Positions 1 through 64,000 of a stretch of DNA of 64,000 nucleotides are shown in pieces (position 1 is the first letter of the stretch; each line of letters starts with the position of its first letter). A program made the position numbers and the translations under genes. The stretch lies in the NCBI GenBank assembly GCA_000004985.1, contig GG738847.1; one strand, 5' to 3'. The notes under the pieces were generated by a model. The model worked only from the letters and a program-made list of their open reading frames with translations. It was not told the DNA's origin and made no database searches. Origin of the DNA: Naegleria gruberi. Lineage: Eukaryota.

Positions 1-3
1 GGA

Positions 4-1119
4 ATGAGTGGAGGTGTGGATAGTAGTTTAACAGCTTGTTTATTGAAGGAATTTGGATTTGATGTTGTTTCATTGCATATGAGAAATTGGGATAGTTCTG
101 AAGAGGATCCTTCTAGAGAACATTGTACATTTACCAAGGATTGGAATGATGTAAAAGTTATTTGTGAAACATTTGGTATTAAGCACGTTGGATCATCATT
201 TCATCCTGTTGAATTTATTGATCAATATTGGAATGACGTTTTTGAGAAATTATTGGATGGATATTCAATAGGCCAAACACCAAATCCTGATTTATTTTGC
301 AACAAGTTTATCAAATTTGATGCCATGTTAAACTATGCAATTGAGAAAGGAGGAGCAGATTATATTGCAACTGGTCACTACGCTCAATTGGGATATTCTG
401 ATAATGGAGAAACATCAAATACTCATTTATTACGTGCTATTGATCATTCTAAGGATCAAAGCTATTTTCTTTCTTTTGTTAACAAGAAAGCATTTGAGAA
501 GAGTCTTTTCCCACTTGGGCAATTTTTAAAGAAAGAAGAGGTTAGAGTTTTAGCCAGAGACCACTTTAAATTCCCAAACGAGCTTTGGGGAAGAAAGGAT
601 AGTGTTGGTATTTGTTTTATTGGAAAGAGAAAATTCAAAGATTTTCTTTCTAAATATATTGACTCTTCTAAGGGAAATATAGTTTCTATTGAGGATAAAA
701 CAACAATTCTTGGAGAACACGATGGAGCATCATTTTATACGATAGGACAAGGAATGTGTCTTTCAGGAATGAAAGAAAAATGGTTTGTTTGTGAAAAAGA
801 CTTTAAGAATAATATTTTATATGTTTGTCCTGGAAATAATCATCCAAGTCTACTTAAATCAAGTTTTACAATTTCAAATTGTCACTGGTTAGAAAATATT
901 GATAATTCAAAGGAATACTTTGTTAAAGTTAGATATAATCAAAGAGAGCCATTTAGATGTAAAGTATCATATTCAAATGATTCATCTCTTTGTGATATTA
1001 CTTTAGCAGATAGTGAGGAACCTGCAAGAGGTATTGCTTCTGGTCAAATTGCAGTTTTATACGATTCTAATAGTCAATTCTCAGAACAGATTTGTGTTGG
1101 TGGAGGAATTTACATTTGA
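4..1119 (+). CDS. tRNA-specific 2-thiouridylase (MnmA/TRMU/MTU1 family), 5' end probably truncated by the window edge
   Basis: PP-loop motif SGGVDSS lies right at the ORF start; in bacterial MnmA it is preceded by about 10 residues and eukaryotic forms carry a presequence. Downstream motifs (NPD..CN..IKF, ATGHY) match MnmA. Stop is TGA at 1117-1119. Confidence 0.85.
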   Translation: MSGGVDSSLTACLLKEFGFDVVSLHMRNWDSSEEDPSREHCTFTKDWNDVKVICETFGIKHVGSSFHPVEFIDQYWNDVFEKLLDGYSIGQTPNPDLFCNKFIKFDAMLNYAIEKGGADYIATGHYAQLGYSDNGETSNTHLLRAIDHSKDQSYFLSFVNKKAFEKSLFPLGQFLKKEEVRVLARDHFKFPNELWGRKDSVGICFIGKRKFKDFLSKYIDSSKGNIVSIEDKTTILGEHDGASFYTIGQGMCLSGMKEKWFVCEKDFKNNILYVCPGNNHPSLLKSSFTISNCHWLENIDNSKEYFVKVRYNQREPFRCKVSYSNDSSLCDITLADSEEPARGIASGQIAVLYDSNSQFSEQICVGGGIYI

Positions 1120-1124
1120 AGAAA

Positions 1125-1577
1125 TTAAAATCTTTCTTCCAAATATTCTCTTTCAGCTCTGGATGGAGAATAAGTGAAAATATCCTCATTTGGTATTGAT
1201 TTCTTGGTTGTTTTTGATAACTTTTCAATACGTTTTTTGATATCAGGTTTTTCTCTTCTTAAAATTACTAAACTTTGAATTGGATGAGAGAGTAAAATAT
1301 TTGTCATGAATGATAACAAATTTTGGTCCATTTGTCCAATAATATTTTCAGTAAAACTTCTTGGATTTAATTTAACAGAAATTGTATTCTTGTCATTATC
1401 ATTAATTGTTGTAGTAGTTAATTCTTCATAATTTTTAGGACCAATAATTGACCGTATTGTATCTGTATTAAATAATAAAATAATTTTTGTGGCATTACTG
1501 GCTTGATGTTTTCGGGATGAATAAATTACATTCCACACAAATTTAAAAATGTTGATAAATGATTGAATTAAAGTCAT
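1125..1577 (-). CDS. hypothetical 150-aa protein
   Basis: A 453-nt stop-free ORF in AT-rich DNA is very unlikely by chance. A true ATG sits at 1577 in an aaaaaaaATG context. No family recognised. Codon usage is more AT-biased than its neighbours. Confidence 0.6.
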   Translation of the reverse strand: MTLIQSFINIFKFVWNVIYSSRKHQASNATKIILLFNTDTIRSIIGPKNYEELTTTTINDNDKNTISVKLNPRSFTENIIGQMDQNLLSFMTNILLSHPIQSLVILRREKPDIKKRIEKLSKTTKKSIPNEDIFTYSPSRAEREYLEERF

Positions 1578-1582
1578 TTTTT

Positions 1583-4500
1583 TTATTGTTTCTTGAGATC
1601 ACTCTTAATCTTGTCAACAAGGGCTGCCATGGCATCTTCTCCTGAACCAACTGCTGAGATCTTAGCACCTAGACCTTTTGCTGGTTGTTTCTTCTTTTTT
1701 GCTTGTTCTCTCTTTATCTTGTCTAATGACCTCTTAATAATTTCATTAAATAAAAACATGGATCCAAAGAAGTCTTTTGTGTCAACTTTTGCAATATCCT
1801 TATCCTTGAATGAAAGATATTTAAGTAAACTAGTAAAGTTTGTCTTGAATTGTTCAAATCTCTTTTCAATAGTATCACATTCTTGTTTGGCTTTCTTGAA
1901 GAAGGAAGACATTTTCTTTAAAAAGATATCTTCAGCTTCCACTTTTCCTTGAACAGTTTTGATCTTCTTCTTAAAGTCATTCAGATTGTTGACAAGAGAT
2001 TCAACTTGATTTTTCATATCATCCAACGAAAATTCTTTAGACCTAGAAAAAACTTCGAATTCTGTTGTTATTTCTTCAAACTCTGCATCTTTTGGAAGAA
2101 CTTTTTGAACACAAAAATCTGCAAGGTTTCCTTTTGCGTTATCCTTTGTGTCTTCGAGCTTTGATAAGATATCTAATTGAAAACCTTCTGCTTGACCTTT
2201 CTTTGTGCCACCGTTTAAATAGTTACCAACAGCTAGAACAATACCTAAAATGTTCTTGAAATGAGTTGATTCTTTTAGAATTTTAACAGAATTTTCAAAT
2301 GTTTCTAATGGTTTTCCAACAATAAGCAACCCTGTTTCAAATTGTAAAGTATACGTCCAACATCTAATTCTTGTAGCAAATTCTGGTGTGTTAATAATAC
2401 AATACAAATACAACTCTGGATCGGAATATTCCTTCAAGTCTTTTGTTTTGTGAACTTCCTTGAATCCATTGATGGTATCAGCATCAGGCATATTTCCTAG
2501 TAATAATTCTACGTGTTCATAATTTAAAATTGTGCTGTCCAAGTTTAAAACACCTTGCTCAATATGAGAAACTTTTGGCAGTTTTTTCAACATGATAGAG
2601 ATGTTATTAAATGTCTTTTGATCCAACAATGGGACTGATTTTGGTTCTTCCTTTTTTTCTTTCTTTTCTGGAGCTTTTCTTTCCTTCTTTGAAAACATTT
2701 CTTCAAATTCATCAGCATCCAATTCCTGTTCTACCACATTTGTCCAAATTGTATTTTGACTTATGAGGTTAGTTTCCTTATTATTTCACTACTTACATTG
2801 TTGTTGCCTTATCCCATGAAAACATTTTCATCTTTTTCTTTGGCTTAATAACTGGTTTGACAGATGTTGCAGCAGCAGCTCCACATGAAGGGAATCCAGG
2901 TACTTGAGGTACACCAAATCCTGGTGGCATTGGCATTCCACCCATTCCTGGAGGAGGAACAGGCACACCAAATCCAGGAGGCATTGGAACACCCATACCA
3001 GGAGGAGGAGGGACGCCACCCATACCAGGAGGCATTGGAATTCCTGAACTAGGAGGAGGTGGTACACCAACCATACCAGGAGGCATTGGGATAGTAGATC
3101 CAGGAGGAGGAGGAACACTACCCATTATAGGAGGAGGAGGAACACCCATACCAGGAGGCATTGGAATTGAGCTACCAGGAGGAGGAGGAACACCAAAACC
3201 AGGAGGCACTGGAATTACCGATCCTGGTGGAGGAGACATTACTCATTCCTGGAGGCATAGGGATAGTAGATCCAGGAGGAGGAGGAACAGAGCTCATACC
3301 AGGAGGCATTGGTATCGAGCTACCAGGTGGAGGAACACCACCAAAACCGGGTGGGGGAGGTATTACTGAACCAGAAGGAGGAGGAACACCACCAAAACCA
3401 GGAGGCATTGGAATTCCCGATCCTGGTGGAGGAGGAACATTACTCATTCCTGGAGGCATAGGGATATCAGATACTGGTGGAGGAGGAACATTACCGACAG
3501 GTGGAGGAACAGATGTTGGCGGTACTGGAATAGTTGGATTTGACACAGGAGGGACTGATGTTGAAGGAGTTAGAGTTGTCGGTGGAGTATTGTTACTTGA
3601 CTGTGAGACTTGGTCGGCCAACTTTTCTGCATTTTGAATTTGCTGCTCGATTTCCTTCTGAAGATTCAAGTTATTGCTGGTGGCCTCTTTCAAGAGTCTA
3701 TTTGCGTTAGCCACTTCTTTTTTGAGGTTTTCGAGTTGCCTTGTTGCATAGTCAGCTTCTGCAAAACTTCTTGTTCTTTCATTATCTAATTCTAAAGAAA
3801 GTTCATCAATCTTTCTCTTTAAAACTTCAATTTCTTCATCTCTTGGGTCATCTTCTGGAGGCAGAGGCAATTCATCCTCTGAATCACTAGCAAAAAGCTC
3901 ATCAATTTCATCTTTCTTCACTTCTGGTTGTGGAATAATGTCCGCAAAGTTTGGATCCTTTAAAAATTGTTTGGCTAGCTCCTTTCTTGCTTGTTGAAGC
4001 AATTGAAATTGTTCAGTTAATTCAAGATTCTTTCTTTGGAACCTGCTAAGATCAATTACTTTATCTGGGGAGAATTCTAAAACAGCATCAGTATCAAGTC
4101 TTTGAGAAGTACACATTCTATCAGTAAATCCACATTTCATTGAAAAAATGTTTACAGTCTCGTAGCATTTTTGAAGCTCTTGTTTGAGAACTCTAATTGT
4201 GGATTGCTGTCTTTGGAATGCAAATAGTTTTTCTTGTGTTTGTTCATATTTACAAGAAACCTTGTCTAATTCAATCTTCATTTTCTCGCAAACATACCAT
4301 GATCTTGGTATTTCAATCTTCGAGATCTTTTGGAAGATTGATAATTGTTCTTTAACACCAGGAAATTCTGACCTATTGGCAAAATCCAATGTACTTTCCA
4401 GGTCAGCCTTTCTCCACATGAAGAGTAATTTTCTCTTCTTGTCCTCTGAAGACTTTGAAAGTATAACGTTAAGTAATGTCAAGCAATTTACTTGAACAAG

Positions 4501-4992
4501 CAAATCTCCACTCTTCAAAATATCCATTATGTTTTGGAAAGGTTGTTGTTTGCATTTAGTTGCAAGATCTTTTGCTGATCTTTTCACTAATTTAATACCA
4601 TTATCCAAATAACTACAGAAAACAATCATCAATTCTAAAGCATTTTTGTAAATCTGAACATTTTGATATCCACTTGAGGTATCAGTCAAGTTATAAATTT
4701 CTGAAACAGTAGAAGGAGATTGAGAAATTACATCCATGGCAGATACGTAAACTAGGGCACTTCTCAATGCGGCTAAACCATAACCTTGGAGGTTACCTTT
4801 CAGATGTGTAACTTCTTTTGCTAAAATGGCAATACCATTCATAGAAATAAATTCTTCAGAAAAAGTGGTATCTTGCAATGTTTCCTTCAATTGAAACAAT
4901 ATTTTACCCTTTTCAACTCTATCATCCGAGTCAAGAATATTGATATAGTCCCTAGATTTTAATTCAGGTCTTAGTTTTAAATAAGCAGACAT
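1583..4992 (-). CDS. diaphanous-type formin (GBD/FH3 - coiled coil - FH1 - FH2), gene model with one 37-nt intron and a frame discontinuity inside FH1
   Basis: N-terminal ORF 3172..4992 begins MSAYLK and carries armadillo-like GBD/FH3, a coiled coil and an FH1 with tandem (P)PPGMGGVPPPP repeats. ORF 2793..3239 continues FH1 in another frame and ends KKKMKMFSWDKATTM, the start of FH2. A GTAAGT...CTAAC..AAG intron at 2760..2796 splices in frame onto ORF 1583..2737: ...KATT|IQNTIWTNVVEQELDADEFEEMF... with GNYLNGG, a typical FH2 motif. Exons are roughly 1583..2759 and 2797..4992, with a frame shift near 3172-3239. Confidence 0.8.
2880..3560. repeat. tandem DNA repeats encoding FH1 poly-proline units (about 48-nt period, ccaggaggcattgg...ggaggaggaacacc...)
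   Basis: Near-identical units are visible by eye. The reverse-strand Gly-rich antisense ORFs in the track (3161..3637, 2864..3052) are artefacts of this repeat. Confidence 0.8.
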
Positions 4993-5035
4993 TTTCTACA
5001 ACAATAAATCACTAGGCTAACAATTAAAAACAAAC

Positions 5036-5260
5036 CTCTTTTCCCTTAAAAAAGTTCTTACTAAGAGTACTATCGCTAAAATAATATGTTCCGGTACTAG
5101 GATTATCAAATTGTAAAGAAAATTTATCCCTCTTAACGTTTTGTATTTCAAACAATCCACACACATTGTAAAATTGAGCTTGAAATTCAGCCTTATCATC
5201 AAATTGATAAGACTTTTCAATTTTCTTTAAACCATCCTCGAACACAACTGCCAGTTCAAT
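5036..5260 (-). CDS. candidate 5' exon of the formin gene (or an independent small ORF), 75 codons
   Basis: ORF 5024..5278 looks protein-like (MIELAVVFEDGLKKIEKSYQFDD...). It ends ...KGKE followed by GTTTGT; 40 nt later comes TAG|AAAATGTCT, which joins in frame to the formin MSAYLK ORF. Putative intron at 4996..5035. Confidence 0.35.
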
Positions 5261-5898
5261 CATGTTTAATATCCACAAAGCAGGTTTTTAATATTTTTTT
5301 TAAATGATAAAAATTAAGGTCGCACTCACTTTGTGCACCAGCTGTAATGGAGAGACATTGCCTCTTCTCACAAGAAAAAAGGCTTTTCGAAAATTGGTTT
5401 TTTACTTGGAGGAGGAGCTTGAGGTGCATTTGGACTGTTGATAGCTCCAAATGCGGTGATAAAAACACAGATAGCATCTTTCTCAGAAATAATAGCACAT
5501 AATGGGTTCGTCTTGATGCCCTTCCTTATTATCAGTAAAGACGATCTTCTAATATTGTCTTGCTTTCTAAAGAAGCATTGAGTATGCTGTGTGCCTGCTC
5601 CTTTCTTCTTGTTGACTTTCTTCTGTTTTACTCCATTAAATGAGTGAAAATACCAATTGAACTCAATAAATCATTCAATGAATGCTTCCTCATTCATTGA
5701 GTGTAAACGGATGAGATACGTTCTGTCAGTGTCTGAATGTGATAGAGGTGATTTTCTTTCAAAGAAATAATTGTGTTCACAAAAATAAATTTCAGATTAC
5801 AAAATAATAAAGTAAGATTAGTAAGATTAAAAAAGAGTCTTAATTGAACCAGAATTGAAAAACTAAAAAACTTTTTAAAATAAATTAATTTAAAAAAA

Positions 5899-7659
5899 AT
5901 GTCTTGGAGTGATATGGGTTTACCTCTCTCTTTCGGAGGAAAGAGAACACAATCCGGTACTGCAAAAAAATCAAACAATTCATCATCGGAAACAAAAAGT
6001 TTAATCACAATATCTAATACTAACGATTTAAATGGAAAAGCAATTTCAAAGAATTTAAAATCAAATCAAGAGGAAAAGAAGCCTATGGTTGTTAGTCAAG
6101 TTAGACATTTCGAAGATTTGGAAGAGGATACAAGTGATAATGATGATTTTTCTTCTGGTAATGATTTTGAAAAGATTCCACTGTCACAAACTGCAAAGAT
6201 GAAAGGACATAGAAAAGCAGTAACTGCTATAGCAATTGATACAAGTGGATCTAGATTAATTTCTGGTTCAAGTGATTATACACTCAAATTTTGGGACTTC
6301 CAAGGTATGGATGAATCACTTCAGTCGTACAAGGAAATTGATGAAATAACTGAGAGTGCTTCTTATGCGATTAAGCATTTATCATTTAGTAATAGTGGTG
6401 ACAAATTCATATTATCAGACAATTCGTTACAAGCAATTTTATATGATAGAGATGGTGGTCAACTAGGTAAATTCAAAAAGGGTGATACTTATATTGTGGA
6501 CATGACAAAAACCAATGGACATACAGCTTCTTGGACAGGTGTTCAGTGGAATCCTGATCAATCCAATAGACATGTCATTTCTAGTTCTATGGATACCACT
6601 GTCAGAGTGTGGGATATGGAAACTTTCACAACAAAGCAAATTACTGTATTCAAAGCAAGAAATAGTAAGGGACTCAAAACCCCTGTAACTTCATGTTGTT
6701 ACAGCAATGATGGAAAATTAATTACTGCTGGATGCTTGGATGGATCAATACAAATTTGGAAAAATAATGGCAACCCAAACAAGTGTGACATGAGTTTTAG
6801 AGAAAAGGATGAAAGAGGATCTAGAATAACTAGTATTGTTTTCCATAATGATGATCAAACACTTGTAACAAGAGATGAGGACAATTTGAAAATATTTGAT
6901 ATCAGAAACTTTAATTCTCCCATTTCAGTTCTTGATAATCTGCCAAATCTTTTGGAAAATTCAAATTGTGTCTTTTCTCCTCTCAACGATATTGTTGTCA
7001 CAGTTGTGAGTAGCATATCACCACAGGATAAGGGATCCATTGTATTTTATGATTGGAAGAATGATAAAGTTGTAGATACTGTACATATGAATGATGGAAT
7101 TAGTCCAGTGCAAGTGAGATGGCATCCAATTATTAATCAAATATTTGTTGCTGGCACAGATAGTTCTATCACTGGATTTTATGATAAAGAAGTGAGCTTG
7201 AGAGGATTGGTTACAAGTACATCAAAAACATTCAAGAAGAAGAATATTGATCAAGCCGAAATGGTACAGCCACAAATTATTGCACCTTATGCACTTTCAC
7301 AGAATAAGGAACCAAAAAAGAAGGGAAGAAAAGATCCTGTTAGCTCTCAAAAACCAAAAGATCCACCTCCAAAAGGTCCTGGATTTGGTGGTAGAATTAA
7401 TGACAGCTTTACTCATTTCTTAATGAAAGGAATGGGTGCCATTAATCAATTTAATGAACATGAAAATGCTCGTGATGCCATTCTGAAACATGCAGCAGAG
7501 GCAGAGAAAAATCCACTATTTATTTCACCAGCATACTCCAAAACTCAACCAAATGCAATCTTTGATTATGGTGAAGATGACGAAAGTGAAGAAGATCAAG
7601 AGCAACCACAAGATGAAAATGATCCAGAAAGTAGATTCAAAAAGAGAAAACTAGATTAA
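5899..7659 (+). CDS. WD40-repeat protein, WDR70 family
   Basis: ATG in an aaaaaaaATG context. N-terminus GLPLSFGGKR.., WD repeats (LISGSSDYTLKFWDF..) and a basic C-terminus ending KKRKLD fit the WDR70 architecture. Confidence 0.7.
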   Translation: MSWSDMGLPLSFGGKRTQSGTAKKSNNSSSETKSLITISNTNDLNGKAISKNLKSNQEEKKPMVVSQVRHFEDLEEDTSDNDDFSSGNDFEKIPLSQTAKMKGHRKAVTAIAIDTSGSRLISGSSDYTLKFWDFQGMDESLQSYKEIDEITESASYAIKHLSFSNSGDKFILSDNSLQAILYDRDGGQLGKFKKGDTYIVDMTKTNGHTASWTGVQWNPDQSNRHVISSSMDTTVRVWDMETFTTKQITVFKARNSKGLKTPVTSCCYSNDGKLITAGCLDGSIQIWKNNGNPNKCDMSFREKDERGSRITSIVFHNDDQTLVTRDEDNLKIFDIRNFNSPISVLDNLPNLLENSNCVFSPLNDIVVTVVSSISPQDKGSIVFYDWKNDKVVDTVHMNDGISPVQVRWHPIINQIFVAGTDSSITGFYDKEVSLRGLVTSTSKTFKKKNIDQAEMVQPQIIAPYALSQNKEPKKKGRKDPVSSQKPKDPPPKGPGFGGRINDSFTHFLMKGMGAINQFNEHENARDAILKHAAEAEKNPLFISPAYSKTQPNAIFDYGEDDESEEDQEQPQDENDPESRFKKRKLD

Positions 7660-7784
7660 ATCTCCCTCTGTCCTTCATCATGGCGACCATTATTAAGATA
7701 TTAAGATCTAAGGAAGGATAAAATTAAAGTACTCTTTAGTCCAAAATAAAATCTATTAGATTTTTATGGCAAGATATCTTCAAA

Positions 7785-9065
7785 TTATTTCTTCAATTGT
7801 TCAAGTCTTTGAATTTCTTCCAAGTTTCTCTTTAGTTCATTCTTCAACTGTTCTCTGAGTGGTTCAATACATGATTCTACCAGACAAACCATACTGGCAT
7901 TGAAAAGGCCAGAATTATAGGCTGTTGTAAACATATCATTTGGATCACAATTTGATTTAGCCTTTTCAAATTCCTCAGTTTCCTCCTCTGTAATTAACTG
8001 TTGTATTTGAATTATTCTTTCCATAGAACGCTTAGGATAAGAACCATTCTCGATGACTTCTATTGGAACATCCATGGCAATTGTTCCTTCAGCCATATTT
8101 AAAACATCTAGATCAGAAATATCCATACTGTTATTTCCTCGTCTCAGATCCTCAATAAGCTTGATACTTTGTTCATCAATTCCAGCCTGTTGAGATTGAA
8201 ATGCATATAATTTAATACTTCCAGTACTCGATTTGTCATTATTAAATACAGAGAAAATTAATCCAACAAATCCACTATCCATTTGTTGATATTGAGATTG
8301 GCAACTCAAATCTATTGGACTATTAAAGATTAATCACTATTTTAACATTAATAATACAAACCTTGGTAAATGAATGAATTGTGGATGAGAGTGATACCAT
8401 CCAATAACTCTAGTGGGTATTCCATCTTCAGTGCTCAATTTTTCAGCCATTGAAGCTGCATTTACCAATTGTTCTGGAGAAATTTCAACTCTATCTCTTC
8501 TCTTATCCACTCTCCTCAGTGGACAACAATCCCATATTGTTGAAACTCCAGTACTTTCATTAATATATCCTATCAAAAGTCCCATAATTTCCTCTTCACT
8601 TGTTGTCAATGCATGAGTTAAACAGGAATGATAACAGTCCTTAGTAATCCGAACCATCCTCAACGAAGGTTGATTACTTTTGTGTTGATTAACATTAAAG
8701 TGACTATTAATCGTTAAATTAGGTGATGGAGTTGATAATGATCGTGGTGTCTTTACTCCAGTATTTACATTGGAAACAGATAGAGTTTCATGTGGTGTTG
8801 ATGATCCTCCACTTTGAATATTACCAGAAACTGATGATAATTGTTGTTGTATTGTATTGCTACTATTATTATTAATATTATCAGTATTCATCAATCCATT
8901 CGTCGTTGGTGTTGATCGTTCCGAACTTAATGGTTGTTGCTGTTGTTGTTGTATTTGTTGCTGGGAGGAAGATGATTGTTGAGTTAATCCTCCATTATTA
9001 GCATTAATAGCCTCCAAAACTTCATAGGGATTGTAATTTACATTGGGAGAAGTAGAATTGGACAT
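7785..9065 (-). CDS. BRCC36-like MPN+/JAMM Lys63 deubiquitinase, two exons (8362..9065 and 7785..8319) with a 42-nt GTTTGT...TAG intron
   Basis: Exon 1 carries the JAMM motif (..EISPEQL..VIGWYHSHPQFI). After splicing, the protein continues ..HLPSPIDLSCQSQYQQMDSGFVGLIFSVF, which closely matches human BRCC36 (..TQAMYQMMDQGFVGLIFSCF). I checked the reading phases. Confidence 0.85.
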
Positions 9066-9229
9066 TTTTATTTGATTATTTATTAAATTATTATTAAATT
9101 ATAATATTAAATTGTAAAATGATGACTGGTCAATTCATTGGTCAATTGAGAGAACTATATTAATTGGTGGTTCTTTCGAATTTAATTCTCTTTTACTCTA
9201 TGAATTAATATGATTAATATATTAAAAAA

Positions 9230-10855
9230 ATGTTTAAAAGTCTTCTTGTACATCAACCACATTCCAAAACTAATTTATTAAAATTATGTAAATATAATTT
9301 ATCATCACCATCTTTTAAAAGTGGAGGAGGAGGAATTTTATCAATCGGAACATCTACTGGTAGTAATAATGTTCTTTCGAATTCTTCTATGAATAATGAT
9401 ATGAGACATTATTCTTCTATTACTATTGATCCGATTCCTTTTACTTATCAACCACAACCATCATCACATGGACATTTAATGAAGGAAAATGAAATTGTGC
9501 CAGGATTTACATTGAAAGATTTTGAGGAAAGATTGAATAATTTATTGAGTATTATGGATGATAATTCTCTTTTCATTTTGGGATCTAAGAAGGAATCCTA
9601 TATGAGTCCAAATGTAAAATATCCATATAGACAGGATTCAAATTTCTATTATTTATGTGGAGTGAGTGAACCAGAGTGTTATCTTGTTATTAGAAAGAAT
9701 AATGAATCCTCACAGATAAAGCATGAAATTACTCTCTATGTAAGGGAGAAGAGTAAGAGAGAATTCTTTCATGGAGTTGTTAATGGAGTGGAATCTCTTC
9801 AGAAATTATTTGGTAATTTAATTGAAGTGAAACCTGTCAAGGGTTTTTTGAGAGATTTACAAGGTCATGTTAGAAATTACAATATTATTTATCATGACCC
9901 TGATTTTGATGAAGGATTGAGTGATTTTATTGTAAAATCTGGAGGTGGAATTGAAGAATTCAGAGGAGAAAAGCAAAGGAAGAAGGTTATTTATCCAGAT
10001 TCATTGGTATCCATGTTGAGATCTAGAAAGAGTGCCTCTGAAATTGCTCATATTAAGAAATGTGCCTCTATTAGTGCTCAAGCATTTACAGAATTGATGA
10101 AAAAGATTAGACCTGGAATGTCAGAAGCTCATGTTGAAGCAATTTTAGAATTTGAATGTAGAATTAGAGGAGCTCAAAGATTGGCCTATCCTCCAGTGAT
10201 TGGTTCTGGTGACAGAGCTAACATTATTCACTATTTAACCAATAATCATTTGACTCAAGATGGTGATTTGATTAGAATTGATGCAGCAGCTGAATATTAT
10301 GGATATATGAATGATATTACTAGAACATTCCCAGTGAATGGTAAATTCACTGCTCCTCAAAGAAAGGTATATGAAGCTGTTTTAGACATTCAAAAGAAGT
10401 GCATTGAATATCTCAAGAAGCATACTACAGAAACCATCACTGTTCATTCCTATCATGACTATTCATATAGATTAATTATTGAATCACTGAGTCAACATTT
10501 TAACATTTCCAAGAGTAAGAATGAATTGTGTCAATTGGCTGACTCTGTTGTCTATCCACACATGGTTGGTCATCCAACAGGAATGTGGATTCATGAAGAT
10601 ATTCCAACAAGGGATGATAAATTGGGTCCAGGAATGATCATTACTTGTGAACCTGGTATTTACTTTTCCAATCAAGTGAAGGAGTACATTCCAAACTCTC
10701 TATTGCATGGTATTGGTGTACAAATAGAAGATGATATTCTATTAACGGAAGATGGTATAGAAGTTTTAAGTCATGAAACTCCAAAGGAAGTGGAAGAAAT
10801 TGAAGAAATTATGGCAAGAGGAAGAGCACAACATCCAATGTATTTTAGTTTTTAA
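9230..10855 (+). CDS. Xaa-Pro aminopeptidase, M24B family (XPNPEP3/AMPP-like)
   Basis: AMP_N-like N-terminal half followed by a pita-bread catalytic fold: HYLTNNH, DGDLIRIDAAAEY.GY..DITRTFPVNGKFT, HG.GVQIEDD. aaaaaaATG start. Confidence 0.85.
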   Translation: MFKSLLVHQPHSKTNLLKLCKYNLSSPSFKSGGGGILSIGTSTGSNNVLSNSSMNNDMRHYSSITIDPIPFTYQPQPSSHGHLMKENEIVPGFTLKDFEERLNNLLSIMDDNSLFILGSKKESYMSPNVKYPYRQDSNFYYLCGVSEPECYLVIRKNNESSQIKHEITLYVREKSKREFFHGVVNGVESLQKLFGNLIEVKPVKGFLRDLQGHVRNYNIIYHDPDFDEGLSDFIVKSGGGIEEFRGEKQRKKVIYPDSLVSMLRSRKSASEIAHIKKCASISAQAFTELMKKIRPGMSEAHVEAILEFECRIRGAQRLAYPPVIGSGDRANIIHYLTNNHLTQDGDLIRIDAAAEYYGYMNDITRTFPVNGKFTAPQRKVYEAVLDIQKKCIEYLKKHTTETITVHSYHDYSYRLIIESLSQHFNISKSKNELCQLADSVVYPHMVGHPTGMWIHEDIPTRDDKLGPGMIITCEPGIYFSNQVKEYIPNSLLHGIGVQIEDDILLTEDGIEVLSHETPKEVEEIEEIMARGRAQHPMYFSF

Positions 10856-11015
10856 TTGTTAAATTGTTATTACTCTGACATTAAAGATATGAAGCTAAGC
10901 ACCAAGCTGTTTGTTTTGTTTTGTCTCTCTAAAAACTGTTGTTGTAAAATACCAAAATGCCAGTCATCCATAAATTATTTTAAAAATTTGTTGAAAAAAA
11001 ATCCATAACATCATC

Positions 11016-11507
11016 ATGCCTCCAGCACAAAAGACCGTTGTTAAGAAGGAAATCGCCGAACCAAAGATCGTCGAAAAGAAGAGAGAACAAGCCAAGAAGA
11101 ACGTCGCCAAGATTACCAAGAGAGGTAAGGGCGTTAGAGCTCACAAGGTTTGGACTTCAGTCACCTTCAAGAGACCACACACTCTTAGATTGGCCAAGAA
11201 GCCAAAGTATGTTAGAAAGTCTATCCCAGCTACTAACGACATGGATACCTATCAAATTCTCCAATATCCACCAACTCTCCAAAATCCAAAGGTTACCAAG
11301 GCTATTGAAGATAACAACACTGTTGCTTTTGTTGTTGATTTGAAATCTAACAAGAAGTCCATCAAGAAGGCTTTCGAAGAATTGAGCAAGGTTAAGGTCC
11401 AAAGCATTAGAACCCAAATCACCGCCAAGGGTAAGAAGTTGGCTTGGATTAAGCTTCCATCGAACGTTGAAGCCATCGATGTCACATCTCAATTGGGTAT
11501 GCTCTAA
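11016..11507 (+). CDS. RPL23A: 60S ribosomal protein L23a (uL23; yeast L25)
   Basis: KRPHTLRLAKKPKYVRKS..DMDTYQIL.YP..NTVAFVVD..KAFEEL..V.SIRT closely matches uL23. Codon usage is strongly optimised (aag, gtc, atc, acc, gcc, ttg), unlike its neighbours, as expected for a highly expressed gene. Confidence 0.95.
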   Translation: MPPAQKTVVKKEIAEPKIVEKKREQAKKNVAKITKRGKGVRAHKVWTSVTFKRPHTLRLAKKPKYVRKSIPATNDMDTYQILQYPPTLQNPKVTKAIEDNNTVAFVVDLKSNKKSIKKAFEELSKVKVQSIRTQITAKGKKLAWIKLPSNVEAIDVTSQLGML

Positions 11508-11628
11508 ATCTTCCATAAAAACAAAAATTAATTTCAAAAAAAGTTTTTAATTTTATTTAATAGTATTCCTGAAATTGTTTGAAGCTAATATAAACTATCT
11601 AATGTAGATTTAGCAATATAATTTAAAA

Positions 11629-12120
11629 TTACAGGTTATATTTATTCCGATAGGCAAGAATCACTTTGCTGTACTTGGTAAATTTCAAATATTTAAAGTA
11701 GTAAATCTTACCACCAAAAAGTTGAATGGATTTGGTGTTGGATCTCAATTCTTTGTCGTCAGACGTGCTGTCGTACACTATATGAAGGGAATCAATACTT
11801 GTTCCACAAAATAATTTTCCATGACCTGTTATTCTTTCAATTGTGATATTATCCTTCTTTTGAATTTTCCAACTTGTGGAGTCTGAAATGGTTTTAGTTT
11901 TTAAATCACCAAATAATACAATTTGATCCACACTAATATCATTGATATCAGGGTTAGAGCTGCAATGTCTCAATTCTGATGGCGAATCAAGAAATTCGTC
12001 AATAATACTTGTACTCAAAGGAGAGTCGCTTTTAACACTTATTTCACTCAGGTCATCGTCATCATCAAAGAAATATGATTTATTGGATAAATAGGATTGT
12101 GAGGATGGTGAGTTTATCAT
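11629..12120 (-). CDS. hypothetical protein (163 aa, acidic/Ser-rich N-terminus)
   Basis: Clean ORF with a true ATG at 12120. No family recognised. Confidence 0.5.
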   Translation of the reverse strand: MINSPSSQSYLSNKSYFFDDDDDLSEISVKSDSPLSTSIIDEFLDSPSELRHCSSNPDINDISVDQIVLFGDLKTKTISDSTSWKIQKKDNITIERITGHGKLFCGTSIDSLHIVYDSTSDDKELRSNTKSIQLFGGKIYYFKYLKFTKYSKVILAYRNKYNL

Positions 12121-12391
12121 TTGTTTTCTGGAATGTGTTGTGATTCTTACTTGCCAGCTATTGAGTTATTGCGCATCATTACAGTCATGCATCATGGACA
12201 GAAAAAACTATCAACTTTCCTTAATGAACCGTCTGGCCCTTCCTCCCAATAATGGATGCTTATTGCATAAATTGAAGCATTCCAAAGTCCATTTAAAGAG
12301 TAAAAGAGCACAATTCGCAGAAAAAATAGTTCACACCCCACGAACAAACTCAGTTCATTAGAACCATTGCTCATAAATTTCATAATCCAAA

Positions 12392-13432
12392 TCAATGCTT
12401 ACTCTTCTTTGTACCACTCTTAGCTTGTGATGACTCTTTGAGTTTACGCTTGTTTGCTGAATTTGAATCAGATTCTCTCATGTAGGAGTCGACATAAATG
12501 ACTGGATCATCAAAGTCCAGTTTCTTCATGGTTTCCTTAAATTTGTTGGTCATCTTTGATTTTCCATGCAAAAATGGCCAATACCAATGATAACACAAAG
12601 TATTGTAAACTCTCTCAGCATTCAATTCTGGTGGTATTTGATCTTGTTCGACACTAATAAAGTGATTCATAATTTCAAACGTTTCCACTCTCGTTCCCTC
12701 TGTATAACACTCCTCCGAATAGAAAATCAAATTGTCAAATACTGAAACACTCTCATCAAAGTGAGTAGTTCCTTCGAAATGTTGGTAAGTACCACAAAAT
12801 AAAAACTGTAAGGGATAACCAAATCCCATGTAGATAGTGGCCTCAATTTCATATCCTCCTATCTTTGCAGTTAATTCAGGTTTTAACTTCTCAATGGAAT
12901 GGACAAAGATTTGCTTACATTCACCTCCTTTCCAGAATTGTGAGACATCTTTAATTTCATAAGTAGTGCCACCATCATTAATAATCAAGTCACAATTATA
13001 ATATTGTGAACATAATTTTTCACGAATTTCAACAGCCATGGTTATTTTGGAGATGGTGTCTTCAATTTCCTTGGCATATGTAGTGTCATTTGCACAAAAC
13101 TTTGAAACTAAACTTGTCAAATTTCTCTTTGGAATTAAACTATTACTGACGAACTCTTTAAAAAGTGACTGCATTGATTCATAGTTTTTCAACAATCTAT
13201 TATCAGAAACCTTTCCATTAACCATATTTTCTAAAAGACCAACTTGTTCACTAGTTAGGTTTAAAACATTGGCCATATAAAGTCTTGCGAAATGTTCGGA
13301 AGAGAATACTGTAGAAAATGTTCTACTAATCAGTGGTGGTTCATTTCTCAACCAATCAACCACATTGGAAAAGGAGAGGATTTTCTCTACTATCAATTCT
13401 TGACCAAAAACTGGATGGGAACTTGGATGCAT
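12392..13432 (-). CDS. hypothetical conserved-looking protein (about 346 aa)
   Basis: Long ORF. The most plausible start is the ATG at 13432 (MHPSSHP...) in a caaaacaaaaaaATG context; the track start at 13501 is a non-ATG codon. Globular composition and a basic C-terminal tail. Family not recognised. Confidence 0.6.
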   Translation of the reverse strand: MHPSSHPVFGQELIVEKILSFSNVVDWLRNEPPLISRTFSTVFSSEHFARLYMANVLNLTSEQVGLLENMVNGKVSDNRLLKNYESMQSLFKEFVSNSLIPKRNLTSLVSKFCANDTTYAKEIEDTISKITMAVEIREKLCSQYYNCDLIINDGGTTYEIKDVSQFWKGGECKQIFVHSIEKLKPELTAKIGGYEIEATIYMGFGYPLQFLFCGTYQHFEGTTHFDESVSVFDNLIFYSEECYTEGTRVETFEIMNHFISVEQDQIPPELNAERVYNTLCYHWYWPFLHGKSKMTNKFKETMKKLDFDDPVIYVDSYMRESDSNSANKRKLKESSQAKSGTKKSKH

Positions 13433-13534
13433 TTTTTTGTTTTGGAAATGAAAGTTCAACTTGGTAAAAACTTTTACCTTAGCACATCGGTTGACACACA
13501 TACTAAATATTTCATCTTACTTCAACCACGGTAA

Positions 13535-13607
13535 TCCCCCTTAGCTCAGTCGGTAGAGCGTCAGACTGTTAATCTGCAGGTCGGTGGTTCGAGCCCACCA
13601 GGGGGAG
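13535..13607 (+). tRNA. tRNA-Asn (anticodon GUU)
   Basis: 7-bp acceptor stem TCCCCCT/AGGGGGA, D-arm GCTCAGTCGGTAGAGC, anticodon loop CTGTTAA, T-arm GGTGGTTCGAGCCCACC, discriminator G. A T-run (GTTTTTGT) follows downstream. Confidence 0.9.
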
Positions 13608-13667
13608 AAGTGTTTTTGTAGCAATATTGTTGAATACACAAGTTTTGTTATTTTTAAAATTAAAAAA

Positions 13668-14071
13668 ATGTCCACAACAAATACTGAAAATACCATTCCT
13701 ATCATTCAACCACTTGGTAGGTTAATTATTCAACAATAGATTTGGAATATAATCGGAATAGAATTAATTGATAAGTGTATCGGATCTTCAATTTTTGTAT
13801 TGATGAAGGATGATAAGGAGCTTGTCGGAACTTTGAGAGGATTTGATGATTATATTAGTATGTAATTATAAATAATTATTGAATAATTAATTCATGAAAA
13901 ATAGATATGATTTTGGATAATGTGACTGAATATTCATATAGTGAAGATGGATCGTCTAGGACTGAAAGTAAATTACCTTCCATTATTTTGAACGGAAATA
14001 ATGTTGCTATTCTTGCTCCAGGCTTGAGTGAACCTCCAAAACATGAAATTAATCAAGATTGTAGATTTTAA
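13668..14071 (+). CDS. LSM5: U6 snRNA-associated Sm-like protein LSm5, three exons (13668..13716, 13762..13857, 13905..14071)
   Basis: Absent from the ORF track because the exons are short. Spliced protein [16 protein letters not shown]|[32 protein letters not shown]|[10 protein letters not shown]...[18 protein letters not shown] matches human LSm5 ([55 protein letters not shown]). Introns are 45 nt (GTAGGT..TAG) and 47 nt (GTATGT..TAG), with phases consistent. Confidence 0.85.
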
Positions 14072-14181
14072 ATTATTATTATTGAACCTGTAGAAAACTA
14101 AAAGTAAAACTAGATTTAAATTGCTCATTCTTTTTGTGAATTTTACAATATTCTAATAGAGTTAATTGTAAGAAACTTTAT

Positions 14182-15639
14182 TTAATCATCAGACAATTCA
14201 TCACCATTATCATCTTGCATGGTATTTCCAGCTCCTTGATATTTGGATTTATGTTGGGGCAGGTCAGTTGGATTATTGAGAACTCTTCTAATTTCTGAGG
14301 CCATACTTGTGTTTTGTTTGTGAAGTTTACAAACTTGTTTGATTTGATGCTTTTGTTCCTTTGAAAGTTTTGATCCGTAGTAAGTGACAAAAGTGAGGAG
14401 AGCTTGATACCAAACAGTGTGAATGTTGGCCTTTTCTGGTGGAATATTTAAGAATTTAGCAAAATAGGAGACAACACCTTGAATAACTTGTGTCGGAAGG
14501 GCATATCTCTTTTCCAAGAATACCTTAATAAATATGCAATTTGTGTTGGTATAATCGAGAGAGGCAATTTTCAATAAAGCAGCAGCAGAATGCATAACTG
14601 GAATGGTCATCTTTTTCAAAATACCTCCAATAATGTGGGCTTCTTTAACAGTACATTGACCATCTTCACAAAGTGGAATAATGAAACCTTTAAATAAAGC
14701 AGCTGGTCTCCACGTTGCCTTAATAATTGATTGATACAAGTGGTGATTTAACTTTAAGTGTTTACGGGAAGTGAATTGAGAATTGATTGGGGACTTTTTC
14801 TTATTGGAAGTGAGAATATCATTTCTAACTCTTGGCAATAAAATCATGTTCAAAAATCTTTGAGAAATTGAATCATTACCTTGAGAGACAAATAATTTAG
14901 TTGCTTTGTATACAGCTTGTGTAGACCACTTATCTGGTTGAGTTAAATAAAGGATTTCTTCCCAATTTGAAAGAGTTGGAATAATGGCAAAAACTTTTGG
15001 AAGTTTACCAGATCTATACTTTTTCAAAATTGTTCCCAAAGCTCTATAGGAAGTAACAACCTTCTTGTGAAGCTTTTCTTCCAAGGCCTTTTCATCAAAT
15101 GAAAGAGTTGAAACCATTGTTGGATCAACATGGCCATGTTGTGAAACTTCCTTTTCTTTGATTTTTTGAATAATCATTTCAGAAATATTGATTGGTTGTC
15201 TATTTTCTTCTTCTTCTGTACCTAAAAAGAAGTTCAAAGCGTTTTCATCCTCTTCTTCCAATTCAATTTCAACATATTCCGAAGTTGATTTTTTCTTTTC
15301 ATTTCCTGATGTTGGAATATCTAAAACACTACTAATTGGTTCATCATCGTCATCCATTTCCAATTCTACTTGTTGTCTCTTAACTGCTGATTCAATTCTT
15401 TTTGTTGTCTTTGCATCAAGAAATTCTTCTTCTTCTTCCTCTCCATCATTATAATCATCACCACTAATATTAACTTTCATTTTCTTTTGAAGTTTTTTAA
15501 GAGCTCTTCTTCCTTGTGGAGCATTTTGTTGTTCTTCATCCAATTGTTCATGTTCCAAATATTCTCTGTGCAATGGTTTTGTTGCTCTTTGTTGAATCAA
15601 CTTTTTGACTGTCTTGGCTTGTTTGGTTTCCTTTGGCAT
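14182..15639 (-). CDS. bystin (Enp1/BYSL) ribosome-biogenesis protein
   Basis: The conserved C-terminal bystin domain (..LPKVFAIIPTLSNWEEILYLTQPDKWS..VYKATKLF..LPRVRNDI..) follows an acidic, Lys-rich N-terminus. Real ATG at 15639 (MPKETKQ) in an a-run context. Confidence 0.85.
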   Translation of the reverse strand: MPKETKQAKTVKKLIQQRATKPLHREYLEHEQLDEEQQNAPQGRRALKKLQKKMKVNISGDDYNDGEEEEEEFLDAKTTKRIESAVKRQQVELEMDDDDEPISSVLDIPTSGNEKKKSTSEYVEIELEEEDENALNFFLGTEEEENRQPINISEMIIQKIKEKEVSQHGHVDPTMVSTLSFDEKALEEKLHKKVVTSYRALGTILKKYRSGKLPKVFAIIPTLSNWEEILYLTQPDKWSTQAVYKATKLFVSQGNDSISQRFLNMILLPRVRNDILTSNKKKSPINSQFTSRKHLKLNHHLYQSIIKATWRPAALFKGFIIPLCEDGQCTVKEAHIIGGILKKMTIPVMHSAAALLKIASLDYTNTNCIFIKVFLEKRYALPTQVIQGVVSYFAKFLNIPPEKANIHTVWYQALLTFVTYYGSKLSKEQKHQIKQVCKLHKQNTSMASEIRRVLNNPTDLPQHKSKYQGAGNTMQDDNGDELSDD

Positions 15640-16408
15640 TTTTTTTTCAAATTCAAAATTATTGCTGAAAATTTGATAATTGAACAATTTATGAATACAT
15701 AAGAAGAATATTTGATGAAGGATGATTAAAGATATTAAAGAAATTGTAAATGTTTCATGAACAATTAATAAATTTATTTATAAATAATAATAATATGTTA
15801 ATAATAATATTAAAATAATAAAAAGGAGGCTTGTGATGAATGGCATCAGAGTATTTTGAATTCATGATGGAAAATAGTGTACGGTTTTTGTGAAGGATTA
15901 CTGAACAAGGCTTGTTGCTATTTCATCCATACAAATCGTAAACCTCATTGCAATTATTTCCCATTGCCAATCCTGTTTTACTTTGGAAAGGCAACAAGAA
16001 ACAACACACAAAGTTTCTATATCACACCCCTTTGGTAGAGAATATTGATGTTGCTTGATACTCTCACCCTAAAAGTATGAAAAGAGAGGAGAAATCTATT
16101 CGAGATACAAATGTTTGTATATTCGTGCTCATCACAATAAGGGATCAATATGGAGAATAACAACAATCCCGATTCATCATCATCCACAATCCGTACAAGT
16201 TTAGATCATACCTTTTACTAACAGTCATCATTTAGCCTTTCCTCCCTTATTTTTTTTAATTATTAAATTAATTTAAATATATTTAATTAAATTATTAATA
16301 TTTTCATCAACACTATTCAAAATGTTCATCAAAATTGATTTTAATATTTATTAAATATTTAATAGTATTAAAATAATATAATATTTAATAGTAAAATATT
16401 AAAAAAAA

Positions 16409-19091
16409 ATGTCTGATGTAAAATCGCCCACCGTCTTGGGCATGGGTTTCAACTCATCACAAAATAATTTCAAATTGCCATCCTCTCACCTAGTGGGTAA
16501 TGTAAAAGTTGCTGATAAGAGTTGGAGAAATGCTCGATCTCTTTCCGGACTTCATGATGGTGGACAAAATGTAACAAAATCACTCCTACGTTCCGATATT
16601 ACTATTGAGGATAGTTCTTGTATTTGTGTAAATAATCAACAAAATTATATTGTACAGGCTGGTGTTGGAGGAAGATTTCAAACTATTAAAGTAATTCAAA
16701 AATCAAGGAGTGATGCTAAACAATTTACAAACACAACAACAGTTTTGGATAAAAAGGATTCACCAATACCAAATACTAATATATTTTCACCACAATTTAG
16801 TGGGAAATTTCCTGGACCTATTCACTGTATGGATATGTTAAATCAATATCTTCTTATTGGAAGTTCTAATGGAGAGTGTTATGTAAAAACTATGGATGTT
16901 GCTAGTGAAAAGAATAATTGTCTTCTTGATGATTCTCCAAATAGTATTGTTAAATGTCAGACATTTTCTCATTCAAAATTAAAGAAATCAGATCAATCAT
17001 CTATTCTCACAACTCCTTCTCCAGAACAATACACATTCAGCACTAAAATTAATAATGTACAAATAGAAAGATCAGAAAATCCAAAGAATTTTCACACATT
17101 GGAAAATAATAGACTTCACATTTGGTCTTTTGAAAAGGATGATGCTCCAATCCAAACTATTCAAGGCTCTAGAAGTCCTTTATGGTGCAGTTCATGGTCT
17201 AGTTTTAACTCTAATTTAATTCTCATTGGTGGTGTCAGTAAAGCTGTCAAGTTGATAGATACAAGAAGTATGGGAATTGCAAATGCCAACATCCAATTTT
17301 CTCATTGTGATGCAATTACTGATGTACAGTGGAGTCCTCTTCTTCCTTACTGGTTTGCCAGCTGCTCAACTGATGGACTCATTTATGTGTGGGATCAAAG
17401 ATATGCTGCAGAACCAATTAAAATTTTGGAAGGACATAACAATGTAGTCAAGAAGATATCTTGGTCTCGTTCACATGTTGAAGTTCTCGCCAGTGGTGGT
17501 GTAGATCATTCTGTAAAGTTGTGGAGTTTAAGAACAGAGCCTCATCATGTTCTGACAACATTAGATAAGGGCTTCTTTAGTGATTCAATTTTAGGTCTTA
17601 GCTTTTCAAATGTAACACCAAATCAATTGTTTGCCAACTCTGCTAGTGGTGAATTATTGGCCATATCAGTGGGCTCTCAAGTATTAGATCCACTTGTACA
17701 ACATAGATTCTTTGAAGAAGGATCAGAATCTAGTGGAAAGAAAGATAGCGAAAAAGACAATATTGAAAATGTTGAAACAAATATTTTCCATAGAAATTTG
17801 ACACAAGCTTTCAGTGATGTGGAGCAAATTGCTACCAAACTTAAAAATCAAAACAAACTCGAGAAGGCTCTCAAATTGCTCGAACTCTGTAAACCAAAAA
17901 TTAATACAGGAACTGAAAAGGCAAACACCAATCCAAAGGCAAGATTTAAGAAAGAACTTGAAGATTACTCTTACCATATTCCACCAAACTTTTCACTTGC
18001 TAAAAAGCCAGACGAGAAGAGAATTGATGACTTGATTTTGAATTGTAAAATATTGAGATTTGTACAAAGAAAAGAATTTAGTGAAATAGTTTCTTTAGAA
18101 AGCAAGTTGTTAGAATTGTTAAAGTCTGATACTCAAAGAATAGAACTTGGTACCATTAGAGATGTTATCAAACTTTACCTTGCACATGATTACAAGAAGG
18201 GAATGTCACTTGCTATTGAAATTGCTTATATTCTTAAAGATCAATTTGAAGAATATCAAAAGATTGTCAAGGAAATTATCAATCCATCCATATACGAAGT
18301 ATCTCACAATCAATCTCTGAGAGAAAGTGGCTACAGAAGTTTAGCTAAAGCTTTCCAAAATCAAGAGTACATAATCGAACAATTGAAATTGCAAAAAGAT
18401 GTTATTGGAGCTTTGTGGGGATATTCAGATAGCTCCAAGATGATTATCAACTATGTAGGAGATACCTATCTTGACATCATTTCTGCCTCGGTTTTGAGAA
18501 CCTATCTTAATGCTCTTCTGTGCCAGCAACAGTATGACAAGTTTTTCATTGTCTGTACAAAATTACTCCAAAAAATTCAAGGTTTTGATATTGCTGTAGT
18601 CATTCGTGATTTGATGAAAACCGTTGCCAATCCAGATTTTACCAAGCTTTTGAATACTGAAATTCTTAACTCTGAGGTTTGTTTATATTTTCATTCATGT
18701 TATTAACATTTAATAGCTTCTTAATGTTTTAGAAAATAAGAAGCCTTCTGCTTCTAGATTATTCCCTGCTGCTAAATGTTTGGATATTTTGAATCAGACT
18801 AAAGGTACAGTCTTTTCTGTCATTAGAATTGCTATCTTCTGCCCAGCAATACCGAGCTATATGACTGGCGTTTTGGAGCTTGCACTTCAAAAAATCTATG
18901 ACATTTATGAGTTTTCATTTGCTCAACTTGTGGATTCGGCACAAAAACCACTAGCTAAGAAATTTGCAGAAGAGTTACTTAAAAGGTTCGAGTTGAGAAA
19001 ATTGGCTGCCAAATCAGACGATTTAACAGAAATACAAGAAAAGGTGGCTGACCTTGTCCCAATATTGGAAAATGTTTACAATGAAGAATAA
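16409..19091 (+). CDS. large WD40-repeat plus alpha-solenoid protein, two exons (16409..18676, 18717..19091)
   Basis: WD repeats in the middle (..ASCSTDGLIYVWDQRY.., ..ASGGVDHSVKLWSL..). ORF 16409..18706 ends at GAG|GTTTGT; the 40-nt intron 18677..18716 ends TAATAG and continues in phase 0 into ORF 18780..19091 (..LLNVLENKKPSASRLFPAAKCLDILNQTKG...). Confidence 0.7.
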
Positions 19092-19254
19092 ACCCTATGG
19101 ATTATTTACTGTGTGCTCATAATTATTGAACTTCAATACGATTGTTACGAGATAGTAATGTACTAAATCTTATCATTTGGTTGCAGTTCTCTGACCCAGA
19201 AAATTCAATACTCGTTTCAACTTGATTGTCCTTTGATTACTTTGTAAAACAAGT

Positions 19255-20904
19255 TTAAGGCACCAAAAATCTTGACCCATTCTTGCTACTGTCAGCAGAA
19301 GTGTTTGAACCTCCAAATGACTTGTAGAGTGAAACCAAATGGCTTGGCAATTGACCTTTCTTCTTTTGTTTTGACATTACAGACAGTGATTTGTTAGCCT
19401 CAGCAAACTCTTCTTCGAAAGATTTCTTCTTTTTTGGTTTGAGGGATAGTAAGCTATGACTTTGGGAGTGTTCGTTAGGATAAACAATTTTACAAGTTCT
19501 GTCCCTTGCCGATTTTTCCTTTGAGGTTACTGCTCTCTTTTGTAGTGGTTCAAATATGACTGGCTCTGAAAATTCCTCTTCTCTAAAAGATTCGGGAAGT
19601 GATTGAGAATGAAGTTGAGGCTGGTCTTGTTGCATTTCTGAAGTATTTACATTGGAAAAGTTAGTATTCCACATTGAAAGAGCTTGCAAAACAGATATTG
19701 CTGGTTTTTCAACCTCTTCATCCACATTTTTCTTGATATTCTTAACAGTATTTCTGGCACTTTGAATCATCTCTTCTTTTGCATCGAGTAACTTACTGAG
19801 CTTTCTTGGAGTCAGGTCAATATCAACATGTTTTAATGCAAGAGCCCTTCCTCTCCACTTTTCCATTTCTGACATGGATGTCTTGTATCTTTCTGTCAAT
19901 CTTGTTAACTCATTGGCCATAACATCGAGCTCTGTATGTAACACATCATTGTCTGCAGAAGCATTTTTAGAATCATAGACATCCTCTTCTAGCAATCGTA
20001 TCTTTTCTTGATCTGAGAGTTGTTTTATCTGCATTTCTCTAATTAAATTTTCTCTCTTGATTAGATCTTCATCTCTTACTTGCTTATCCCTTTTCAATTT
20101 TTCATTTTGAGAAAGTATGCTTCTGATTTGTTCCAAAAACACATTGATATCAGAAGGAGGTCTATTTACCATGACCTCCTTAAAGAGGCCACTTCGAACT
20201 ATAGCATCCCACACGCCATCATTCTTTGTTACTGGTTCTTGTCTACTAACTGATTCTTCGAATTTCTTCTGATATTCCGATTCAATTTGTTTCCTAAATT
20301 TTTCCAATTCTACAGCAGATGTTTGAGATTCCAATGTTTTTACATGAGATAGTTTCTCTAATTGAGCGTGTAAACTCTTCACTATTGATCTGAGCTCAGC
20401 ATTTTCCTGCTCATAAAATTTATAGATATGCATTTCGCTCTCCATTCTCGATTTTTCAATTGATAATGTTTTAATTTTAAATTCATCCTCCATGCTTTTA
20501 GTTTTCATTTCTTCTGCAAACATATCAAATTCTTGCTTTGCTGTTACCCTAAGCTTTTTAATTTCCTTCCTCAATTCCTCAATTAACGATTCTCGTTGTT
20601 CTCCTGATTTACGAAGAAAATCGAGAGCACTTGTCTGTTCTTCAATCTTTTCTTTTAGTACTCCATTTTCCTGTCTTAATGCTTCAAATCTAATATGATC
20701 AATGTTATGAAATTAATAAATCTCTTCCGACACCTACTCTGATAAAACCTCCTTTACCGTTGCTTTTCTTCTCCCTTCTTTACTTGTTCTAACTTTTAGA
20801 CGTTTCTGATCATTCTCCTCTGAATAGGAAGTACTCTCTCCTCCAGCATCTAAGGAAGATGAGGCTGCTGCTGTGGGAGATACAATATGATACCTTACAG
20901 GCAT
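19255..20904 (-). CDS. coiled-coil protein, two exons (20738..20904, 19255..20689)
   Basis: An aaaaATG start at 20904 encodes MPVRYHIVSPTAAASS..KEVLS. Donor GA|GTAGGT, a 48-nt intron (20690..20737) ending TATTAG, then in frame into the long heptad-rich ORF (E|FEALRQENGVLKEK...). Exact junction has moderate confidence. Confidence 0.55.
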
Positions 20905-21023
20905 TTTTTATCTTTTGCCCTTTCGAAACGAACTTTAAAGTTGTTGTTTGTCTCTTCTAATGATGATGATTTTAAAAATTGGTTATTTACTCTGTAACGT
21001 TCTTTTTCAAACAAAGGCGATTA

Positions 21024-21036
21024 TTTGGCGGGAAAA
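21024..21036 (+). promoter_or_regulatory. canonical E2F site TTTGGCGGGAAAA in the shared promoter of two diverging genes (coiled-coil 20904- and ARM 21134+)
   Basis: Perfect match to the E2F/DP consensus TTTSGCGCS / TTTGGCGGGAA. Confidence 0.5.
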
Positions 21037-21133
21037 ATTTCAAAAAAACAAATCTACAGCCATCATTAAGCAGCTCTTGACCACTGGAAGAATTTAATTA
21101 TCACTTCTCTCTGTAACTTTAAAATATTTAAGA

Positions 21134-23877
21134 ATGAACAGGAGTATACAAAATAGACCCCTTGATGTTTTATTTTCAGGGGAATCGAAAGATAGAGTAA
21201 AAGGACAAACACAAATCATACACGGAATTGATGAGCCTATTGTTCCACCAAGGAAAATCAATTCCATCTCATCATCGAGAACTAAAAATCCAATACAAAA
21301 GAGCACAATAATGAATGCTTCTTTTACATCAACAAATAGTTTACGAGAGGATTTACAATCAACAACAAGAAGTTCTTTTTCTAAGGAAGTATTGAATACA
21401 ACAACATCGATCAAATCACCTTCCGATTATACATTTCAAAAAGTTATTAGTTTAATTAATGACAAGTATTCATTCGATTTATATGATAGACATTATGCCG
21501 AATTTCAAAAGGTTTTGGCAAACAGGGAATTAGGATTTTATGTGGACGAGAAAGATGATGTCACATTTCTTGTAAATTATTGTGTTGATATCATTCTTGA
21601 AGGAGAGAAGCCATTAGAGGCAAAAGAAAATTGTATCAAATTATTGGATGCTTTTGTTTCATTATGCTTCATTCCATTGAGAGAACGAAAAGCTAGTGAT
21701 TCTTTAATTAAAGCAGATTCCTATCTTTCAATTGTAAATTCTCTTGGAAAAATTATGAGATTGACTGTGGCTATTGCTAAACCAATTCAAGTTACAGTTG
21801 CTAAGGTAAGCAGCATAAATATTTTACTGAATGACTTAATATTTTCAGTGTTTGAGTGATTTAATTGAAAAATCATTTGATATTGAGTATTTACAGAAAG
21901 CAGTTAAAAATTCTGATATTCTGAGGGATGCTCTTAATGCAATTGTTAATTTGACAAATGAAAAGGAAAAAGTTGACACTGAAATATTTTTGGAGACGAT
22001 GACAGTCATTATGTGTCTTTCCAAGTATTCAGAATTTTCTGAAATTTTGACAAGAGAAGGAGGTTTAAATATTTTAGTCAATGTGCTGAATGCATCCGAA
22101 TTCAATGATATGATTGTATTCAAAGTTGTAGATACTTTGTGGAATGTTGTAGAAGTATTTCCAAAATCCACTCTTTACTTGGGAGATATTTCTTGTGTGA
22201 CATCTCTCTTCAATATCATTCAAGAAATTAATTGCAAGGGATTCAGAACAAAGGACAAAGAATTAAGAAATGATATTTTGATTCTATTTTCCTTCCTTGC
22301 CCGAGAACCTGAAAACCAAACAATCTTGAAGGATTGTGGACTTTTAGAATATCTTGCTGCTGTATCTATTGGATTAGACTTATATCCAGATGCAGTTACT
22401 GTACAATATTCTTTATCATCAACTTCCAATGAAGATTTTGAAATGAAAAAGCTATCATGGACAATTTTGTTCTACCTCACTTTCTCTGATAGCTGCCTTC
22501 CTTTGATTGTTGAGTTGGGATTTACTCTACTCTTATTGGAAACTATAAACGAGAATGGAACAATAATGAACAAATGGAATGAGAATCAAAAATGGGAGCT
22601 TAAAATCATCGCTCTCAAAGTATTGTTCATGTTGAGCGTACGAGTACCTGAGGAATTTTCTAAGGAGCAAGGTTCAAGAATCTGCTTGGAGGTTTTACAA
22701 ACTACAAAAGATGAAACAATTTTGGGAGGATGCTACAATACAATTATGAACATTTCGACAACAGTAATTGGGTCTGTCGACCTTTTTAATGCAGATGTCA
22801 TTCCAATAATGCTTGATGCATGTGTGGATACAGGAGTTTCGTTAAATTCAAGAACTGATGCCATCAGAATTGTTTCTAACGTATGCTCACATGTAATAGA
22901 ATCCAGAGAAGCTTTCAAATTTAATGGAGGTGTTACAAAATCTCTAGTACTTTTAGAGAGTTGTGTGAAAGATTATAACCAGGTGGAAAAGGGTAAGTAA
23001 CATTGAATGAACTTATTTTGTATAACGAATATGTTCAGATGAGTTCATTTTCAATAGTGTGGATTGTGTATGGTCTTGCGTTGTTGGAACAGAAGAGAGT
23101 GAAAAAATATTTATTGATGGTGATGGAATTCACTACTTATTGACCTTACTTACTCTTGTAAATGACTGGATTAAGCTCTCTATTTTGGGTTGTTTAGCAG
23201 ACTTTATGAATTGTTCAATGCAAGCAGTGGATGAAGTATTAACTTGGAAGGGAAGAAATAAGGAAAATGTAGTCACATATCTTATCAAATTGTGGAAAGA
23301 AAACGAAAGTGCTAAATCAGTTAAAGATAGATTTTTCTTAGAAAATATGGAAGTTGATCCAAAAGATTATGATCTGCAAAGAAAGATTTACCATGTCCTT
23401 AATATAATTGGAAATAGAATTGATTCATCTGCTCTTTCGGATGATGACAGTATGGAGCTTGTAAAAATTCAACATTACGACAAGTTACTGAACGATAAGG
23501 CATGGGAAGATATCTGTATGGAGCTTGAACAAGAAAATATTCGACCAACAACTCCAGATAGAGAATTAATTTCAGAAAAATTCAAAGAAAAAGAGGAAAG
23601 AGAAAACAATATTGCCTCTGGTAAGAAGGATATTGTAAATGAAATGCAAAATAGACTTATCAAAGAAGAGGAAACATTCTACAGAACAATTATTGATAGA
23701 CACAGCAATAATGCCTCAACAATGCAAAAACCATTCAACACCTCATTCGACGACAGATACACATGTAAATCAAGAGCAACAGCAAAAACCTCAACAGCTG
23801 TCAAGAATATCAGTGTTCAAGCATTTAAAATAATTGGAGGTTATGTAAATAGAAGAGCAGCAGAAGAAGAAATCTAA
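21134..23877 (+). CDS. armadillo/HEAT-like repeat protein, three exons (21134..21805, 21849..22992, 23039..23877)
   Basis: Three consecutive + ORFs are joined by a 43-nt (GTAAGC..TTTCAG) and a 46-nt (GTAAGT..TATAAC..TTCAG) intron with matching phases. The sequence is rich in Leu-rich helical repeats (..LNILVNVLNASEFNDMIVFKVVDTLWNVVE..). Confidence 0.65.
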
Positions 23878-24162
23878 AACTTCGTAAATAAAACCAAATC
23901 TATTAAGAGAAATGAGTTTATCAATTTAGTCAACCACTTCTCTCCTCACGTCAAACAATCCATCATCACACAAATTCATCATCACATAACATTAAAAATA
24001 ATATTTTAAAAATTTTCAATTAAGAAGATCCTGTGTAACATCCGGACACAGTTCCAACGAAATTAGAGAACATTACACGAACAAAAATTAAACAAGACTT
24101 CATCTTCCAAGAGAGTTCCTTTCTGTTCCTCCTTTCATTGACTTGCAACACTCTACAAAACA

Positions 24163-26994
24163 ATGCAAAAAGAACAAACGCATACCTTCCCTTTTGTTGA
24201 TATTCTGCAGCAGGCAACATTGGGAAATTCATCTACGACTACTCCTAATAATTCAAACAGTGTTGTACAATCTCAACCTCAACAACAACAGCCTACAGTT
24301 CTAACATCAAATCCTATTACTACTAACACAAATCTAAATTCTGATTCGGTTGATCTTGACGAAATATTTAAGTTTATCCAACAACCATCTACATCTTTTG
24401 ATATGAATATTATTAACCACCAATTTAATTCCCTCTCTGATAATAATAGTAACAACATGTATAATAATAACAATACCCGAAGACAATTTTCTGCTGACCA
24501 CCAACAACAACAACAGATAACGAATCAACACCACCATCATCATCACTATCCAAATAACTTCCACCAACAACAACCTCATACTACCAATAATATTGCTGAC
24601 TATGATACATTCCTTCCTGAATTTGATGTCAATGATCAACAAGTATTTGCCACCACTCCAAATAACAATATCCAACAACAACCACACATGAATATTAACG
24701 TAATGCCAATTGTTGATGACAATAACCTCCTCGAATTTATTAATAATGGCGGATATTTACAGGCTCCACAAGGTTACAGCTATATGCAAGCAACCACAAA
24801 TCCACAAACAAACTCCTATCCAAAGGGTTATGGTATTTTCAATCAGGGTGTTCCGTTTGTTAGTGAACAGAATAGTGCTCAACCACTTAAACCAGCTTCT
24901 AATCAATTTTCTGATACAGTGACAGTGTTGAATAGTTTACCAAATTTAAAGGGATATCCTCGTCCACATTCACCACTTTCTGGTTCTACATTATCACCTG
25001 GTTCTACAATTACACCAAGTCCATCTGCTCTCAATGGATTTACTTTCCAAGGTATTCAAATTCCAGATCTGATTAAATTAGTTGAAGGTTTTAATAAGCC
25101 AGTAACTGAAAAGCAAATTGGTGGTCGAGACAATACAAGACATCCATTGCCAAGACAAGTTATTGAATTGGATGTAACAAAACTCCCACAAGATAGTAAC
25201 CCAGCTGTAATTTCTGTTAGACCTTCAGTTATGGGTATTGACAAGTCAACCAGAAAGAATACAGCCCTAGCAGTTTTGGGAGAGAAGCCATTCGTTAAAG
25301 CTTCATCTCATCCAGTTGAGCGATGGGTTGCAATCTTTGATGATATTGTCATTCAATTTGCCTCACATAACAATGGACAAAAACTCAGAATCAAGTTTGA
25401 ATTACTTGATGCTGAAAAGCGAGTTGTCTGTAGTATTGAATCTTATGGATTTGAAACAATTACAAAGAGAGGTATTGAAAAGAAGAAGGAAAGAAGAAAG
25501 ACTAAGGATAAGAGAAAGAGAAATTCTGATACTGAAGAAGACGAAACAGATGAAGCAACCATTGAACATGTTTCTCCTGCCTTTGGTTTTACTTCTGGTG
25601 GTGCTTTGGTTAAGGTTATGGGTTCTGGTTTTGTTTCTACACCACTCTCCAAATGTGTTGTCAGATTTGGAGACAAGGATGCCAGAGAAATCCACACCAT
25701 TAAGAGAAATTACATTGTTTGCGAGACTCCTGAAAGTGAAAAGGCAGGCATCGTTGATGTTTCTGTCATGTTTGGAGAAAGCCTCATTGGTGGTGAAGCC
25801 AAGTTCCAATACATTGACCCAACCAATACCTATGATTTGCAACTCATGATTCAACACATGATTGGTAATCAAAATGCTTTAAATAACTTTAATGCAGATG
25901 CTTCTTCGTTCTCCAACAAGTGTTACGATCAAACCATGTTCTATTCTGGTAAGGTTACAGATGAATGTGGTTTCACTGTTTTGCACCATGCTAGCGCTCG
26001 TGGCTTGTTCGAACTCTCTCAATATTTGGTTACAGAATCTGTTGTTGACATTGATGCCAAAGATAATTATGGCAGGACTGCTTTACATTGGGCCAGTTTT
26101 GCCTCATCAGATCTTGTCTGTCTCTACCTGATTAATAATGGTGCTGACATTTCTGAAACTGATGAAGTTGGCGATAACTTGCTTCATATTGCTTGTAGAT
26201 ATGCTACTGTTGAACATGTTCAAAATGTTCTTGGTGTCTTGTTAAAGCATGACGACAAGTACAGAACTAATACCAACAATATTTATGAACTTTTAACCTC
26301 TAAGAACAATGAAGGTGAAACACCTCTAGATCTTGCTAAGAGCATGGAAATGGATGATTCTGTTATGCAACTCATTTCAGTCTTTGAATCAGCTGCTGAA
26401 TATTGTCAAGCTCGTCTCTCAGAATATAGAATTCATCAACTCAAGAATATCACTTTACGTTCTGGTGAATTCAACGGAAAGACCATTAGCTCTCTTGAAG
26501 GTGAAAATAATAACTTGTCATTCGATATTCAACTCAAGAAGGATAAGTTGGTTTTGTCAATTGACAATGGAGACGGTAACCAAATCAGAGTTTCTATTGA
26601 TTACAAACATATTGCTTTCCTAATCTTGATCAAGCCACAACTCAAAGCAGAAATCACATTAAATACATCACCATTAATTGAGTTTGGTGATGCTAATGGT
26701 AACTGGGCAAGAATTAACAACCACAGATACCTTTCCTCTTGTCTGAGTTTCCATTTAGAAGTTAAAGATTCTACTGATCTCGACAAGATTAACAAGTTCA
26801 TCTGTGATAATGACTTGTTGTATCCATTCCAAACTATGTGCTTCTGTTATAGACCAACAATTGAAGAATCCACAAACAAGCTCAAAACACTCCCATCTTC
26901 AAATACTACCCCAACAACCAATACTGTAAATAAGGTGACCATGATTTCACCACAAGTAGATTCAATCAATCAAAGACAAACAAACATTTTTTAA
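24163..26994 (+). CDS. IPT/TIG-domain plus ankyrin-repeat protein with polyQ/N/H tracts (Spt23/Mga2- or CAMTA-like transcription factor architecture)
   Basis: Long low-complexity N-terminus (Q, N, H runs), then a TIG domain (..HVSPAFGFTSGGALVKVMGSGF..CVVRFGDKDAREIHTIKRNYIVCETPESEKAGIVDVSVMF), then at least two ankyrin repeats (..GRTALHWAS.., ..GDNLLHIACRY.., ..EGETPLDLAKS). No CG-1 domain or transmembrane segment seen. Confidence 0.65.
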   Translation: MQKEQTHTFPFVDILQQATLGNSSTTTPNNSNSVVQSQPQQQQPTVLTSNPITTNTNLNSDSVDLDEIFKFIQQPSTSFDMNIINHQFNSLSDNNSNNMYNNNNTRRQFSADHQQQQQITNQHHHHHHYPNNFHQQQPHTTNNIADYDTFLPEFDVNDQQVFATTPNNNIQQQPHMNINVMPIVDDNNLLEFINNGGYLQAPQGYSYMQATTNPQTNSYPKGYGIFNQGVPFVSEQNSAQPLKPASNQFSDTVTVLNSLPNLKGYPRPHSPLSGSTLSPGSTITPSPSALNGFTFQGIQIPDLIKLVEGFNKPVTEKQIGGRDNTRHPLPRQVIELDVTKLPQDSNPAVISVRPSVMGIDKSTRKNTALAVLGEKPFVKASSHPVERWVAIFDDIVIQFASHNNGQKLRIKFELLDAEKRVVCSIESYGFETITKRGIEKKKERRKTKDKRKRNSDTEEDETDEATIEHVSPAFGFTSGGALVKVMGSGFVSTPLSKCVVRFGDKDAREIHTIKRNYIVCETPESEKAGIVDVSVMFGESLIGGEAKFQYIDPTNTYDLQLMIQHMIGNQNALNNFNADASSFSNKCYDQTMFYSGKVTDECGFTVLHHASARGLFELSQYLVTESVVDIDAKDNYGRTALHWASFASSDLVCLYLINNGADISETDEVGDNLLHIACRYATVEHVQNVLGVLLKHDDKYRTNTNNIYELLTSKNNEGETPLDLAKSMEMDDSVMQLISVFESAAEYCQARLSEYRIHQLKNITLRSGEFNGKTISSLEGENNNLSFDIQLKKDKLVLSIDNGDGNQIRVSIDYKHIAFLILIKPQLKAEITLNTSPLIEFGDANGNWARINNHRYLSSCLSFHLEVKDSTDLDKINKFICDNDLLYPFQTMCFCYRPTIEESTNKLKTLPSSNTTPTTNTVNKVTMISPQVDSINQRQTNIF

Positions 26995-27157
26995 ATAAAT
27001 AATTTATTTATTATTTACAGCACCAAAACTTTGAGTTTAATAATGTTAAGGTTAGTAATTTAACCTGTAATTTTGAAAATATTGATATTAACATTAATAA
27101 ACTCAAAGTAATAGACTAATCGTAAATTATTGTTCCAAATTAAAACTTACAAAAAAA

Positions 27158-28264
27158 ATGACTGATGAAAATCCACCACTCATCATTGATAATGGTTCCT
27201 CTCTAATGAAAGCTGGTTTTTCTGGTGATGAAGCTCCACTTGCAGTCTTTCCCACAGTAACTTCACAACAAAAAGTAGCACCCATCCTCCTTTCAATGGG
27301 CTCTATCACAACATACGTTGGAGATAATGCATTGTGTAGGAGGGGTATTAATGTTTACAAATATCCAATTGATCGTGGATTGATTACTGATTGGTATCAT
27401 ATGGAAAAGATATGGCATCATACATTTTATAATGAGTTAAGAGTTGCTCCTGAAGAACATGAAGTATTATTGATGGGAATGCCATTAAATTCAAAGGAAA
27501 CGAAAGCGAAAATGGCACAAATCATGTTTGAAAGTTTTAAGGTGCAAGGTTTGTGTTTGGCAAATCAATGTGCCATGTCAATATTTGCAAGTGGTAGAAT
27601 GACAGGTGTAGTATTGGGATCAGGAGATGGCGTCACTAATTCAGTACCTATTTATGAAGGATATGCCCTATCACATGCCACCAATAGATTGGAATTAGGA
27701 GGCAAAGACCTGACAGATTATTTGAAGAAAATGTTAATGGAACGAGGATATAATTTCAACACCATGGGCGAAACTGCAATAGTCATGGATATGAAGGAAA
27801 AAACTGGTTATGTTGCCAGTAATTTTGTGGAAGAAACAGCGAAAGAAAGTTTATATGAATTACCAGATGGAAATGTAATTTCACTTGGAAGGGAAAGATT
27901 CAAAACTACTGAGATATTATTTCAACCAAATCTTATTGGAATGGAGGTTGCTGGAATTCATGAAAATATTTTCACTTCTATTAGAAAGTCAGATTTGGAT
28001 ATTAGAAAGGAATTGTATTCGAATATTGTTCTTTCAGGAGGATCGACATTGTTTAATGGAATTGTTGAACGATTGAATAATGAGTTGAGAGAAATATCTC
28101 CCTCCACAATGAAAATTCGAATAACAGCACCACCAGAAAGAAAGTACAGTACATGGATTGGTGGCAGTATTTTCTCCCAATTGCCAACTTTCCAATCAAC
28201 TTGCATAACAGCACAGGAATATGCAGATGTTGGTAGTGCAATTGTTCATAGGAAATGTTTCTAG
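27158..28264 (+). CDS. divergent actin-like protein (about 50% identical to conventional actin by eye)
   Basis: Full-length actin fold: IIDNGSS..KAGFSGDEAP, DSGDGVTNSVPIYEGY, LSGGSTLF, KIRITAPPERKYSTWIGGSI, and the canonical C-terminus IVHRKCF. aaaaaaaATG start. Confidence 0.85.
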   Translation: MTDENPPLIIDNGSSLMKAGFSGDEAPLAVFPTVTSQQKVAPILLSMGSITTYVGDNALCRRGINVYKYPIDRGLITDWYHMEKIWHHTFYNELRVAPEEHEVLLMGMPLNSKETKAKMAQIMFESFKVQGLCLANQCAMSIFASGRMTGVVLGSGDGVTNSVPIYEGYALSHATNRLELGGKDLTDYLKKMLMERGYNFNTMGETAIVMDMKEKTGYVASNFVEETAKESLYELPDGNVISLGRERFKTTEILFQPNLIGMEVAGIHENIFTSIRKSDLDIRKELYSNIVLSGGSTLFNGIVERLNNELREISPSTMKIRITAPPERKYSTWIGGSIFSQLPTFQSTCITAQEYADVGSAIVHRKCF

Positions 28265-28353
28265 TAAACCATAAAGTCAAGGGAGGATTTCACGTATTAA
28301 GGAACGGTTATATCACGATGAAGGTTGAAAAACCTTAATTTACATTAAGTAAT

Positions 28354-28471
28354 GGCTACGGCCATATCACGATGAATGCACCTCATCCCGTCCGATTTGA
28401 GAAGTTAAGCATCGTCGAGCCACATCAGTACTGAGGTTGGAGACAACTTGGGAACCTGTGGTGCTGTAGTC
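28354..28471 (+). rRNA. 5S ribosomal RNA (copy 1) with a downstream T6 terminator
   Basis: GGCTACGGCCATATCACG...CATCCCGTCCGATTTGAGAAGTTAAGC...GTACTGAGG...GGGAACCTGTGGTGCTGTAGTC followed by TTTTTT. The 3' end can pair with the 5' end (helix I). Upstream at 28290-28350 is a degenerate partial copy of the 5S 5' end (cggttatatcacgatgaa). Confidence 0.9.
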
Positions 28472-28854
28472 TTTTTTGAATCTGTGAATACTGTAACAAT
28501 ATTTGAAGACTCAAACTCGAAATTTGAAGGTTTATTGATCAACCACAAGTTTCTATTTCTAAATAGATAAAATTCAAAGGTGATATATAGATGGTCACGT
28601 AGCAAGCTTTTCTAAACAACAAACTTACTGAACCAACAATCAATAGATTCGTTGCCTTCACTGTTCATACAGTCAAAGACTGTAGCGGGATAGTCGCCAT
28701 ATTCCTGGCAGGCTTCCCGTCTTAATTGTTTTACAAATGAAATAACAAACTTAATTTTATGGAGACTCACACTTTATTCTAATGTTAAATAATAATTAAA
28801 AGCAAAATTGTTTCAAAAATTTAGCCTTTTTAAAGAAATTGATTTCTGTTTCAA

Positions 28855-29259
28855 TTATTTACGCTTGTAAATATCAACTTTCTTATTCTTCTTGCCACCT
28901 CTTCTATTCTTTCTATTCTTTCTATTCTTCTTTCTGTAAGTGTCAATTCTTCTCTTCTTATTAAATCTTCTCTTCTTTCCATAAACATCAATCTTCTTTC
29001 TGATAATTCTCTTCTTTCCATATCTCTTCCATCCTCTTCTCTTTCTTCCATAGGTGTCAATGTACTTGTTGAGCTTTCTATTGTTCTTTCTCTTCTTGAG
29101 TCTGTATTTCTTGAGATTTCTCTTCTTGTTATTCTTTCTAATGTATAAGGAAAGTGTTGAGGCAGCAGTTGATTCTTCTGCAGAAACTCCAGAAGTGAAC
29201 GAAAGTGCAAGAATTGCCAAAGTCAAGGCAATCAATAAGATTGAAACGAATCTTTTCAT
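28855..29259 (-). CDS. small secreted, extremely basic repeat protein (134 aa)
   Basis: aaaaaATG start, then signal peptide MKRFVSILLIALTLAILALSFTSGVSA. The mature region is about 50% Lys/Arg with periodic (I/V)D(T/V/I)Y(G/R)KK(R/N)R units. The longer track ORF upstream of this ATG does not look coding. Confidence 0.6.
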   Translation of the reverse strand: MKRFVSILLIALTLAILALSFTSGVSAEESTAASTLSLYIRKNNKKRNLKKYRLKKRKNNRKLNKYIDTYGRKRRGWKRYGKKRIIRKKIDVYGKKRRFNKKRRIDTYRKKNRKNRKNRRGGKKNKKVDIYKRK

Positions 29260-30023
29260 TTTTTGTTTTTTTGATTGTGTTTGAGAAGTGAAACATGTTT
29301 CAGTATTTAAATGTTTGAAAAGAATAGTTTGATTAGTATATTGATTTTTATGGTATGATTGAAGATGAATGATTTTCCATAAAGAGAGTAGCCACAGATT
29401 TTGGACATTGTACATTTGGTCTTTGTTAATCGGTGCGGATAATTGAACAAGAACAGAATGAAAGAACTTCAATGGTTGGATTGTGCACAAAGATGTGGAA
29501 TATCTTGGAATGAAAAAAATTCCAATGTTTAAAGAACGAAAGGACTGTAAAGAAGTACTACAGTTGGTTACAAAAAAAGTCCATATTGAGTTTACAATGA
29601 CTCTATTCAACGATTATTAAAGGCACAAGACAAGTTTCAGATTGTTACAATCAAAGAAACTATAAAGAGTTGAATTTCTGGTTAAGGTATGTTGAAAAAT
29701 AGAGACAATATTGAAACTGAATTAATCTGATATACATCGTGCTTTTTATATTCTTGTTCTTAAAAGTGCTAGTAGTTTCAAGTTGTCAAATGAAGAGTGG
29801 GAATCCTCTCTTTAACTTTCGTACAGTTTGAAAATGAGATAAACAAGAGGTGCTTACCACTTGAGAACAAGCATTGTTATAAATGTTTGTTGTTGATTTC
29901 GGTTGGTTTATGAGGATGAAAAGGAAATATCAACTATTCTGAAAGAGAAAATTCACAACTTTTATACTAATTTACATTTATTAATCATCACAAGCACGAA
30001 CGATATTAATCAAAATAGAATTT

Positions 30024-30203
30024 TCATTTGGTTTTTACATCTCCTCTCTTTACAGCAGCCGATCTTTTATCAACATTTCCATTTTTGGTGAGAAGAACAT
30101 CACCACTTTTAACAGCAGCTGATCTTTTGTCAACGGAACCACTAGATGTGAATCTGACTTCGTTGTTTTTTGCTGCAGAGCTTCTCTTGTCGACGTTACT
30201 CAT
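30024..30203 (-). CDS. possible small repeat peptide (59 aa; three or four VDKRSAAVK.GDV repeats)
   Basis: ATG in an aaaaaaaaaATG context. The peptide and the DNA are internally repetitive. It could instead be a non-coding repeat. Confidence 0.3.
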   Translation of the reverse strand: MSNVDKRSSAAKNNEVRFTSSGSVDKRSAAVKSGDVLLTKNGNVDKRSAAVKRGDVKTK

Positions 30204-30486
30204 TTTTTTTTGGAGAATTGTTGAAACTGTCAAATTTCAAGCCTGTCAAATTCTATTAATATTTTTGCAAAATTGTAACGTCTTCGGAATCTTGTTTGTA
30301 AGCTAGTGTTTAATTCCGAAATTCCACAGGTTTTGCATTAATATTTCTCTTTCGGAATGTTTGAAATATTTGAATTCCTTTCTAATAGAAAAAGAAATGA
30401 GAAAATAATTATTTGAAAGTTGTAAACAAAATCTTATCCAAATAATCTATTTCATGAATATATACATAAACATAAGATTACAATTT

Positions 30487-31599
30487 CTAGAAATATCTTC
30501 CCTGAACAATTCGAGGTCCAGTTTCTTCATATTCCTCCTTTGTTATCCAATGTTGTTGAAACATTCCAAGTGTTGAAAGTATTGATCCTCCAATCCAAAC
30601 TGAATATTTTCTCTCAGGTGGAGTAATGATATTGACATGAAATGTTGAGGGAGCTAGCTCTACAATTTCCTTTTTCAATCTCCTTTCCAATCCTTTCAAC
30701 ATGGTATTTCCACCAGAAAGAACAATACTCCCATACAAATTCCTTCTCATTTCGACATCACATTTAACGACAGAGTGAACGGCCTTCTCATGAATTCCTA
30801 GAGAATCCTTTCCAATTAAATTTGTTTGAAAAAGTGCTTCTGGACAAGTGAATAATTCCTTTCCAATATTAATTACATTCCCATCGGGTAGTTCATAATT
30901 CTGTTCCACCACTTTTTCATTTTCATAATCATATGCCACATGGCAGAGTTTCTCCTTAATATCTCTAACAATTTCCTTTTTAGTAAAGGGTGAATATTCC
31001 AAATCTTTCAACAAGGTCATTAAATATTGAGTCAAATCGCTACCAGCCAAATCCATATACGAAAGTGCTGTATTAGGATACCCTTCATAAACAGGAACTG
31101 TAAGTGTCATGCCATCTCCTGAATCCACCACAAGACCAGTTGTCCTCCCAGATGCATACAGAGCCAGCACTGAATGATTAGCAACATACATGGCTGGAAC
31201 TCCAAAGGTTTCGAACATGATTCGTGTCATCTTTTCTCGATTTGCTTTCGGATTCAATGGTGATTCAGTCAACATGATGGGATGATGCTCCGGAGCAATA
31301 CTCAATTCATTGTAAAATATGAAATGCCACAATTTTTCCATATCTTCCCAATTCGAAACTAAACCACGTTCAATAGGATTTGATAAATCCAACAGTCCTC
31401 TCTTTGATTGAGCTTCATCACCAACAAATACACTCCGTTGACCTAAGAGAGAAGAAAGTTTGGAATTTTGTTTTGGTTTTCCAATAATTGATGGCAAAAC
31501 ACATCTCGGAGCATCGTCACCTCCAAAACCAGCTTTTGATACTCCAGAACCGATATCAATGATCACTGGTTGAGGTTCTTCATCATTATGATGTGACAT
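30487..31599 (-). CDS. divergent actin-like protein (closer to actin than the 27158 paralog)
   Basis: Full actin fold: [75 protein letters not shown]. The C-terminus IVQGRYF deviates from canonical HRKCF. Confidence 0.85.
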
Positions 31600-31711
31600 T
31601 TATATGTTGGTATTTTTTAATTTTGAAAATTTGTTTGGTCCAAAATTACCTATGTTCGCTTTTCATCATCTGTATCAAAGATCCTTAATTTAAATAAAAT
31701 AATATAAAATT

Positions 31712-31784
31712 TGCCGACACCAGGGATCGAACCAGGGACCTTAAGATCTTCAGTCTTACGCTCTCCCAACTGAGCTATGTCGGC
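31712..31784 (-). tRNA. tRNA-Phe (anticodon GAA)
   Basis: The reverse complement reads GCCGACATAGCTCAGTTGGGAGAGCGTAAGACTGAAGATCTTAAGGTCCCTGGTTCGATCCCTGGTGTCGGCA, nearly identical to eukaryotic tRNA-Phe. A T-run follows the 3' end. Track ORF 31650..31835 overlapping it is spurious. Confidence 0.95.
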
Positions 31785-31877
31785 TTCTTGATCAACATAA
31801 ATTAATCTTCTCATCAGAACAACACGTGTAATCAATTTTTGTTTTTTATTGGGATTTAATATTACAGATTAGGTTTA

Positions 31878-32642
31878 TTATTTTTGATTTTTTACATAAT
31901 CATTCAATGAAAGTGGTTTAACATTGAAGAGGTCGTTATCAGTTTTTGGTGGATGTGCAACTCCTGAAATTGCAATCCATTGCAATTGTTGATATATAAT
32001 TGGACCAATTTGTTCTGGTTTCAATCCTTGTTGAATTTCTTTCTGGATGTGATTCTTCAAATCTTGGGCGGATCCCAACTTTTCAAATTCGAGTTGAGTT
32101 TGAGGGAAACTCAAGTGAGCTAATTCTTCTAAGGTCTTTTCATCACCAGCAACGTTTATTGATTTGTTCTTTAATTGTGGATTCAAAGATGCTTCGACAA
32201 CATACTTGGCAATATCTGAAGTGTCAGTCAATTGGATTCTGACATTCAAATCTCCATAGTATTTAACAGTGTCATTCTCCTTTTGGAATAAGAAACTTGG
32301 AAAGAAAGCATAACTATAGAATAATCCATTGTGAATCAATAGATAGTCAACTTGGTTTTGAGATTGCAAATCACTAATCAATTTCTTCTTTGGATCGATG
32401 AGGAAACTATCACCTAATTGCAAATAATCTTGGAAATTGAAACCGTAACTTGAAGGAACAAACTTTTTAACACCACTCAACTTGGCAGCATTCAATAATT
32501 TCAGTTGACCATCATAAACAATTGACTGATCTCCAGAAAGTGCGCTTACAATGACTTCAATTCCTTTGAATAATTGAGCCAAATCTTCAACACTTGAAGT
32601 TACAACATCTCCCTCAATAATGTGAGCATTAGAAATATTCAT
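31878..32642 (-). CDS. NmrA-like/atypical SDR-family protein (isoflavone-reductase-like); N-terminal Rossmann segment not found
   Basis: Resembles the NmrA/PCBER family from about residue 50 onward (..GIEVIVSAL..DGQLKLLNAAKLSGVKKFVPSSYGF..). The expected GxxGxxG N-terminal exon was not convincingly located in 32643-33000. Confidence 0.5.
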   Translation of the reverse strand: MNISNAHIIEGDVVTSSVEDLAQLFKGIEVIVSALSGDQSIVYDGQLKLLNAAKLSGVKKFVPSSYGFNFQDYLQLGDSFLIDPKKKLISDLQSQNQVDYLLIHNGLFYSYAFFPSFLFQKENDTVKYYGDLNVRIQLTDTSDIAKYVVEASLNPQLKNKSINVAGDEKTLEELAHLSFPQTQLEFEKLGSAQDLKNHIQKEIQQGLKPEQIGPIIYQQLQWIAISGVAHPPKTDNDLFNVKPLSLNDYVKNQK

Positions 32643-33086
32643 TTACTGGCCATTTAAATTAAAATAGAGAGATAGTACGCAGTGAGTGAGGAAAAATTTG
32701 TACGCCCTAAGACACACCATCGGGATTGACAAAGAGTGCATGGACATACATTGTTATTCCAAGCTTGAGGAGCGCAAACATTCCATAATGGAATTTTTCA
32801 AACTTCCAAACAGTGGTTCACATTTTCAATGTTTCTCTTTTTGTTGAAGAGGAAAATTACTCTCCGTCCTCCTACTAATACTAATACAGCAACCTTCTTT
32901 AATTCTCTTCTTTCTCTAACTGCCATTGAATACAAAGTGTTGAGGGAGTAGATGCTTGTTCTTCAGTGGTGGCACTAGCTCTTGATGTGAAAGGGTTAGA
33001 CATTTTCTAGTATTACATAATACTTGTTTGGCCGTATATTGAAAACTCTTAATTTACTAGAAATTGGAAGTATTAAGGAAGTGAAT

Positions 33087-33204
33087 GGCTACGGCCATAT
33101 CACGATTCATGCACCTCATCCCGTCCGATTTGAGAAGTTAAGCATCGTCGAGCCACATCAGTACTGAGGTTGGAGACAACTTGGGAACCTGTGGTGCTGT
33201 AGTC
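33087..33204 (+). rRNA. 5S ribosomal RNA (copy 2) with a downstream T5 terminator
   Basis: Differs from copy 1 only at about 2 positions (gattcat versus gatgaat). Shares the upstream motif gtattaaggaag with the copy-1 locus. Confidence 0.9.
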
Positions 33205-33265
33205 TTTTTACAAAATTTGAAAAACAAGGTAAATTAATTTGGTAGTTTTGTATCTTATGTTTATT

Positions 33266-34510
33266 TTAAACTGAAAATCTCTTACTTTTAATCATAAAAA
33301 CCAATAATTGATACAATAGGAAATCGGAGAGTTCTTTTCTTGAAGGAACTTGATCAATAAAGGCAAGATTATTTTCACAATAATTTACAATGGGAAGTAA
33401 GCTAACATCCATCTTTTCAACTGATTTGATAGGTTTGGAATAATTGCCAAACAAGACATCTGTTTCTCTTTGATCAATTTCTTCGAATACATGACCATCA
33501 AAAACAAAACTCTTGAAATCTTTCAATGTTCTTTCCTTATTTAGGAAAGAGGAAGAATTATCGAGAGCTGTTGCTACCAAAACAGTTGGGACGCCTTTCT
33601 TCCATGAGTATTCATTCAACTCTGAGAATAAGTTTCGTGCAGGAGGTGAGGTAGTTATCTTGTCATGACTAGCACAATACAGAATAATGTTTGGTTTGGA
33701 AATTGGATTAGGATTTGAAATAAATACTTCATTGTTGTCCATACCACTTCTGACTTTTCCTTTAAAGATTCTTCCGAGAATTTTCTTTGCCGGTTCAATA
33801 TCTGATTTCAAAGGTTCTCTCAATTGATTCCAAAATCCAGGACAATCAATAATCTCAATTTCTACGTGCTTTCCATCAATTTCCTTTGAAAGCTTCAAAT
33901 TGAAAATTTGTGTAGTGACAGTTTGTTCAGATTTGTAACATTTAATCATTTCTCTCTTTCCTTCTGTCAAGACGAAACCCAAATTTTGTTCAAGTAAATC
34001 AACAATTGCTTTGAGGAGAGTTGACTTTCCTTCACCACAACCTCCACAAGTTAAAAATTTGAAAGTTTCTTCAACCTTTAGTAAATTTAGGAATGATTGC
34101 TGAAGGGTTTTAATTCTGGACGAAAGTGGAATATTCTTTTCGATTTCTAAGGAGTAAAGCTTGGTTTTGAATTCAACTCCTTGTTGATCCTTGATGGTCG
34201 CATAAATTTCTTCCTTAAATTTTGACTTGTCGTTGGAAGAAAGGAAGAGAATATTCGAATTGAAAGCTTCCAATATTTTCGTATTATTCTTGGTGAATAG
34301 TGCAACATGATAAGGAACCTGACCCAAGTTTCCTGAGAGATGAAACTCAACCATTGCAAGGGAATCATAAACTTTTGAAATGGATACGGACCATTCAGGT
34401 TTACGTTTGGTTTCTTCTTGTTTAGTTTGATTATCTGTTTGATAGGTTTTGTACATGTAACCAGCTGCAATAGATGCAACACTGAAAAGAGCAGGAAGAA
34501 GGTAATTCAT
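33266..34510 (-). CDS. P-loop GTPase of the paraseptin type (AIG1/GIMAP/IRG/septin-like) with an N-terminal membrane anchor
   Basis: G1 TCGGCGEGKSTLLKAI, G3 IDCPGFW (compare septin DTPGFG and IRG DLPGIG), G4-like TALD. Hydrophobic N-terminus MNYLLPALFSVASIAAGYMY. Confidence 0.55.
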   Translation of the reverse strand: MNYLLPALFSVASIAAGYMYKTYQTDNQTKQEETKRKPEWSVSISKVYDSLAMVEFHLSGNLGQVPYHVALFTKNNTKILEAFNSNILFLSSNDKSKFKEEIYATIKDQQGVEFKTKLYSLEIEKNIPLSSRIKTLQQSFLNLLKVEETFKFLTCGGCGEGKSTLLKAIVDLLEQNLGFVLTEGKREMIKCYKSEQTVTTQIFNLKLSKEIDGKHVEIEIIDCPGFWNQLREPLKSDIEPAKKILGRIFKGKVRSGMDNNEVFISNPNPISKPNIILYCASHDKITTSPPARNLFSELNEYSWKKGVPTVLVATALDNSSSFLNKERTLKDFKSFVFDGHVFEEIDQRETDVLFGNYSKPIKSVEKMDVSLLPIVNYCENNLAFIDQVPSRKELSDFLLYQLLVFMIKSKRFSV

Positions 34511-34749
34511 TTAGTTTTTTGTATTAGAGAAATTGATCAGTCCAACAACTTCGAATGATTTATTCGAAACGTGTGTAAATTTTTGATTCTCTTTGATCCA
34601 ACCAATAGAAATCGTCCTGCAACACTTTACAATGGAATTCCAAAGTCAGTTTTTGTAATTCTTGATCAAAAATGGTCTTTGATCAATAAATACCTTCATT
34701 TGTTTGCATCACGTTTTCCACAAACTATAGTTTAGTTTCTTTTAAAAAA

Positions 34750-35565
34750 ATGATCAAAACAATTCTTGCTACCATTGCAGCAATTTCAACTTCAATTGGT
34801 TTTGGAGTTTTGGCTACACAACCCACGAGACAAGATCCTTATGGGGAATCTGTTATTTCACAAAATTCGAATAATCCTTCGTCTATTGTTCAAACTAATC
34901 TAGATGCCGCTATCAAGTATGAAAATTTGCAGCGTGAAGTTGAAATTATCAATCAAAAAATTCAAGATTTAATGTCACAACTTTCCACTCAGGGAAAATT
35001 AATCGAAACTTTGAAAACTAAACTGGAAATGGTAGAATTGAAATGGGTAACTTCTATTGTGGAATTAACAAGGAAACAAGATGGAGTTATTTGGACTTGT
35101 TTGATTGCAGGAGGTGGATTATTAACAATTTTCCTTATTTACAAGTTTATTTTAAGGAAGAAGAAAGTTTTTTCAAAGTTATTCGAAACAAATTCATCTC
35201 CTCCTCAGAAAGTCCCAAATCCAAAACCTTCTACAATTCTGTACTATTACCTTGCAGAGAAGGAATTTTTTGATGTACATTTTCAAAAAATACTCTCCTC
35301 ACTCAATTCTCATTCGAATGTTAAATTTGAAAGAGTTTCCAATCAATCTCAAAGTCATTTCACAATTCTAAACTTTAGCAATAGACAGAGAATGGGTAAT
35401 AACGTTCCAGATTCCATCAATCAATACCTTTCCATTGGTGGGAATGTGAACAGCACTGAATGGGCTAATAATGAAGTGAGATTATTTAGTGATGAGAATG
35501 GAAATGTTGATTGGAATGAAGATGTCATTGAAACTCTTATTAAGCTGGGAAATAAATTAGATTAA
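34750..35565 (+). CDS. hypothetical type I membrane protein (signal peptide, coiled coil, one TM helix, Asn-rich tail)
   Basis: aaaaaaATG start, then MIKTILATIAAISTSIGFGVLA, a heptad region, TM helix VIWTCLIAGGGLLTIFLIYKFIL followed by RKKK. Confidence 0.55.
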   Translation: MIKTILATIAAISTSIGFGVLATQPTRQDPYGESVISQNSNNPSSIVQTNLDAAIKYENLQREVEIINQKIQDLMSQLSTQGKLIETLKTKLEMVELKWVTSIVELTRKQDGVIWTCLIAGGGLLTIFLIYKFILRKKKVFSKLFETNSSPPQKVPNPKPSTILYYYLAEKEFFDVHFQKILSSLNSHSNVKFERVSNQSQSHFTILNFSNRQRMGNNVPDSINQYLSIGGNVNSTEWANNEVRLFSDENGNVDWNEDVIETLIKLGNKLD

Positions 35566-35744
35566 ACTATATTCCTCCTGTTTTTCCAAGAAATTGTTGT
35601 CATAAAAAAAGGATTTGTTAATACTATCTACCAAATACCATGCCAATTAACAAGAGTTAAAGTGATATGCTGCATAAATTTTAAAATTAATTGGATTAAT
35701 ACACCAGTTCGTTATCATTCAAAGGCAAACTCTCTTTGAAACAA

Positions 35745-38489
35745 CTATTTGTATTCAAGTAAATTATTAAAAACCCATCTAACAATTATGTTTTTAACTG
35801 CAAGACTCTTAATTTCAAGTGGTTGTGCAAAGGCATGACTAATCTTTGCTTCTTTGTCACCATTAAAACTAATCAAAGCATCAATAATATTGTCCAAGTC
35901 ACGTCCTTTCAATTTGAGGTTTTGGGACTCTTCTTCATCCAATCCAACACCTTGCTCAGCATCTAATAATACCACTTTAACTTGCTCAGGGCTCCAACTT
36001 TTTGGCCTGCTTTTATCCAATAGATTATCTTGGATAATTAACATTCCACAAGCTCTTTGTAATGTTTTTGAGTTTGATGCTTGATTGGCATGCATTTGAG
36101 AGGATCCAATATTTGATGTCAAAGGAGTGTATGAAGATTCAATGCTTGAAAAAGAAGGTTTTTGGGGGAATCCAACATGATAACAAATCATTTTTCTATA
36201 CAGTTCTTCCTTTTTCTGGGTGTGGTCATGAAACAGAGTATACAAATCCTTGCTTAATAAATTCTCTAAGCCTTTTTTAGTTAACAATAGAACTTCGAAA
36301 CCTCCTTTTTTCAATTTCAACCAAGATTTTGTTCCAAATTTTGGCTTTGTGTAGCTTATTGTTTCATTCTCTAGATAGCATGTTCCTGTTATAAGAAGAG
36401 ATCCATAATTATTCGCATTTTTTTCTATAACTCGAAGTACGCTATCTGAATATCCCATAACTACCATTATTACTGTGAAGTGTAAATTTTCTCCATTCAA
36501 AGATGGCTTTTCTTCAACTGAATAGGTATTGGGTAAAAAAGCCGATGCTTGATTGATTTCTTCTTGCAACTTTGATAAAGAAAAATCCTTTTCATAGAGT
36601 TTCATTTCAAATAATAACAATTTTCTTAATACTTGTAATGGAGTTTTGTTCAGTGCTATCAATACATCAAATCCACTATTAATTTCTCCAGGAATAGCTG
36701 CACAAAATTGATTTTCACTCATAGCATCGTCTAACACTGAGGTGAATGATACGTAATTTGGATGTAGGTAATTACTAAACCCCATCTCTTGATCGTACTG
36801 TTGTTTTGTGCTAATTGGTGAAAATCCAGGGATTAAAATATTTTGTGTTAAAAAATTGGGAGGTAACTCTAAACTACTAAAAAATGTTTCTTTGAAAATC
36901 CCGCCACATAAATCCCCAAATACAGTAATTTCGTTCGTTTTTGTAAAAGAGAGAGTCAATATTTGTTCAGCTAATAAATCAATGACTGATAATTCCAACG
37001 CCTTTGAAGTGTGGAGTAAAATGGAATTATTTTGCAACAAATTATAGCGCACTCCACTTATTGATGTTTTGAATTTTGATAATTTCATTAAAATATCATC
37101 TTTTAGTAGCTTGGGTATATTAATCTTGACAGTCTTATCTTCCATGACTTGAAAATGCATTTTTAAATATGGAAGTATTTCAATAAAGTTTCTGTGCCTC
37201 TTATTAAAGTACAATTTCTAAAACTCATTAAACTGAAAACTAAAGAATTCTACACTTACTGTTTGAGATGGTATGGCAATACCAAAGGAATGGAGTAAAT
37301 ATAAATGAGCTACCAATTTGGCTTGTTCATCATTGCGCAGAGCAATCGTCACATCGTGTTGTTTTTGCTCAGATTTTTCAATAGCTTCACATATTTTCTC
37401 TTTTGATGATAAATTATTCAAGTTACGCAAAATGCTATTGAATGCATTTTCCATTATTCTTGGAGCAGTTCCAGTATATTCCACAAGAATATCTATGAAA
37501 TCATCAATATCATTTAAGCCTAACAATTGTAAAGCATCCAATAGTGTGATACACGAATTACCTTTTTGAACATGACTCTGTCTGAGCATGATTTCGACGA
37601 CCTGGTTTTCCATAGGTGACAGAAATACAAGACAGTAATCAGAAGGTGGACTTTTTTTAACATCTTGATTCTCTGTCAAAGCTAAGTGTACAGGAATATG
37701 ACCACTAAATATAACAGTGCTCTTATAGGGGATCAGAAGTGGCATTACTTCATTCCATAATTCTAGAAAGCGACTCAAATAAATATCACAACCTTCTTTA
37801 CATGTTGTCCATTTCGAGTCTTGCAATAGTTGCCCAAAATTATTCTGTAAAATTCCATCTACTTCATCAACAAGTACTAAATATCCTTCAGGTAAGGATG
37901 AATCAATATTTAAAGCTTCAAAAATAAGGTTAGCTCCATAATCGTTTTGGTTTGCAAAATCCAACATCTTTTGGTAAAAATCTTGTCTTTTCTGTAAAAG
38001 ATCTTGTGATCCATTTGGTTGGAATTTTGTTATAAATTGCTTGCAATATTCCTTAACCACGAAATCAGCAATTTTTTTGCTCATATCTGAAATACTTTCT
38101 TCCGAAGAGACTTTAAATAATCTAAAATCCAATTCAAATAGCTGTAAATCTTTCACCCATTCCGATTGTTGATCCCATTTTCCATATACCTCTCTAAATC
38201 TTCTGACCAAGGTTGTTTTACCAATACCAAAGGTTTGAAAAAGCGACACTAATTTAGCTTGGCTCAAGTTTTGTTGCTTCTTGTTTTGCACTAAAGTATT
38301 AACAATTCGTTCCGACTCATTTTCACGATTAACAAATTTAAGTTGTAATGCAGAGTTTTTGAGGTCTTCTTTTGTTATTAATACATGAGTCTGTGGAGAA
38401 GAGAAAGGTTTGGTGGTTTCGGGTTCTTGTTTTTGCTTTTTGTTTTTAGGACCATCACCTGCCATTACACATTTTGTGCATTTTTTCAT
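35745..38489 (-). CDS. STAND/AAA-type P-loop NTPase (about 913 aa), two exons (37260..38489, 35745..37217) separated by a 42-nt intron whose 3' TAG is the in-frame stop seen in the track
   Basis: The two track ORFs lie in the same frame, separated by one TAG. GTAAGT follows ..PSQT at 37259 and the 42-nt intron ends TTTTAG at 37218-37220. Walker A FQTFGIGKTTLVRRF. True ATG at 38489. Confidence 0.6.
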
Positions 38490-38559
38490 TATTGTTTGGC
38501 GAGAAGATCACCCGAAATCCCAAACAACAACTTTTATTTCTTGTTGGAATTCCAAGTAT

Positions 38560-39125
38560 TAAATCCACTTAGGGTTATTCACGAATTGAAAATGGAATGG
38601 AATAGAATGGAATGAAATTTTTCTAAAAAATTCTATCCAAATAATTCCGTGTCCAGAATTTTTTTTTAGAATTGGTTGTGAACGTTTATTACATTATTCA
38701 AACGTTGTAAACGTTTTAACGTTTTTTAAATGTTTAAAACGTTAAATATGTTTTTCTTGTAATAAGGAAACCATTATTGGAGGCCTCCAATAATCATCCC
38801 TATATTGTGATGATATAGTTGAGCTTGCTTAATGTCCTTAATATCTGTGTGGGCGGGAATCAAACTGATTTTCCATTTCTTTCAAATGTGTAAATACGTT
38901 TTCAACATTTAGAACGTTTCAAACGTTTTTAACGTGTTTAATCAGTTTAGTTTAATAAATTCTTTTCAAAAATTAAAAATAACCACCAACGAAATAATTG
39001 GAATTTTTTCACGGAATCATTCTGAATTATTCTAAAAAATTCTGAAAAATTCCGTCAATTCCATCAATTCCATCAATTCCGTCAATTCTTTCCAATTCGT
39101 GAATAACCCTAACTAGTAATTGATT
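38560..39125. mobile_element. 565-bp inverted-repeat element (MITE-like)
   Basis: Imperfect terminal inverted repeats of about 90 bp, each starting TTAGGGTTATTCACGAATTG and containing GGAAT/ATTCC satellite-like runs. Inside are two subterminal arrays of the palindromic hexamer AACGTT and a perfect 22-bp central palindrome, attattggagg|cctccaataat, at 38773..38794. No ORF. It sits between two diverging genes. Confidence 0.5.
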
Positions 39126-39364
39126 TGACATTTTTTTCTAAAGATTTTAGGTTCTTTTTACGTGGCCCATTTCCAGCCATACAAATGATCCTTTTTTCAA
39201 TTCAAGTTGAAAAATAAGTTGAAATTTACATGTTCATTTGAATTTATTGCTTTTATTTTGTCTAATATAGTGTAAATTTACTGTCCAACAGTGGAGTCCT
39301 TGTACAGGAAATTGTTGCCTTCCTTGCAAATGATGAAGATAAATCCAACATTGGTCAAATTCTC

Positions 39365-39817
39365 ATGATGAGATTAGTTTGCAAAGATTGGAACGAAACT
39401 TTTATTAATTCTCATGATTTCTGGTACAGTATGATGATTACCAATTTGGATAAGGGTATGAAAGCAAGAGGAATTGAAGAGAAGGTTGAAATTCTTTCAC
39501 ATCCCAATCGAAACAATACTCAGTTCATGTTAAATTGTATTCGAAACTGTTTTCTTGCTCAACAATCGATTGACTGTTTGAAATCAGTGGAAGCCGAACA
39601 ATCAATGTGTTATGAGCCTGCTATCCTTAACGAATCCAATGACGAATTAGTTTCCGAAATGATTCGCCAACTTTCACCTTACATCTTTATCCAGAAAACC
39701 TCTTTTGATTTCTTTTCTTATGATCAATCAGAATGTGAATATGATTTTATCATTCCAAATATTCAAGGAAATACCGAATTGACTGAACTATATTTTAAAG
39801 TTTATAGATGCGATTAA
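39365..39817 (+). CDS. F-box domain protein (5' end uncertain)
   Basis: The reading frame is open from about 39264 and encodes ..VLVQEIVAFLANDEDKSNIGQILMMRLVCKDWNETF, an F-box consensus (..LVCK.W). The first ATG lies inside the F-box, so there is either an upstream exon (acceptor ..tccaacag|TGG at about 39291) or a non-AUG or upstream start. Confidence 0.5.
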   Translation: MMRLVCKDWNETFINSHDFWYSMMITNLDKGMKARGIEEKVEILSHPNRNNTQFMLNCIRNCFLAQQSIDCLKSVEAEQSMCYEPAILNESNDELVSEMIRQLSPYIFIQKTSFDFFSYDQSECEYDFIIPNIQGNTELTELYFKVYRCD

Positions 39818-39943
39818 GGATGTGGTAATGGTTCACTACTAAGATCTATTGAAGTAGTTTTCCAAGAAGAAAAAGAAATTCTAAAAAATGAAGTTTGCTA
39901 CGAGTATGATGGCTCACGCTCAGAATACGTTGCAGATAAGGAG

Positions 39944-40126
39944 ATGATTAAGGTTGTTATGGAGAGAATTGGGTTGAGTGCAGAAATGATAAAATCTAAA
40001 GCTTGTTTCGATGAATTTATGATTGCATTGTATTATAAAGCAGTTGTGGGAGTAATTCCTATTGCTCTATGTGAAAGAGATATGTTTTATATTGATAGAA
40101 CAAGCAGAATAAAAGATATTATGTAA
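39944..40126 (+). CDS. possible small ORF (60 aa), or the 3' part of a frameshifted roughly 80-aa gene starting at the aaaaaATG at 39886
   Basis: ORF with hydrophobic/helical composition. An a-run ATG 58 nt upstream opens a 19-codon ORF in the +1 frame (MKFATSMMAHAQNTLQIRR). Confidence 0.25.
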   Translation: MIKVVMERIGLSAEMIKSKACFDEFMIALYYKAVVGVIPIALCERDMFYIDRTSRIKDIM

Positions 40127-40197
40127 ACGGCCAATGCAAAACGACAAAATTATTGACAAAAAAAATAAAATAAAAGGAATATGGTTATGAACCAGAT

Positions 40198-41556
40198 TTA
40201 TTGCTTCTTATTAGCCTTCATTCTTTCCCTTAATTTATTCTTAGAATCGGATGAATTCATTTGAGCTTTTTGTTGTTCCATTCTCAATTTCTCGTAATGT
40301 TTTACTGTCCAGTCACCTCCTTCAATTGAGTAAAAGTCCATTGGATAGATTGGTCTCCATTCAGTGGCTGTTAAAGCTACCTCAGCTTCATAGGCAGTCA
40401 GTAATGGTTTATCAAAGAAGTGACCCCAATCGATTGAGAGACGAGGACAAGCAATTTGAATCCAACACTCAACATCGTGGAATAGTTGAAGTTTGCTTGG
40501 GAAAATTTCACTCAAAAGGAGAGAAACATATGGAATATTCTTTTCGTTCAGTAATCGTTCAATAGTTTCAAGAATTTTTGGAGAACCTTGTCTACCCAAA
40601 GTTCCTAGAATTACACCAAACTTTTTGGCTTTCTTTGCCTTTTCAATGGCATCTTGTCTGATGGAAAATAATTGTGGATGATCATAGTGTTCCTCTGTGA
40701 ATTTCTTTCCATATGGATCATATTTGTAATATTTCAATTCTGGATTTTGAATCATGACACTTTCCAAATGGAATCTACCATCTCCCAAATAAACCATAGT
40801 TTCAATTTGATGATTTTTAGCTAAATCTTTTGGACTTGTGCAACCCAGAACTTCACCAGGTGACAATGGTTTAACTTGAGGAATAAATACAGGAGTTGTG
40901 AAATGTTTGTCCAATTCTGCCTTGGCAGTTCTTAAACTTGAAACAAATTGAATAGTTGCAACCATAGCCATTTTGGTTTCTTTTGGAAAGTTGTTAATCA
41001 TTGATTGAACAAAATAATTAATATCAATTTGAATATCCACAAAAACGTATAGAATATTCTTAATGCAACAATCACTGACAGGAACAAGACAACTGTGAGC
41101 ATAATGCACCATGAAATCAGCACCCAAAGCTCTAGCAGTAAGATCATCTATACAGCATGCTCCGTATGTGACATCTCCCATAATTACTGTACTTGTTTCT
41201 GGACAAAATCTTTCAATAATATCACTAATCACACAACTAAACAAGAGCAATCCTTCAGGAAATTGCAAAGCAACTCTCTTTGGTTTAATTTGTTGAATTC
41301 TATGAATAGTTTTATGAATTTCAAAATTATAATTTGTTGGAAGTGTTTCCTTGATGAGTCTATTCAATTCTTCGTTTTCTAAAATTGAAGCAGGAACACT
41401 TTGTTGTAATTTAATACTAGATGAAAGATTAACTCCTGCATATGGATTTGATTGTTGTTGTTGTTCAGGAGTTTGTCCAATATTGTTGTTATTGTTATTA
41501 CTATCTTCCGATGATGAAGAAGAAACGGCAACAAGACTTGTTTCTTGATTTTCCAT
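40198..41556 (-). CDS. DPH1: diphthamide biosynthesis protein 1 (DPH1)
   Basis: [35 protein letters not shown], typical of DPH1/DPH2 radical-SAM-like family members. Length and C-terminus fit DPH1. aaaaaaaATG start. PolyN/Q N-terminus. Confidence 0.85.
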
Positions 41557-41757
41557 TTTTTTTTATTCGTTTCAAAATTTTTATTAATTTACAATTTTAA
41601 ATTATTATATACTAGTCATAATAATAATATTAAATTATTATCACTTCTTCATGGTTATTAATTTTTTAATTATAATTCTATATGGAGGACTTGATAGTTT
41701 TCTATTTTTCATTGTTATTATTTTAATAAAATTACTTGATGATTATTTACATATAAA

Positions 41758-42168
41758 TTAGACCTTTGGAATATCATTATATTCGGTTAGTTTAGAAATA
41801 CGATCGTTAAATTCATTGATTTTTTCTCTGTAGGATTTTTGAGCTCTTTCCTTGATGAGTTTCTTCTTTCTTTCCATCGATTTGGTTTCATATTTTTGTT
41901 CGGCTTCAGTCTTTTCCACTACAATTGCCTTTTGATTAGAGTTGTTATTATTTGTTTTATGTTGTTTGGTAATTCCGCCAATTGTTCCTGTTCTACCTTT
42001 TAATTTAAGTGGTCCTTTAATGACATTATCAAAGGAGAGGGAATATTTGTGTGCGTCATCATCGTGGTGGTGATGATCACTACCACTCTTCGGAGTAGTG
42101 GTTGCAGTTGTTGTTGTATTACTACTCGCTCTTTGATTGTTGTTTGATGAAGAAGTGTTTGGTTTCAT
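41758..42168 (-). CDS. FAM32A-like protein (OTAG-12/7h3 family)
   Basis: Conserved GPLKLKG motif and C-terminus ..ISKLTEYNDIPKV (compare human FAM32A ..TLTEHYDIPKVSWTK). Basic middle region. Confidence 0.75.
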   Translation of the reverse strand: MKPNTSSSNNNQRASSNTTTTATTTPKSGSDHHHHDDDAHKYSLSFDNVIKGPLKLKGRTGTIGGITKQHKTNNNNSNQKAIVVEKTEAEQKYETKSMERKKKLIKERAQKSYREKINEFNDRISKLTEYNDIPKV

Positions 42169-42334
42169 TTTTTTTAAACTATTTTTAGATCTTTAAAATA
42201 TTTAATATTATTGAACAAGAAGTAAAAACAACATTACAATGCAGTAAGTGAAATAGTTAAGGTTCAAGTTTTGCATTAGAATCTATTGAATCAATGTCAA
42301 AAGTCAATAGTTCACAAAAAACAATTCAAAAAAA

Positions 42335-43294
42335 ATGCAACTGTTATCTTCAGAAGTTCTCATCACAGTTTTTGATTTTCTGCTCGATATTTCCAATAAT
42401 TGCATAAATATTTATGATTGTGAAATTAGAAAAGTAATTTTTTCACTTCAATCAGTCAACTCTCAATTCAAGCAATTTTATGATGAAAATTATTGGTGGG
42501 AAGTATTGAAAACTCATCTATTGATGAGTCACTCTGTATTGTCAATGTCCGAGAAGGAGATTGTCATGAATATGAAAGAGAAATTGAAACAAAATCCATC
42601 TTTCCAATCATTTCGAAGATGTACTTTATTATTCGAAATGATGAGACGAAAGGGATTTGGTTTAAAAATGAATGATATGAATAATGAAAATGTATTATTT
42701 AATAAGATATTAATTATTGGAATGAAGGGTGTTGGAAAAACCAAATGCATATTAAATTACGTCTATTCTAATGCTTTCCCATATAATCACGAAATTGCAA
42801 TTGAGGATAGCTATAGGAAAATGTCACATTACATTGAAAAGTTTCCAGTGATTGTAGAATTATTCGAGTTAATTGAAATCAATCCAATTAGTGATTACAA
42901 TTTGAAATACGTTAACGAGTCTAACATTGTTATTGTAATGTGTGAATTATATTCTGAAGAATCAGTTCAGTATTTGGAGAGTACTTTATTTCCAGCTATG
43001 GAGGATAAAATAGCAAACCTTCCAACTTTAATTGTAATTAATGATAAGCTCAATAAGGAAAATCATACAAAAAAACGAATTAAGAAACAAAATATCAAAT
43101 CAATTCTAGAAAAGTTTAAAATTCATAATTATTCATTCATAGATATAAGTACAAGTAATTATTCAACGATTGTAAATTTATTTTCTCATTGTACTACTAT
43201 TTTTGCTTTTACATTCCAACAAAATATTGAACTTGTAGAAGTAATTTTAAAAAAGGATAAGAAATTACTCTCCAAAAATTGTGTAATCAATTAA
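42335..43294 (+). CDS. F-box-like N-terminus fused to a Ras-superfamily GTPase-like domain with degenerate catalytic motifs
   Basis: N-terminus LLSSEVLITVFDFL (F-box-like). P-loop ILIIGMKGVGKTKCIL. No DTAGQE: the G3 position reads VELFELIE. G4 is weak (INDKLNK). Confidence 0.6.
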   Translation: MQLLSSEVLITVFDFLLDISNNCINIYDCEIRKVIFSLQSVNSQFKQFYDENYWWEVLKTHLLMSHSVLSMSEKEIVMNMKEKLKQNPSFQSFRRCTLLFEMMRRKGFGLKMNDMNNENVLFNKILIIGMKGVGKTKCILNYVYSNAFPYNHEIAIEDSYRKMSHYIEKFPVIVELFELIEINPISDYNLKYVNESNIVIVMCELYSEESVQYLESTLFPAMEDKIANLPTLIVINDKLNKENHTKKRIKKQNIKSILEKFKIHNYSFIDISTSNYSTIVNLFSHCTTIFAFTFQQNIELVEVILKKDKKLLSKNCVIN

Positions 43295-43599
43295 AATTGG
43301 GAGGTGAAGTTATTGTTATTTATTTTTAAAGATCCTAGAATTCTCCTCAAGATCTTCAAGTATTTCCGATAGTGATGGTGATTCTGTATCTTTCTCAATT
43401 TTCTGCATATGACAGCTTTGGTAGGAACTTGGAACTTACAGTAATATTTTTTAAAAGGAAAATGAGGGTGTAAAATCTTTGATTATTTTATCAGTGGTTT
43501 TAAGAGATGAAACTTTGAAAATTGATATATAGGTAGATTACATATCATTCCTCCTAATATGCAAAAAGAAAAACTCAAATCTTGGAGATAGTGTCTAAA

Positions 43600-44075
43600 A
43601 TTGATCTCGAGTGCCGGGAATTGAAAACTCTCGTTCATATCATGGCTACCGGGAATGAAACTTCCTAATTTGGAAGATGACTTCAACAACAATAATAACA
43701 ACAAAACAAATTAACAGTAATAAATTAATGGTTATTAATGTTTATTAAATAGTGACCGTTAGGTCACTGATTGTTAATTAATTATTGATGATTTGTTGTT
43801 GAACAGATACTAACTGTAATAAAAACACATTGCAATCACCGTGACGCCAAATTAACATTTAATAATAACACATTATTAATATAATACCGTGTCGCCAAAT
43901 TCCTTGATAATTATTCATAACTGTAACTTCTTGATCAAAAGCACTCGAGTAATTTAACACAGTCAAAACTCTCGTTCATACCATGGGTACCGGGAATGAA
44001 ATTTCCAAATAAGGAATGACCGATATCATTCAACTAACAAAACAAATTGAACCCGGGTCGCCAGAGTGACAGTCT
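43600..44075. repeat. cluster of short direct repeats in an intergenic region
   Basis: A 42-bp unit aaaactctcgttcata(t/c)catgg(c/g)taccgggaatgaaa(c/t)ttcc occurs at 43624..43665 and 43965..44006. gtg(a/t)cgccaaatt occurs at 43841, 43889 and roughly 44056. Confidence 0.6.
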
Positions 44076-44295
44076 GGAATGCTACCACTATACACACCCG
44101 ATTCACATTGATGTTCTTAAAAATATATCCTGAACACTCCCTATATACTATTATGTTAGTACGGTGTTTTATTAATGAAAATCACCCACTCATCAAATAA
44201 CTAATAAATATGAAAAATTTTTGTCTGAAAAAATTTCAACACAACAAGATGTTAAAAGACAAGATTTACGTGTTGTTTTCACACAAGTTGGTTGT

Positions 44296-47200
44296 TTATT
44301 GTTGATCTTGTTGCATGGATGGTGGTTGATAGACTTCATCTTGTTGCAATAACAATTCGTCGTCTTCATCTGATTCACTTTCTTCACCATCTTCGAGAAC
44401 TTGAATTTCACTTTCTTGTTGGAAGACATAGTCACCAGGCTTCTTTCTTTCACTCTTCAATTTCTTCAACTTTCTCTTACCCTTTCTAATGTAAACTCTA
44501 GTGAGAGTCTTGATTCTTTCGACAGCTTGTGGATCTCTCATAACCAAACCAACGAATGATAATACCAAGAAAATGATAGTGATAGCAATCAAGATAATTG
44601 GTGAAATATAGTAGGCCTTATAGGAGAAACCATAATTTTCCAAAGCAGTAGCAACATTTTGATTACTTTCTTGATACTTTCTAATTTCAACAGTGTACAT
44701 TAATTCGACAGCCCATCTCACTGGAGAAGAACAAACCAAAACCAATGTATACCATTCCTTAGACATGGTACGAACTGTTGGTTGAACACCACCCAACAAG
44801 GCACACAAAATAATGTACATTACACCAACAAATTCAGCATGAGTTCTTTGAACGAAAACTGAAATGAAATAGCCAAGAGAACTGAAAACAATTTCGAATA
44901 ATAAGAAGAGTCCATAGTATGTGTAAAATTCAGCTTCAGGATTAACGAGGATATACCAGAAAGTAACAAAGACCAATGGATAGATCAACAAGGAAGGAAT
45001 TTCACCAGTCAATTTACCAAGGAAGTAACTCATCTTGTTGATACCATTCTGAGCTTCACGTCTATAGAGTTCCTTATCAGCACCAAAACATTTGAGTGAA
45101 GATTGCATAGCAGCAATGGCAAGAGCAGAAACTGTAACAATACTCATTGGTGCAATCTTATCAATTCTTGGCAATGAACATTGATTACTAATAAATGTTG
45201 GACACAACTTTTGAAGAGTTGATGAAAGAGGACCAATAAAGTCCATGTTAAAGTAGAAACCTCCAATAATTACAGCAAGAGCAAAGTGGAAGAAGAAATC
45301 AAAGAAGACACCCTTGTAGTGACGACTCAATTGAAGCAAAGCACGAAGAGAGAATAAGAGATATTGACCCAAGAACGCAATTGGCTTTCTTTGTCTTTCC
45401 TTAGCAACTTCACTGCCCAACAAAACTTGTTGTGGATCAATAACAGAAGCACCAACTTCTTCATCATCTTCTTGTTCTTGTTCTGATTGTTGAGTTTCAT
45501 TACCATTTCTTGATTTGAGCCATTTCTTTTCATTTTCTTCCTTCTTCAAGTCCCACAAGTGCAACAAACGTTCTGGTTCAAAGTTTGGATCACCAGGTCT
45601 TTCAACATTACCCAAACAAACATCAACAAAAAAGTCTGGAGGATTTTCATAGTTTGGACATTTGAAGCCAATTTCTTCAAAGAATCTCAAAGCATCCTTG
45701 GTTGGACCATTGTAAACAATGCCACCATTCTTACCCATGATAATACAATCGTCAAAGAGGAGGAATACATCATTTCTTGGTCTGAGCATGGTAGAAACAA
45801 CTGTAGTACCACTTTCAGCAGCCAACTTGAAGGCCTTACACAAGAATTTCTTTCTTTCGAGTGGAATTTCATCGAATGGATTATCGACAAATAAACAAAC
45901 TGGATCAGCAACCATTTCAAGAGCCATGTTAACAAAGACTCTGAGTTCTTCATCGAGACCGTGCTTCTTTGATTTACCAATTGTATCATACATAAAGTTT
46001 TCAATACCCAAAACCTTACATGTCTTTTCAACACGTCTACCAACTTGACTGTATGTATAATAACTTGGCAAACGAGAGTGACCAGCAAATCTCAACAATT
46101 CGTGAACCTTCAATTCCTTAGCCATATCAAGTTGCTTTGGGGCAAAGCTGATAATATTTCTGAATTCGTGCGGATCCTTAATTTGTTCATTAATCATAAT
46201 TTTACCATGAACGAAACCCAAGTGATGTCTACCAGAAAGAGTATTGAGCAATGCAGAAGTTGCTTCAGAATCAACACCAATAATACATGTAGTTCTTCCG
46301 TGATAGACACGACCAGTGACACCTTCGAAAATAACTTCTTCACTCTTCTTTCTGATATATGACAAATCCTCAAAGGCATAATCAATTGTAAAGTTCTTCT
46401 TTGAGAATGGTGGTTCATTGACGAGAGAACCAGTACTATCATAATTGAATTGTTCATTTCCTTGAATAAAGTTGGCAATATTAATACCAATGTTGGCAAG
46501 ACCATTTTGTCCTGAGATTTCTTGGTCTTGTTTAATCTTCTTTTGCTTCATCTTCTTCTTCTTGTAAGAGGCAGTGACACATCTGACAACAACGAAAGTG
46601 ACCAAAACGAGGAAGACAACAACGAACATTAACAAGATACCCAAATAGAAGGATTGTTGCTTGGCAGAACCTTCTGGACAATAGGAGAACCATTGACAAC
46701 GTTTAGGATAAGTAGAGCCAGCAGCACAGTGATAACCAGATGGACACAACAACATTGAGTTGGTATTAGGGCAATAATAACCAGCAGTACAAGCAAGTGG
46801 TTCCTTAGTACCTCTTGGGCAATAATAACCATCTTCACACAAGACTTTGCTTGACAAGGTTGGACAATAGTAACCTTCTGGACAATAGTGCTCATCACTA
46901 CCATAAGTACCAGTTGGACAGTATTGAGTTCTGTTACCAATTTGTTCCAAACATGGAGTTGGAGTCATAGAGTATGGAGTTTCACAATAGTTCAATGCAG
47001 GACAAGCATTTACGAGAGTAGTGCCTGTAGTGTCAAGTCCTTGAGTAGCTAATGGACAATATTGACCATTTCTACAAGTGTATAATTGACTTCTAGTTTT
47101 TCTTGCAAGATAACCTGGTGGTACTGGAATAGACATCAAAGGGTTCAAACAAATTTGACCATCAGGACATCTTTGCTCAGTAGAGGAACCTTCAATTCCA

Positions 47201-49403
47201 CAAGTTGTTTCAAATGTTGAGGAAGGTGAACAAGCAGTAGGTGCAGTCATGGCCGAATCTTTACATTTGAATCCAACAGGACAAGGTCTTCTACGACCTT
47301 CGTTATTGGTTGGACAGTAAAATCCTGGTTCACATTTAAAGACCATTGTTGGTCTAATTGTGTGATAACCAGCAGAAATAGAAACAGTATTGGCGTAACC
47401 TTCAGCAAGAGTTTTCCAGAATCACCATATCTTGGACAAGTCCAACCTCCATTACACATTGAGAAGTAACCAATAAAATCGAATGCAGTATACTTGGTTG
47501 GATATTTCTTACAAGCTTCAGTAAATTTAGTCAATGAAGATGGAGGATTTGAAGAAGCCAACAAGGTGCAAATATCTTGCAATCTTATTCTGGCATCAAT
47601 ATCAAAGGCCTTTCTAGAAAGGACAGCAAAGATGTGTTGTGCATTTTCAGAAACATAAATGTCATTAATTTTACCATCACTGTTCAATAATGCAGTTTGT
47701 TGCAATGTAAATAAGCTTGAACTAGAAGTGGAAGCAGAAGTGTCAGTACAAGCATACTCTTGGAAGGAAAATACTTCAATACTTTCTCTTGTGGCAATGT
47801 TGATGGTGTGATAAAATGTTGAATAGGCATCAGTGATAGCAGTGTCACTTGTTTTGTACATTCCAATAACCATCTTTGAAGGAACAGCTGATGTGGTTTT
47901 CAAATCTGATTCCTTATTAGGTCTGTTAGTACAGGTTCCACTCTTTGAGTATTGAGGTTTGGTAGTTGATGTATAAGAAGTTGAGCATGTTGTGTCAGCT
48001 GGTATACCAACGGCCTTGTATATGCCAGCTGGGTCAGAACTAATATCAGTTACATCCTGACTTGCCATTTCTGGAAGGTTAAAGACAAATAATCTTGGGC
48101 CGAAAGCATTTGCAGAGGCTGTAGTTGAAGCAACACCAACAGCAACCCAAACAGATTGGGAAGTCTTAGCAAGAGTACCATAACATTCAGTAAATGCACT
48201 CACAGAATAAATACTTTCACCAGAGACACCATGTGTATAAATGATTGAGGTCTTCTTTGTTAAGTCAACAGGTGAGTCATTTGGCGTACCAACGAGTTGA
48301 ATCAAATTGACTTGTGACTTGGATTGAATTAAAAGAAGAGGTCTACTGGCTTTAACTGAATTACAGTCAACCTTTGATGAATATGTTGGGTCAGCACCAA
48401 ATTGTCCATGAGCAAAACCGAAAATCTTTCTTTCCTCAGTTTGGTCAGCAAATGCCCATTTATAAAGTGTAGAACCCTTGTAAATGATAATACCATTGGT
48501 AGAAGTAGAAGTACCATATGAGAGAACAGCCATATGAGTTGCAGTTCCAAGAGTATCAATGTAGGCAATTGTTTGCAAATCTTGCACAAATTCGCTTGAG
48601 GACAATTTGGTTGTTGTATCAATGGTAAGAGCAATAGTTTTAGAAGATGAAACTGTGAGAGTACCAGTAGTATCCAATTTAAGAACCAATAATGTTTGAG
48701 TTGACAAGGTAACATAAATTGTTGCCTCAGTAGAGCTAGTTCTATAGACAGCCATCTTACTTGGTTTATCTGTTAAAGCAGTTTTAGCATCAAGTACTTG
48801 ATAAGAGTAGGCCAATTGTTCAGTAGTCATATCAAGAACAAGCAAATGTCTATTGGTCAATACTAGTAAATATTGTTTGGCACCATCAGCTGACATTTCC
48901 AAAGGTTTAGCAGCTCTAACAAAGAAACAACGATTGTTTTCGGATTGTGATGATTGATCAGTAGTGGTAACATTTCCTCCAGAATAGTCTTCCTTATAAA
49001 TTTTAACAATATTATCAACATCTTGATCTTTCACACAAATCATGTTATTTTCAGTTGATGTAATTGGTGTCTTGTCTGTTATTTTGGTATATAAACATTG
49101 TGCACCAGTGGCATCACAATTAAAAATGTCAGGATCTCTAAAAGTGATTGGTTGACTTGCTCTAAAGTTATTATATGTACACCATGATGGTCTTGAAGTG
49201 GATAAAGATGGATCACATAATCCAAAGGCTGATTTAACTTGTTCACCAGATAATGCAGCACACCAGTCTGGAGGTGTGGCAGCAAGAGTTGAAGCACAAC
49301 TCAAAGTAATCATCAACAAGATGGAGACGATTAAATATCGAACAGCAACACGTTGTTGTGCTTGTCCTTTCAACAATGGTCTATTATCATTACGTATCAT
49401 CAT
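44296..49403 (-). CDS. giant secreted/type I membrane protein: large extracellular domain plus Cys-rich GYYCP/EGF-like repeats plus a degenerate ABCG-type module, with an apparent 1-nt frameshift at 47412-47415
   Basis: ORF 47247..49403 has a signal peptide (..LLMITLSCASTLAATP) and a 700-aa Thr/Ser-rich ectodomain. ORF 44296..47346 continues in a different frame with CxxC/GYYCP repeats, a TM helix followed by KKKKMKQKK, an ABC NBD with degenerate Walker A (IIGVDSEATSALLNTLSGR), degenerate signature and Walker B (LFVDNPFDEIP), and a six-helix ABCG-type TMD. The two frames would fuse if the run GGAAAAC (minus strand) had one more A. Confidence 0.7.
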
Positions 49404-50060
49404 TGTTGATCGCGCAACGATATTGTTGTTGTTGTTTGTTATTAAATATTATTCGAAACTCTTCTCAAGAGGAGATGCAAACAAGTTAATTGTTATCAAT
49501 TTCTTTTAGAAAGTGGAGAGAGGAATGGATAAATAATAGCTAGCAGCAAATACACAACAATTATTCAGTGATGAAAGCTTTGTAAATTTTTTTTTCTTGT
49601 TGATTGTTGTGATGGGTCAATCAGATGTCTGTGAATGTTTAGACTTTGGGTTGCTGGTTTATTTCACAATAGGTTCTCATGTTGGATGTTGCGAAAGTGA
49701 TCTTGATATTCGGTATGTATTGGAGACATAAGATATTAGAAACTTCACAGACCTATAATATTTAATAGCATTTTATACTTTTCTTTGAACAATTGAAACA
49801 TGAGGGTTATTGCTTCCGATTAGATCAAATTTATCTTCTTCGTATCAATGATGTTGTGGAATTAGGAATGTTGAAAGACAGAGGAAGAAATTATTGAATG
49901 AGCACCACTACACTGCGAGAGTCAAACAACAAGAATCGATTCATCATTGGGAGAACTAGCCAAGTTACGCTGCCGCGACTCTAAGGTTTGGTTAGGAAAC
50001 AATTTTTTAAGAGCGCTGAAATTTCAAGACTTCCTTAGTTTTCCTCACCAATGTTAAAAA

Positions 50061-50072
50061 TTTGGCGGGGAA
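50061..50072 (+). promoter_or_regulatory. E2F-like site TTTGGCGGGGAA, 80 bp upstream of the 50153 ORF
   Basis: Second copy of the same motif in the window, same orientation relative to the downstream gene. Confidence 0.45.
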
Positions 50073-50152
50073 TCCCAAGCTGTGTTGATTTCTTCATCGT
50101 CCAACATTGAGTTTGTTTACAATCCTCAATTTTAACCATAAAAAGAACCGTA

Positions 50153-51217
50153 ATGGAAAGACTCAACCGTAAACCACACACTCTCAAACACACACCACAA
50201 CAATTGTTTACGGTTGAGTCTTTCCATTACGAGAAATTGAGAAAGGAGAAGGAAGAACAAGTAGCATTGGAGCTAAAAAAGTTGAGAAAGGAAAAAAAAG
50301 AAAAGGAAAAGCTTGCACAAGAAAATAAGGAATTGCAAAGAAAACTTGAAATGATTGAAAGAGAAAAACTTTTTAAATTGGAGCAAGAGAATGAACTTTT
50401 AAAGAAGGCAACTCAAGAAGTAAAGCAAGAAGAAAAGAAGCAAGATAAACAAGAAACGAAATTGAAAAGAAAGGTTAATGATGAGGAAGTTTCCACACCA
50501 ACAAAGAAAACTAAAACAGATCCAACCATTACAGTTGTGAATAATTATTATGCTAGTCCATCAAGTATTGAAACAAAAAAGCAATCAAGCCCAAAGACTG
50601 TAGCTACTCAAGAGGGTTGCAAACACAAACGCATTTACGATCAATTTATTTACATCTACTGTTCAATGACAGGTCAGAAACCTAAAGAGTTTATTGACAA
50701 TCCAAAACAGGTTCAAGAATTTATTACCTTTTTTGAATTGAAATTGAAACCGAAAACACTTGTAAAGAACTTCAAACCTGATCCAAATATGACAACCTCT
50801 GACTATCAGGAAATTCTCTTCTACCTTCTCAACAGCATGAAGGGTAAAGAAGGTGAAAAGAAACAAGATGAAGTCATATCTGGTATTTTAAAGGGCAAGT
50901 TGAAAAGCAAATTTAACAAAGAGCTTGTGCCATACCTCATCGCTTTTGCCTATAACAATGTAGAAGGAAAAAAGCAATTACAAGGAAAAATGGAGGATTT
51001 TTTGAATGATAAAACTAAAGTTGATTCATTCATAAAGACATACAATCTCGATTTAAATCCAGAAACAAACAAACCATACCTTAAAGCTGAAACTATTTCC
51101 AATAACAAAGCTAAGATTATGGACATTGTAAAGAATCCAAAAACTCTGAAAGATTTGTTGAATGAAGCATGCAAGGAGGTGATTCAAAGATTCTTTGGCT
51201 CTCCAAAAACTAAATAG
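50153..51217 (+). CDS. hypothetical protein with a Lys/Glu-rich coiled-coil N-terminus and a conserved-looking C-terminal domain
   Basis: 354-aa ORF. The ATG lies inside a 26-bp perfect inverted repeat (see finding), so a start further downstream is possible. Confidence 0.5.
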   Translation: MERLNRKPHTLKHTPQQLFTVESFHYEKLRKEKEEQVALELKKLRKEKKEKEKLAQENKELQRKLEMIEREKLFKLEQENELLKKATQEVKQEEKKQDKQETKLKRKVNDEEVSTPTKKTKTDPTITVVNNYYASPSSIETKKQSSPKTVATQEGCKHKRIYDQFIYIYCSMTGQKPKEFIDNPKQVQEFITFFELKLKPKTLVKNFKPDPNMTTSDYQEILFYLLNSMKGKEGEKKQDEVISGILKGKLKSKFNKELVPYLIAFAYNNVEGKKQLQGKMEDFLNDKTKVDSFIKTYNLDLNPETNKPYLKAETISNNKAKIMDIVKNPKTLKDLLNEACKEVIQRFFGSPKTK

Positions 51218-51543
51218 GAAGAAAAATAAGTGTTTGAATAATTCTCCTTAACTGAATGATAGGCAGCGAAAAAGGAATAAAGAAGTGATTACGTAGCATC
51301 ACGTTTAGTTCGTCCTTAAGAATATTGATTCATTGACCGTAGCAGGTTTGTGCACATTTCCATGGTAGTTCATTGGCTTGTTTTGTAATGTAATAGTTAT
51401 TTTGTATTATTGAAAGCTTACAACAAATATGAGCTTGCGTTTATTTATTGAGTAACACAGTTCTTCCTTAATGATTGGCATCAACTTTTGTTTTTGGCTT
51501 GTTTGCAAAAACACGAAAATAACAATAATTGTGCAAAGAGTAA

Positions 51544-54500
51544 TTATTGCGTTACGTTTATTGGGCCAGATACTTCTGGTGTTACTTCCTCCTTTTCCTC
51601 AATAGGAGTGGAATGTGAAGATAAGAATCCGAGAGCTTGTAAAGATTGATTATTCACATCTTCTTGTTTCAATTTTTTCTTCGCAAACGAGCCTCTTACA
51701 GTTGGACCTTCAACACTCTTATTTGGTCCAATTCCATACAAGTTTTCCAAGTTATCATAATTTTCATGTTGATCTGCTTCAGATTCTTGACGAACTGAAT
51801 CTTCATTATGCTTGCTATTTGAAATTTTACCAACTTCAAGAGATGTGTCTGTCTTTTCATCTGCTCCTTCTTCAGAATGATGAGAATCAGTTTCATATTG
51901 TAAAGGATCAACGTGATGCTTCCTCTTGAGCAGATAAGTTTGACATAAACCTTTTCCTTTTACATCAATTTTACGTTCTTCAAATTCCATTCCCATGTCA
52001 TGAACTCTTTCATAGGTAGCTCTAGAAATTTGAATTCTGCCTGGTTCACCAGTTGACTCCATTCTTGAGGCTGTATTAATGGTATCTCCCCACAAATCGT
52101 AGGCAAACTTTTTGATACCAATCACACCAGCAACAACTGGTCCTGTATGTAGACCCACACTATGTAGTTTCAATTTAAGAAAATTTCTTAGTAATTACAT
52201 TATAAATTATATACTTACCGAATATTAACATTAGTATTCTCACTTGAATTATATTCCTTGATTACTTGAAGTGTATCAATGGCAAATCTCAATGATCTCT
52301 CAGGGTGATCTGATTGAGCATTCAAGTTGATACCACCAACACAAAAATAGGCATCTCCAATAGTTTTAATCTTTTCCAAATTATACTTTTCAGTGAGTAC
52401 ATCAAAACCATTTACAATTGCATTCAACATCAACACAAGCTCAGAAGGATTCATTCCAGAGCTGATTTTTGTAAATCCAACCATATCTGAGAAGAAAACT
52501 GTTACATCATTGAACTTTTCAGCAATGAATGTTTCACCTCCCTTCAATCTTGAAGCAACACTCTCTGGCATAATATTTAACAATAATTGTTCAGATTTTT
52601 TCTTTTCTTCAGCTAATAACATATTTTGTTTCTTTTCAGGTGTGAAATCTTTAACAAAGCAACTAATAATTGGTTTCTTATTGGCTACACTAACTGAAAG
52701 ATTAACCTTGGATGGAAATTTACTTCCATTCTTTCTGACACATTCCACTTCAAGTGTTTCACCAAATGACTGGGTTGCATTTACCATTTGCTGGATAATT
52801 TGTGCTAGTTTTTGTCTATTTGGGTCCATAGGGTCAAATAGCTTGGTCAATTGCTCGCCCAAAACATCACTATTATTCATACCATACATCTTTTGAGCAA
52901 CAGGATTGAAAAGTTCAATATCACCTTGTGAATTACATAAAATGGCTCCATCAACTGCAGAATTCAAAATTGCCCTCACCTTACCATCTCCACCACCATC
53001 TTTTTCCTTGCTTTTTTCTGATGAAGAGGCCCTAGATTTAGACGAGAGATCATTGAAAAGTACAAATTGTTTAAGAGCATCATTGGAATCAATATACTCC
53101 ACAGGTAAGTAATTGAGTAAACTTCTTAATTGTTGAATCTGATCCCAAAAATCTCTTATTAACACATATGCAAAATATGATAGTGATATTAATGCAATGT
53201 ATCCTATAACAACTGCAATTATGGATAATGTAAAACTTGGAGTCGATGCATATGTAGAATATAAATCAAAAATGTCTATTATTCTATCCATAAGGGCATT
53301 TGACATTTCACTTCCCTTAAGCAAGGTCAAGAATAAATTGTCTATAGCGTAATTACTGTAATATACATCTTCGTTCAATCTTAATGACACAGTACTAATT
53401 TCTGTAACGAGCTCATCCAAATTGGTGCAATAAAATGTGGAAACGTTGGTACAATTTGTAATTGGAGAAATAAGAATATCAATATCCTCATAAGTATTCA
53501 TAAATCTACCACCATATCTTAATACTTCCCATGAAGAAGCAATAGTTCCAAATAGTGATTTCATTTGAACGTGGTAAGTGCTAAGGTCTGATTGTGAGAG
53601 CAAACGATCATCATTCAAACTACTCTTGGAAGTATATCTCATAAAACTAAATAATTCTGTCATACGGTAGGCTGCTCTGTTTGTATTTCTGAAAATTTCA
53701 ACTCCAGAAGTAACGTATTTAATCGCTAAACTTTCAGTATTAGAAATAATTTGCATATCAACGAAAAGCATTGTAATGCAAAGAACAGTTACAATGATAC
53801 TTGACACAACAACGAGTGAAATGGTTGTCTGAGGTTTTGAAATAATTCCATTCTCTTTGATATCCATTTCTTCATCAGACTTCTTGTCGAGACCTTGAAA
53901 TATTTTACCAACTTGATCCTTGGGTAAGGTTGTGGCAATAAACTTAATAGATGATCTCAATGACCTCAAATGTACTAACAATATCATAACCACAATTGCT
54001 GCACAAACACCATATACAACAACTGCAGCTACGTAGAAGGCAATAAATTGAATGTTCATATTTTGAACAGATTCAGAATTTCTACGCAAAAATAAATCAC
54101 AATAAGCATCAAAAGCTGAGCTACCTCCATTTCTATTTGTCCATAAAAACATGAAATCACCAGATGTTATTGTAGTATTAAAGCTATTTGCTTCCTTCTT
54201 CAAATAAGTCTTGGCATATTTGATTAAACTATCAGTAATTTCTGAAATGGAAGCATTTTTGGATTGAATGTAATCGGAAGGAATTGTTGAATCATTACTG
54301 TAATAGAGAACTGGTGTAACAAGAGTATATATAGGATTGGTATAGTCTGCTATGGATTCAGAAGACATTGTACCAGAGGCCTCAGCCAATTTTAACTCAT
54401 CCAAAAGTCCCTTATACTTTTCCATTCTCTCTAATTTGTCTTGGAAAAAGTCTGTAACATTAACCACATCATGTAAACCAGAGGATATAAGTTCATTCTT

Positions 54501-56953
54501 ATAGGTTGGATAGAGTATCATAAAGTTTTGGAATACTCTAATTTCCCTCAAAAGCAATCTAGGTACAGCAGATGGCATGCAAACATAGTAGGAATTCTTA
54601 ATGTTGCTAGAGAGCTGACCAGCAAAGGAAACTGACATACCAATACCAATAGATACAATACACATTGAAAGAAAAGATAGAATCAGGAAAAAGAATAAAT
54701 AAATATTGTGTGTGTGTTGTCTGTTAAGAGAAACTCTAAACTGGTATTCCTTCTTTTGGTTGCCTACAATATTTTCAATGCCACTGAATTCATCAATTCT
54801 ATCTTCGTAGGAATGACTAATGCCACTTCTTGCTCCAGATGTTTTTTGTACATCAACGCTTGCTTGATTAGTAAATCCTTCACCAAAGTAATTACTTTCT
54901 GGCAGTACTCTATTATTTTTTCCAATCTTTTTTGGAACTGAGGTCTTTTTTGTTTCTTCTTCTTCAATATAGTTGGCTTCTTCATACATTTCATATGCTT
55001 GATCTCTTTCAAATTTGACTTCTTCTAAGAATTTTGCATATGTTCTCAATACAGTCTTATTGTTACCATAGTTTGACATGAGGCCCTTAAGAGTAATTCC
55101 AACTTCCCTTGTGATGGAAGTAATTTGTTTGTTGATACTTTCTACCTTCTCGAACGAAATATTATCATTAATAAATTCTTTAAAGAAGGACTTGTGGAGT
55201 GAGGAAATAATTTGTTGTTTCTTTTCAACTTTTTGTAAAATATGTTTAATTTCTAGCAATCCTTTGCCACTGTCAAGAATTGTCTCAATTTCTTTAGTTC
55301 TCTCTACAATAGTAAATCTTTGTAACAGAGAGGGTTGATTTTTCTTTGCCTGAATAAATTTGTTAGATAAATGAAAATACTTTAAATACGTACTTTTTCT
55401 AAAATTGCAAGTGATTTTTGTTGTCCTGTTTCAAAAAAGTTACCACAAATAATGGAGGCTGCAATTAATAAATCAACATTTTGGTAAGTTTTTTGATTGG
55501 CAACACCCTTAATAAAACATTTGGAAAGTTCCAAATCACTGAGATTACCCAAAGTAGAGGTAGATCCTTTCTTCATACACCATTTTAAGAAGAGGAATAG
55601 TCTTCTTGAGCGATTGGTTTCTTCAATTTCTTGTAAGATTTTGATAGACTCCTTTTCTAGAATGTATTTAGGATTCATAATGTCATCATTACTCAAATTG
55701 TCTAATCCACGTTCCAAGTGATTCATAAATATTCCTCTCAGATCCTTATTAATGTATCTAGTCCATAAATCCATGCACAACCAACCAATGAAGGAAAATA
55801 TTATCATTACACCAATAGTCATGCCTAACAGTCCTAAACCAAGACCATACTCATTTTGAGTATTCACATATGTGGAAACAACACCACACAAAGAACCTCC
55901 AAGAGTGGCACAAACAAAACCAAAGTAAACAGCATTCTCCCATCTTCTATAAAAAGGCATTGAAAATAAAAAGAAAATAGTGATGCAAAAGCTAGCTACC
56001 ACAAAGTAAACTGCTTGAATTACCACAAATTGATCTCCTACAACATTAATCAACAAATAGTAAATTTGATAGCTTAGAACGCTTAAAAAATAGAGATGAG
56101 CATCAAATGTTAAGAAGGGAGTTTCACTCCTTGGATTTGCATCTGTTGTTGTGTAAAAACCAACAAAGGTTGTGAAAATTGTGAGCACATATGACAAAAG
56201 ACCAATTATAATGAAAGCCAAATTGGTGCCCGAATAACAGGCCACGTCAGGAAATCTATTCAAAACTTGTTCAGCTGTTGTTGAAGAAGTGACCAGCACT
56301 GCTGACGAATAATTACAATTCAAAAACCCCAACATGAGCCAACTGATTGGCAAACTTGTTAAAGAGATTGTTACATTCAATATTCTAGTAATGACTTTGA
56401 TTTTGGGCCAATACTTGCTCATTCTGTAGATAGATCTGTAGGCAATTATTAAAATAATGACTTGAAGTAGCTGTATGGCAAATATAATACCTGCAATAAT
56501 GACCGCTGCAGTGTAAGGTAAATGTTCAAAACCAAATGTTAGAGGATAATTAACAGCTCTTGCTATCCACCTTCCATACTCGCCAAAGTTATAACTAGGT
56601 TGAATGGCAATCACTAATGTTGCCCATATGAAATATAGTCTGATGAGTAGAGTTTTGATATATTCATTTCTTCCAACTAATTCTTGTCTGGTTTGTAAAT
56701 TAAGAAGGAACATGAAGGATCTCTCCTCTAACTGAGTAACAATAGACTCATTATAGTAATCTTCCAGTGATGATGTGGTACTACCCACTTGTGAAGCATT
56801 CACAACACTACCTGCTGCATTGGCATCATTAGGTTGTCTTGTTGAAGTAATATAACTTCGCTTATCTATTGAGGCAACATTGGTAGAAAAGTTATAATCT
56901 AGCACACTTCCGGATTCACCATCTGAACCAATAATACTTCCTCTCCTACTCAT
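51544..56953 (-). CDS. membrane adenylyl/guanylyl cyclase with N-terminal polytopic domain, second TM cluster, PAS domain and one class III cyclase catalytic domain; three exons (55394..56953, 52219..55349, 51544..52159)
   Basis: Exon 1 (MSRRGSIIG.., at least 8 TM helices) ends ..ILEK|GTACGT. A 44-nt intron (55350..55393, branch ATCTAAC, ..TTCAG) continues in frame into AKKNQPSLLQRF..LLEIKHIL... Exon 2 has TM helices, PAS (..GAILCNSQGDIELFNP..) and the cyclase core (..FSDMVGFT..KIKTIGDAYFCVGG..). It ends NIR|GTAAGT, and a 59-nt intron (52160..52218, TACTAAG..CATAG) joins ..VGLHTGPVVAGVIG..DLWGDTINTASRMES. All phases checked. Confidence 0.8.
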
Positions 56954-57492
56954 ATTTACAGTTGGTTGTATATTCCTAGAAAATAAATTATATTATATGA
57001 TTATTTTGATGATAGCAGTTTAATAGTAGATACTAGATATTAAGGAACCTTAGTTATAAATCCAACACTCTCCTATCACACAATACACAAAGGTGAGTTT
57101 TAACTGATACAGAAAAGAGAGCAAATAAACAACAGTTCTTTTGTTTTTGAGAAACGGCTCAATAAAGAGAGGGTGGCGCTTTTTTTTCTGTAAATTTTTC
57201 TGTTAAGTTCAAACTGATAAGGTAAGGATATTGATTCTTAAGGGAATCACTTTCCCAAAAACTGCTGGAACAACCAAGGGACAAAAGATGTCAATGTAAG
57301 TACATGCGTTTCCCATAGAGGTCAATATATTGTTGTGAAATGTAAAATTATAACGTGCAAGGTTCAAGCAGTAGCATAGGAGATGATTCTTTTGGATAAT
57401 TATGTGGTGATTACTGGGAAGTGGTGTGTTGTTAACACAAAAAATGTTTAAAACGAGCTGTTTGGCTGAATGTTCCAATGGTATTTCGGTAA

Positions 57493-58026
57493 TTATTTGT
57501 GCTCAACGTTATTACTATTTCCATTAATGTTTTCCTCATTACTGCAACAGTTGGTTTGTTCCGTTGAGGTTGTCTTAATGGTTAGAGTGGTGGTAACCTC
57601 AGGTAATTGTTCCTTTCTCCACTCTTGCATACCCCCTTTTAATTGATAGGCTGTGTATCCTTGTTGGGAAAGCCACTTTACTGCTGCAATAGATCGATGG
57701 GCACTCAAACAAATAGCATAAACAGGCTTATTCTTGTCTAATTTGGGAAGAATACTTTGATTCATACGTGATGAAAAACTGAAAACATTGGGAAGGAAGG
57801 AACAATTTATCGATCCTTCAATATGACCATTATTATATTCTGACTCGGTTCTAACATCAACAATTTGAAGGGAGTATTGACTTGTTTGATTTAATTGATC
57901 AAGTTGGTGAGCAGGTAATTCTGGAACTGATCCGAAAGTCCACCACCAAGGACCTGATGATTTTAAATTATTGGATGAATTATTGTTGTTATCAGTAGAT
58001 GATGATGTGTTGTCGTTTGAAGACAT
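57493..58026 (-). CDS. single-domain rhodanese-like protein
   Basis: ..IVDVRTESEYNNGHIEGSIN..PVYAICLSAHRSIAAVKWL..GYTAYQLKGGMQEW, with active-site Cys in the CLSAHRS loop. PolyN/S N-terminus. aaaaaATG start. Confidence 0.8.
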   Translation of the reverse strand: MSSNDNTSSSTDNNNNSSNNLKSSGPWWWTFGSVPELPAHQLDQLNQTSQYSLQIVDVRTESEYNNGHIEGSINCSFLPNVFSFSSRMNQSILPKLDKNKPVYAICLSAHRSIAAVKWLSQQGYTAYQLKGGMQEWRKEQLPEVTTTLTIKTTSTEQTNCCSNEENINGNSNNVEHK

Positions 58027-58119
58027 TTTTTGTTATTAATTTAAATTAATTTGTGATTTATTAGATTTGTCTTGAGCGAAGGGTTTACAATAGGATAAGA
58101 AAGATCTTAAGTTTCCTTA

Positions 58120-58914
58120 CTAGTAAAATTCAGCCATCTCTCCCATCTCTTCTTCCTCAGACATTCCCAATGAAATGCAATACCCTTTTGAAATGTAGTC
58201 TTTGAATGTGCTAATATTTTCCACATTGTAAACCTTCTTTCCACACACTCTACATGACCGTTCATCTCCATATCCATCCAAGCTATTAAATTTCAATGGA
58301 CACTTGTAGATATATTCACAATTTTCAATAAAGCCGTCATCACTCTTGAAATCATAGATTGGATCTCCTTCTTTCCTTCTGAGTATTGGAAGGAAGTTGG
58401 CTCCATTAATTTTGATGTGAGCAACTCTTCTCCTTAATACATGCATCCAATTCTTAATATTCAATGCCTTTTCAAATCTTGGGAAATAGAAACAAACTAA
58501 TGGTTTCCAAACTTGAATTTGAACTAGATCAAAGTCAATTGATTCCTCATCCTTTTGGTATTTCTTTTCCTGTGTTTTTAATTCGTTTTGTTTTGCATGT
58601 TCTCCAAAATGTGTTTGAATTTTACTCTTAATTACTGTATGGTTTGGAAAATTTGAAATTTCCTGATTGAACAGTAATTTCAAGTATCTTGAATTTGACT
58701 CGGAAAACCTTGCCAGCTCTCCTCCTTGACAATAGGTTGCAATATGTACAATCAATTCATCAGGAATGAGATTGAAATTACAATTCTTCTTTTTCTTTGG
58801 TACTGTTGTTTTCATTGATGCACTGGTGTTCGTTTTCTTTTTATCGACAGCCACAACAGCCAGATCATCTTCGGCTGTTGCTTTGGAAAGGTTGGAAAGT
58901 TTAAGAGTTGGCAT
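58120..58914 (-). CDS. F-box domain protein with a C-terminal Cys-rich (zinc-ribbon-like) region
   Basis: Real start MPTLKLS at 58914 (aaaaaaaaATG). F-box LIPDELIVHIATYC..L. C-terminus ..CPLKFNSLDGYGDERSCRVCGKK. Confidence 0.6.
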   Translation of the reverse strand: MPTLKLSNLSKATAEDDLAVVAVDKKKTNTSASMKTTVPKKKKNCNFNLIPDELIVHIATYCQGGELARFSESNSRYLKLLFNQEISNFPNHTVIKSKIQTHFGEHAKQNELKTQEKKYQKDEESIDFDLVQIQVWKPLVCFYFPRFEKALNIKNWMHVLRRRVAHIKINGANFLPILRRKEGDPIYDFKSDDGFIENCEYIYKCPLKFNSLDGYGDERSCRVCGKKVYNVENISTFKDYISKGYCISLGMSEEEEMGEMAEFY

Positions 58915-59013
58915 TTTTTTTGAAATTGAAGTGAACTTTTCCAAATACATTACAACACTGAGATTTTCAAAATAGTTTAATATCATTTAAGAAAATTAAC
59001 ATTTATTTACAAA

Positions 59014-62000
59014 TTAAAGTTCAGAATCATCATCACCAATCTTTTTCCTCACTGTTGACTTCTTTAACGAGACACCACCACCAAGAATGTTTGTACCAGC
59101 TTTTGGATCGTCCTTCTTGGCAGTTGATGCTGTGAGACGACTTGTTGTACTTGCATTTTTGAGATCTTGTTTAAGTTTTTCCTTCTTAAGCTTTTCTTCT
59201 TCTGCCTTCTTTTTCTTTTCGTCGGCCTTTTGTTGTTGAATATTCTTGTCGGCAGCTTGTTTAAATTGTTGAACAAAGGCATCAATCATTTGGAAGAATT
59301 TGTCTGGTTCTTTCATAAGATCGTCCTTAGTTTCATTGTACAATTCTGCGAGCTCTGTTAATTGATTCTTCATAGCTTCCATATCTTCCTTGATCTTGTT
59401 AATGGTATTGTCAACCTTCTCACAGAATGGTTGCATTTTTTCAACAAATTTGTCTCCATCAAGTTGTTCTTCAATGGCTTCTCTAATTTGAGTTTGTAAA
59501 ATGTTTTGTCCTTTTTTAAGTTCTTCCAAATCATCTTCCAAAGAGGAAATGTTCACTCTGGTGGCAGCTTGAACGTGTTCTAATTCTGTATCAAAACCAG
59601 CAACTTCTGGTTCGTTGTCTTGGACAAACTTGACAATATATTGGAGGAGAGAACTCTTACCGTCACCAGTCTTAGTATCATTCAACTTGGCAAGTGATTT
59701 GAGTTTAAAACCATAACTGATCTTATTCTTTTGTTTACCATTCAAAAAGTTACCAATTGTAAGAATAATACCCAACAATCTGATGAAATTCTTAGAGTTT
59801 TGCATTTCTTTACAGGCTAATGTAAGATTTTGAATATCAGGTCTAATTTTACCACTGATATCAGGGAATTTAAATTTAAATTCCCACGCATCAAGTCTTC
59901 CTTTGAGATTTGGAATTCCATCCATGACTTTGAAGAATTTATCAGGTTCTGCTAATTCATCCATTGGTCCATCATATGTATTGACAGTATCAATTTCTTC
60001 TCTCTCAGGAGCAATTTGCTTAATTGTACCAACATTATCAGAAGTAACAACAGCTTCATCGAGAGCAATAATAGCTTTCTTCAATGATTCATAACTTGTA
60101 CCTCTCAATGAACCTAATTGAAGGGAAACAGCATAACTACGTTTTGCATCCAACATTGATTTAACTTCCTTCTTCTTTTCTGTTGGCTTAACTTCTTTGT
60201 TTGGATCTTCCTTTTTCTTTGTAGAGAAACATGATGTCAAATGATCCAAATCTATTTCCTCAATAATGGAATTTGTCTTATTTGCAATACCTTTTGTCAT
60301 AAATACGGTATTGGTAAGTGTTGTCTTATTAATTTGGTCAAAGTGAACATTTCTGGTTGCTTCTTTTGGAGCTCTATCTGGAAGAACAGGTAATCCACCA
60401 CCAACAGCAGCACCTCTTCCAAAACCTCCTGGAACCATTGGTACACCTCTTCCAAAACCTGGTGGCATAGGAACACCCATACCAGGTGGCATTGGTACAC
60501 CTCCCATTCCTGGAGGCATTGGAACACCACCACCAGGAGGAGGAGGCACACCACCCATACCAGGAGGAGGAGGCACGCCTCCCATACCAGGTGGAGGATT
60601 GGAACACCTCCCATTCCTGGAGGCATTGGAATACCTGATCCTAAAGGAGGAGGAACACCGCCCATACCAGGTGGAGGAGGAACACCAAAACCTGGAGGAG
60701 GAGGAATACCACTATCCATTCCTGGAGGCATTGGAATACCTGATCCTGGAGGTGGTGGAATACCACCAAAACCTGGAGGAGGAGGAACAAATCCCATATC
60801 ACCACCAGGTGGAGGAGGAACAAATCCTGAGCCACCAGGAGGTGGAGGAACAAATCCAGTAGATCCAGGAGGTGGAGGCACGCCAAAATCACCACCAGGA
60901 GGTGGAGGCACAAATCCTGAGCTACCAGGTGGAAGTGGTACTGAACCACCAGGTGGAGGAGGAACGAATCCTGTCGAACCAGGTGGAGGAGGAACAGATC
61001 CAGTACTAGCTACTGTGCTAGTTGGAGGTACCTTAATAGGATTACTTTTGATAGATGAAATTTCTTTTTCGATGGCCGCAATAGTCTCCTTTAGCTTGGT
61101 TTCGTTTTCTTGATGCTTTTTGAGATCTGCTTGTAACTTTTCAATCTTTGATTTTCCTTCCTTTTCAACCTTTTCGGTTTCGTCTGTCACCTCCTTAACT
61201 TGATTTTTAACATCATCGTCTTGATCGCTTGAGTCTAATTTCTTTGTCCAAGTTTCCTTTTCCTCATGGAGCTTAATTTTTGATGCCACAGATTCAGAAA
61301 GTTCCTTACTGATTGTCTCTATTTCAACCTTCAGGTCTTCAATCTTCTTCTTGTTATCTTCACATTCTTTTTGAATATTTTGTTTCTCCGATTCGAGTTT
61401 TTGAACAAGTTCATTAATAATTTGCTCATTTTGTTGTCTTTCGTACTCAATTTTGTGTAACTTTTCATTCTGTTCTTGTTTAAATTTGTATTGAGAGTCT
61501 TCTAAATCAATAATTTGACTTTGGTTCAATCTGACTTGTTCTTCCAACTTGATTTCCAAATTAGTCCAATATTCTACATTTCCTGTTTCTCTGGACTGCT
61601 TTAAACTTCTCTTAACAAGTGCTAACATATTTTTCCAAGCTTCAAGAACGGTTTCTCTGTCCAAATCTCCATCTTTCATCTTTAAAACAATGTTAAGTAA
61701 TCTTTGAAGGATGTTAAGCATACTGGTCATGGATGCTTCGTTTAACATCAAGTTCAAAAGTTTTACAATTTCAGTTGGGTCACTTAAATCTTTAAGGACA
61801 GCGTGAGCATCTCCAAGATCACTGATTTTGTCTTCGAATCTTTCAATTTCTTTACTCAGATCCATTAATGTTTCTTCATTTTCATTACCTCCATAAGAAT
61901 TGGCAAGTTCATTCTTCAATTCATCTACTAACTCAACCATACCTAAATTTCTCATTTCCTTCTTGATGAGAGATTTACTACCTTCATCAGGTGCATTTGT

Positions 62001-62969
62001 CAAAATTGCATTCACTAAAATCATGACAGCCAATTTGTAATCCAAATCTCTTGTTTCTTGAACTCTTTGAACAATATCAAAGAATCTTCTCTTTTCTCTT
62101 TTAACCAATTTATAGTGATTAAAAGCATTCATAACAAGGGAGAAACCTTGATATGACCATCCACAAAGTAATGCTAATATTCTCAGACATTGACTTGCTG
62201 TGTTAACATTGTAAGTATCAAGAATTAAAGCCAAATTTTTAACAGCTTCAGTTTCGGATAAAAATTCATCTGCACCGATATTGGTATGTACAAGTGCACG
62301 TAAAGAGCTCACACACAAAGCTTGTTTTTGCAATTCTTCTTGATCACGTTTCTTTCCCAATACATTTGTCAATGCTAAACATTCTCCCAAAGCTCTAATA
62401 CCTCTTTCCATAATAAATTGGTTGACCCAACGTGTTGGAGCTGTTCTAATAAGAACATGAATAGTTTCCAAAATTTGTAAATCATAACCTCTTTGTTCCC
62501 ATAAGGCTAACATTTCACCAACACCTTGTTCAGTTGTTTCTTGGTCATCAATATCACGTTTGTTTTGTTTATATCTTTTCAATTCTCTAAATTTTGAAAT
62601 GAGTGGCTTGTTAGCAGATTCGTACTCTCTAACTTCTTCCGAAACACCAATATCAATCAACATTTCAATAAATTGTTCATTGATATCATCAGGAGAAATA
62701 TTGGAAGGAATTTCAGAGTGATGATCTAATGTTGAATCACCAGAATGATCCGTAAATGTACTAGCTGCTGTTGTATAACTTGTTGAGTCATCACCAAGAG
62801 TTGCCGTGTTGATACTCTGTTCTACTCTCTTCTTGTATTCATCCTTCTTCTTCTTTCTGTCCTTTTTGATTTTTTTTTTCAATTGATCTTTTACAGTTTT
62901 GGCGGTTTGATTGTTTTGATTTTCAATACTGTTTGTATCCACAGAAGAACCTATTAGTTTCTTTAACAT
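59014..62969 (-). CDS. diaphanous-type formin (GBD/FH3 - coiled coil - FH1 - FH2 - basic DAD-like tail) with a frame discontinuity inside the FH1 repeats near 60590-60600
   Basis: ORF 60297..62969 has GBD/FH3 armadillo, a long coiled coil, FH1 (..GFVPPPPGG.. and GIPMPPGMGGVP..) and ends in frame-garbled sequence. ORF 59014..60585 begins MGGVPPPPGMGG.. and carries a complete FH2 (..LLGIILTIGNFLNGK..) plus a Lys-rich C-terminus. The two ORFs overlap in different frames. Confidence 0.8.
60390..61010. repeat. tandem DNA repeats encoding FH1 poly-proline units (second formin)
   Basis: Same ccaggtggaggaggaacacc...cataccagg unit family as at 2880..3560. The antisense Gly/Glu-rich track ORFs (60599..60862, 60641..60949) are artefacts. 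Confidence 0.8.
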
Positions 62970-63128
62970 TTTGAAATTGGAAACCGAATGTTATTAGTCC
63001 TTCTACTAGCACAGTGATGTTATTGTTTTTTTTTAAAATAGTAGGATGACAGGTTAATTTATTTTTTGTGATGACAGATGAGGGATGATGATTGATTTCC
63101 AAGTTCTAAAAACATTAAGGACTAACAA

Positions 63129-63935
63129 TCAAAAAATGTACAAGGAAATAAAGGTAGCACGATAGAATGCTCTCCAACCTTCCTTCTTGTATATTCTATT
63201 CACACAATCAAGGAAACTGGAATATTCATTTTCATAATCAGATTGATATCTCATTCTTGCAAATGTGAAAGGTGCAACAATTAAATGGCTCAAAGAAAAC
63301 GTAATAATTGTTTTGGTAAATTCATAATTTGAGTTGTTTGAATTTCCCTTCCAAATATTCCAAAACAAATCGAATACATTTCCAATAAGTAAATTACTAC
63401 ACATTGAAACTATGGATTCCAATAAAAATCCAGAAAAATAACCTCTGTACAGTCCTTGTAATCCATTGGTGTTCTTCAAAGTTTCCATCTCCTCAAATAC
63501 CTTCTTAACCTTACCCATTGCATTATTAATTATCACTTCGATTTCATTATTTCCTGAATTTCCTTTAAGGAATTGGCTTATTACTTTTGGAGTTTTGAAG
63601 AGACGAACTTGTTTTGATCTGAGGTGAGTTAATGAAATAGTATCAAATGGATAGCTAATCATTGATGAAATAATTGGAGAGAGTATTGAATGAATTGATG
63701 ATGGAATTAACAATTTGGAACAATATCGGAATAGTGATGAAATCAAACCTCCAATCATTCTGGCTTGTTGTGCAGTTCCACCTTTAAATATCCGAACTAC
63801 ATTATGCATAATACAGTACGTAATAAATCGATATGTTAAATATAGTATTATAAAACCTACACAATCCTTGATTATTATAAATATGGTAGAGTAAGTGTTG
63901 AACTGAATCATACTGATGTCTTCCACTATTTGCAT
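63129..63935 (-). CDS. mitochondrial carrier family (SLC25) protein; 5' end possibly beyond the called start
   Basis: Carrier signatures PFDTISLTHLRS, GLYRGYFSGF and PFTFARMRYQ in a tripartite arrangement. Only about 2.5 repeats fit in the ORF from the called start. Confidence 0.7.
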   Translation of the reverse strand: MQIVEDISMIQFNTYSTIFIIIKDCVGFIILYLTYRFITYCIMHNVVRIFKGGTAQQARMIGGLISSLFRYCSKLLIPSSIHSILSPIISSMISYPFDTISLTHLRSKQVRLFKTPKVISQFLKGNSGNNEIEVIINNAMGKVKKVFEEMETLKNTNGLQGLYRGYFSGFLLESIVSMCSNLLIGNVFDLFWNIWKGNSNNSNYEFTKTIITFSLSHLIVAPFTFARMRYQSDYENEYSSFLDCVNRIYKKEGWRAFYRATFISLYIF

Positions 63936-64000
63936 TTACATCAACAACCATCCGAAGGTTCAAACTTGTGTGATCACCAATTAATGAATCAATGCCACCT

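Follow-up and report, generated by a model that had tools for sequence, protein, structure and literature searches.

The gene analyzed here lies on the minus strand of a 64,000-nucleotide stretch of Naegleria gruberi contig GG738847.1 (assembly GCA_000004985.1), referred to below as the window. In N- to C-terminal order, its conceptual product comprises a putative signal peptide, a predicted seven-bladed beta-propeller, a Cys-rich GYYCP stalk, a TM helix followed by KKKKMKQKK, an ABCG-type nucleotide-binding domain (NBD), six TM helices, and a 77-aa tail (Table 1). In this assembly, the sequence is divided between two long minus-strand ORFs that are out of frame with each other, at 47247-49403 (718 aa) and 44296-47346 (1016 aa). 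A preliminary description, made from the sequence of this DNA, had proposed a single protein of roughly 1,700 aa. The single gene and its size hold, with orthologs of 1,721 to 1,785 aa that are single ORFs, but one extra base is needed to join the two frames.

Table 1. Features of the gene and of its conceptual product.
Feature	Residues	Coordinates	Strand	Basis or remark
Whole gene		44296..49403	(-)	conceptual 1,702-aa product + stop codon; one frameshift in this assembly
Putative signal peptide, basic n-region and hydrophobic core (LIVSILLMITLSCASTLAA)	1-42	49278..49403	(-)	hydropathy peak 2.25
Cys-containing N-terminal ectodomain segment	43-161	48921..49277	(-)	low-confidence structure
Seven-bladed beta-propeller, Ser/Thr-rich	~162-597	47613..48920	(-)	
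Helical Cys-containing connector (ICxxL...FxxxCxxKxPT...)	599-643	47475..47609	(-)	helices in AF2 model
Frameshift zone (one base; includes run GGAAAAC)		47392..47421	(-)	TGA + resumed homology
Cys-rich stalk, 24 Cys, repeated C-x-x-G-[YF]-[YF]-C-P units	665-915	46660..47412	(-)	motif counts
Single TM anchor FYLGILLMFVVVFLVLVTFVVVRCV	919-943	46576..46650	(-)	hydropathy peak 3.29
Polybasic stop-transfer patch KKKKMKQKK, cytosolic side	948-956	46537..46563	(-)	conserved in clade
Pseudo-NBD, ABCG NBD fold	1011-1265	45610..46374	(-)	phmmer vs PDB, motif tables
Walker A remnant IIGVDSEATS		46255..46284	(-)	relatives: [IV]MGPSGAGK[TS]
Q-loop remnant FAPKQLD		46126..46146	(-)	Lys in conserved Gln column (column 1090)
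Signature remnant GLDEEL		45943..45960	(-)	relatives: GISGGQ
Walker B + D-loop remnant CLFVDNPFDEIP		45862..45897	(-)	relatives: vLFLDEPTSGLD; Asp kept, catalytic Glu replaced by Asn
H-loop remnant TMLRPR		45775..45792	(-)	relatives: vIHQPR
NPPDFF, ABCG-type NPxDF motif, retained	1254-1259	45628..45645	(-)	
ABCG-type membrane domain, six hydrophobic helices	1346-1625	44530..45369	(-)	Pfam + hydropathy
Clade-specific cytosolic tail, 77 aa	1626-1702	44299..44529	(-)	
Tail basic patch RVYIRKGKRKLKKLKSERKK		44440-44499	(-)	
Tail acidic cluster + Leu-Leu-Leu EESESDEDDELLL		44347-44385	(-)	
Tail YQPP		44320-44331	(-)	

That both ORFs constitute one gene is supported by sequence comparison. The ortholog P0001 (1,735 aa) aligns to 97% of the fusion with 64% identity, and P0003 of Naegleria lovaniensis (1,721 aa) and P0004 of Willaertia (1,785 aa) are likewise each encoded by one ORF. 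Orthologs from N. lovaniensis, Willaertia, and metagenomes are uninterrupted across the junction, and the reading frame of the ortholog DNA is open through it.

Hydropathy analysis places a hydrophobic signal-like segment at residues 24-42, and P0001 and P0003 have an equivalent segment at their N termini; the signal peptide of the preliminary description, judged from hydropathy only, is thus retained as putative. The following ectodomain segment was modeled with low confidence (AF2 pLDDT under 50 over model residues 1-117), and its Cys residues are partly conserved in alignment A1. The predicted propeller consists of seven blades of four strands each, arranged about a central axis, and shares about 10% identity with its structural matches; neither WD40 repeats nor any other Pfam family matched the ectodomain. 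Within the ectodomain, conservation is highest in the connector, which has invariant columns in the same alignment and, together with the last propeller blades, also matches ATPase-intact relatives. As stated in the preliminary description, the extracellular domain is Ser/Thr-rich, with 12.9% Thr and 11.9% Ser over 620 aa. Compared to a Naegleria ortholog, the ectodomain shows 44% identity and a dN/dS of ~0.32.

The proposed Cys-rich GYYCP repeats were recovered by counting: a 250-aa region with 9.6% Cys contains GFYCP, three copies of GYYCP, and GYHCA. The stalk was modeled as a rod of beta-hairpins (AF2 pLDDT 84.6), for which the Cys-rich repeats of a Chlamydomonas mastigoneme were the best Foldseek match (E 2e-7), followed by Elapor1 and the TNFR family. 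Its profile matches carry the Pfam domains PF07699 (ephrin-receptor-like) and PF00020 (TNFR), and with the TNFR-family Foldseek matches, "EGF/TNFR-like" is a fair name for this part. Because a Pfam search of the window sequence returned no match for the stalk, including none to EGF, the term "EGF-type" applies here only to fold and repeat class. The stalk is homologous to the pre-TM domain of ATPase-intact ABCG relatives (E down to 1e-45), in which the TM anchor occupies the same position, and the stop-transfer helix followed by KKKKMKQKK was confirmed as described.

In a phmmer search against the PDB, the NBD matched Pdr5 (3e-32), ABCG8 (5e-29), and ABCG2 (8e-29). Pfam ABC_tran, however, gave no match to the protein even at E<=10, whereas intact relatives match this family at 1e-23 to 1e-27. 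Motif degeneracy was scored by alignment to ABCG8, Pdr5, and 67 ATPase-intact relatives. Of 84 columns that are at least 85% conserved in these relatives, the clade to which the protein belongs has lost 22, namely, those of Walker A, the Q-loop, the signature, the Walker B Glu, the D-loop, and the H-loop, and three columns next to these motifs (1040, 1205, and 1226). The replacement of Walker A and LSGGQ noted earlier is evident in the alignments as GVDSEATS and LDEEL, the signature ISGGQRKR having become LDEELRVF; the D-loop TSGLD reads FDEIP, and the H-loop HQP reads LRP, with loss of the His. The claim that both Walker B residues are replaced holds only for the catalytic Glu: the Asp is kept in this protein (LFVD-N) and is changed to Glu in most clade members. 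Retained elements include 46 structural columns, present in at least seven of nine clade members, and the NPxDF columns 1254-1257, kept in all nine. The alignments and the Pfam search of the fusion, in which ABC2_membrane was matched and ABC_tran was not, support the classification of this NBD as a catalytically dead pseudo-NBD, as had been predicted. Since the ATP- and Mg-contacting residues are all replaced, the protein cannot be an ATP-driven pump.

C-terminal to the NBD, Pfam identified ABC2_membrane_7 (3.5e-34) and ABC2_membrane (2.2e-16), so that the protein has the ABCG order, with an NBD and then an ABC2-type membrane domain of six helices in a single chain. This membrane domain shows 86% identity and a dN/dS of ~0.10 against a Naegleria ortholog, the strongest conservation in the protein, which would also fit retained passive translocation rather than a pure scaffold. 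ATPase-intact relatives end about 10 aa past TM6.

The sequences with a degenerate NBD, at least 10 in number, are monophyletic in a neighbor-joining tree without support values and are referred to here as the dead clade. The pseudo-NBD is 83% identical to that of a Naegleria ortholog, with a dN/dS of 0.135; 52 columns are conserved in the dead clade only, and many columns of the membrane domain are likewise conserved specifically in it. The check proposed in the preliminary description, whether orthologs keep the same degenerate motifs, was made, and they do so under what the dN/dS of ~0.13 indicates to be purifying selection on the pseudo-NBD. Under automated annotation, proteins of the dead clade carry the name "ABC-type multidrug transport system ATPase subunit", which is almost certainly wrong for them.

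The layout itself had been thought to be undescribed, which is not the case. Fungal Adp1, described decades ago, is an ABCG protein of TMH1-NBD-TMH6 topology whose N-terminal domain contains EGF repeats (PMC2848647, PMC6647914). A homologous Cys-rich domain and TM anchor occur in dozens of ABCG relatives with intact ATPase motifs, drawn from many lineages of eukaryotes, and several of these relatives also share part of the large ectodomain. The Naegleria protein has the single TM helix between the N-terminal soluble domain and the NBD that characterizes the Adp1 type (topology as in PMC6647914), as well as N-terminal Cys-rich repeats that are EGF-type in fold and repeat class. Among its relatives are chytrid and glomeromycete proteins of Adp1-type layout and a 1,126-aa protein from the streptophyte alga Spirogloea; the closest named intact relative is "abc transporter g family member 28" of Anaeramoeba, and Pfam PF19055 matches both the Naegleria protein and ABCG24/28-type relatives. 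We infer membership in the Adp1 or ABCG24/28-type branch from architecture, from the database names of relatives, and from the fungal and streptophyte matches rather than from direct alignment to yeast Adp1 or Arabidopsis ABCG24/28. The layout is thus already known, and what is new is the ATP-independent variant.

The interruption of the reading frame calls for two other readings to be weighed. In the frame of the downstream ORF, a TGA at 47424-47422 stands as a stop codon, and homology to the orthologs picks up at ANTVSIS in the other frame. No plausible intron joins the two ORFs, as neither GTAAGT nor an AT-rich intron is found in the frameshift zone; for comparison, a real intron in the same window is AT-rich, 58 nt long, and of the form GTAAGT...TAG. 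A second 1-nt coding deletion was found in the same 64-kb window, in the FH1 repeat of a formin gene. Given that the orthologs read through, that there is no intron signal, and that the formin gene contains a second 1-nt frameshift, we regard an assembly indel as the most likely cause of the split. The frameshift could also be real in this strain. The notion of two separate genes, one for a secreted protein with the propeller and one for an ABCG-like protein anchored at its N terminus, could draw on the existence of two ORFs and on the ATG start of the second at 47346, but both parts are fused in all orthologs, homology continues through the junction in two frames without a gap for a promoter or signal, and the second ORF alone would start within the Cys-rich extracellular domain and lack a signal peptide; we therefore give it practically no credence. 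It is also very improbable, if somewhat less so, that the gene is a decaying pseudogene with a real frameshift, the odd NBD motifs of which are mutational debris. The frameshift is present in the window sequence, and an identical gene product is absent from the record. However, intact orthologs encoded by single ORFs share these motif losses, down to 36% identity, dN/dS is 0.10-0.32 across all domains, including the 1,038 stop-free codons downstream of the frameshift, where it is low, and the second coding frameshift within 64 kb suggests assembly error. Because the motif losses are conserved clade-wide, decay is refuted as their origin.

The best explanation for the whole, to which we assign a probability of roughly 60%, is that a heterolobosean gene of the Adp1 or ABCG24/28 type has become that of an ATP-independent dimeric membrane protein. 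The monophyletic sub-branch that includes this gene has lost all ATP- and Mg-contacting residues, whereas the NBD fold, NPxDF, the residues coupling NBD and membrane domain, and the membrane domain itself have stayed under strong purifying selection, and a new cytosolic tail has been gained. In the resulting protein, most likely dimeric and ATP-independent, the beta-propeller and the Cys-rich stalk may bind a ligand or cargo outside the cell or in a lumen, the pseudo-NBD and the ABCG membrane domain may serve as a dimerization and coupling scaffold, and the basic patch, the acidic-cluster/di-leucine motif, and YQPP of the tail may recruit sorting or signaling partners. Our best guess at the function would be a receptor or sorting scaffold, and the role of receptor or adhesion scaffold suggested in the preliminary description appears plausible.

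Two alternatives assign a part in transport to the protein. It may be a non-catalytic subunit that heterodimerizes with an ATPase-competent ABCG half-transporter and tunes or targets the pump, as ABCG8 for ABCG5, which we consider unlikely. ABCG half-transporters work as dimers, asymmetric pairs exist (structures of ABCG5/G8 and Pdr5 were matched), the NPxDF motif of the NBD-NBD contact and the coupling residues are kept, and ATPase-intact ABCGs are present in Naegleria, e.g., N. fowleri XP_044567071 (P0146/P0166). However, known asymmetric dimers have one degenerate composite site, one half having lost Walker A/B and the other the signature. In the present protein, a single NBD is degenerate on each of its faces, affecting Walker A/B and the H-loop on one and the signature and D-loop on the other, so that neither composite site would be canonical with any partner, an argument based on established NBD-dimer geometry. 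Furthermore, no neighboring ABC gene is present within the window or L001. Still more doubtful is a role as a facilitator, for example, a channel or a scramblase of lipids or sterols, that would use the ABCG membrane cavity independently of ATP, with the ectodomain as donor or acceptor. The membrane domain as the most constrained region and its many clade-specifically conserved columns would agree with this, but no hint of a substrate emerged, the large head and the clade-specific cytosolic tail are as suggestive of protein interactions as of transport, and we know of no precedent for passive transport by an ABCG fold.

A more far-reaching reading, which we hold to be less likely than not, is that an old clade, possibly heterolobosean-specific, gave up ATP entirely and was re-used as type-I membrane or sorting receptors, in which a propeller and Cys-rich head would sense a ligand and a conserved dimer of pseudo-NBD and membrane domain would pass the signal on to the new tail. 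If true, this would be, to our knowledge, the first ABC exporter fold shown to be kept by selection without any functional nucleotide site, comparable among ABC proteins to pseudokinase receptors. The ATP engine is what defines ABC transporters, and a clade without ATP-contacting residues is a natural experiment on the nucleotide-free ABCG scaffold. The Adp1/ABCG24/28 branch is widespread in eukaryotes and without known function in fungi, including Adp1, and its shared large ectodomain has scarcely been discussed.

The protein can be set beside several known systems. Like the group of Adp1p (S. cerevisiae YCR011C), it has one central NBD, with one TM helix on its N-terminal side and six on its C-terminal side, and a large soluble Cys-rich N-terminal domain of EGF type in place of a first NBD (PMC2848647, PMC6647914). 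In the fungal and other relatives, Walker A, the signature, Walker B, and the H-loop are canonical and ABC_tran is matched, neither of which holds for the Naegleria protein; set against Adp1p by layout rather than by direct alignment, it has in addition a head formed by the seven-bladed propeller and, at the C terminus, a tail of 77 aa. Plant ABCG24/ABCG28-type proteins are likewise long half-size ABCGs (~1,100 aa) in which an N-terminal extension precedes the NBD, and lengths of maize proteins named ABCG24/28 are available (PMC9409143). They differ in their intact ATP motifs (P0099), a shorter ectodomain, and the absence of the clade-specific tail. Arabidopsis ABCG28 reportedly plays a physiological role in pollen tubes. 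ABCG5/ABCG8 and Pdr5/Cdr1 share the NBD and membrane domain folds, being the best PDB sequence matches, and are a precedent for the evolutionary retention of non-catalytic ATP-site residues. In ABCG5/G8 and Pdr5, as in CFTR and TAP, one working site is always kept despite degeneracy; in the ABCG5/ABCG8 and Pdr5/Cdr1 systems, this composite site is fully canonical and drives transport, whereas no canonical site can form in the Naegleria protein. Finally, ephrin-receptor-like and TNFR-like ectodomains (PF07699, PF00020; Mst1, Elapor1) resemble the stalk in their predicted rod of disulfide-bonded beta-hairpin repeats, with the difference that the repeats are fused here to an ABCG module.

In the window, the ABCG gene of Naegleria gruberi is divided between two adjoining minus-strand ORFs, 47247-49403 (718 aa) and 44296-47346 (1016 aa), which overlap by 100 nt in different frames. 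Upstream of the second ORF its frame remains open as far as a TGA at 47424-47422, and fusing the two frames at 47412 yields a protein of 1,702 aa; an extra base at the junction, e.g. GGAAAAAC, would also give an uninterrupted 1,702-aa ORF. Where the orthologue has ...CPRFGDSGDMITNSITTNAPVVSISPGNHVIRPT..., one frame of the window gives ...CPRYGDSGK and the other gives TLAEGYANTVSISAGYHTIRPT, and the sequence indicates that within 47392-47421 one base has been lost or two have been gained. The preliminary description had assigned the ectodomain and the ABC part to one gene, and this is borne out by single-ORF orthologues that span both. P0001, a metagenomic orthologue of 1,735 aa encoded by one ORF (locus L001, 7867-13074), shares 64% identity with the fusion over 97% of the latter. 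An exhaustive HMMER scan identified further single-ORF orthologues, among them Naegleria lovaniensis XP_044554665 (P0003; 1,721 aa), 82% identical from the TM anchor through the C-terminus, and Willaertia magna KAL9645155 (P0004; 1,785 aa, 57%). The stretch following the frameshift comprises 1,038 codons with zero stops and a low dN/dS. A reading as two genes is essentially excluded, as is decay as a pseudogene.

An intron joining the two ORFs was rejected because none of the enumerated frame-restoring GT..AG pairs resembles the introns of this genome, GTAAGT is absent from the whole ABCG gene, and homology at the junction allows only about 9 codons of space. A 29-mer beside the frameshift had no exact match in metagenome DNA, and exact look-ups of the products of the second ORF and of a neighbouring ORF were also negative, which leaves the junction without an independent read. 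The window also contains a formin gene (59014-62969, minus strand) that is likewise split, by a 1-nt deletion: its GBD/FH3 ORF (60297-62969) and FH2 ORF (59014-60585) are out of frame, with the break near 60590-60610, and a single unit of its Pro-rich FH1 repeats reads GGTGTTCCAAT-CCTCC where GGTGTTCCAATGCCTCC is expected. This deletion suggests indel errors in this assembly, and with two coding frameshifts in 64 kb, indels of that kind are a likelier cause than two pseudogenes.

The neighbouring genes in the window and on L001 showed no functional link to the ABCG gene. A TPR/PAS-domain adenylate/guanylate cyclase gene (51544-55259, minus strand) contains a canonical, AT-rich intron of 58 nt (approximately 52174-52231; GTAAGT...TACTAAG...TAG), which is a useful template for genuine introns of this genome. 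Immediately downstream of the ABCG gene, a plus-strand ORF of 319 aa (42335-43294) carries a Ras-family GTPase domain at its C-terminus (Pfam E 4.6e-8) and an N-terminal region of 120 aa with no domain assignment.

Features of the 1,702-aa protein, with coordinates confirmed by translation
Feature	Residues	Basis or content
Signal-peptide-like segment (basic n-region and hydrophobic core)	1-42	hydropathy only
Cys-containing segment, low confidence	43-161	predicted structure
Helical connector, most conserved ectodomain segment	599-643	alignment and predicted structure
Cys-rich stalk	665-915	24 Cys; GFYCP x1, GYYCP x3, GYHCA x1
Single TM helix	919-943	hydropathy and translation
KKKKMKQKK	948-956	translation
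ABCG-type NBD	1011-1265	phmmer against PDB sequences
ABC2-type membrane domain (TMD), six helices	1346-1625	Pfam 3.5e-34 and 2.2e-16
Cytosolic tail	1626-1702	alignment and translation

The stalk is predicted to be a rod of disulfide-bonded hairpins (pLDDT 84.6). Its best structural match is to the Cys-rich repeats of a Chlamydomonas mastigoneme protein (E 2e-7), followed by Elapor1 and TNF receptors, and a profile of the domain retrieves proteins bearing Pfam PF07699 (ephrin-receptor-like) and PF00020 (TNFR). Given these structural and profile matches, the initial label of "EGF/TNFR-like" for the Cys-rich part is reasonable. A search for Naegleria paralogues with the Cys-rich profile returned only generic Cys-rich proteins. 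The positive-inside rule would place residues 1-918 outside the cell or in a lumen, and the NBD and tail in the cytosol.

By homology, the NBD segment is a true ABCG domain: it aligns to Pdr5 NBD2 (3e-32), ABCG8 (5e-29), and ABCG2 (8e-29), with further matches to plant ABCG25 and ABCG16. Compared with ATPase-intact relatives, i.e., ABCG proteins with canonical ATP motifs, Walker A reads GVDSEATS instead of GPSGAGK[TS], the Q-loop Gln is Lys, the signature is LDEELRVF instead of ISGGQRKR, Walker B is LFVDN instead of LFLDE, the D-loop is FDEIP instead of TSGLD, and the H-loop is MLRP instead of IHQP. Pfam ABC_tran, which matches the intact relatives at 1e-23 to 1e-27, finds neither this protein nor P0001 even at E<=10. 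The preliminary description had the Walker A lysine, the signature, and both Walker B residues (D-E) replaced; the ABCG alignment and the missing ABC_tran match agree with it on Walker A, the signature, and the catalytic Glu, and intact motifs were not found, but the Walker B Asp is still present in the N. gruberi protein. At that position most members of the dead clade, the sub-branch lacking ATP-site motifs to which this protein belongs, have Glu.

Sixty-seven intact relatives were compared column by column with nine dead-clade members. Of the 84 columns at least 85% conserved among the former, 22 are lost in the dead clade (retained in at most 2 of 9 members). All but three of the lost columns belong to motifs in contact with ATP/Mg, and the three lie next to them. 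Another 46 are retained in at least 7 of 9 members; they include G1058, G1067, N1072, R1111, E1163, P1168, P1209, F1214, G1233, NPxD (1254-1257), and W1284, and in the TMD R1354, R1449, G1454, Y1460, G1539, S1560, and E1567. Nucleotide chemistry has been selectively removed in the dead clade, with the fold and NBD-TMD coupling kept, and a canonical ABC ATPase cycle is impossible for the N. gruberi protein. In a deep-branching member from a metagenome, P0008 (1,584 aa), the Walker A Lys, the catalytic Glu, and the signature are gone, yet ABC_tran gives it 34.5 bits; it may stand for a transition between intact and fully degenerate modules.

The degenerate state is conserved. Identity to P0001 rises from 44% in the ectodomain to 66% in the stalk, 83% in the pseudo-NBD, and 86% in the TMD, with corresponding dN/dS values of 0.32, 0.23, 0.135, and 0.10 (Nei-Gojobori; rough values, since dS of approximately 0.9-1.6 is near saturation). 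The homologues P0003-P0009, P0027, and P0032 share this degeneracy, at identities as low as 36%, and its retention together with low dN/dS argues for purifying selection and not decay. A neighbour-joining tree of the NBD-TMD module, calculated without bootstrap, unites the nine proteins that have this module at full length (the N. gruberi protein, P0001, and P0003-P0009) in one clade. Fifty-two columns, scattered across NBD, linker, TMD, and tail, are conserved in at least 8 of 9 dead-clade members yet in fewer than 25% of intact relatives, a pattern that indicates new constraints. The tail (44299-44529, minus strand) occurs in the dead clade only, whereas intact relatives stop about 10 residues past TM6. 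Dead-clade tails have a basic patch (RxYxRKxKxKLKK) followed by an acidic stretch with Leu-Leu(-Leu), which in the N. gruberi protein is EESESDEDDELLL and matches the [DE]xxxL[LI] sorting-signal pattern. YQPP follows near the C-terminus in this protein, P0001, P0003, P0004, P0005, and P0007.

The proposal that this architecture was undescribed was not upheld, as the same layout is found in ATPase-intact relatives and in the literature on fungal Adp1, which has exactly this body plan, a "TMH1-NBD-TMH6 topology" (PMC6647914). The nearest intact matches possess a region of 7-10% Cys with YCP units and then a single TM helix 60-120 residues ahead of the NBD, and their Cys-rich domains match that of the N. 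gruberi protein with E down to 1e-45. The named intact relatives are proteins of Anaeramoeba, Rigifila, Diphylleia, Spirogloea, Tetraselmis, and Cymbomonas and, among fungi, of the chytrids Irineochytrium and Dinochytrium as well as Racocetra. Against a profile of the dead-clade ectodomain, long intact members align over the C-terminal half of their own ectodomain, and P0152 over almost all of it; further examples are a protein of Rigifila and an Anaeramoeba protein named "abc transporter g family member 28". In plants, the long half-size ABCGs of Adp1-like type are ABCG24/28. From layout and relatives, rather than from direct alignment to yeast Adp1 or AtABCG24/28, we infer that the N. gruberi protein belongs to the Adp1/AtABCG24/28 type. 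Naegleria fowleri XP_044567071 (P0146/P0166), an ABCG half-transporter of 1,110 aa with an N-terminal extension of about 400 aa, retains the Walker A, Walker B, and signature motifs in intact form but has no Cys-rich domain; it could be a partner, or serve for comparison.

Our best guess, held with modest confidence, is that the N. gruberi protein is an ATP-independent dimeric membrane protein, in which the beta-propeller and stalk would bind ligand or cargo, the pseudo-NBD/TMD would serve as a conserved dimer scaffold, and sorting or signalling partners would dock on the tail. NBDs dimerize head-to-tail, so that degeneracy of both faces should leave no canonical composite site even with an intact partner. 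This sets the protein apart from ABCG5/G8 and Pdr5 and weakens the alternative of a regulatory subunit paired with an ATPase-intact ABCG. Given the very high conservation of the TMD, passive translocation, as a lipid or sterol facilitator, is still a live rival to the ATP-independent dimeric scaffold.

Literature searches on Naegleria ABCG proteins and on fully degenerate ABC transporters yielded no account of the dead clade. Its members are named "hypothetical protein" or "ABC-type multidrug transport system ATPase subunit" in databases, and the latter name is misleading. The clade should be of moderate interest to specialists in ABC transporters and pseudoenzymes. The Adp1/ABCG24/28-type architecture is already known; what is new, and what distinguishes the dead clade from ABCGs of that type, is the ATPase-dead state and the added tail, and in contrast to ABCG5/G8 and Pdr5, the NBD of the N. 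gruberi protein is degenerate on its Walker face as well as on its signature face.

Follow-up and report, generated by a model that had tools for sequence, protein, structure and literature searches.

Reading frames and features of the locus

Two long open reading frames lie on the minus strand of the window, the term used here for the whole 64-kb stretch of Naegleria gruberi DNA that was analysed, which has a GC content of 33% and contains zero N characters. ORF A and ORF B (Table 1) are read in different frames and overlap by 100 nt. The residues of ORF A around the break read ..CPRYGDSGKLLLKVTPILFLF.. and its C-terminal end reads ..CNGGWTCPRYGDSGKLLLKVTPILFLF...KIRP followed by the stop codon, and the second frame shows a TGA at 47422-47424, then FWKTLAEGYANTVSISAGYHTIRPTMVFKCEPGFYCP.., and continues through to 44296. 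Relative to ORF A, ORF B stands in the -1 frame (equivalent to +2), with (49403-47346) mod 3 equal to 2, which implies that the DNA is short by one base. The addition of one A to the A4 run results in a single ORF of 1702 aa with zero internal stops, whose product would read GDSGK/TLAEG across the junction (GDSGK-TLAEGYANTVSISAGYH). The ORF layout, the position of the A4 run and the joining of the frames by one added A had been described in an earlier note on this DNA and are borne out. The same note spoke of a '+1 frameshift', which is apt for a base to be added, but not for a ribosomal shift, where a slip of -1 would be needed.

Table 1. Coordinates of the features at the frame-broken locus and of the parts of its predicted product; residues refer to the protein
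Feature	Position	Strand	Basis or remark
ORF A	47247..49403	-	718 aa, starts with ATG, stop at 47247
ORF B	44296..47346	-	first ATG at 47346; frame open from 47421
Whole gene, repaired by one base	44296..49403	-	1702 aa; orthologues of 1721-1785 aa span both halves contiguously
Upstream coding part, frame A (Met1 to ..CPRYGDSGK)	47412..49403	-	blastp to P0001, P0003, P0004 and P0155 stops at residue 660-663
Downstream coding part, frame B (TLAEGYANTVSIS... to stop codon)	44296..47411	-	78% identity to N. lovaniensis
Out-of-frame tail of ORF A (LLLKVTPILFLF...KIRP and stop codon)	47247..47411	-	same DNA codes in frame B; only frame B resembles orthologues
Interval that must contain the one-base break	47385..47421	-	variable linker between CP[RLQ][FY]G and GxH[TV]IRP
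A4 run (T4 on the plus strand)	47412..47415	-	only homopolymer of at least 3 in the break interval
N-terminal hydrophobic signal or anchor sequence, residues 24-42	49278..49334	-	hydropathy scan
Predicted beta-propeller ectodomain, residues about 157-598	47610..48935	-	
Cys-rich region, six CxxGx[YFH]C repeats, residues 691-905	46690..47334	-	conserved Cys columns
Single TM helix between Cys-rich region and NBD, residues 922-940	46585..46641	-	hydropathy scan
ABC NBD-like region, degenerate Walker A, signature, Walker B and H-loop	45592..46353	-	alignment to Pdr5/ABCG8/ABCG2
ABC-2/ABCG-type membrane domain	44539..45366	-	Pfam ABC2_membrane_7 3.5e-34, ABC2_membrane 2.2e-16

With regard to the position of the break, the conservation of frame A extends as far as GDSG (47415), and frame B opens at 47421, with conservation that is certain from VSIS at 47385. 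The HSPs obtained with tblastx change frame between 47406 and 47394. In the alignment of the junction, the motifs S.CNGGW.CP[RLQ][FY]G and G.H.IRP...CEPG[FY]YCP are conserved and the non-conserved linker of 10-20 residues between them holds the break, so that conservation limits it only to the interval given in Table 1. The A4 run, to which the break had previously been assigned, appears to be the likeliest place of the missing base (an A5 read as A4). It is a best guess rather than a demonstrated site, since runs of at least four bases are found 45 times in the 5108 nt of the gene and about 30% of 37-nt intervals would hold one by chance. The linker of the orthologue P0001, encoded on contig L001, is 10 nt (9+1) longer than that of the window gene.

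The tail of ORF A downstream of the break is open for 55 codons. It had been described as non-coding-looking, and in this frame it does not code. An open run that long is not unusual, as the off-frame has only 50 stops in about 1700 codons (P = 0.23). The tail contains a hydrophobic stretch, LLLKVTPILFLFLLVITQL, and both its hydrophobicity and the tail length are within chance.

ORF A and ORF B as halves of one gene

Comparison of the encoded sequences with those of orthologues shows ORF A and ORF B to be the halves of one single-exon N. gruberi gene, cut by one lesion. Both halves are found in one polypeptide in at least 11 homologues, including those of N. lovaniensis, Willaertia magna, Acrasis kona and at least seven others, and the best named homologues in an exhaustive HMMER search were N. 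lovaniensis XP_044554665 (1721 aa) and Willaertia magna KAL9645155 (1785 aa). P0001 (1735 aa, from ENA), the closest orthologue compared at the DNA level, shares 64% identity with the repaired protein over 97% of the latter, and its coding DNA is one uninterrupted, intronless ORF of 5.2 kb (L001:7867-13074). In blastp comparisons, the part resembling ORF A (to residue 660-663) stops exactly where the part resembling ORF B starts in the same polypeptides. Furthermore, each of the 11 aligned homologues stays in frame at the break site, and the frame break is conserved in none of them. When ORF B alone was used as an HMMER query, it matched thousands of ABCG relatives, of which the closest have 330-710 extra N-terminal residues. 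The orthologues thus lend strong support to the earlier proposal of one gene that is cut by a frame break and lacks a genuine bridging intron.

The N. lovaniensis protein (XP_044554665.1 / KAG2392771.1, annotated as 'ABC transporter family G domain-containing protein') and P0001 have the same architecture as the window protein from the signal sequence to the C-terminus, the identity being 44% for the ectodomain and 78% for the Cys-rich/ABC portion. The orthologue and the window protein have the linker motifs CPR[FY]GDSG ... VS[IV]S.G.H.IRP in common, as well as a degenerate Walker A (GVNDEASL in the orthologue and GVDSEATS in the window). The orthologue differs in having one uninterrupted ORF (at the DNA level for P0001), a linker that is three residues longer and non-syntenic flanking genes; no synteny with the orthologous contig L001 was found outside the gene. 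Word-index protein searches missed close relatives that were seen by the exhaustive HMMER search, and the lack of an N. gruberi model in the former is uninformative.

Both halves are under purifying selection. Measured against the L001 orthologue, dN/dS amounts to 0.36 for the upstream half and 0.155 for the downstream half, with dS saturated at 1.0-1.5, and as a between-species comparison at a dS of at least 1 it would let a recent gene loss escape detection. Neither half has a further stop or frame shift, which leaves a single lesion in 5.1 kb.

In Acrasis kona, the homologue is annotated in pieces on one contig of 38,669 bp, as a 'partial' ectodomain protein of 757 aa (P0155) and a 367-aa protein named 'WBC30' (P0025). 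Members of this family may tend to be annotated as split models in further genomes as well.

The product is predicted from its sequence to be a type-I-like membrane protein, with a signal sequence, a beta-propeller ectodomain, Cys-rich repeats, a TM helix, a degenerate NBD and an ABCG-type membrane domain. Residues 664-905 contain 23 Cys. The NBD-like region lies upstream of the ABC-2 membrane domain, which is the ABCG-type (reverse-topology) order also seen in the ABCG (White/WBC) half-transporters such as human ABCG2, ABCG5/G8 and ABCG1, Arabidopsis ABCG25 and yeast Pdr5. Matches to solved ABCG structures range from 1e-19 to 4e-32, and the name WBC30 was given to the Acrasis homologue by its annotators. 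The window protein differs from the ABCG half-transporters by an extra extracellular N-terminus of ~900 residues, made up of the propeller and the Cys-rich repeats, by one more TM helix, and by the degeneracy of all four motifs (Walker A, signature, Walker B and H-loop).

The catalytic NBD motifs (Walker A GxxGxGK[ST], signature SGGQ, Walker B hhhhDE and the H-loop His) are absent from the window protein, which has GVDSEATSA, GLDEELRV, LFVDNPFDE and TMLRP where Pdr5 has GASGAGKTT, GLNVEQRK, VFLDEPTSG and TIHQP, respectively. The Pfam ABC_tran score is 21.2 bits, with a cut-off of 25 bits. The same NBD degeneracy is present in P0001, P0003, P0004, P0005 and P0008 (Naegleria, Willaertia and further homologues), and the distant homologue P0017 has the canonical GLSGAGKST / SGGQRKR / LFCDEPTSGLD. 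These sequences suggest that the ABCG module may be non-catalytic or heterodimer-dependent and tied to the large ectodomain. The degenerate-NBD ABCG-like protein is under strong purifying selection, with a dN/dS of about 0.13 (44296-49403, especially 45592-46353). The protein family appears to be of more interest than the frame break, as a conserved heterolobosean surface protein in which a beta-propeller and Cys-rich ectodomain is coupled to an ABCG module with degeneracy in every ATPase motif.

Explanations of the frame break

Two separately expressed genes, one for a secreted or anchored ectodomain protein and one for an ABC protein begun at Met 47346, would account for two ORFs that are both long and both begin with ATG, and the annotation of Acrasis kona in pieces (P0155 partial and P0025 'WBC30') would agree with such an arrangement. 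Nevertheless, the 100-nt overlap leaves no room for a promoter, and the first ATG of ORF B falls on an internal, non-conserved position that aligns with I, M or L in the homologues (RPTMVF as against RPTIVY). A protein begun there would carry a Cys-rich region of extracellular type without a signal peptide. The aligned homologues moreover have both halves in one polypeptide, with the exception of Acrasis kona, where the gene models are partial and lie on one contig. Two genuine genes are therefore very unlikely.

A short spliceosomal intron has a slimmer chance still. The earlier note had found no GT..AG segment of 37-59 nt that restores the frame, which does not hold, as the segments 47437..47400 (38 nt), 47446..47400 (47 nt) and 47455..47400 (56 nt) do so, and a fourth one, 47425..47400, does with 26 nt. 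All four share the acceptor at 47400 and give an open product of 1683-1693 aa, and three of them are within the length range of the real introns of the window (2760-2796, 21806-21848, 22993-23038, 37218-37259 and 52160-52218), which are 37-59 nt long, with GTAAGT donors and a GC fraction of 0.17-0.30. However, with a GC fraction of 0.42-0.43 and a purine-rich acceptor, the candidates do not resemble these AT-rich introns, and their donors (GTGATT, GTCCAA, GTTGGA or GTAATG) are weak in comparison with GTAAGT. Each of them would also delete residues that are conserved in frame in all homologues (CNGGWTCPRYGDSG), and the orthologous gene has no intron. A bridging intron was rejected on the grounds of GC content, donors, loss of conserved coding residues and the intronless orthologue.

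Programmed -1 ribosomal frameshifting or transcriptional slippage at GGA_AAA_C, which would yield a short ectodomain product alongside the full-length protein, is likewise extremely improbable. In its favour, the tRNA-Lys on AAA could re-pair with the overlapping AAA one base back, and the hydrophobic stretch of the out-of-frame tail could serve as an anchor. The canonical -1 sites (viral sites of the gag-pol type, or A_AAA_AAG in E. coli dnaX) likewise need a -1 shift beside an A run, but the window site, unlike them, is without an in-phase slippery heptamer, a stimulatory structure or conservation. The zero frame, GAU_UCU_GGA_AAA_CUC, contains no X_XXY_YYZ heptamer and offers only the single-codon overlap A_AAA. 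The 136 nt downstream are not more structured than shuffled sequences, with an MFE of -29 kcal/mol as against -25.5 +/- 3.3 (z = -1.07) for pseudoknot-free folds. A run of four A is far too short for transcriptional slippage. The orthologues are all in frame, the site lies in a non-conserved linker, and the length and hydrophobicity of the tail do not exceed chance. Programmed frameshifting was rejected as the leading model for want of a heptamer, significant structure and conservation. The corresponding picture of a real A4 and a split or recoded locus, with a propeller ectodomain that has gained a new hydrophobic C-terminal anchor and full-length protein made by an occasional -1 slip on A_AAA, would have a negligible chance of being correct; if true, one gene would give rise to a decoupled receptor-like product and a minor fused ABC form. 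Even taken together, all readings other than an error or a real or allelic lesion seem to account for little of the probability.

The missing base probably reflects a mistake in the consensus of the draft Sanger reference. The NEG-M reference is short of one base in the linker between the ectodomain and the Cys-rich region, the likeliest cause being that an A5 was read as A4 at 47412-47415, and the lesion would have arisen in the base calling or the consensus of the draft assembly and would not belong to the organism itself. In that case the complete protein of 1702 aa would be made in the cell, and the frameshift would most likely not be real as a biological feature. In favour of a consensus error, the ORF of 5.1 kb is constrained and, apart from this one lesion, intact. 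Moreover, three single-lesion breaks among the ~35 genes of the window are better fitted by indel errors of a draft consensus than by three fresh pseudogenes. The N. gruberi NEG-M assembly was produced by Sanger sequencing (PMC9928731, Table 1). Six intact ORFs of the window are identical to the NEG-M RefSeq proteins XP_002682291, XP_002682297, XP_002682298, XP_002682301, XP_002682503 and XP_002682505.

Several observations count against an error. A Sanger consensus seldom miscounts runs of 4-5 bases, barring low coverage or read ends, and homopolymer indels are an error class of 454 or nanopore data. The term homopolymer indel, used in the earlier note, is not supported as an error class for a Sanger assembly, and the second break of the window (60597/60598) is not at a homopolymer. 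The 10-nt (9+1) difference between the linker and that of the orthologue leaves a real 3n+1 deletion possible. In addition, the other two breaks of the window sit in repetitive FH1 DNA and may be assembly-specific, with little bearing on the break in the ABCG-like gene.

The alternative that the base is truly missing in NEG-M, through a recent frameshift that is either fixed or present on one haplotype chosen by the assembler, would make the locus a young pseudogene or a null allele truncated after the ectodomain. This appears possible, if rather unlikely. The break is present in the sequence as given, miscounts of short homopolymers are uncommon in Sanger assemblies, the linker differs in length from that of the orthologue by the 10 nt mentioned above, and the between-species dN/dS is blind to a recent loss. 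NEG-M is a long-cultured axenic clone and probably not haploid, and a real or allelic null is plausible in such a clone. On the other hand, the 5.1 kb contain just one lesion, the halves are otherwise intact and conserved, and the one-polypeptide gene is retained across Heterolobosea. The single-lesion pattern recurs in two more genes of the window, which would amount to an implausibly high load of fresh nulls. If the lesion were real, the laboratory strain would have lost, or would have a null allele of, a surface ABCG-like protein, and nothing more would follow. Error, pseudogene and programmed frameshift had been considered equally likely in the earlier note, a view that is contradicted by the missing heptamer and structure and by the in-frame orthologues.

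Exact-product look-ups in the protein collection gave no entry for ORF A, ORF B or five models bridged by 'introns' of 26, 38, 47, 56 and 113 nt. In the JGI metagenome contigs, an exact-junction DNA scan that allowed for A4 to A6 returned 0 matches and a protein-guided scan 0 confirmed loci. A literature search on Naegleria ABCG proteins and NEG-M heterozygosity found nothing relevant beyond the sequencing technology. The finding matters mainly for annotation, in which the NEG-M reference should have one gene of ~1702 aa at this locus and not two ORFs or a model with an artificial intron. Judged by the order of accessions, the existing model would be expected among UniProt D2V0P7 to D2V0P9.

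A metagenome contig (L002; ENA ERZ929261, run ERR1078381) is 99.3% identical over 1441 nt to positions 40174-41614 of the window. The contig is 1.6 kb long, and the match corresponds to the region of the NEG-M diphthamide-synthase gene, with an identical product. This identity indicates that a second N. gruberi-like strain is represented in public data (ERZ929261).

Other frame breaks and genes in the window

The earlier count of three frame breaks in the window is confirmed, as two formin genes hold one more each. In both genes, exactly one isolated break inside FH1 parts GBD/FH3 from FH2, and the same correction of the annotation as for the ABCG-like gene applies to them. The second break, at 60597/60598 (60590-60600) on the minus strand, lies between the ORFs 60297..62969 and 59014..60585 within the proline-rich repeats of FH1, with GBD/FH3 upstream and FH2 downstream. 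The sequence there is 'ccaatcctccacct' where sister repeats read 'ccaatgcc...'; ccaatGcct reads ccaatcct, that is, one G is missing outside any homopolymer. The third break, at about 3233-3237 (3225-3245), also on the minus strand, lies between the ORFs 3172..4992 and 2793..3239 in the FH1 repeats of the second formin, which has FH3 upstream of the break and FH2 at 1583..2737. The frame changes in '..ggaatgagtaatgtctcctccaccagga..', and the lesion is ambiguous, with either two bases missing or one extra.

The window also contains two dispersed 5S rRNA genes on the plus strand (28354-28472 and 33087-33205; 105 and 100 bits), which are about 4.7 kb apart and have a tRNA-Phe gene between them (31712-31784, minus strand). 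A tRNA-Asn gene is located at 13535-13607 on the plus strand. A large multi-exon gene at 51544-56953 on the minus strand encodes TPR, PAS and class III adenylate/guanylate cyclase domains, and the intron at 52160-52218, which is 59 nt long and has a GTAAGT donor, belongs to it.

Follow-up and report, generated by a model that had tools for sequence, protein, structure and literature searches.

A perfect 26-bp inverted repeat encloses the annotated start codon of a predicted orphan gene in Naegleria gruberi and is a candidate product of template switching

Introduction

How does a perfect inverted repeat come to lie across the start codon of a protein-coding gene, and what would it mean for translation of the mRNA that carries it? 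This question is raised by a locus in a 64,000-nucleotide (nt) stretch of the Naegleria gruberi genome (GCA_000004985.1, GG738847.1), hereafter termed the window, within which all positions are counted from the first letter. An original prediction, made from the DNA alone, had singled out the repeat and its potential to form a very stable hairpin. We have assessed the geometry and folding energy of the repeat, the gene in which it resides, the choice of start codon, and the explanations that could account for its presence, i.e., a copying event at the DNA level, a mobile element, a selected RNA structure, a promoter palindrome, or an artefact of assembly.

Results

The inverted repeat and its predicted fold

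The left arm (50149-50174, plus strand) reads CGTAATGGAAAGACTCAACCGTAAAC and comprises a 4-nt leader (CGTA), the ATG at 50153-50155, codons 2 to 7, and the first base of codon 8. It is followed by a 31-nt loop or spacer (50175-50205, plus strand; CACACACTCTCAAACACACACCACAACAATT), which provides the last two bases of codon 8, codons 9 to 17, and the first two bases of codon 18 (peptide PHTLKHTPQQL), and which is A/C-rich and devoid of G (14 A, 13 C, 4 T, 0 G). The right arm (50206-50231, plus strand; GTTTACGGTTGAGTCTTTCCATTACG) is the exact reverse complement of the left arm, lies in the same codon register, and encodes FTVESFHY. Both the repeat search and the fold paired the two arms, 31 nt apart, at 26 of 26 positions (100% complementary), exclusively through Watson-Crick pairs and with no G-U pair, bulge, or mismatch; extension of the stem stops where C50148 stands opposite A50232. 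These data confirm the original prediction of a perfect 26-bp inverted repeat with a 31-nt CA-rich loop at 50149-50231, as well as its claim that the repeat encloses the annotated start codon, because the left arm includes the ATG at 50153-50155, which corresponds to residue 1 of the deposited protein XP_002682301.1.

Given the base composition of the window, perfect inverted repeats of at least 26 nt with a spacer of at most 100 nt are expected 2e-8 times per window and 1e-5 times per genome, the genome of N. gruberi reportedly being ~41 Mb in size according to its genome paper. In an exhaustive scan of the window, all remaining perfect inverted repeats measured 12 nt or less, and 20 block-shuffles of the window peaked at 10-14 nt. 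A pattern search tolerating up to three mismatches returned the two arm sites alone in the 64-kb window (versus 0.00 expected). Chance as the origin of the 26-nt repeat is ruled out by the expected numbers together with the shuffles. Thus, the repeat is real, unique within the window, and far above chance.

RNA folding of 50130-50250 yielded a single clean stem-loop with a minimum free energy (MFE) of -41.67 kcal/mol, close to the value of about -45 kcal/mol that had been estimated earlier by eye. Dinucleotide shuffles averaged -15.0 kcal/mol (z = -8.75), and none of the 200 was equally stable; the single-stranded DNA fold reached -28.6 kcal/mol (z = -9.8). When a 120-nt fold was slid along both strands of the window (mean -18.3, standard deviation 6.3 kcal/mol), the hairpin locus lay ~4 standard deviations below the mean and ranked as the fourth most stable fold, the top three being GC-rich coding regions with Pro/Gly repeats.

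Several other structured features occur in the window. GC-rich GGAGG/CCAGGAGG repeat arrays are situated inside long minus-strand ORFs at 2986-3494 and 60497-60996 and have 19-22-nt words in common; they give the most stable predicted folds of the window, and on the minus strand they would read as Pro/Gly-rich coding repeats. At 27028-27109, where a short intergenic stretch separates two genes on the same strand (24163-26994 and 27158-28264), lies an inverted repeat of 34 nt that is 82% complementary and has a spacer of 14 nt. The window also harbors two tRNA genes (13535-13607, plus strand, and 31712-31784, minus strand) with equal Rfam scores of 67.9 bits, as well as two 5S rRNA genes on the plus strand (28354-28472 and 33087-33205; Rfam 105 and 100 bits), ~4.7 kb apart.

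The host gene and its surroundings

The repeat sits at the 5' end of a single-exon open reading frame (ORF) of 354 aa (50153-51217, plus strand; NAEGRDRAFT_62371, XP_002682301.1, EFC49557.1, D2V0Q0), which is 100% identical over its full length to a "predicted protein" deposited for N. gruberi. The protein retrieved its self-match alone, both in a word-indexed search of 5.8 billion clusters and in an exhaustive HMMER search of 1.84 billion representatives; a Pfam search gave no match, and in the literature the gene is mentioned in no paper under any accession. As judged from these comparisons, NAEGRDRAFT_62371 is a predicted strict orphan, restricted to its species. Its codon-usage log-likelihood (+0.35 bits per codon in frame versus -0.78 and -0.84 off frame) lies inside the span of 0.18-0.58 bits per codon seen for the window's 24 other long ORFs. 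The ORF accordingly looks like a real gene on its coding statistics; 354 open codons in DNA of 33% GC would be unexpected by chance. A single-sequence AlphaFold2 model (mean pLDDT 53) confidently predicted a long, K/E-rich, coiled-coil-like helix at residues 15-109; its remaining parts, a linker and a helical C-terminal half, were of low confidence.

On one side of the gene, the minus strand carries an ABC-2/ABCG-type transporter (44296-47346) and a 718-aa ORF without a Pfam match (47247-49403). The latter overlaps the 5' end of the transporter ORF by 100 nt (47247-47346), and both are Cys-rich near the junction; they may be exons of one gene with a short intron between them. On the other side lies a PAS-adenylate/guanylate cyclase that is split by a short intron (51544-55259, minus strand).

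Codon register of the two arms

The starts of the two arms are 57 nt apart, a multiple of 3, so that the arms share their codon register and FTVESFH is the antisense-codon image of MERLNRK. More specifically, codons 1-7 (ATG GAA AGA CTC AAC CGT AAA) encode MERLNRK, and codons 19-25 (TTT ACG GTT GAG TCT TTC CAT), which encode FTVESFH, are the reverse complements of codons 1-7 in reverse order; the CAT of His25 in the right arm is the complement of the start ATG. The earlier description of the encoded peptide as itself a palindrome is therefore wrong, as FTVESFH is a codon-by-codon reverse complement of MERLNRK. Since the right arm has no stop codon in two of its three frames, an ORF left open after copying is not improbable. 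The frame likewise stays open when the 31-nt loop (50175-50205) is inverted (MERLNRK-QLLWCVFESVW-FTVESFHY), so a spacer-inversion variant of the locus would still encode protein.

Choice of start codon and expected effect on translation

In the frame of the ORF, a TGA at 50108 is followed by no ATG before 50153, and the next in-frame ATG downstream is Met66 (codon 66; 50348-50350, plus strand), the sole alternative start if the hairpin prevents use of 50153. Nowhere in the gene is the coding signal stronger than between the hairpin and Met66 (codons 28-66; +0.58 bits per codon in frame versus -1.20 and -0.18), and in the AlphaFold2 model this stretch continues the same predicted long helix at high pLDDT. 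The hairpin segment itself (codons 1-27) is weakly coding-like (+0.13 versus -0.28 and -0.55), 27 codons being too few to settle the matter. Because the coding signal reaches upstream of Met66 and the interval from the TGA at 50108 to 50153 holds no ATG, 50153 appears to be the best start, and the only one that would explain the open, coding-like frame. Accordingly, the proposal that the true start is probably downstream is not supported: the next in-frame ATG is codon 66, yet codons 28-66 show a clear coding signal in frame. The ATG at 50153 has G at -3 and G at +4. Approximately one-third of the long ORFs in the window display a run of at least six A immediately before the ATG; upstream of 50153, an A-rich stretch (ATAAAAAGAA) stands off from the ATG by CCGTA. 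If 50153 is used, the mRNA must include both the loop and the right arm, since 79 of the 83 nt of the structure belong to the ATG or to sequence 3' of it.

These observations bear directly on the possibility that a dimeric factor binds the palindrome as part of the promoter, with transcription starting downstream of the repeat and the protein being made from Met66. The palindromic symmetry would suit such a site, as would the CAACCG/CGGTTG present in each arm, which we take to resemble a Myb-type core. However, a Met66 start leaves codons 28-66 untranslated despite their strong in-frame coding signal and their place in one continuous helix at high pLDDT, and 26-bp arms spaced 31 bp apart far exceed the sites of any dimeric factor known to us. 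We consider a promoter palindrome very unlikely.

A stem-bridged spliceosomal intron (GT at 50150 to AG at 50233) was also considered and rejected; it reads GTAATG...GAG, contains no branch-like motif, and its removal deletes the only ATG. The confirmed intron in the window reads GTAAGT...TACTAAG...TAG.

With 50153 as the start, enclosure of the AUG in a stem of about -42 kcal/mol would be expected to depress cap-dependent initiation, and more so with a short 5' untranslated region (UTR). According to the thresholds attributed to Kozak, structures of about -30 kcal/mol are reportedly tolerated and those of about -50 kcal/mol are said to be blocking. In yeast, 5' UTR hairpin modules, including one with a 27-bp stem, tune expression up to 100-fold according to folding energy, and the more structured the region around the start codon, the lower the translation efficiency tends to be (PMC7445769).

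Copy number and the possibility of a mobile element

We then weighed whether the 83-bp unit, with 26-bp terminal inverted repeats (TIRs) and a 31-bp core, is a MITE or foldback transposon, or a remnant of one, that landed at the 5' end of the gene, became part of the gene model, and donated its ATG. The arms do resemble perfect TIRs, 26 bp in length, and 83 bp falls at the small end of the MITE size range. The window contains a further foldback-like structure at 38569-39112, so palindromic elements may exist in this genome. However, no target-site duplication was found next to the arms: the immediate flanks read AAGAAC before the left arm and AGAAAT after the right arm, within the wider flanks ...AAAAAGAAC and AGAAATTGAG, and the AGAA common to them is offset by 1 nt and is a frequent word in the region. 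Nor was there a second or partial copy of the unit within the 64-kb window, either by pattern search with up to three mismatches or by short-word blastn. As the window is a small part of ~41 Mb, and a family of ~100 copies in 41 Mb would usually leave no second copy in 64 kb, this absence weighs weakly against a mobile element. In addition, the unit is in frame and supplies the sole usable start codon of a coding-like ORF, and its 27-aa peptide was present in no other protein in the full HMMER search. Taken together, we regard an origin as a mobile element as unlikely.

The palindrome at 38569-39112 is imperfect, spans ~545 bp, and has perfect 20-nt termini (TTAGGGTTATTCACGAATTG and its complement) around an AACGTT-rich center. 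Two divergent genes flank it, and it takes up much of the space between them; its sequence is unrelated to that of the hairpin, and it may be a foldback or MITE-like element. Our literature search found nothing on Naegleria MITEs or mapped transcription start sites.

Outside the window, the exact 22-mer of the arm had no match in viral contigs or in 185,579 prokaryote genomes, collections that are not expected to hold Naegleria. Among metagenomes, it had one match, in a JGI contig of ~56% GC that is bacterial (Ga0310690_10022956). There, 24 nt (6401-6424) are identical to the left arm (CGTAATGGAAAGACTCAACCGTAA) and form the start of a bacterial gene, MERLNRKTAPE..., and the locus shows no inverted repeat. 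Just upstream lies a 497-aa ORF, which we take to be uxaA-like, i.e., altronate-dehydratase-like. At least ~0.06 chance matches would be expected, as a rough estimate, from the size of the collection, and we judged this bacterial match to be a coincidence.

The possibility of a selected RNA element

A further explanation is that the hairpin has been selected at the RNA level, either as a device that throttles or switches translation by concealing the AUG until a helicase or some condition opens the stem, or as a Dicer substrate through which the 5' end of the mRNA gives rise to small RNAs. The stem is very stable and lies precisely over the AUG, and a perfect duplex of 26 bp is sufficiently long for Dicer, an enzyme for which a review has drawn the N. 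gruberi domain scheme (PMC10328071). Generic miRNA-precursor models also score its shape when Rfam thresholds are relaxed (mir-5879, 43.6 bits). However, on both strands these scores are far under the gathering cutoffs (43.6 versus 97; 35.8 versus 79), and the Rfam scan of the hairpin found no family at gathering, miRNA precursors included. None of the Rfam Cis-reg families scored on the hairpin with E up to 10; the sole Cis-reg row was Plastid-psbJ-2 at 50019-50159 on the minus strand (16.9 bits versus 65.6). Furthermore, pairing without a single G-U or mismatch suggests recency over long-term selection on the RNA, and in an orphan gene, function draws no backing from conservation or covariation. 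Selection for an RNA element thus strikes us as improbable. Nothing in these analyses marks the hairpin as a selected regulatory device or a mobile element.

A tract common to the right-arm boundary and a diphthamide-synthesis gene

Excluding repeat families and the 5S genes, the window contains two sporadic exact matches of at least 19 nt, one of which touches the hairpin (rough probability ~0.01). This match is part of a 23-nt tract across the boundary of the right arm (50225-50247, plus strand), CATTACGAGAAATTGAGAA[A]GGA, in which the bracketed position is variable (A/T) between the two sites; 22 of its 23 nt are identical to 40277-40299 on the minus strand, and both sites read HYEKLR in frame. 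The second site is located 10 kb away in the C-terminal tail of a diphthamide-synthesis (Dph) gene (40198-41556, minus strand) and falls outside the Pfam domain of that gene, which ends at residue 403. Similarity between 50225-50247 and 40277-40299 extends no further. The identity may be due to chance, helped by AGAAATTGAGA, a common word in the region, or to a small ectopic copy. The tract runs from the right arm into the sequence downstream, a hint that the right arm may be continuous with older sequence, as would fit a left arm that is the copy.

The tract is present in a metagenome strain, too. A contig of ENA metagenome ERZ929261 (run ERR1078381) encodes the exact 452-aa Dph protein and has 99.3% nucleotide identity to 40174-41614 of the window, but diverges from it completely 24 nt past the Dph stop codon. 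By this comparison, public data include another N. gruberi-like strain or haplotype, whose downstream region differs. Exact-protein look-ups of the full ORF, of its Met66 form, and of the neighboring cyclase exon found no second-strain copy, and a JGI metagenome scan with the 354-aa protein found no relative.

Since the repeat is a single locus in a single assembly, we also considered a chimeric inverted join, produced during assembly or cloning of the reference. Against such an artefact, the repeat leaves the reading frame uninterrupted and in register, its size is small, and it lies in the interior of a 941-kb scaffold; moreover, palindromes are more often lost than gained during cloning in E. 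coli. We deem it extremely unlikely.

Discussion

Of the explanations considered, we favor a young, DNA-level inverted duplication of the template-switch kind, for which we see about an even chance of being correct. Template switching can generate perfect inverted repeats and complete stems in one event, e.g., a 28-base event, and its event types include inverted repeats with or without inversion of the spacer (PMC10710096, PMC5453318, PMC8794818). We favor this origin because perfect pairing follows automatically from copying, whereas selection at the RNA level does not require perfect pairing, particularly when each arm is protein-coding as well. The locus shows an exact reverse complement within ~100 nt (26/26, with a 31-nt spacer), as membership among template-switch products demands. 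By eye, there was no microhomology at the inner switch points in either direction. The original prediction had listed a "DNA-level element," by which it meant a transposon or a protein-binding site, among its possibilities; the DNA level is the option that we favor, in the form of inverted copying, but we found no evidence for a transposon or a protein-binding site, there being neither a target-site duplication nor a second copy in the window.

The sequence of events that we propose is as follows. At the 5' end of the orphan gene, a single stretch of 26 nt would have been copied as its reverse complement 31 nt from itself, most likely by a short-range replication template switch in a single event, although fold-back repair synthesis would yield the same product. 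The copy would have landed in the same codon register and without a stop in that frame, leaving the ORF open and the change tolerated; our guess is that an orphan gene with normal codon usage might tolerate such a rewriting of its N-terminus. In the mRNA, pairing between the arms would then create a 26-bp stem (about -42 kcal/mol) that buries the AUG and covers codons 1-26 (78 nt). Weaker loading of the 43S complex or weaker recognition of the AUG would result in low translation, with some leaky use of Met66 possible.

With regard to age, zero substitutions at 52 arm positions place the event at less than ~0.058 substitutions per site (95%), unless the arms have otherwise been kept identical; their identity could instead be maintained by selection or by conversion between the arms. 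As a scale for this bound, the ERZ929261 strain differs from the window by 0.7%.

Indications as to which arm is the original point both ways. The need for a start codon, together with the ordinary -3/+4 context of the ATG, points to the left arm, and the 22/23-nt tract common to the tail of the Dph gene points to the right arm as the older sequence. Should the left arm be the copy, a template switch would have written the reverse complement of the coding ...TTC CAT TAC G... upstream and thereby turned the CAT of a His codon into the opening ATG. We rate this version as quite unlikely, but its implications would be considerable: one mutation would have made both the start codon and the N-terminus of a species-restricted protein, the same mutation would have made a hairpin that throttles that protein or feeds Dicer, and the locus would be a concrete case of template switching aiding the birth or remodeling of a coding gene.

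More generally, if a template switch is confirmed, irrespective of which arm is the copy, the locus would offer a clean natural example, in a deep-branching protist, of one replication error rewriting the first 27 codons of a gene and, by the same error, placing the AUG under a stem of about -42 kcal/mol. Such a case would bear on how orphan genes gain and lose expression and on the origin of perfect RNA stems. For the NAEGRDRAFT_62371 gene model, the translation start deserves experimental checking.

Four known systems invite comparison. Like MITEs and foldback transposons, the locus has perfect TIRs around a short, non-autonomous-looking core (83 bp in total), but it differs from them in having neither a target-site duplication nor a second copy in the window and in lying in frame within coding sequence. 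It has in common with precursors of miRNAs and hairpin siRNAs a long perfect stem and an unstructured loop, and its likeness to miRNA covariance models is weak and one of shape only; in contrast to such precursors, it reaches no Rfam threshold, and its location is the 5' end of an ORF, not an intron or a noncoding transcript. A third likeness is to inhibitory 5' hairpins in eukaryotic mRNAs, Kozak's engineered stems among them. Here, the 26-bp stem is close in length to the 27-bp yeast module (PMC7445769) and belongs to the energy class of strong repression, but the hairpin is natural, has a 31-nt loop, and is not wholly within the 5' UTR, as it holds the AUG and 26 codons of the ORF.

The fourth likeness is to hairpins made by template switching, as described in Ripley's quasi-palindrome correction, in the four-point model of Loytynoja and Goldman, and in the work of Monttinen and Loytynoja on RNA and miRNA stems. 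In those cases, as here, nearby sequences are exact reverse complements; the 26-nt arms and the 31-nt distance are within the documented range, and the stem is perfect without a target-site duplication. What sets the present locus apart is that its stem straddles a coding start and that both arms are translated in the same register; moreover, we infer the event rather than reconstruct it. The feature is statistically extreme, at one locus in one genome, and it is best filed as a further example of a known mutation product, i.e., a template-switch-type hairpin over the start of an orphan gene.

What the first reader, a model, noticed from the sequence alone, without database searches (positions are those of the whole stretch)
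51544..56953. Three-exon membrane cyclase: polytopic N-domain plus PAS plus a single class III catalytic domain
The ORF track splits this into three pieces. With a 44-nt and a 59-nt intron it becomes one roughly 1,770-aa protein with about 8 TM helices, a further TM cluster, a PAS sensor and one cyclase homology domain (FSDMVGFT..GDAY..; ..HTGPVVAGVIG..GDTINTASRME). A single catalytic domain implies homodimerisation. The PAS and large membrane domain suggest a directly ligand-, light- or redox-gated cAMP/cGMP source.
Basis: partly seen in the sequence, partly recalled or inferred. Interest (0 to 1): 0.5.

Follow-up and report, generated by a model that had tools for sequence, protein, structure and literature searches.

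The report
Naegleria membrane adenylyl cyclase gene
This is a real, intact three-exon gene of the amoeba Naegleria gruberi for a 1,768-residue, 12-helix membrane adenylyl cyclase; it is an ordinary member of a large, already catalogued but unstudied Naegleria gene family, and the only new point is that the public model of this gene is truncated and mis-spliced.

Summary
Three minus-strand ORFs (56953-55394, 55349-52219, 52159-51544) join through a 44-nt and a 59-nt GT-AG intron into one 1,768-aa protein. A paralog and relatives align across both junctions without gaps. One relative reads through both junction sites in a single uninterrupted ORF.

The source is Naegleria gruberi. The public model of this locus (99% identical, 1,084 aa, "partial") skips aa 521-762 and stops at a contig end before the PAS domain.

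Module order:
- about 8 TM helices, no Pfam family
- cytosolic TPR_TmcB repeats
- four more TM helices framing two predicted helical ectodomains
- PAS
- transducer helix
- one class IIIa cyclase domain

All seven canonical catalytic residues are present, including the Lys/Asp pair that specifies ATP. I read it as a homodimeric adenylyl cyclase, not a guanylyl cyclase or pseudo-cyclase. The PAS domain has no His and no LOV cysteine, so FixL-type heme sensing and LOV-type light sensing are disfavoured. The sensed signal is unknown.

At least 26 cluster representatives share the full architecture, and every named one is from Naegleria. I rate it a new member of a known kind, of low to moderate interest.

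The parts
51544..56953 (-). Whole gene from ATG to stop: 3 exons, 1,768 codons plus stop
   Evidence: Collinear with P0002, P0003 and P0004.
55394..56953 (-). Exon 1 (aa 1-520)
   Evidence: ATG 56953 is the first in-frame ATG after a stop 13 codons upstream.
55350..55393 (-). Intron 1: 44 nt, GTACGT..TCTAAC..CAG, phase 0
   Evidence: No gap in homologs at LEK|AKKN. This site lies inside an uninterrupted ORF in L001.
52219..55349 (-). Exon 2 (aa 521-1563 plus 2 nt of codon 1564)
52160..52218 (-). Intron 2: 59 nt, GTAAGT..TACTAAG..TAG, phase 2, splitting the Arg1564 codon
   Evidence: NVNIR|VGLHTG is identical and ungapped in P0002.
51544..52159 (-). Exon 3 (last nt of codon 1564, aa 1565-1768, stop)
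55769..56671 (-). N-terminal polytopic domain of about 8 TM helices (aa 95-395); no Pfam family
   Evidence: Hydropathy. AlphaFold helices, low confidence. No Pfam hit at E<=10. Shared with TmcB-like proteins.
54948..55256 (-). TPR_TmcB repeats (PF25474, aa 552-654) within a cytosolic helical region (aa 396-737)
53181..54698 (-). Middle membrane module (aa 738-1243): TM9, ectodomain 1 (757-959), TM10, a 53-aa cytosolic loop, TM11, ectodomain 2 (1051-1224), TM12
52641..52982 (-). PAS domain (aa 1310-1423)
   Evidence: PAS_9 E 2.8e-15; PAS E 4.4e-9. (nearest solved are FixL/DosP, but no His).
52524..52625 (-). Coiled-coil / cyclase transducer element (aa 1429-1462, EEKKKSEQLLLNIMPESVASRLKGGE...)
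   Evidence: Aligns to the helix preceding AC9 C2 and ANP-receptor cyclase domains. Sub-threshold HNOBA C-terminal hit at 1429-1455.
51925..52523 (-). Class III cyclase homology domain (aa 1463-1642, spans intron 2). Key residues: D1475, K1515, D1519, R1564, D1585, N1592, R1596
51547..51924 (-). Low-complexity, poorly conserved C-terminal tail (aa 1643-1768)

Best explanation
This is an intact Naegleria gruberi gene for a receptor-type, single-domain class IIIa adenylyl cyclase. It belongs to a Naegleria-expanded paralog family.

Module order: about 8 TM helices (TmcB-like), cytosolic TPR_TmcB repeats, two TM hairpins carrying two helical ectodomains, PAS, transducer helix, cyclase domain.

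Shown:
- The gene structure.
- The domain content.
- All canonical catalytic residues in one domain.
- The Lys/Asp substrate pair.

Inferred:
- Two chains dimerise head-to-tail through the transducer coiled coil and the cyclase domains.
- The dimer forms two symmetric active sites that convert ATP to cAMP with two metal ions.
- Activity is set by a conformational signal that starts in the membrane/ectodomain part, or at the cytosolic PAS domain.
- That signal runs through the juxtamembrane helix (conserved W-x-Q-x2-L-R-x2-x-N-Y-x-P), the PAS domain and the transducer helix into the catalytic dimer.

The signal sensed is unknown.
For: Gene model:
- Searches give GT-AG introns, preserved frame and a single stop.
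- Searches give gap-free collinearity with P0002, P0003 and P0004.
- Searches show an intron-free relative ORF spanning both junction sites. That relative has its own 43-nt GTAAGT..CTAAC..CAG intron elsewhere, so introns this short occur in the family.

Organism: where P0001 is 99% identical and annotated N. gruberi.

Domains.

Class IIIa and catalytic residues:
- The best solved relatives are AC9, AC5, AC8, mycobacterial Cya, ANP receptors and RhGC.
- The alignments place D1475, D1519 and R1564 on AC9 C1 residues, and K1515, D1585, N1592 and R1596 on AC9 C2 residues.
- locates all seven residues. Among 30 family cyclase domains, Lys is in 28 and Asp in 29.
- Lys/Asp specifies ATP and Glu/Cys specifies GTP (PMC7384201).
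- The spacings of 40, 4, 66, 7 and 4 residues match those I recall for Rv1625c (own knowledge).

Topology:
- The cyclase domain must be cytosolic.
- That places aa 757-959 and 1051-1224 outside the cell.
- Each of these loops has exactly two Cys, all invariant, plus an invariant N-C-T sequon.

Ectodomain fold.

Family. There are 308 representatives of the N-module, 26 carry all five modules, and all named ones are from N. gruberi, N. fowleri or N. lovaniensis. Naegleria is known to carry a large cyclase repertoire, at least 81 (PMC9928731).
Against: - There is no transcript evidence for either junction.
- There is no biochemical evidence for activity, substrate or dimerisation.
- The N-terminal model is of low confidence (pLDDT 61) and matches no solved membrane fold.
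- No profile match backs that resemblance.
- The public model of this locus has a 19-aa N-terminal extension from an upstream exon that I could not find in the window, so the true start may differ.
Confidence: 0.8

Rival explanations
1. It is a guanylyl cyclase or a dual-specificity cyclase rather than an adenylyl cyclase.
For: Solved guanylyl cyclases (ANP receptor, RhGC, soluble GC) are among the strong hits. The transducer helix is very like that of receptor guanylyl cyclases.
Against: The specificity positions are Lys1515 and Asp1585, not Glu and Cys/Ser. This is the ATP rule described in PMC7384201. 28-29 of 30 family members keep the Lys/Asp pair.
Confidence: 0.06
2. It is a pseudo-cyclase, or a decaying gene copy, with only a scaffolding role.
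For: Naegleria has very many cyclase paralogs, so some are likely degenerate. A few family members do carry substitutions at catalytic positions.
Against: This copy has all seven canonical residues. Its 5.3-kb reading frame is uninterrupted apart from two clean introns. It shows only two amino-acid differences from the public strain over the shared part.
Confidence: 0.03
3. The three ORFs are not one gene. The N-terminal membrane protein and the PAS-cyclase protein are separate products.
For: A stop codon follows each donor site, and the ORF track shows three pieces.
Against: Full-length homologs of 1,586-1,808 aa carry all modules in the same order. L001 encodes the equivalents of exon 1, exon 2 and the start of exon 3 in one ORF. 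ORF 2 has no ATG near its start; the listed TTG codes for an internal Leu of the protein. The 242 aa skipped by the public model are an intact in-frame stretch holding the TPR_TmcB hit.
Confidence: 0.03
4. The PAS domain is a cofactor-bearing sensor (heme for O2/redox, or flavin for light) that directly gates the cyclase.
For: The closest solved PAS domains are the heme PAS domains of FixL and DosP, at E about 1e-7. Naegleria does have photoactivated cyclases of another type (PMC9928731).
Against: The proximal His of FixL aligns to Leu, and the whole PAS domain has no His (sequence). There is no LOV motif: the Cys position of GxNCRFLQ is Leu in GEQLTKLF. There is no BLUF or LOV profile hit.
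Confidence: 0.07

Closest known systems
Naegleria paralogs and orthologs with the same architecture, e.g. N. gruberi P0002 (1,749 aa), XP_002672713.1 (1,736 aa), N. lovaniensis XP_044555706.1 and N. fowleri XP_044567394.1, annotated as 'Adenylate and Guanylate cyclase catalytic domain containing protein'
   Same: Same five modules in the same order. 33-52% identity over the full length. PAS and cyclase domains are nearly identical to P0002.
   Different: A distinct paralog. The ectodomains and tails have diverged. The public model of this very locus (P0001) is partial and mis-spliced.
Mycobacterial Rv1625c/Cya-type membrane adenylyl cyclases (class IIIa, single catalytic domain, homodimer; PDB 5o5k, 4p2f, 7yz9)
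   Same: One cyclase domain with all catalytic residues. Lys/Asp pair. Transducer helix before the domain. Strong sequence match, E about 1e-51.
   Different: Those have a 6-TM anchor and no PAS, TPR or ectodomains. This protein has 8+4 TM helices and about 1,450 residues of upstream modules.
Mammalian 12-TM adenylyl cyclases (AC9, AC5, AC8)
   Same: Best-scoring solved relatives of the catalytic domain (E 1e-63 to 1e-69). Also 12 TM helices in total.
   Different: Mammalian enzymes are pseudo-heterodimers of two different domains (C1, C2) in one chain with 6+6 TM helices. This protein has a single domain combining C1 and C2 residues, and an 8+4 TM layout.
Dictyostelid TmcB/TmcC 'tiny macrocysts' membrane proteins (Pfam PF25474 TPR_TmcB)
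   Same: TPR_TmcB repeats above the Pfam cut-off. The polytopic N-domain plus TPR profile also hits dictyostelid, volvocine-alga and Cyanophora proteins. Dictyostelium tmcB is said to regulate the cAMP pathway in sexual development (PMC12750705).
   Different: The dictyostelid proteins examined show no PAS or cyclase match. No molecular mechanism is known for TmcB.
Bacterial helical-bundle sensor domains (NIT domain of NasR, 4HB chemoreceptor ligand-binding domains, TorS, NarX/NarQ)
   Different: 5-9% identity. No profile match. Designed helical bundles score equally well. The model is built from four sequences.

Membership tests
Class III nucleotidyl cyclase (PF00211) | Cyclase homology domain profile match above the curated cut-off | tested here: met
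   192 bits against a cut-off of 21.9, profile positions 3-182 of 183.
Class III nucleotidyl cyclase (PF00211) | Two metal-binding Asp, phosphate-binding Arg, transition-state Asn and Arg | tested here: met
   D1475, D1519, R1564, N1592 and R1596 align to the AC9 C1/C2 residues.
Adenylyl (versus guanylyl) cyclase | Lys and Asp/Thr at the two base-specifying positions (Glu and Cys/Ser in guanylyl cyclases) | tested here: met
   K1515 and D1585. The rule is as stated in PMC7384201.
Adenylyl (versus guanylyl) cyclase | Measured conversion of ATP to cAMP | not testable with these tools
   Needs an enzyme assay.
Class IIIa subclass | Closest relatives are class IIIa enzymes, with a transducer helix directly upstream of the domain | tested here: met
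   Top hits are AC9/5/8, Cya, ANP receptor and RhGC. The alignment starts about 27 residues before the domain. Sub-threshold HNOBA C-terminal hit.
Homodimeric single-domain cyclase | One catalytic domain per chain carrying both C1-type and C2-type residues | tested here: met
   One Guanylate_cyc stretch. Residues of both kinds are present. Dimerisation itself was not testable.
Mammalian-type pseudo-heterodimeric 12-TM adenylyl cyclase | Two different catalytic domains (C1, C2), each following a 6-TM block | tested here: not met
   Single domain; 8+4 TM layout.
PAS domain | PAS profile match above cut-off | tested here: met
   PAS_9 56.9 bits (cut-off 27); PAS 36.8 bits (cut-off 22.6).
Heme PAS sensors (FixL/DosP type) | Proximal His ligand on the F-alpha helix | tested here: not met
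   It aligns to Leu, and there is no His in aa 1305-1430.
LOV / BLUF photoreceptor cyclases | LOV GxNCRFLQ cysteine, or a BLUF domain | tested here: not met
   No BLUF hit. The sequence reads GEQLTKLF at the LOV motif position.
TmcB/TmcC family | TPR_TmcB (PF25474) match above cut-off | tested here: met
   55.5 bits against 27.
TmcB/TmcC family | Polytopic N-domain shared with dictyostelid members | tested here: met
   The profile of aa 75-690 hits Heterostelium P0135 at E 5.8e-11 over profile positions 157-587, and D. firmibasis P0115.
Bacterial 4-helix-bundle / NIT sensor domains | Sequence-profile membership, or a ligand-binding signature | tested here: inconclusive
   Fold resemblance only. 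No Pfam match at E<=10.

The most novel reading that the evidence does not exclude
The TmcB-like 8-TM/TPR module, together with the two helical ectodomains, could be the sensing part of a distinct eukaryotic class of receptor cyclases. The Naegleria fusion would then act as a 'Rosetta stone': it would explain why cyclase-less Dictyostelium TmcB affects cAMP signalling, namely that TmcB-type proteins are membrane sensors feeding cyclic-nucleotide pathways.
Probability: 0.2. Interest if true: 0.5.

Novelty: new member of a known kind. Interest (0 to 1): 0.25.

Why it matters
The practical value is a corrected, full-length model. The public N. gruberi entry for this gene lacks the TPR region, one TM helix, the PAS domain and the whole catalytic domain, so this locus would be left out of a cyclase count made from that entry.

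Biologically it adds one intact, probably active member to the very large Naegleria cyclase repertoire. It also documents a recurrent architecture that nobody has studied: TmcB-like membrane domain, two ectodomains, PAS, adenylyl cyclase. If that family were characterised, it could show how a free-living or pathogenic amoeba couples outside signals to cAMP. It might also give a molecular handle on the Dictyostelium TmcB phenotype.

Tried and rejected
- A profile search of the N-terminal alignment with the word-indexed database returned only P0001. I replaced it with the exhaustive HMMER search.
- Exact look-ups of P0001 and P0002 genomic loci found nothing. I therefore could not compare intron positions in the paralog or confirm the contig end.
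- The AlphaFold-database fold library was unavailable.
- Pfam at E<=10 finds nothing for the 8-TM domain or the middle module.
- I tested for an internal duplication between the two TM-ectodomain-TM halves. BLASTP found no significant similarity.
- I tested whether donor/branch/acceptor motifs are enriched in the window. They are not: 1 found against 1.5 expected.
- I looked for the public model's upstream mini-exon peptide in the window and did not find it.
- The Naegleria genome paper (Cell 2010) is not held. I took the repertoire size from PMC9928731 instead.
- No tandem paralog of the gene exists in the window (tblastn).
Full report
**Observation.** The window is AT-rich, about 33% G+C. 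It carries three adjacent minus-strand ORFs at 55382..56953, 52215..55259 and 51544..52173.

I read the two gaps on the minus strand and joined the pieces.
- Intron 1 is 55393..55350. It is 44 nt, reads GTACGT...TCTAAC...CAG, and lies between codons 520 and 521.
- Intron 2 is 52218..52160. It is 59 nt, reads GTAAGT...TACTAAG...TAG, and splits the codon of Arg1564 as CG|T.
- The spliced CDS is 5,307 nt with one terminal stop, giving 1,768 aa.
- Unspliced, the frame ends three codons after the first donor and at once after the second.
- No other GT/AG pair both removes the stop and keeps the frame at junction 1.

A strict donor/branch/acceptor pattern is not enriched in the window: one match against 1.5 expected. 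The splice motifs therefore prove nothing by themselves.

**Evidence for the join.** The whole protein finds a 99%-identical N. gruberi entry, P0001. It also finds:
- a 52%-identical N. gruberi paralog, P0002 (1,749 aa, 98% coverage);
- a 48%-identical metagenome protein, P0003;
- a 33%-identical N. lovaniensis protein, P0004.

In the five-way alignment the three full-length relatives run through both junctions without a gap. At junction 1, LEK|AKKNQP aligns with LEKATKNLP, LEKASKNQP and LQRAMKQHP. At junction 2, NVNIR|VGLHTGPVVAGVIG is identical in P0002.

The DNA of P0003 (locus L001) gives the strongest support available without RNA.
- Its gene is one uninterrupted 1,586-codon ORF that covers the equivalents of exon 1, exon 2 and the first residues of exon 3.
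- It is then interrupted, at a different site (after FAYD), by a 43-nt GTAAGT...CTAAC...CAG intron. After that intron the frame resumes with LWGDTINTASRME.
- So the two window junctions are contiguous coding sequence in a relative.
- Introns of about 43-44 nt with these signals do occur in this gene family.

**What the public record has.** P0001 ("predicted protein, partial", 1,084 aa) uses the same first donor. It then skips aa 521-762, which hold the TPR_TmcB region and one TM helix. It ends at ...GGGDGK, just before the PAS domain. It differs from the window at two residues, so the window comes from another strain, haplotype or assembly. Its 19-aa N-terminal extension is not found as a peptide in the window. 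ATG 56953 is the first in-frame ATG after a stop 13 codons upstream. A 5' mini-exon cannot be excluded.

**Anatomy.** Pfam gives these hits:

| Family | Residues | E-value |
|---|---|---|
| Guanylate_cyc | 1463-1642 | 8e-57 |
| PAS_9 / PAS | 1310-1423 | 3e-15 / 4e-9 |
| TPR_TmcB (PF25474) | 552-654 | 7e-15 |
| HNOBA C-terminus (sub-threshold) | 1429-1455 | 0.038 |

The HNOBA hit is the helix before the cyclase domain.

Hydropathy and the helices of a low-confidence AlphaFold model give about eight TM helices at aa 95-395. Four more lie at 738-756, 960-978, 1032-1050 and 1225-1243.

The cyclase domain must face the cytosol. It follows that:
- the TPR region and the 53-aa loop 979-1031 are cytosolic;
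- aa 757-959 and 1051-1224 face outside.

Each outside loop contains exactly two cysteines: C777/C937 and C1153/C1161. All four are invariant across the aligned homologs, and there is an invariant N1152-C-T sequon. That fits an extracytoplasmic location.

The 8-TM domain has no Pfam family and no solved structural match. Only its TPR part matches TPR proteins.

**Catalytic domain.** The best solved relatives are class IIIa enzymes:
- AC9, AC5 and AC8, at E 1e-63 to 1e-69;
- mycobacterial Cya/Rv1625c-type enzymes, at about 1e-51;
- ANP receptors, RhGC and soluble guanylyl cyclase.

The printed alignments with the two AC9 domains show that this single domain combines two sets of residues. The C1 set is the metal Asp in FFSD1475MVGFT, the metal Asp in IGD1519AY, and the Arg in NIR1564VG. 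The C2 set is the Lys in KIK1515TIG, the Asp in AYD1585LWG, and N1592 and R1596 in NTASRM.

One search confirms the positions. It also shows that the family keeps them: Lys in 28 of 30 members and Asp in 29 of 30. Lys/Asp specifies ATP, and Glu/Cys(Ser) specifies GTP (PMC7384201). The enzyme is therefore predicted to be a homodimeric adenylyl cyclase with two equivalent active sites. It is neither a guanylyl cyclase nor a pseudo-cyclase.

The helix EEKKKSEQLLLNIMPESVASRLK aligns with the helix preceding AC9 C2. It corresponds to the cyclase transducer element / handle helix discussed in PMC7384201.

**PAS domain.** The nearest solved structures are the heme PAS domains of FixL and DosP, at E about 1e-7. 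However, the proximal His aligns with Leu, and the PAS domain has no His at all. The LOV motif position reads GEQLTKLF, so it lacks the cysteine, and there is no BLUF hit. FixL-type heme sensing and LOV- or BLUF-type light sensing are thus disfavoured. The PAS may bind another small molecule, or it may simply relay a signal from the membrane part.

**Family context.** An exhaustive profile search with aa 75-690 found 308 cluster representatives at E<=1e-3, of which 73 are at E<=1e-30.
- Scanning those hits module by module shows 26 with all five modules. Roughly 40 have PAS plus cyclase behind part of the N-module.
- All named examples are N. gruberi, N. fowleri or N. lovaniensis proteins. They are annotated only as predicted or uncharacterised cyclase-domain proteins.
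- More distant hits to the N-module come from volvocine green algae (with PAS), Cyanophora and dictyostelids ("TmcB/TmcC TPR repeats domain-containing protein"). The dictyostelid proteins examined show no cyclase match.
- Naegleria is known to hold at least 81 cyclases (PMC9928731).
- Dictyostelium tmcB is reported to regulate the cAMP pathway during sexual development (PMC12750705). This makes the Naegleria fusion a suggestive, but untested, functional link.

**Mechanism proposed.**

Shown:
- an intact gene;
- the domain order;
- a complete catalytic residue set;
- the ATP-type specificity pair.

Inferred:
- homodimerisation through the transducer coiled coil and the cyclase domains;
- two-metal catalysis of ATP to cAMP;
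- regulation by a conformational signal from the ectodomain/TM module, or from the PAS domain, passed through the conserved juxtamembrane helix, the PAS domain and the transducer helix.

The stimulus is unknown.

**Rivals.**

| Rival | Weight | Main reason for the low weight |
|---|---|---|
| Guanylyl cyclase | 0.06 | Lys/Asp pair |
| Pseudo-cyclase or decaying copy | 0.03 | Residue set and frame intact |
| Separate genes | 0.03 | Collinear homologs, single ORF in L001 |
| Heme- or light-gated PAS | 0.07 | No His, no LOV Cys, no BLUF |

**Verdict.** The sensing modes it offered are either unsupported or disfavoured, and cAMP is the likely product. The gene is an ordinary member of an already catalogued, experimentally unstudied Naegleria family. 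The new element is a corrected full-length model for a locus that is truncated and mis-spliced in the public record. Novelty: new member of a known kind. Interest: 0.25.

Noticed in passing
window 59014-62969 (-): Two overlapping ORFs together encode one formin. The 890-aa ORF carries Drf_GBD plus FH3, and the 523-aa ORF carries FH2 (E 2e-80). They overlap at 60297-60585, so an intron or frameshift must join them.
   Followed up: no
window 57493-58026 (-): A small single-domain rhodanese gene (177 aa, PF00581, E 5e-17) lies directly upstream of the cyclase gene on the same strand.
   Followed up: no
window 44296-49403 (-): An ABC-2/ABCG-type transporter is split into two ORFs (718 aa and 1,016 aa) that overlap at 47247-47346. 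This is probably another short-intron gene. Only the downstream ORF gave Pfam hits.
   Followed up: no
window 55394 to about 54625 (-), compared with public protein P0001: The public N. gruberi model of this locus treats aa 521-762 as an intron. That stretch is an intact in-frame region holding the TPR_TmcB domain and one TM helix. The model ends at a contig end before the PAS domain. It differs from the window at two residues (D/N and S/G), so the window is from another strain, haplotype or assembly.
   Followed up: yes
L001 5072-10268 (ENA ERZ27315067, contig k141_1905646): A metagenome contig from an unnamed Naegleria-like organism carries a 48%-identical homolog. It has no intron at either window position, but has a 43-nt GTAAGT..CTAAC..CAG intron at 9819-9861, after FAYD. 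Intron positions therefore differ within the family.
   Followed up: partly
[not shown]
   Followed up: partly
window 50153-51217 (+): A 354-aa Lys/Glu-rich ORF lies downstream of the cyclase gene on the opposite strand, so the two genes converge. It has no Pfam family.
   Followed up: no
window 40198-41556 (-) and 42335-43294 (+): A diphthamide-synthesis gene (PF01866, E 2e-111) and a Ras-family GTPase with a roughly 120-aa N-terminal extension. These are ordinary housekeeping and signalling neighbours.
   Followed up: no
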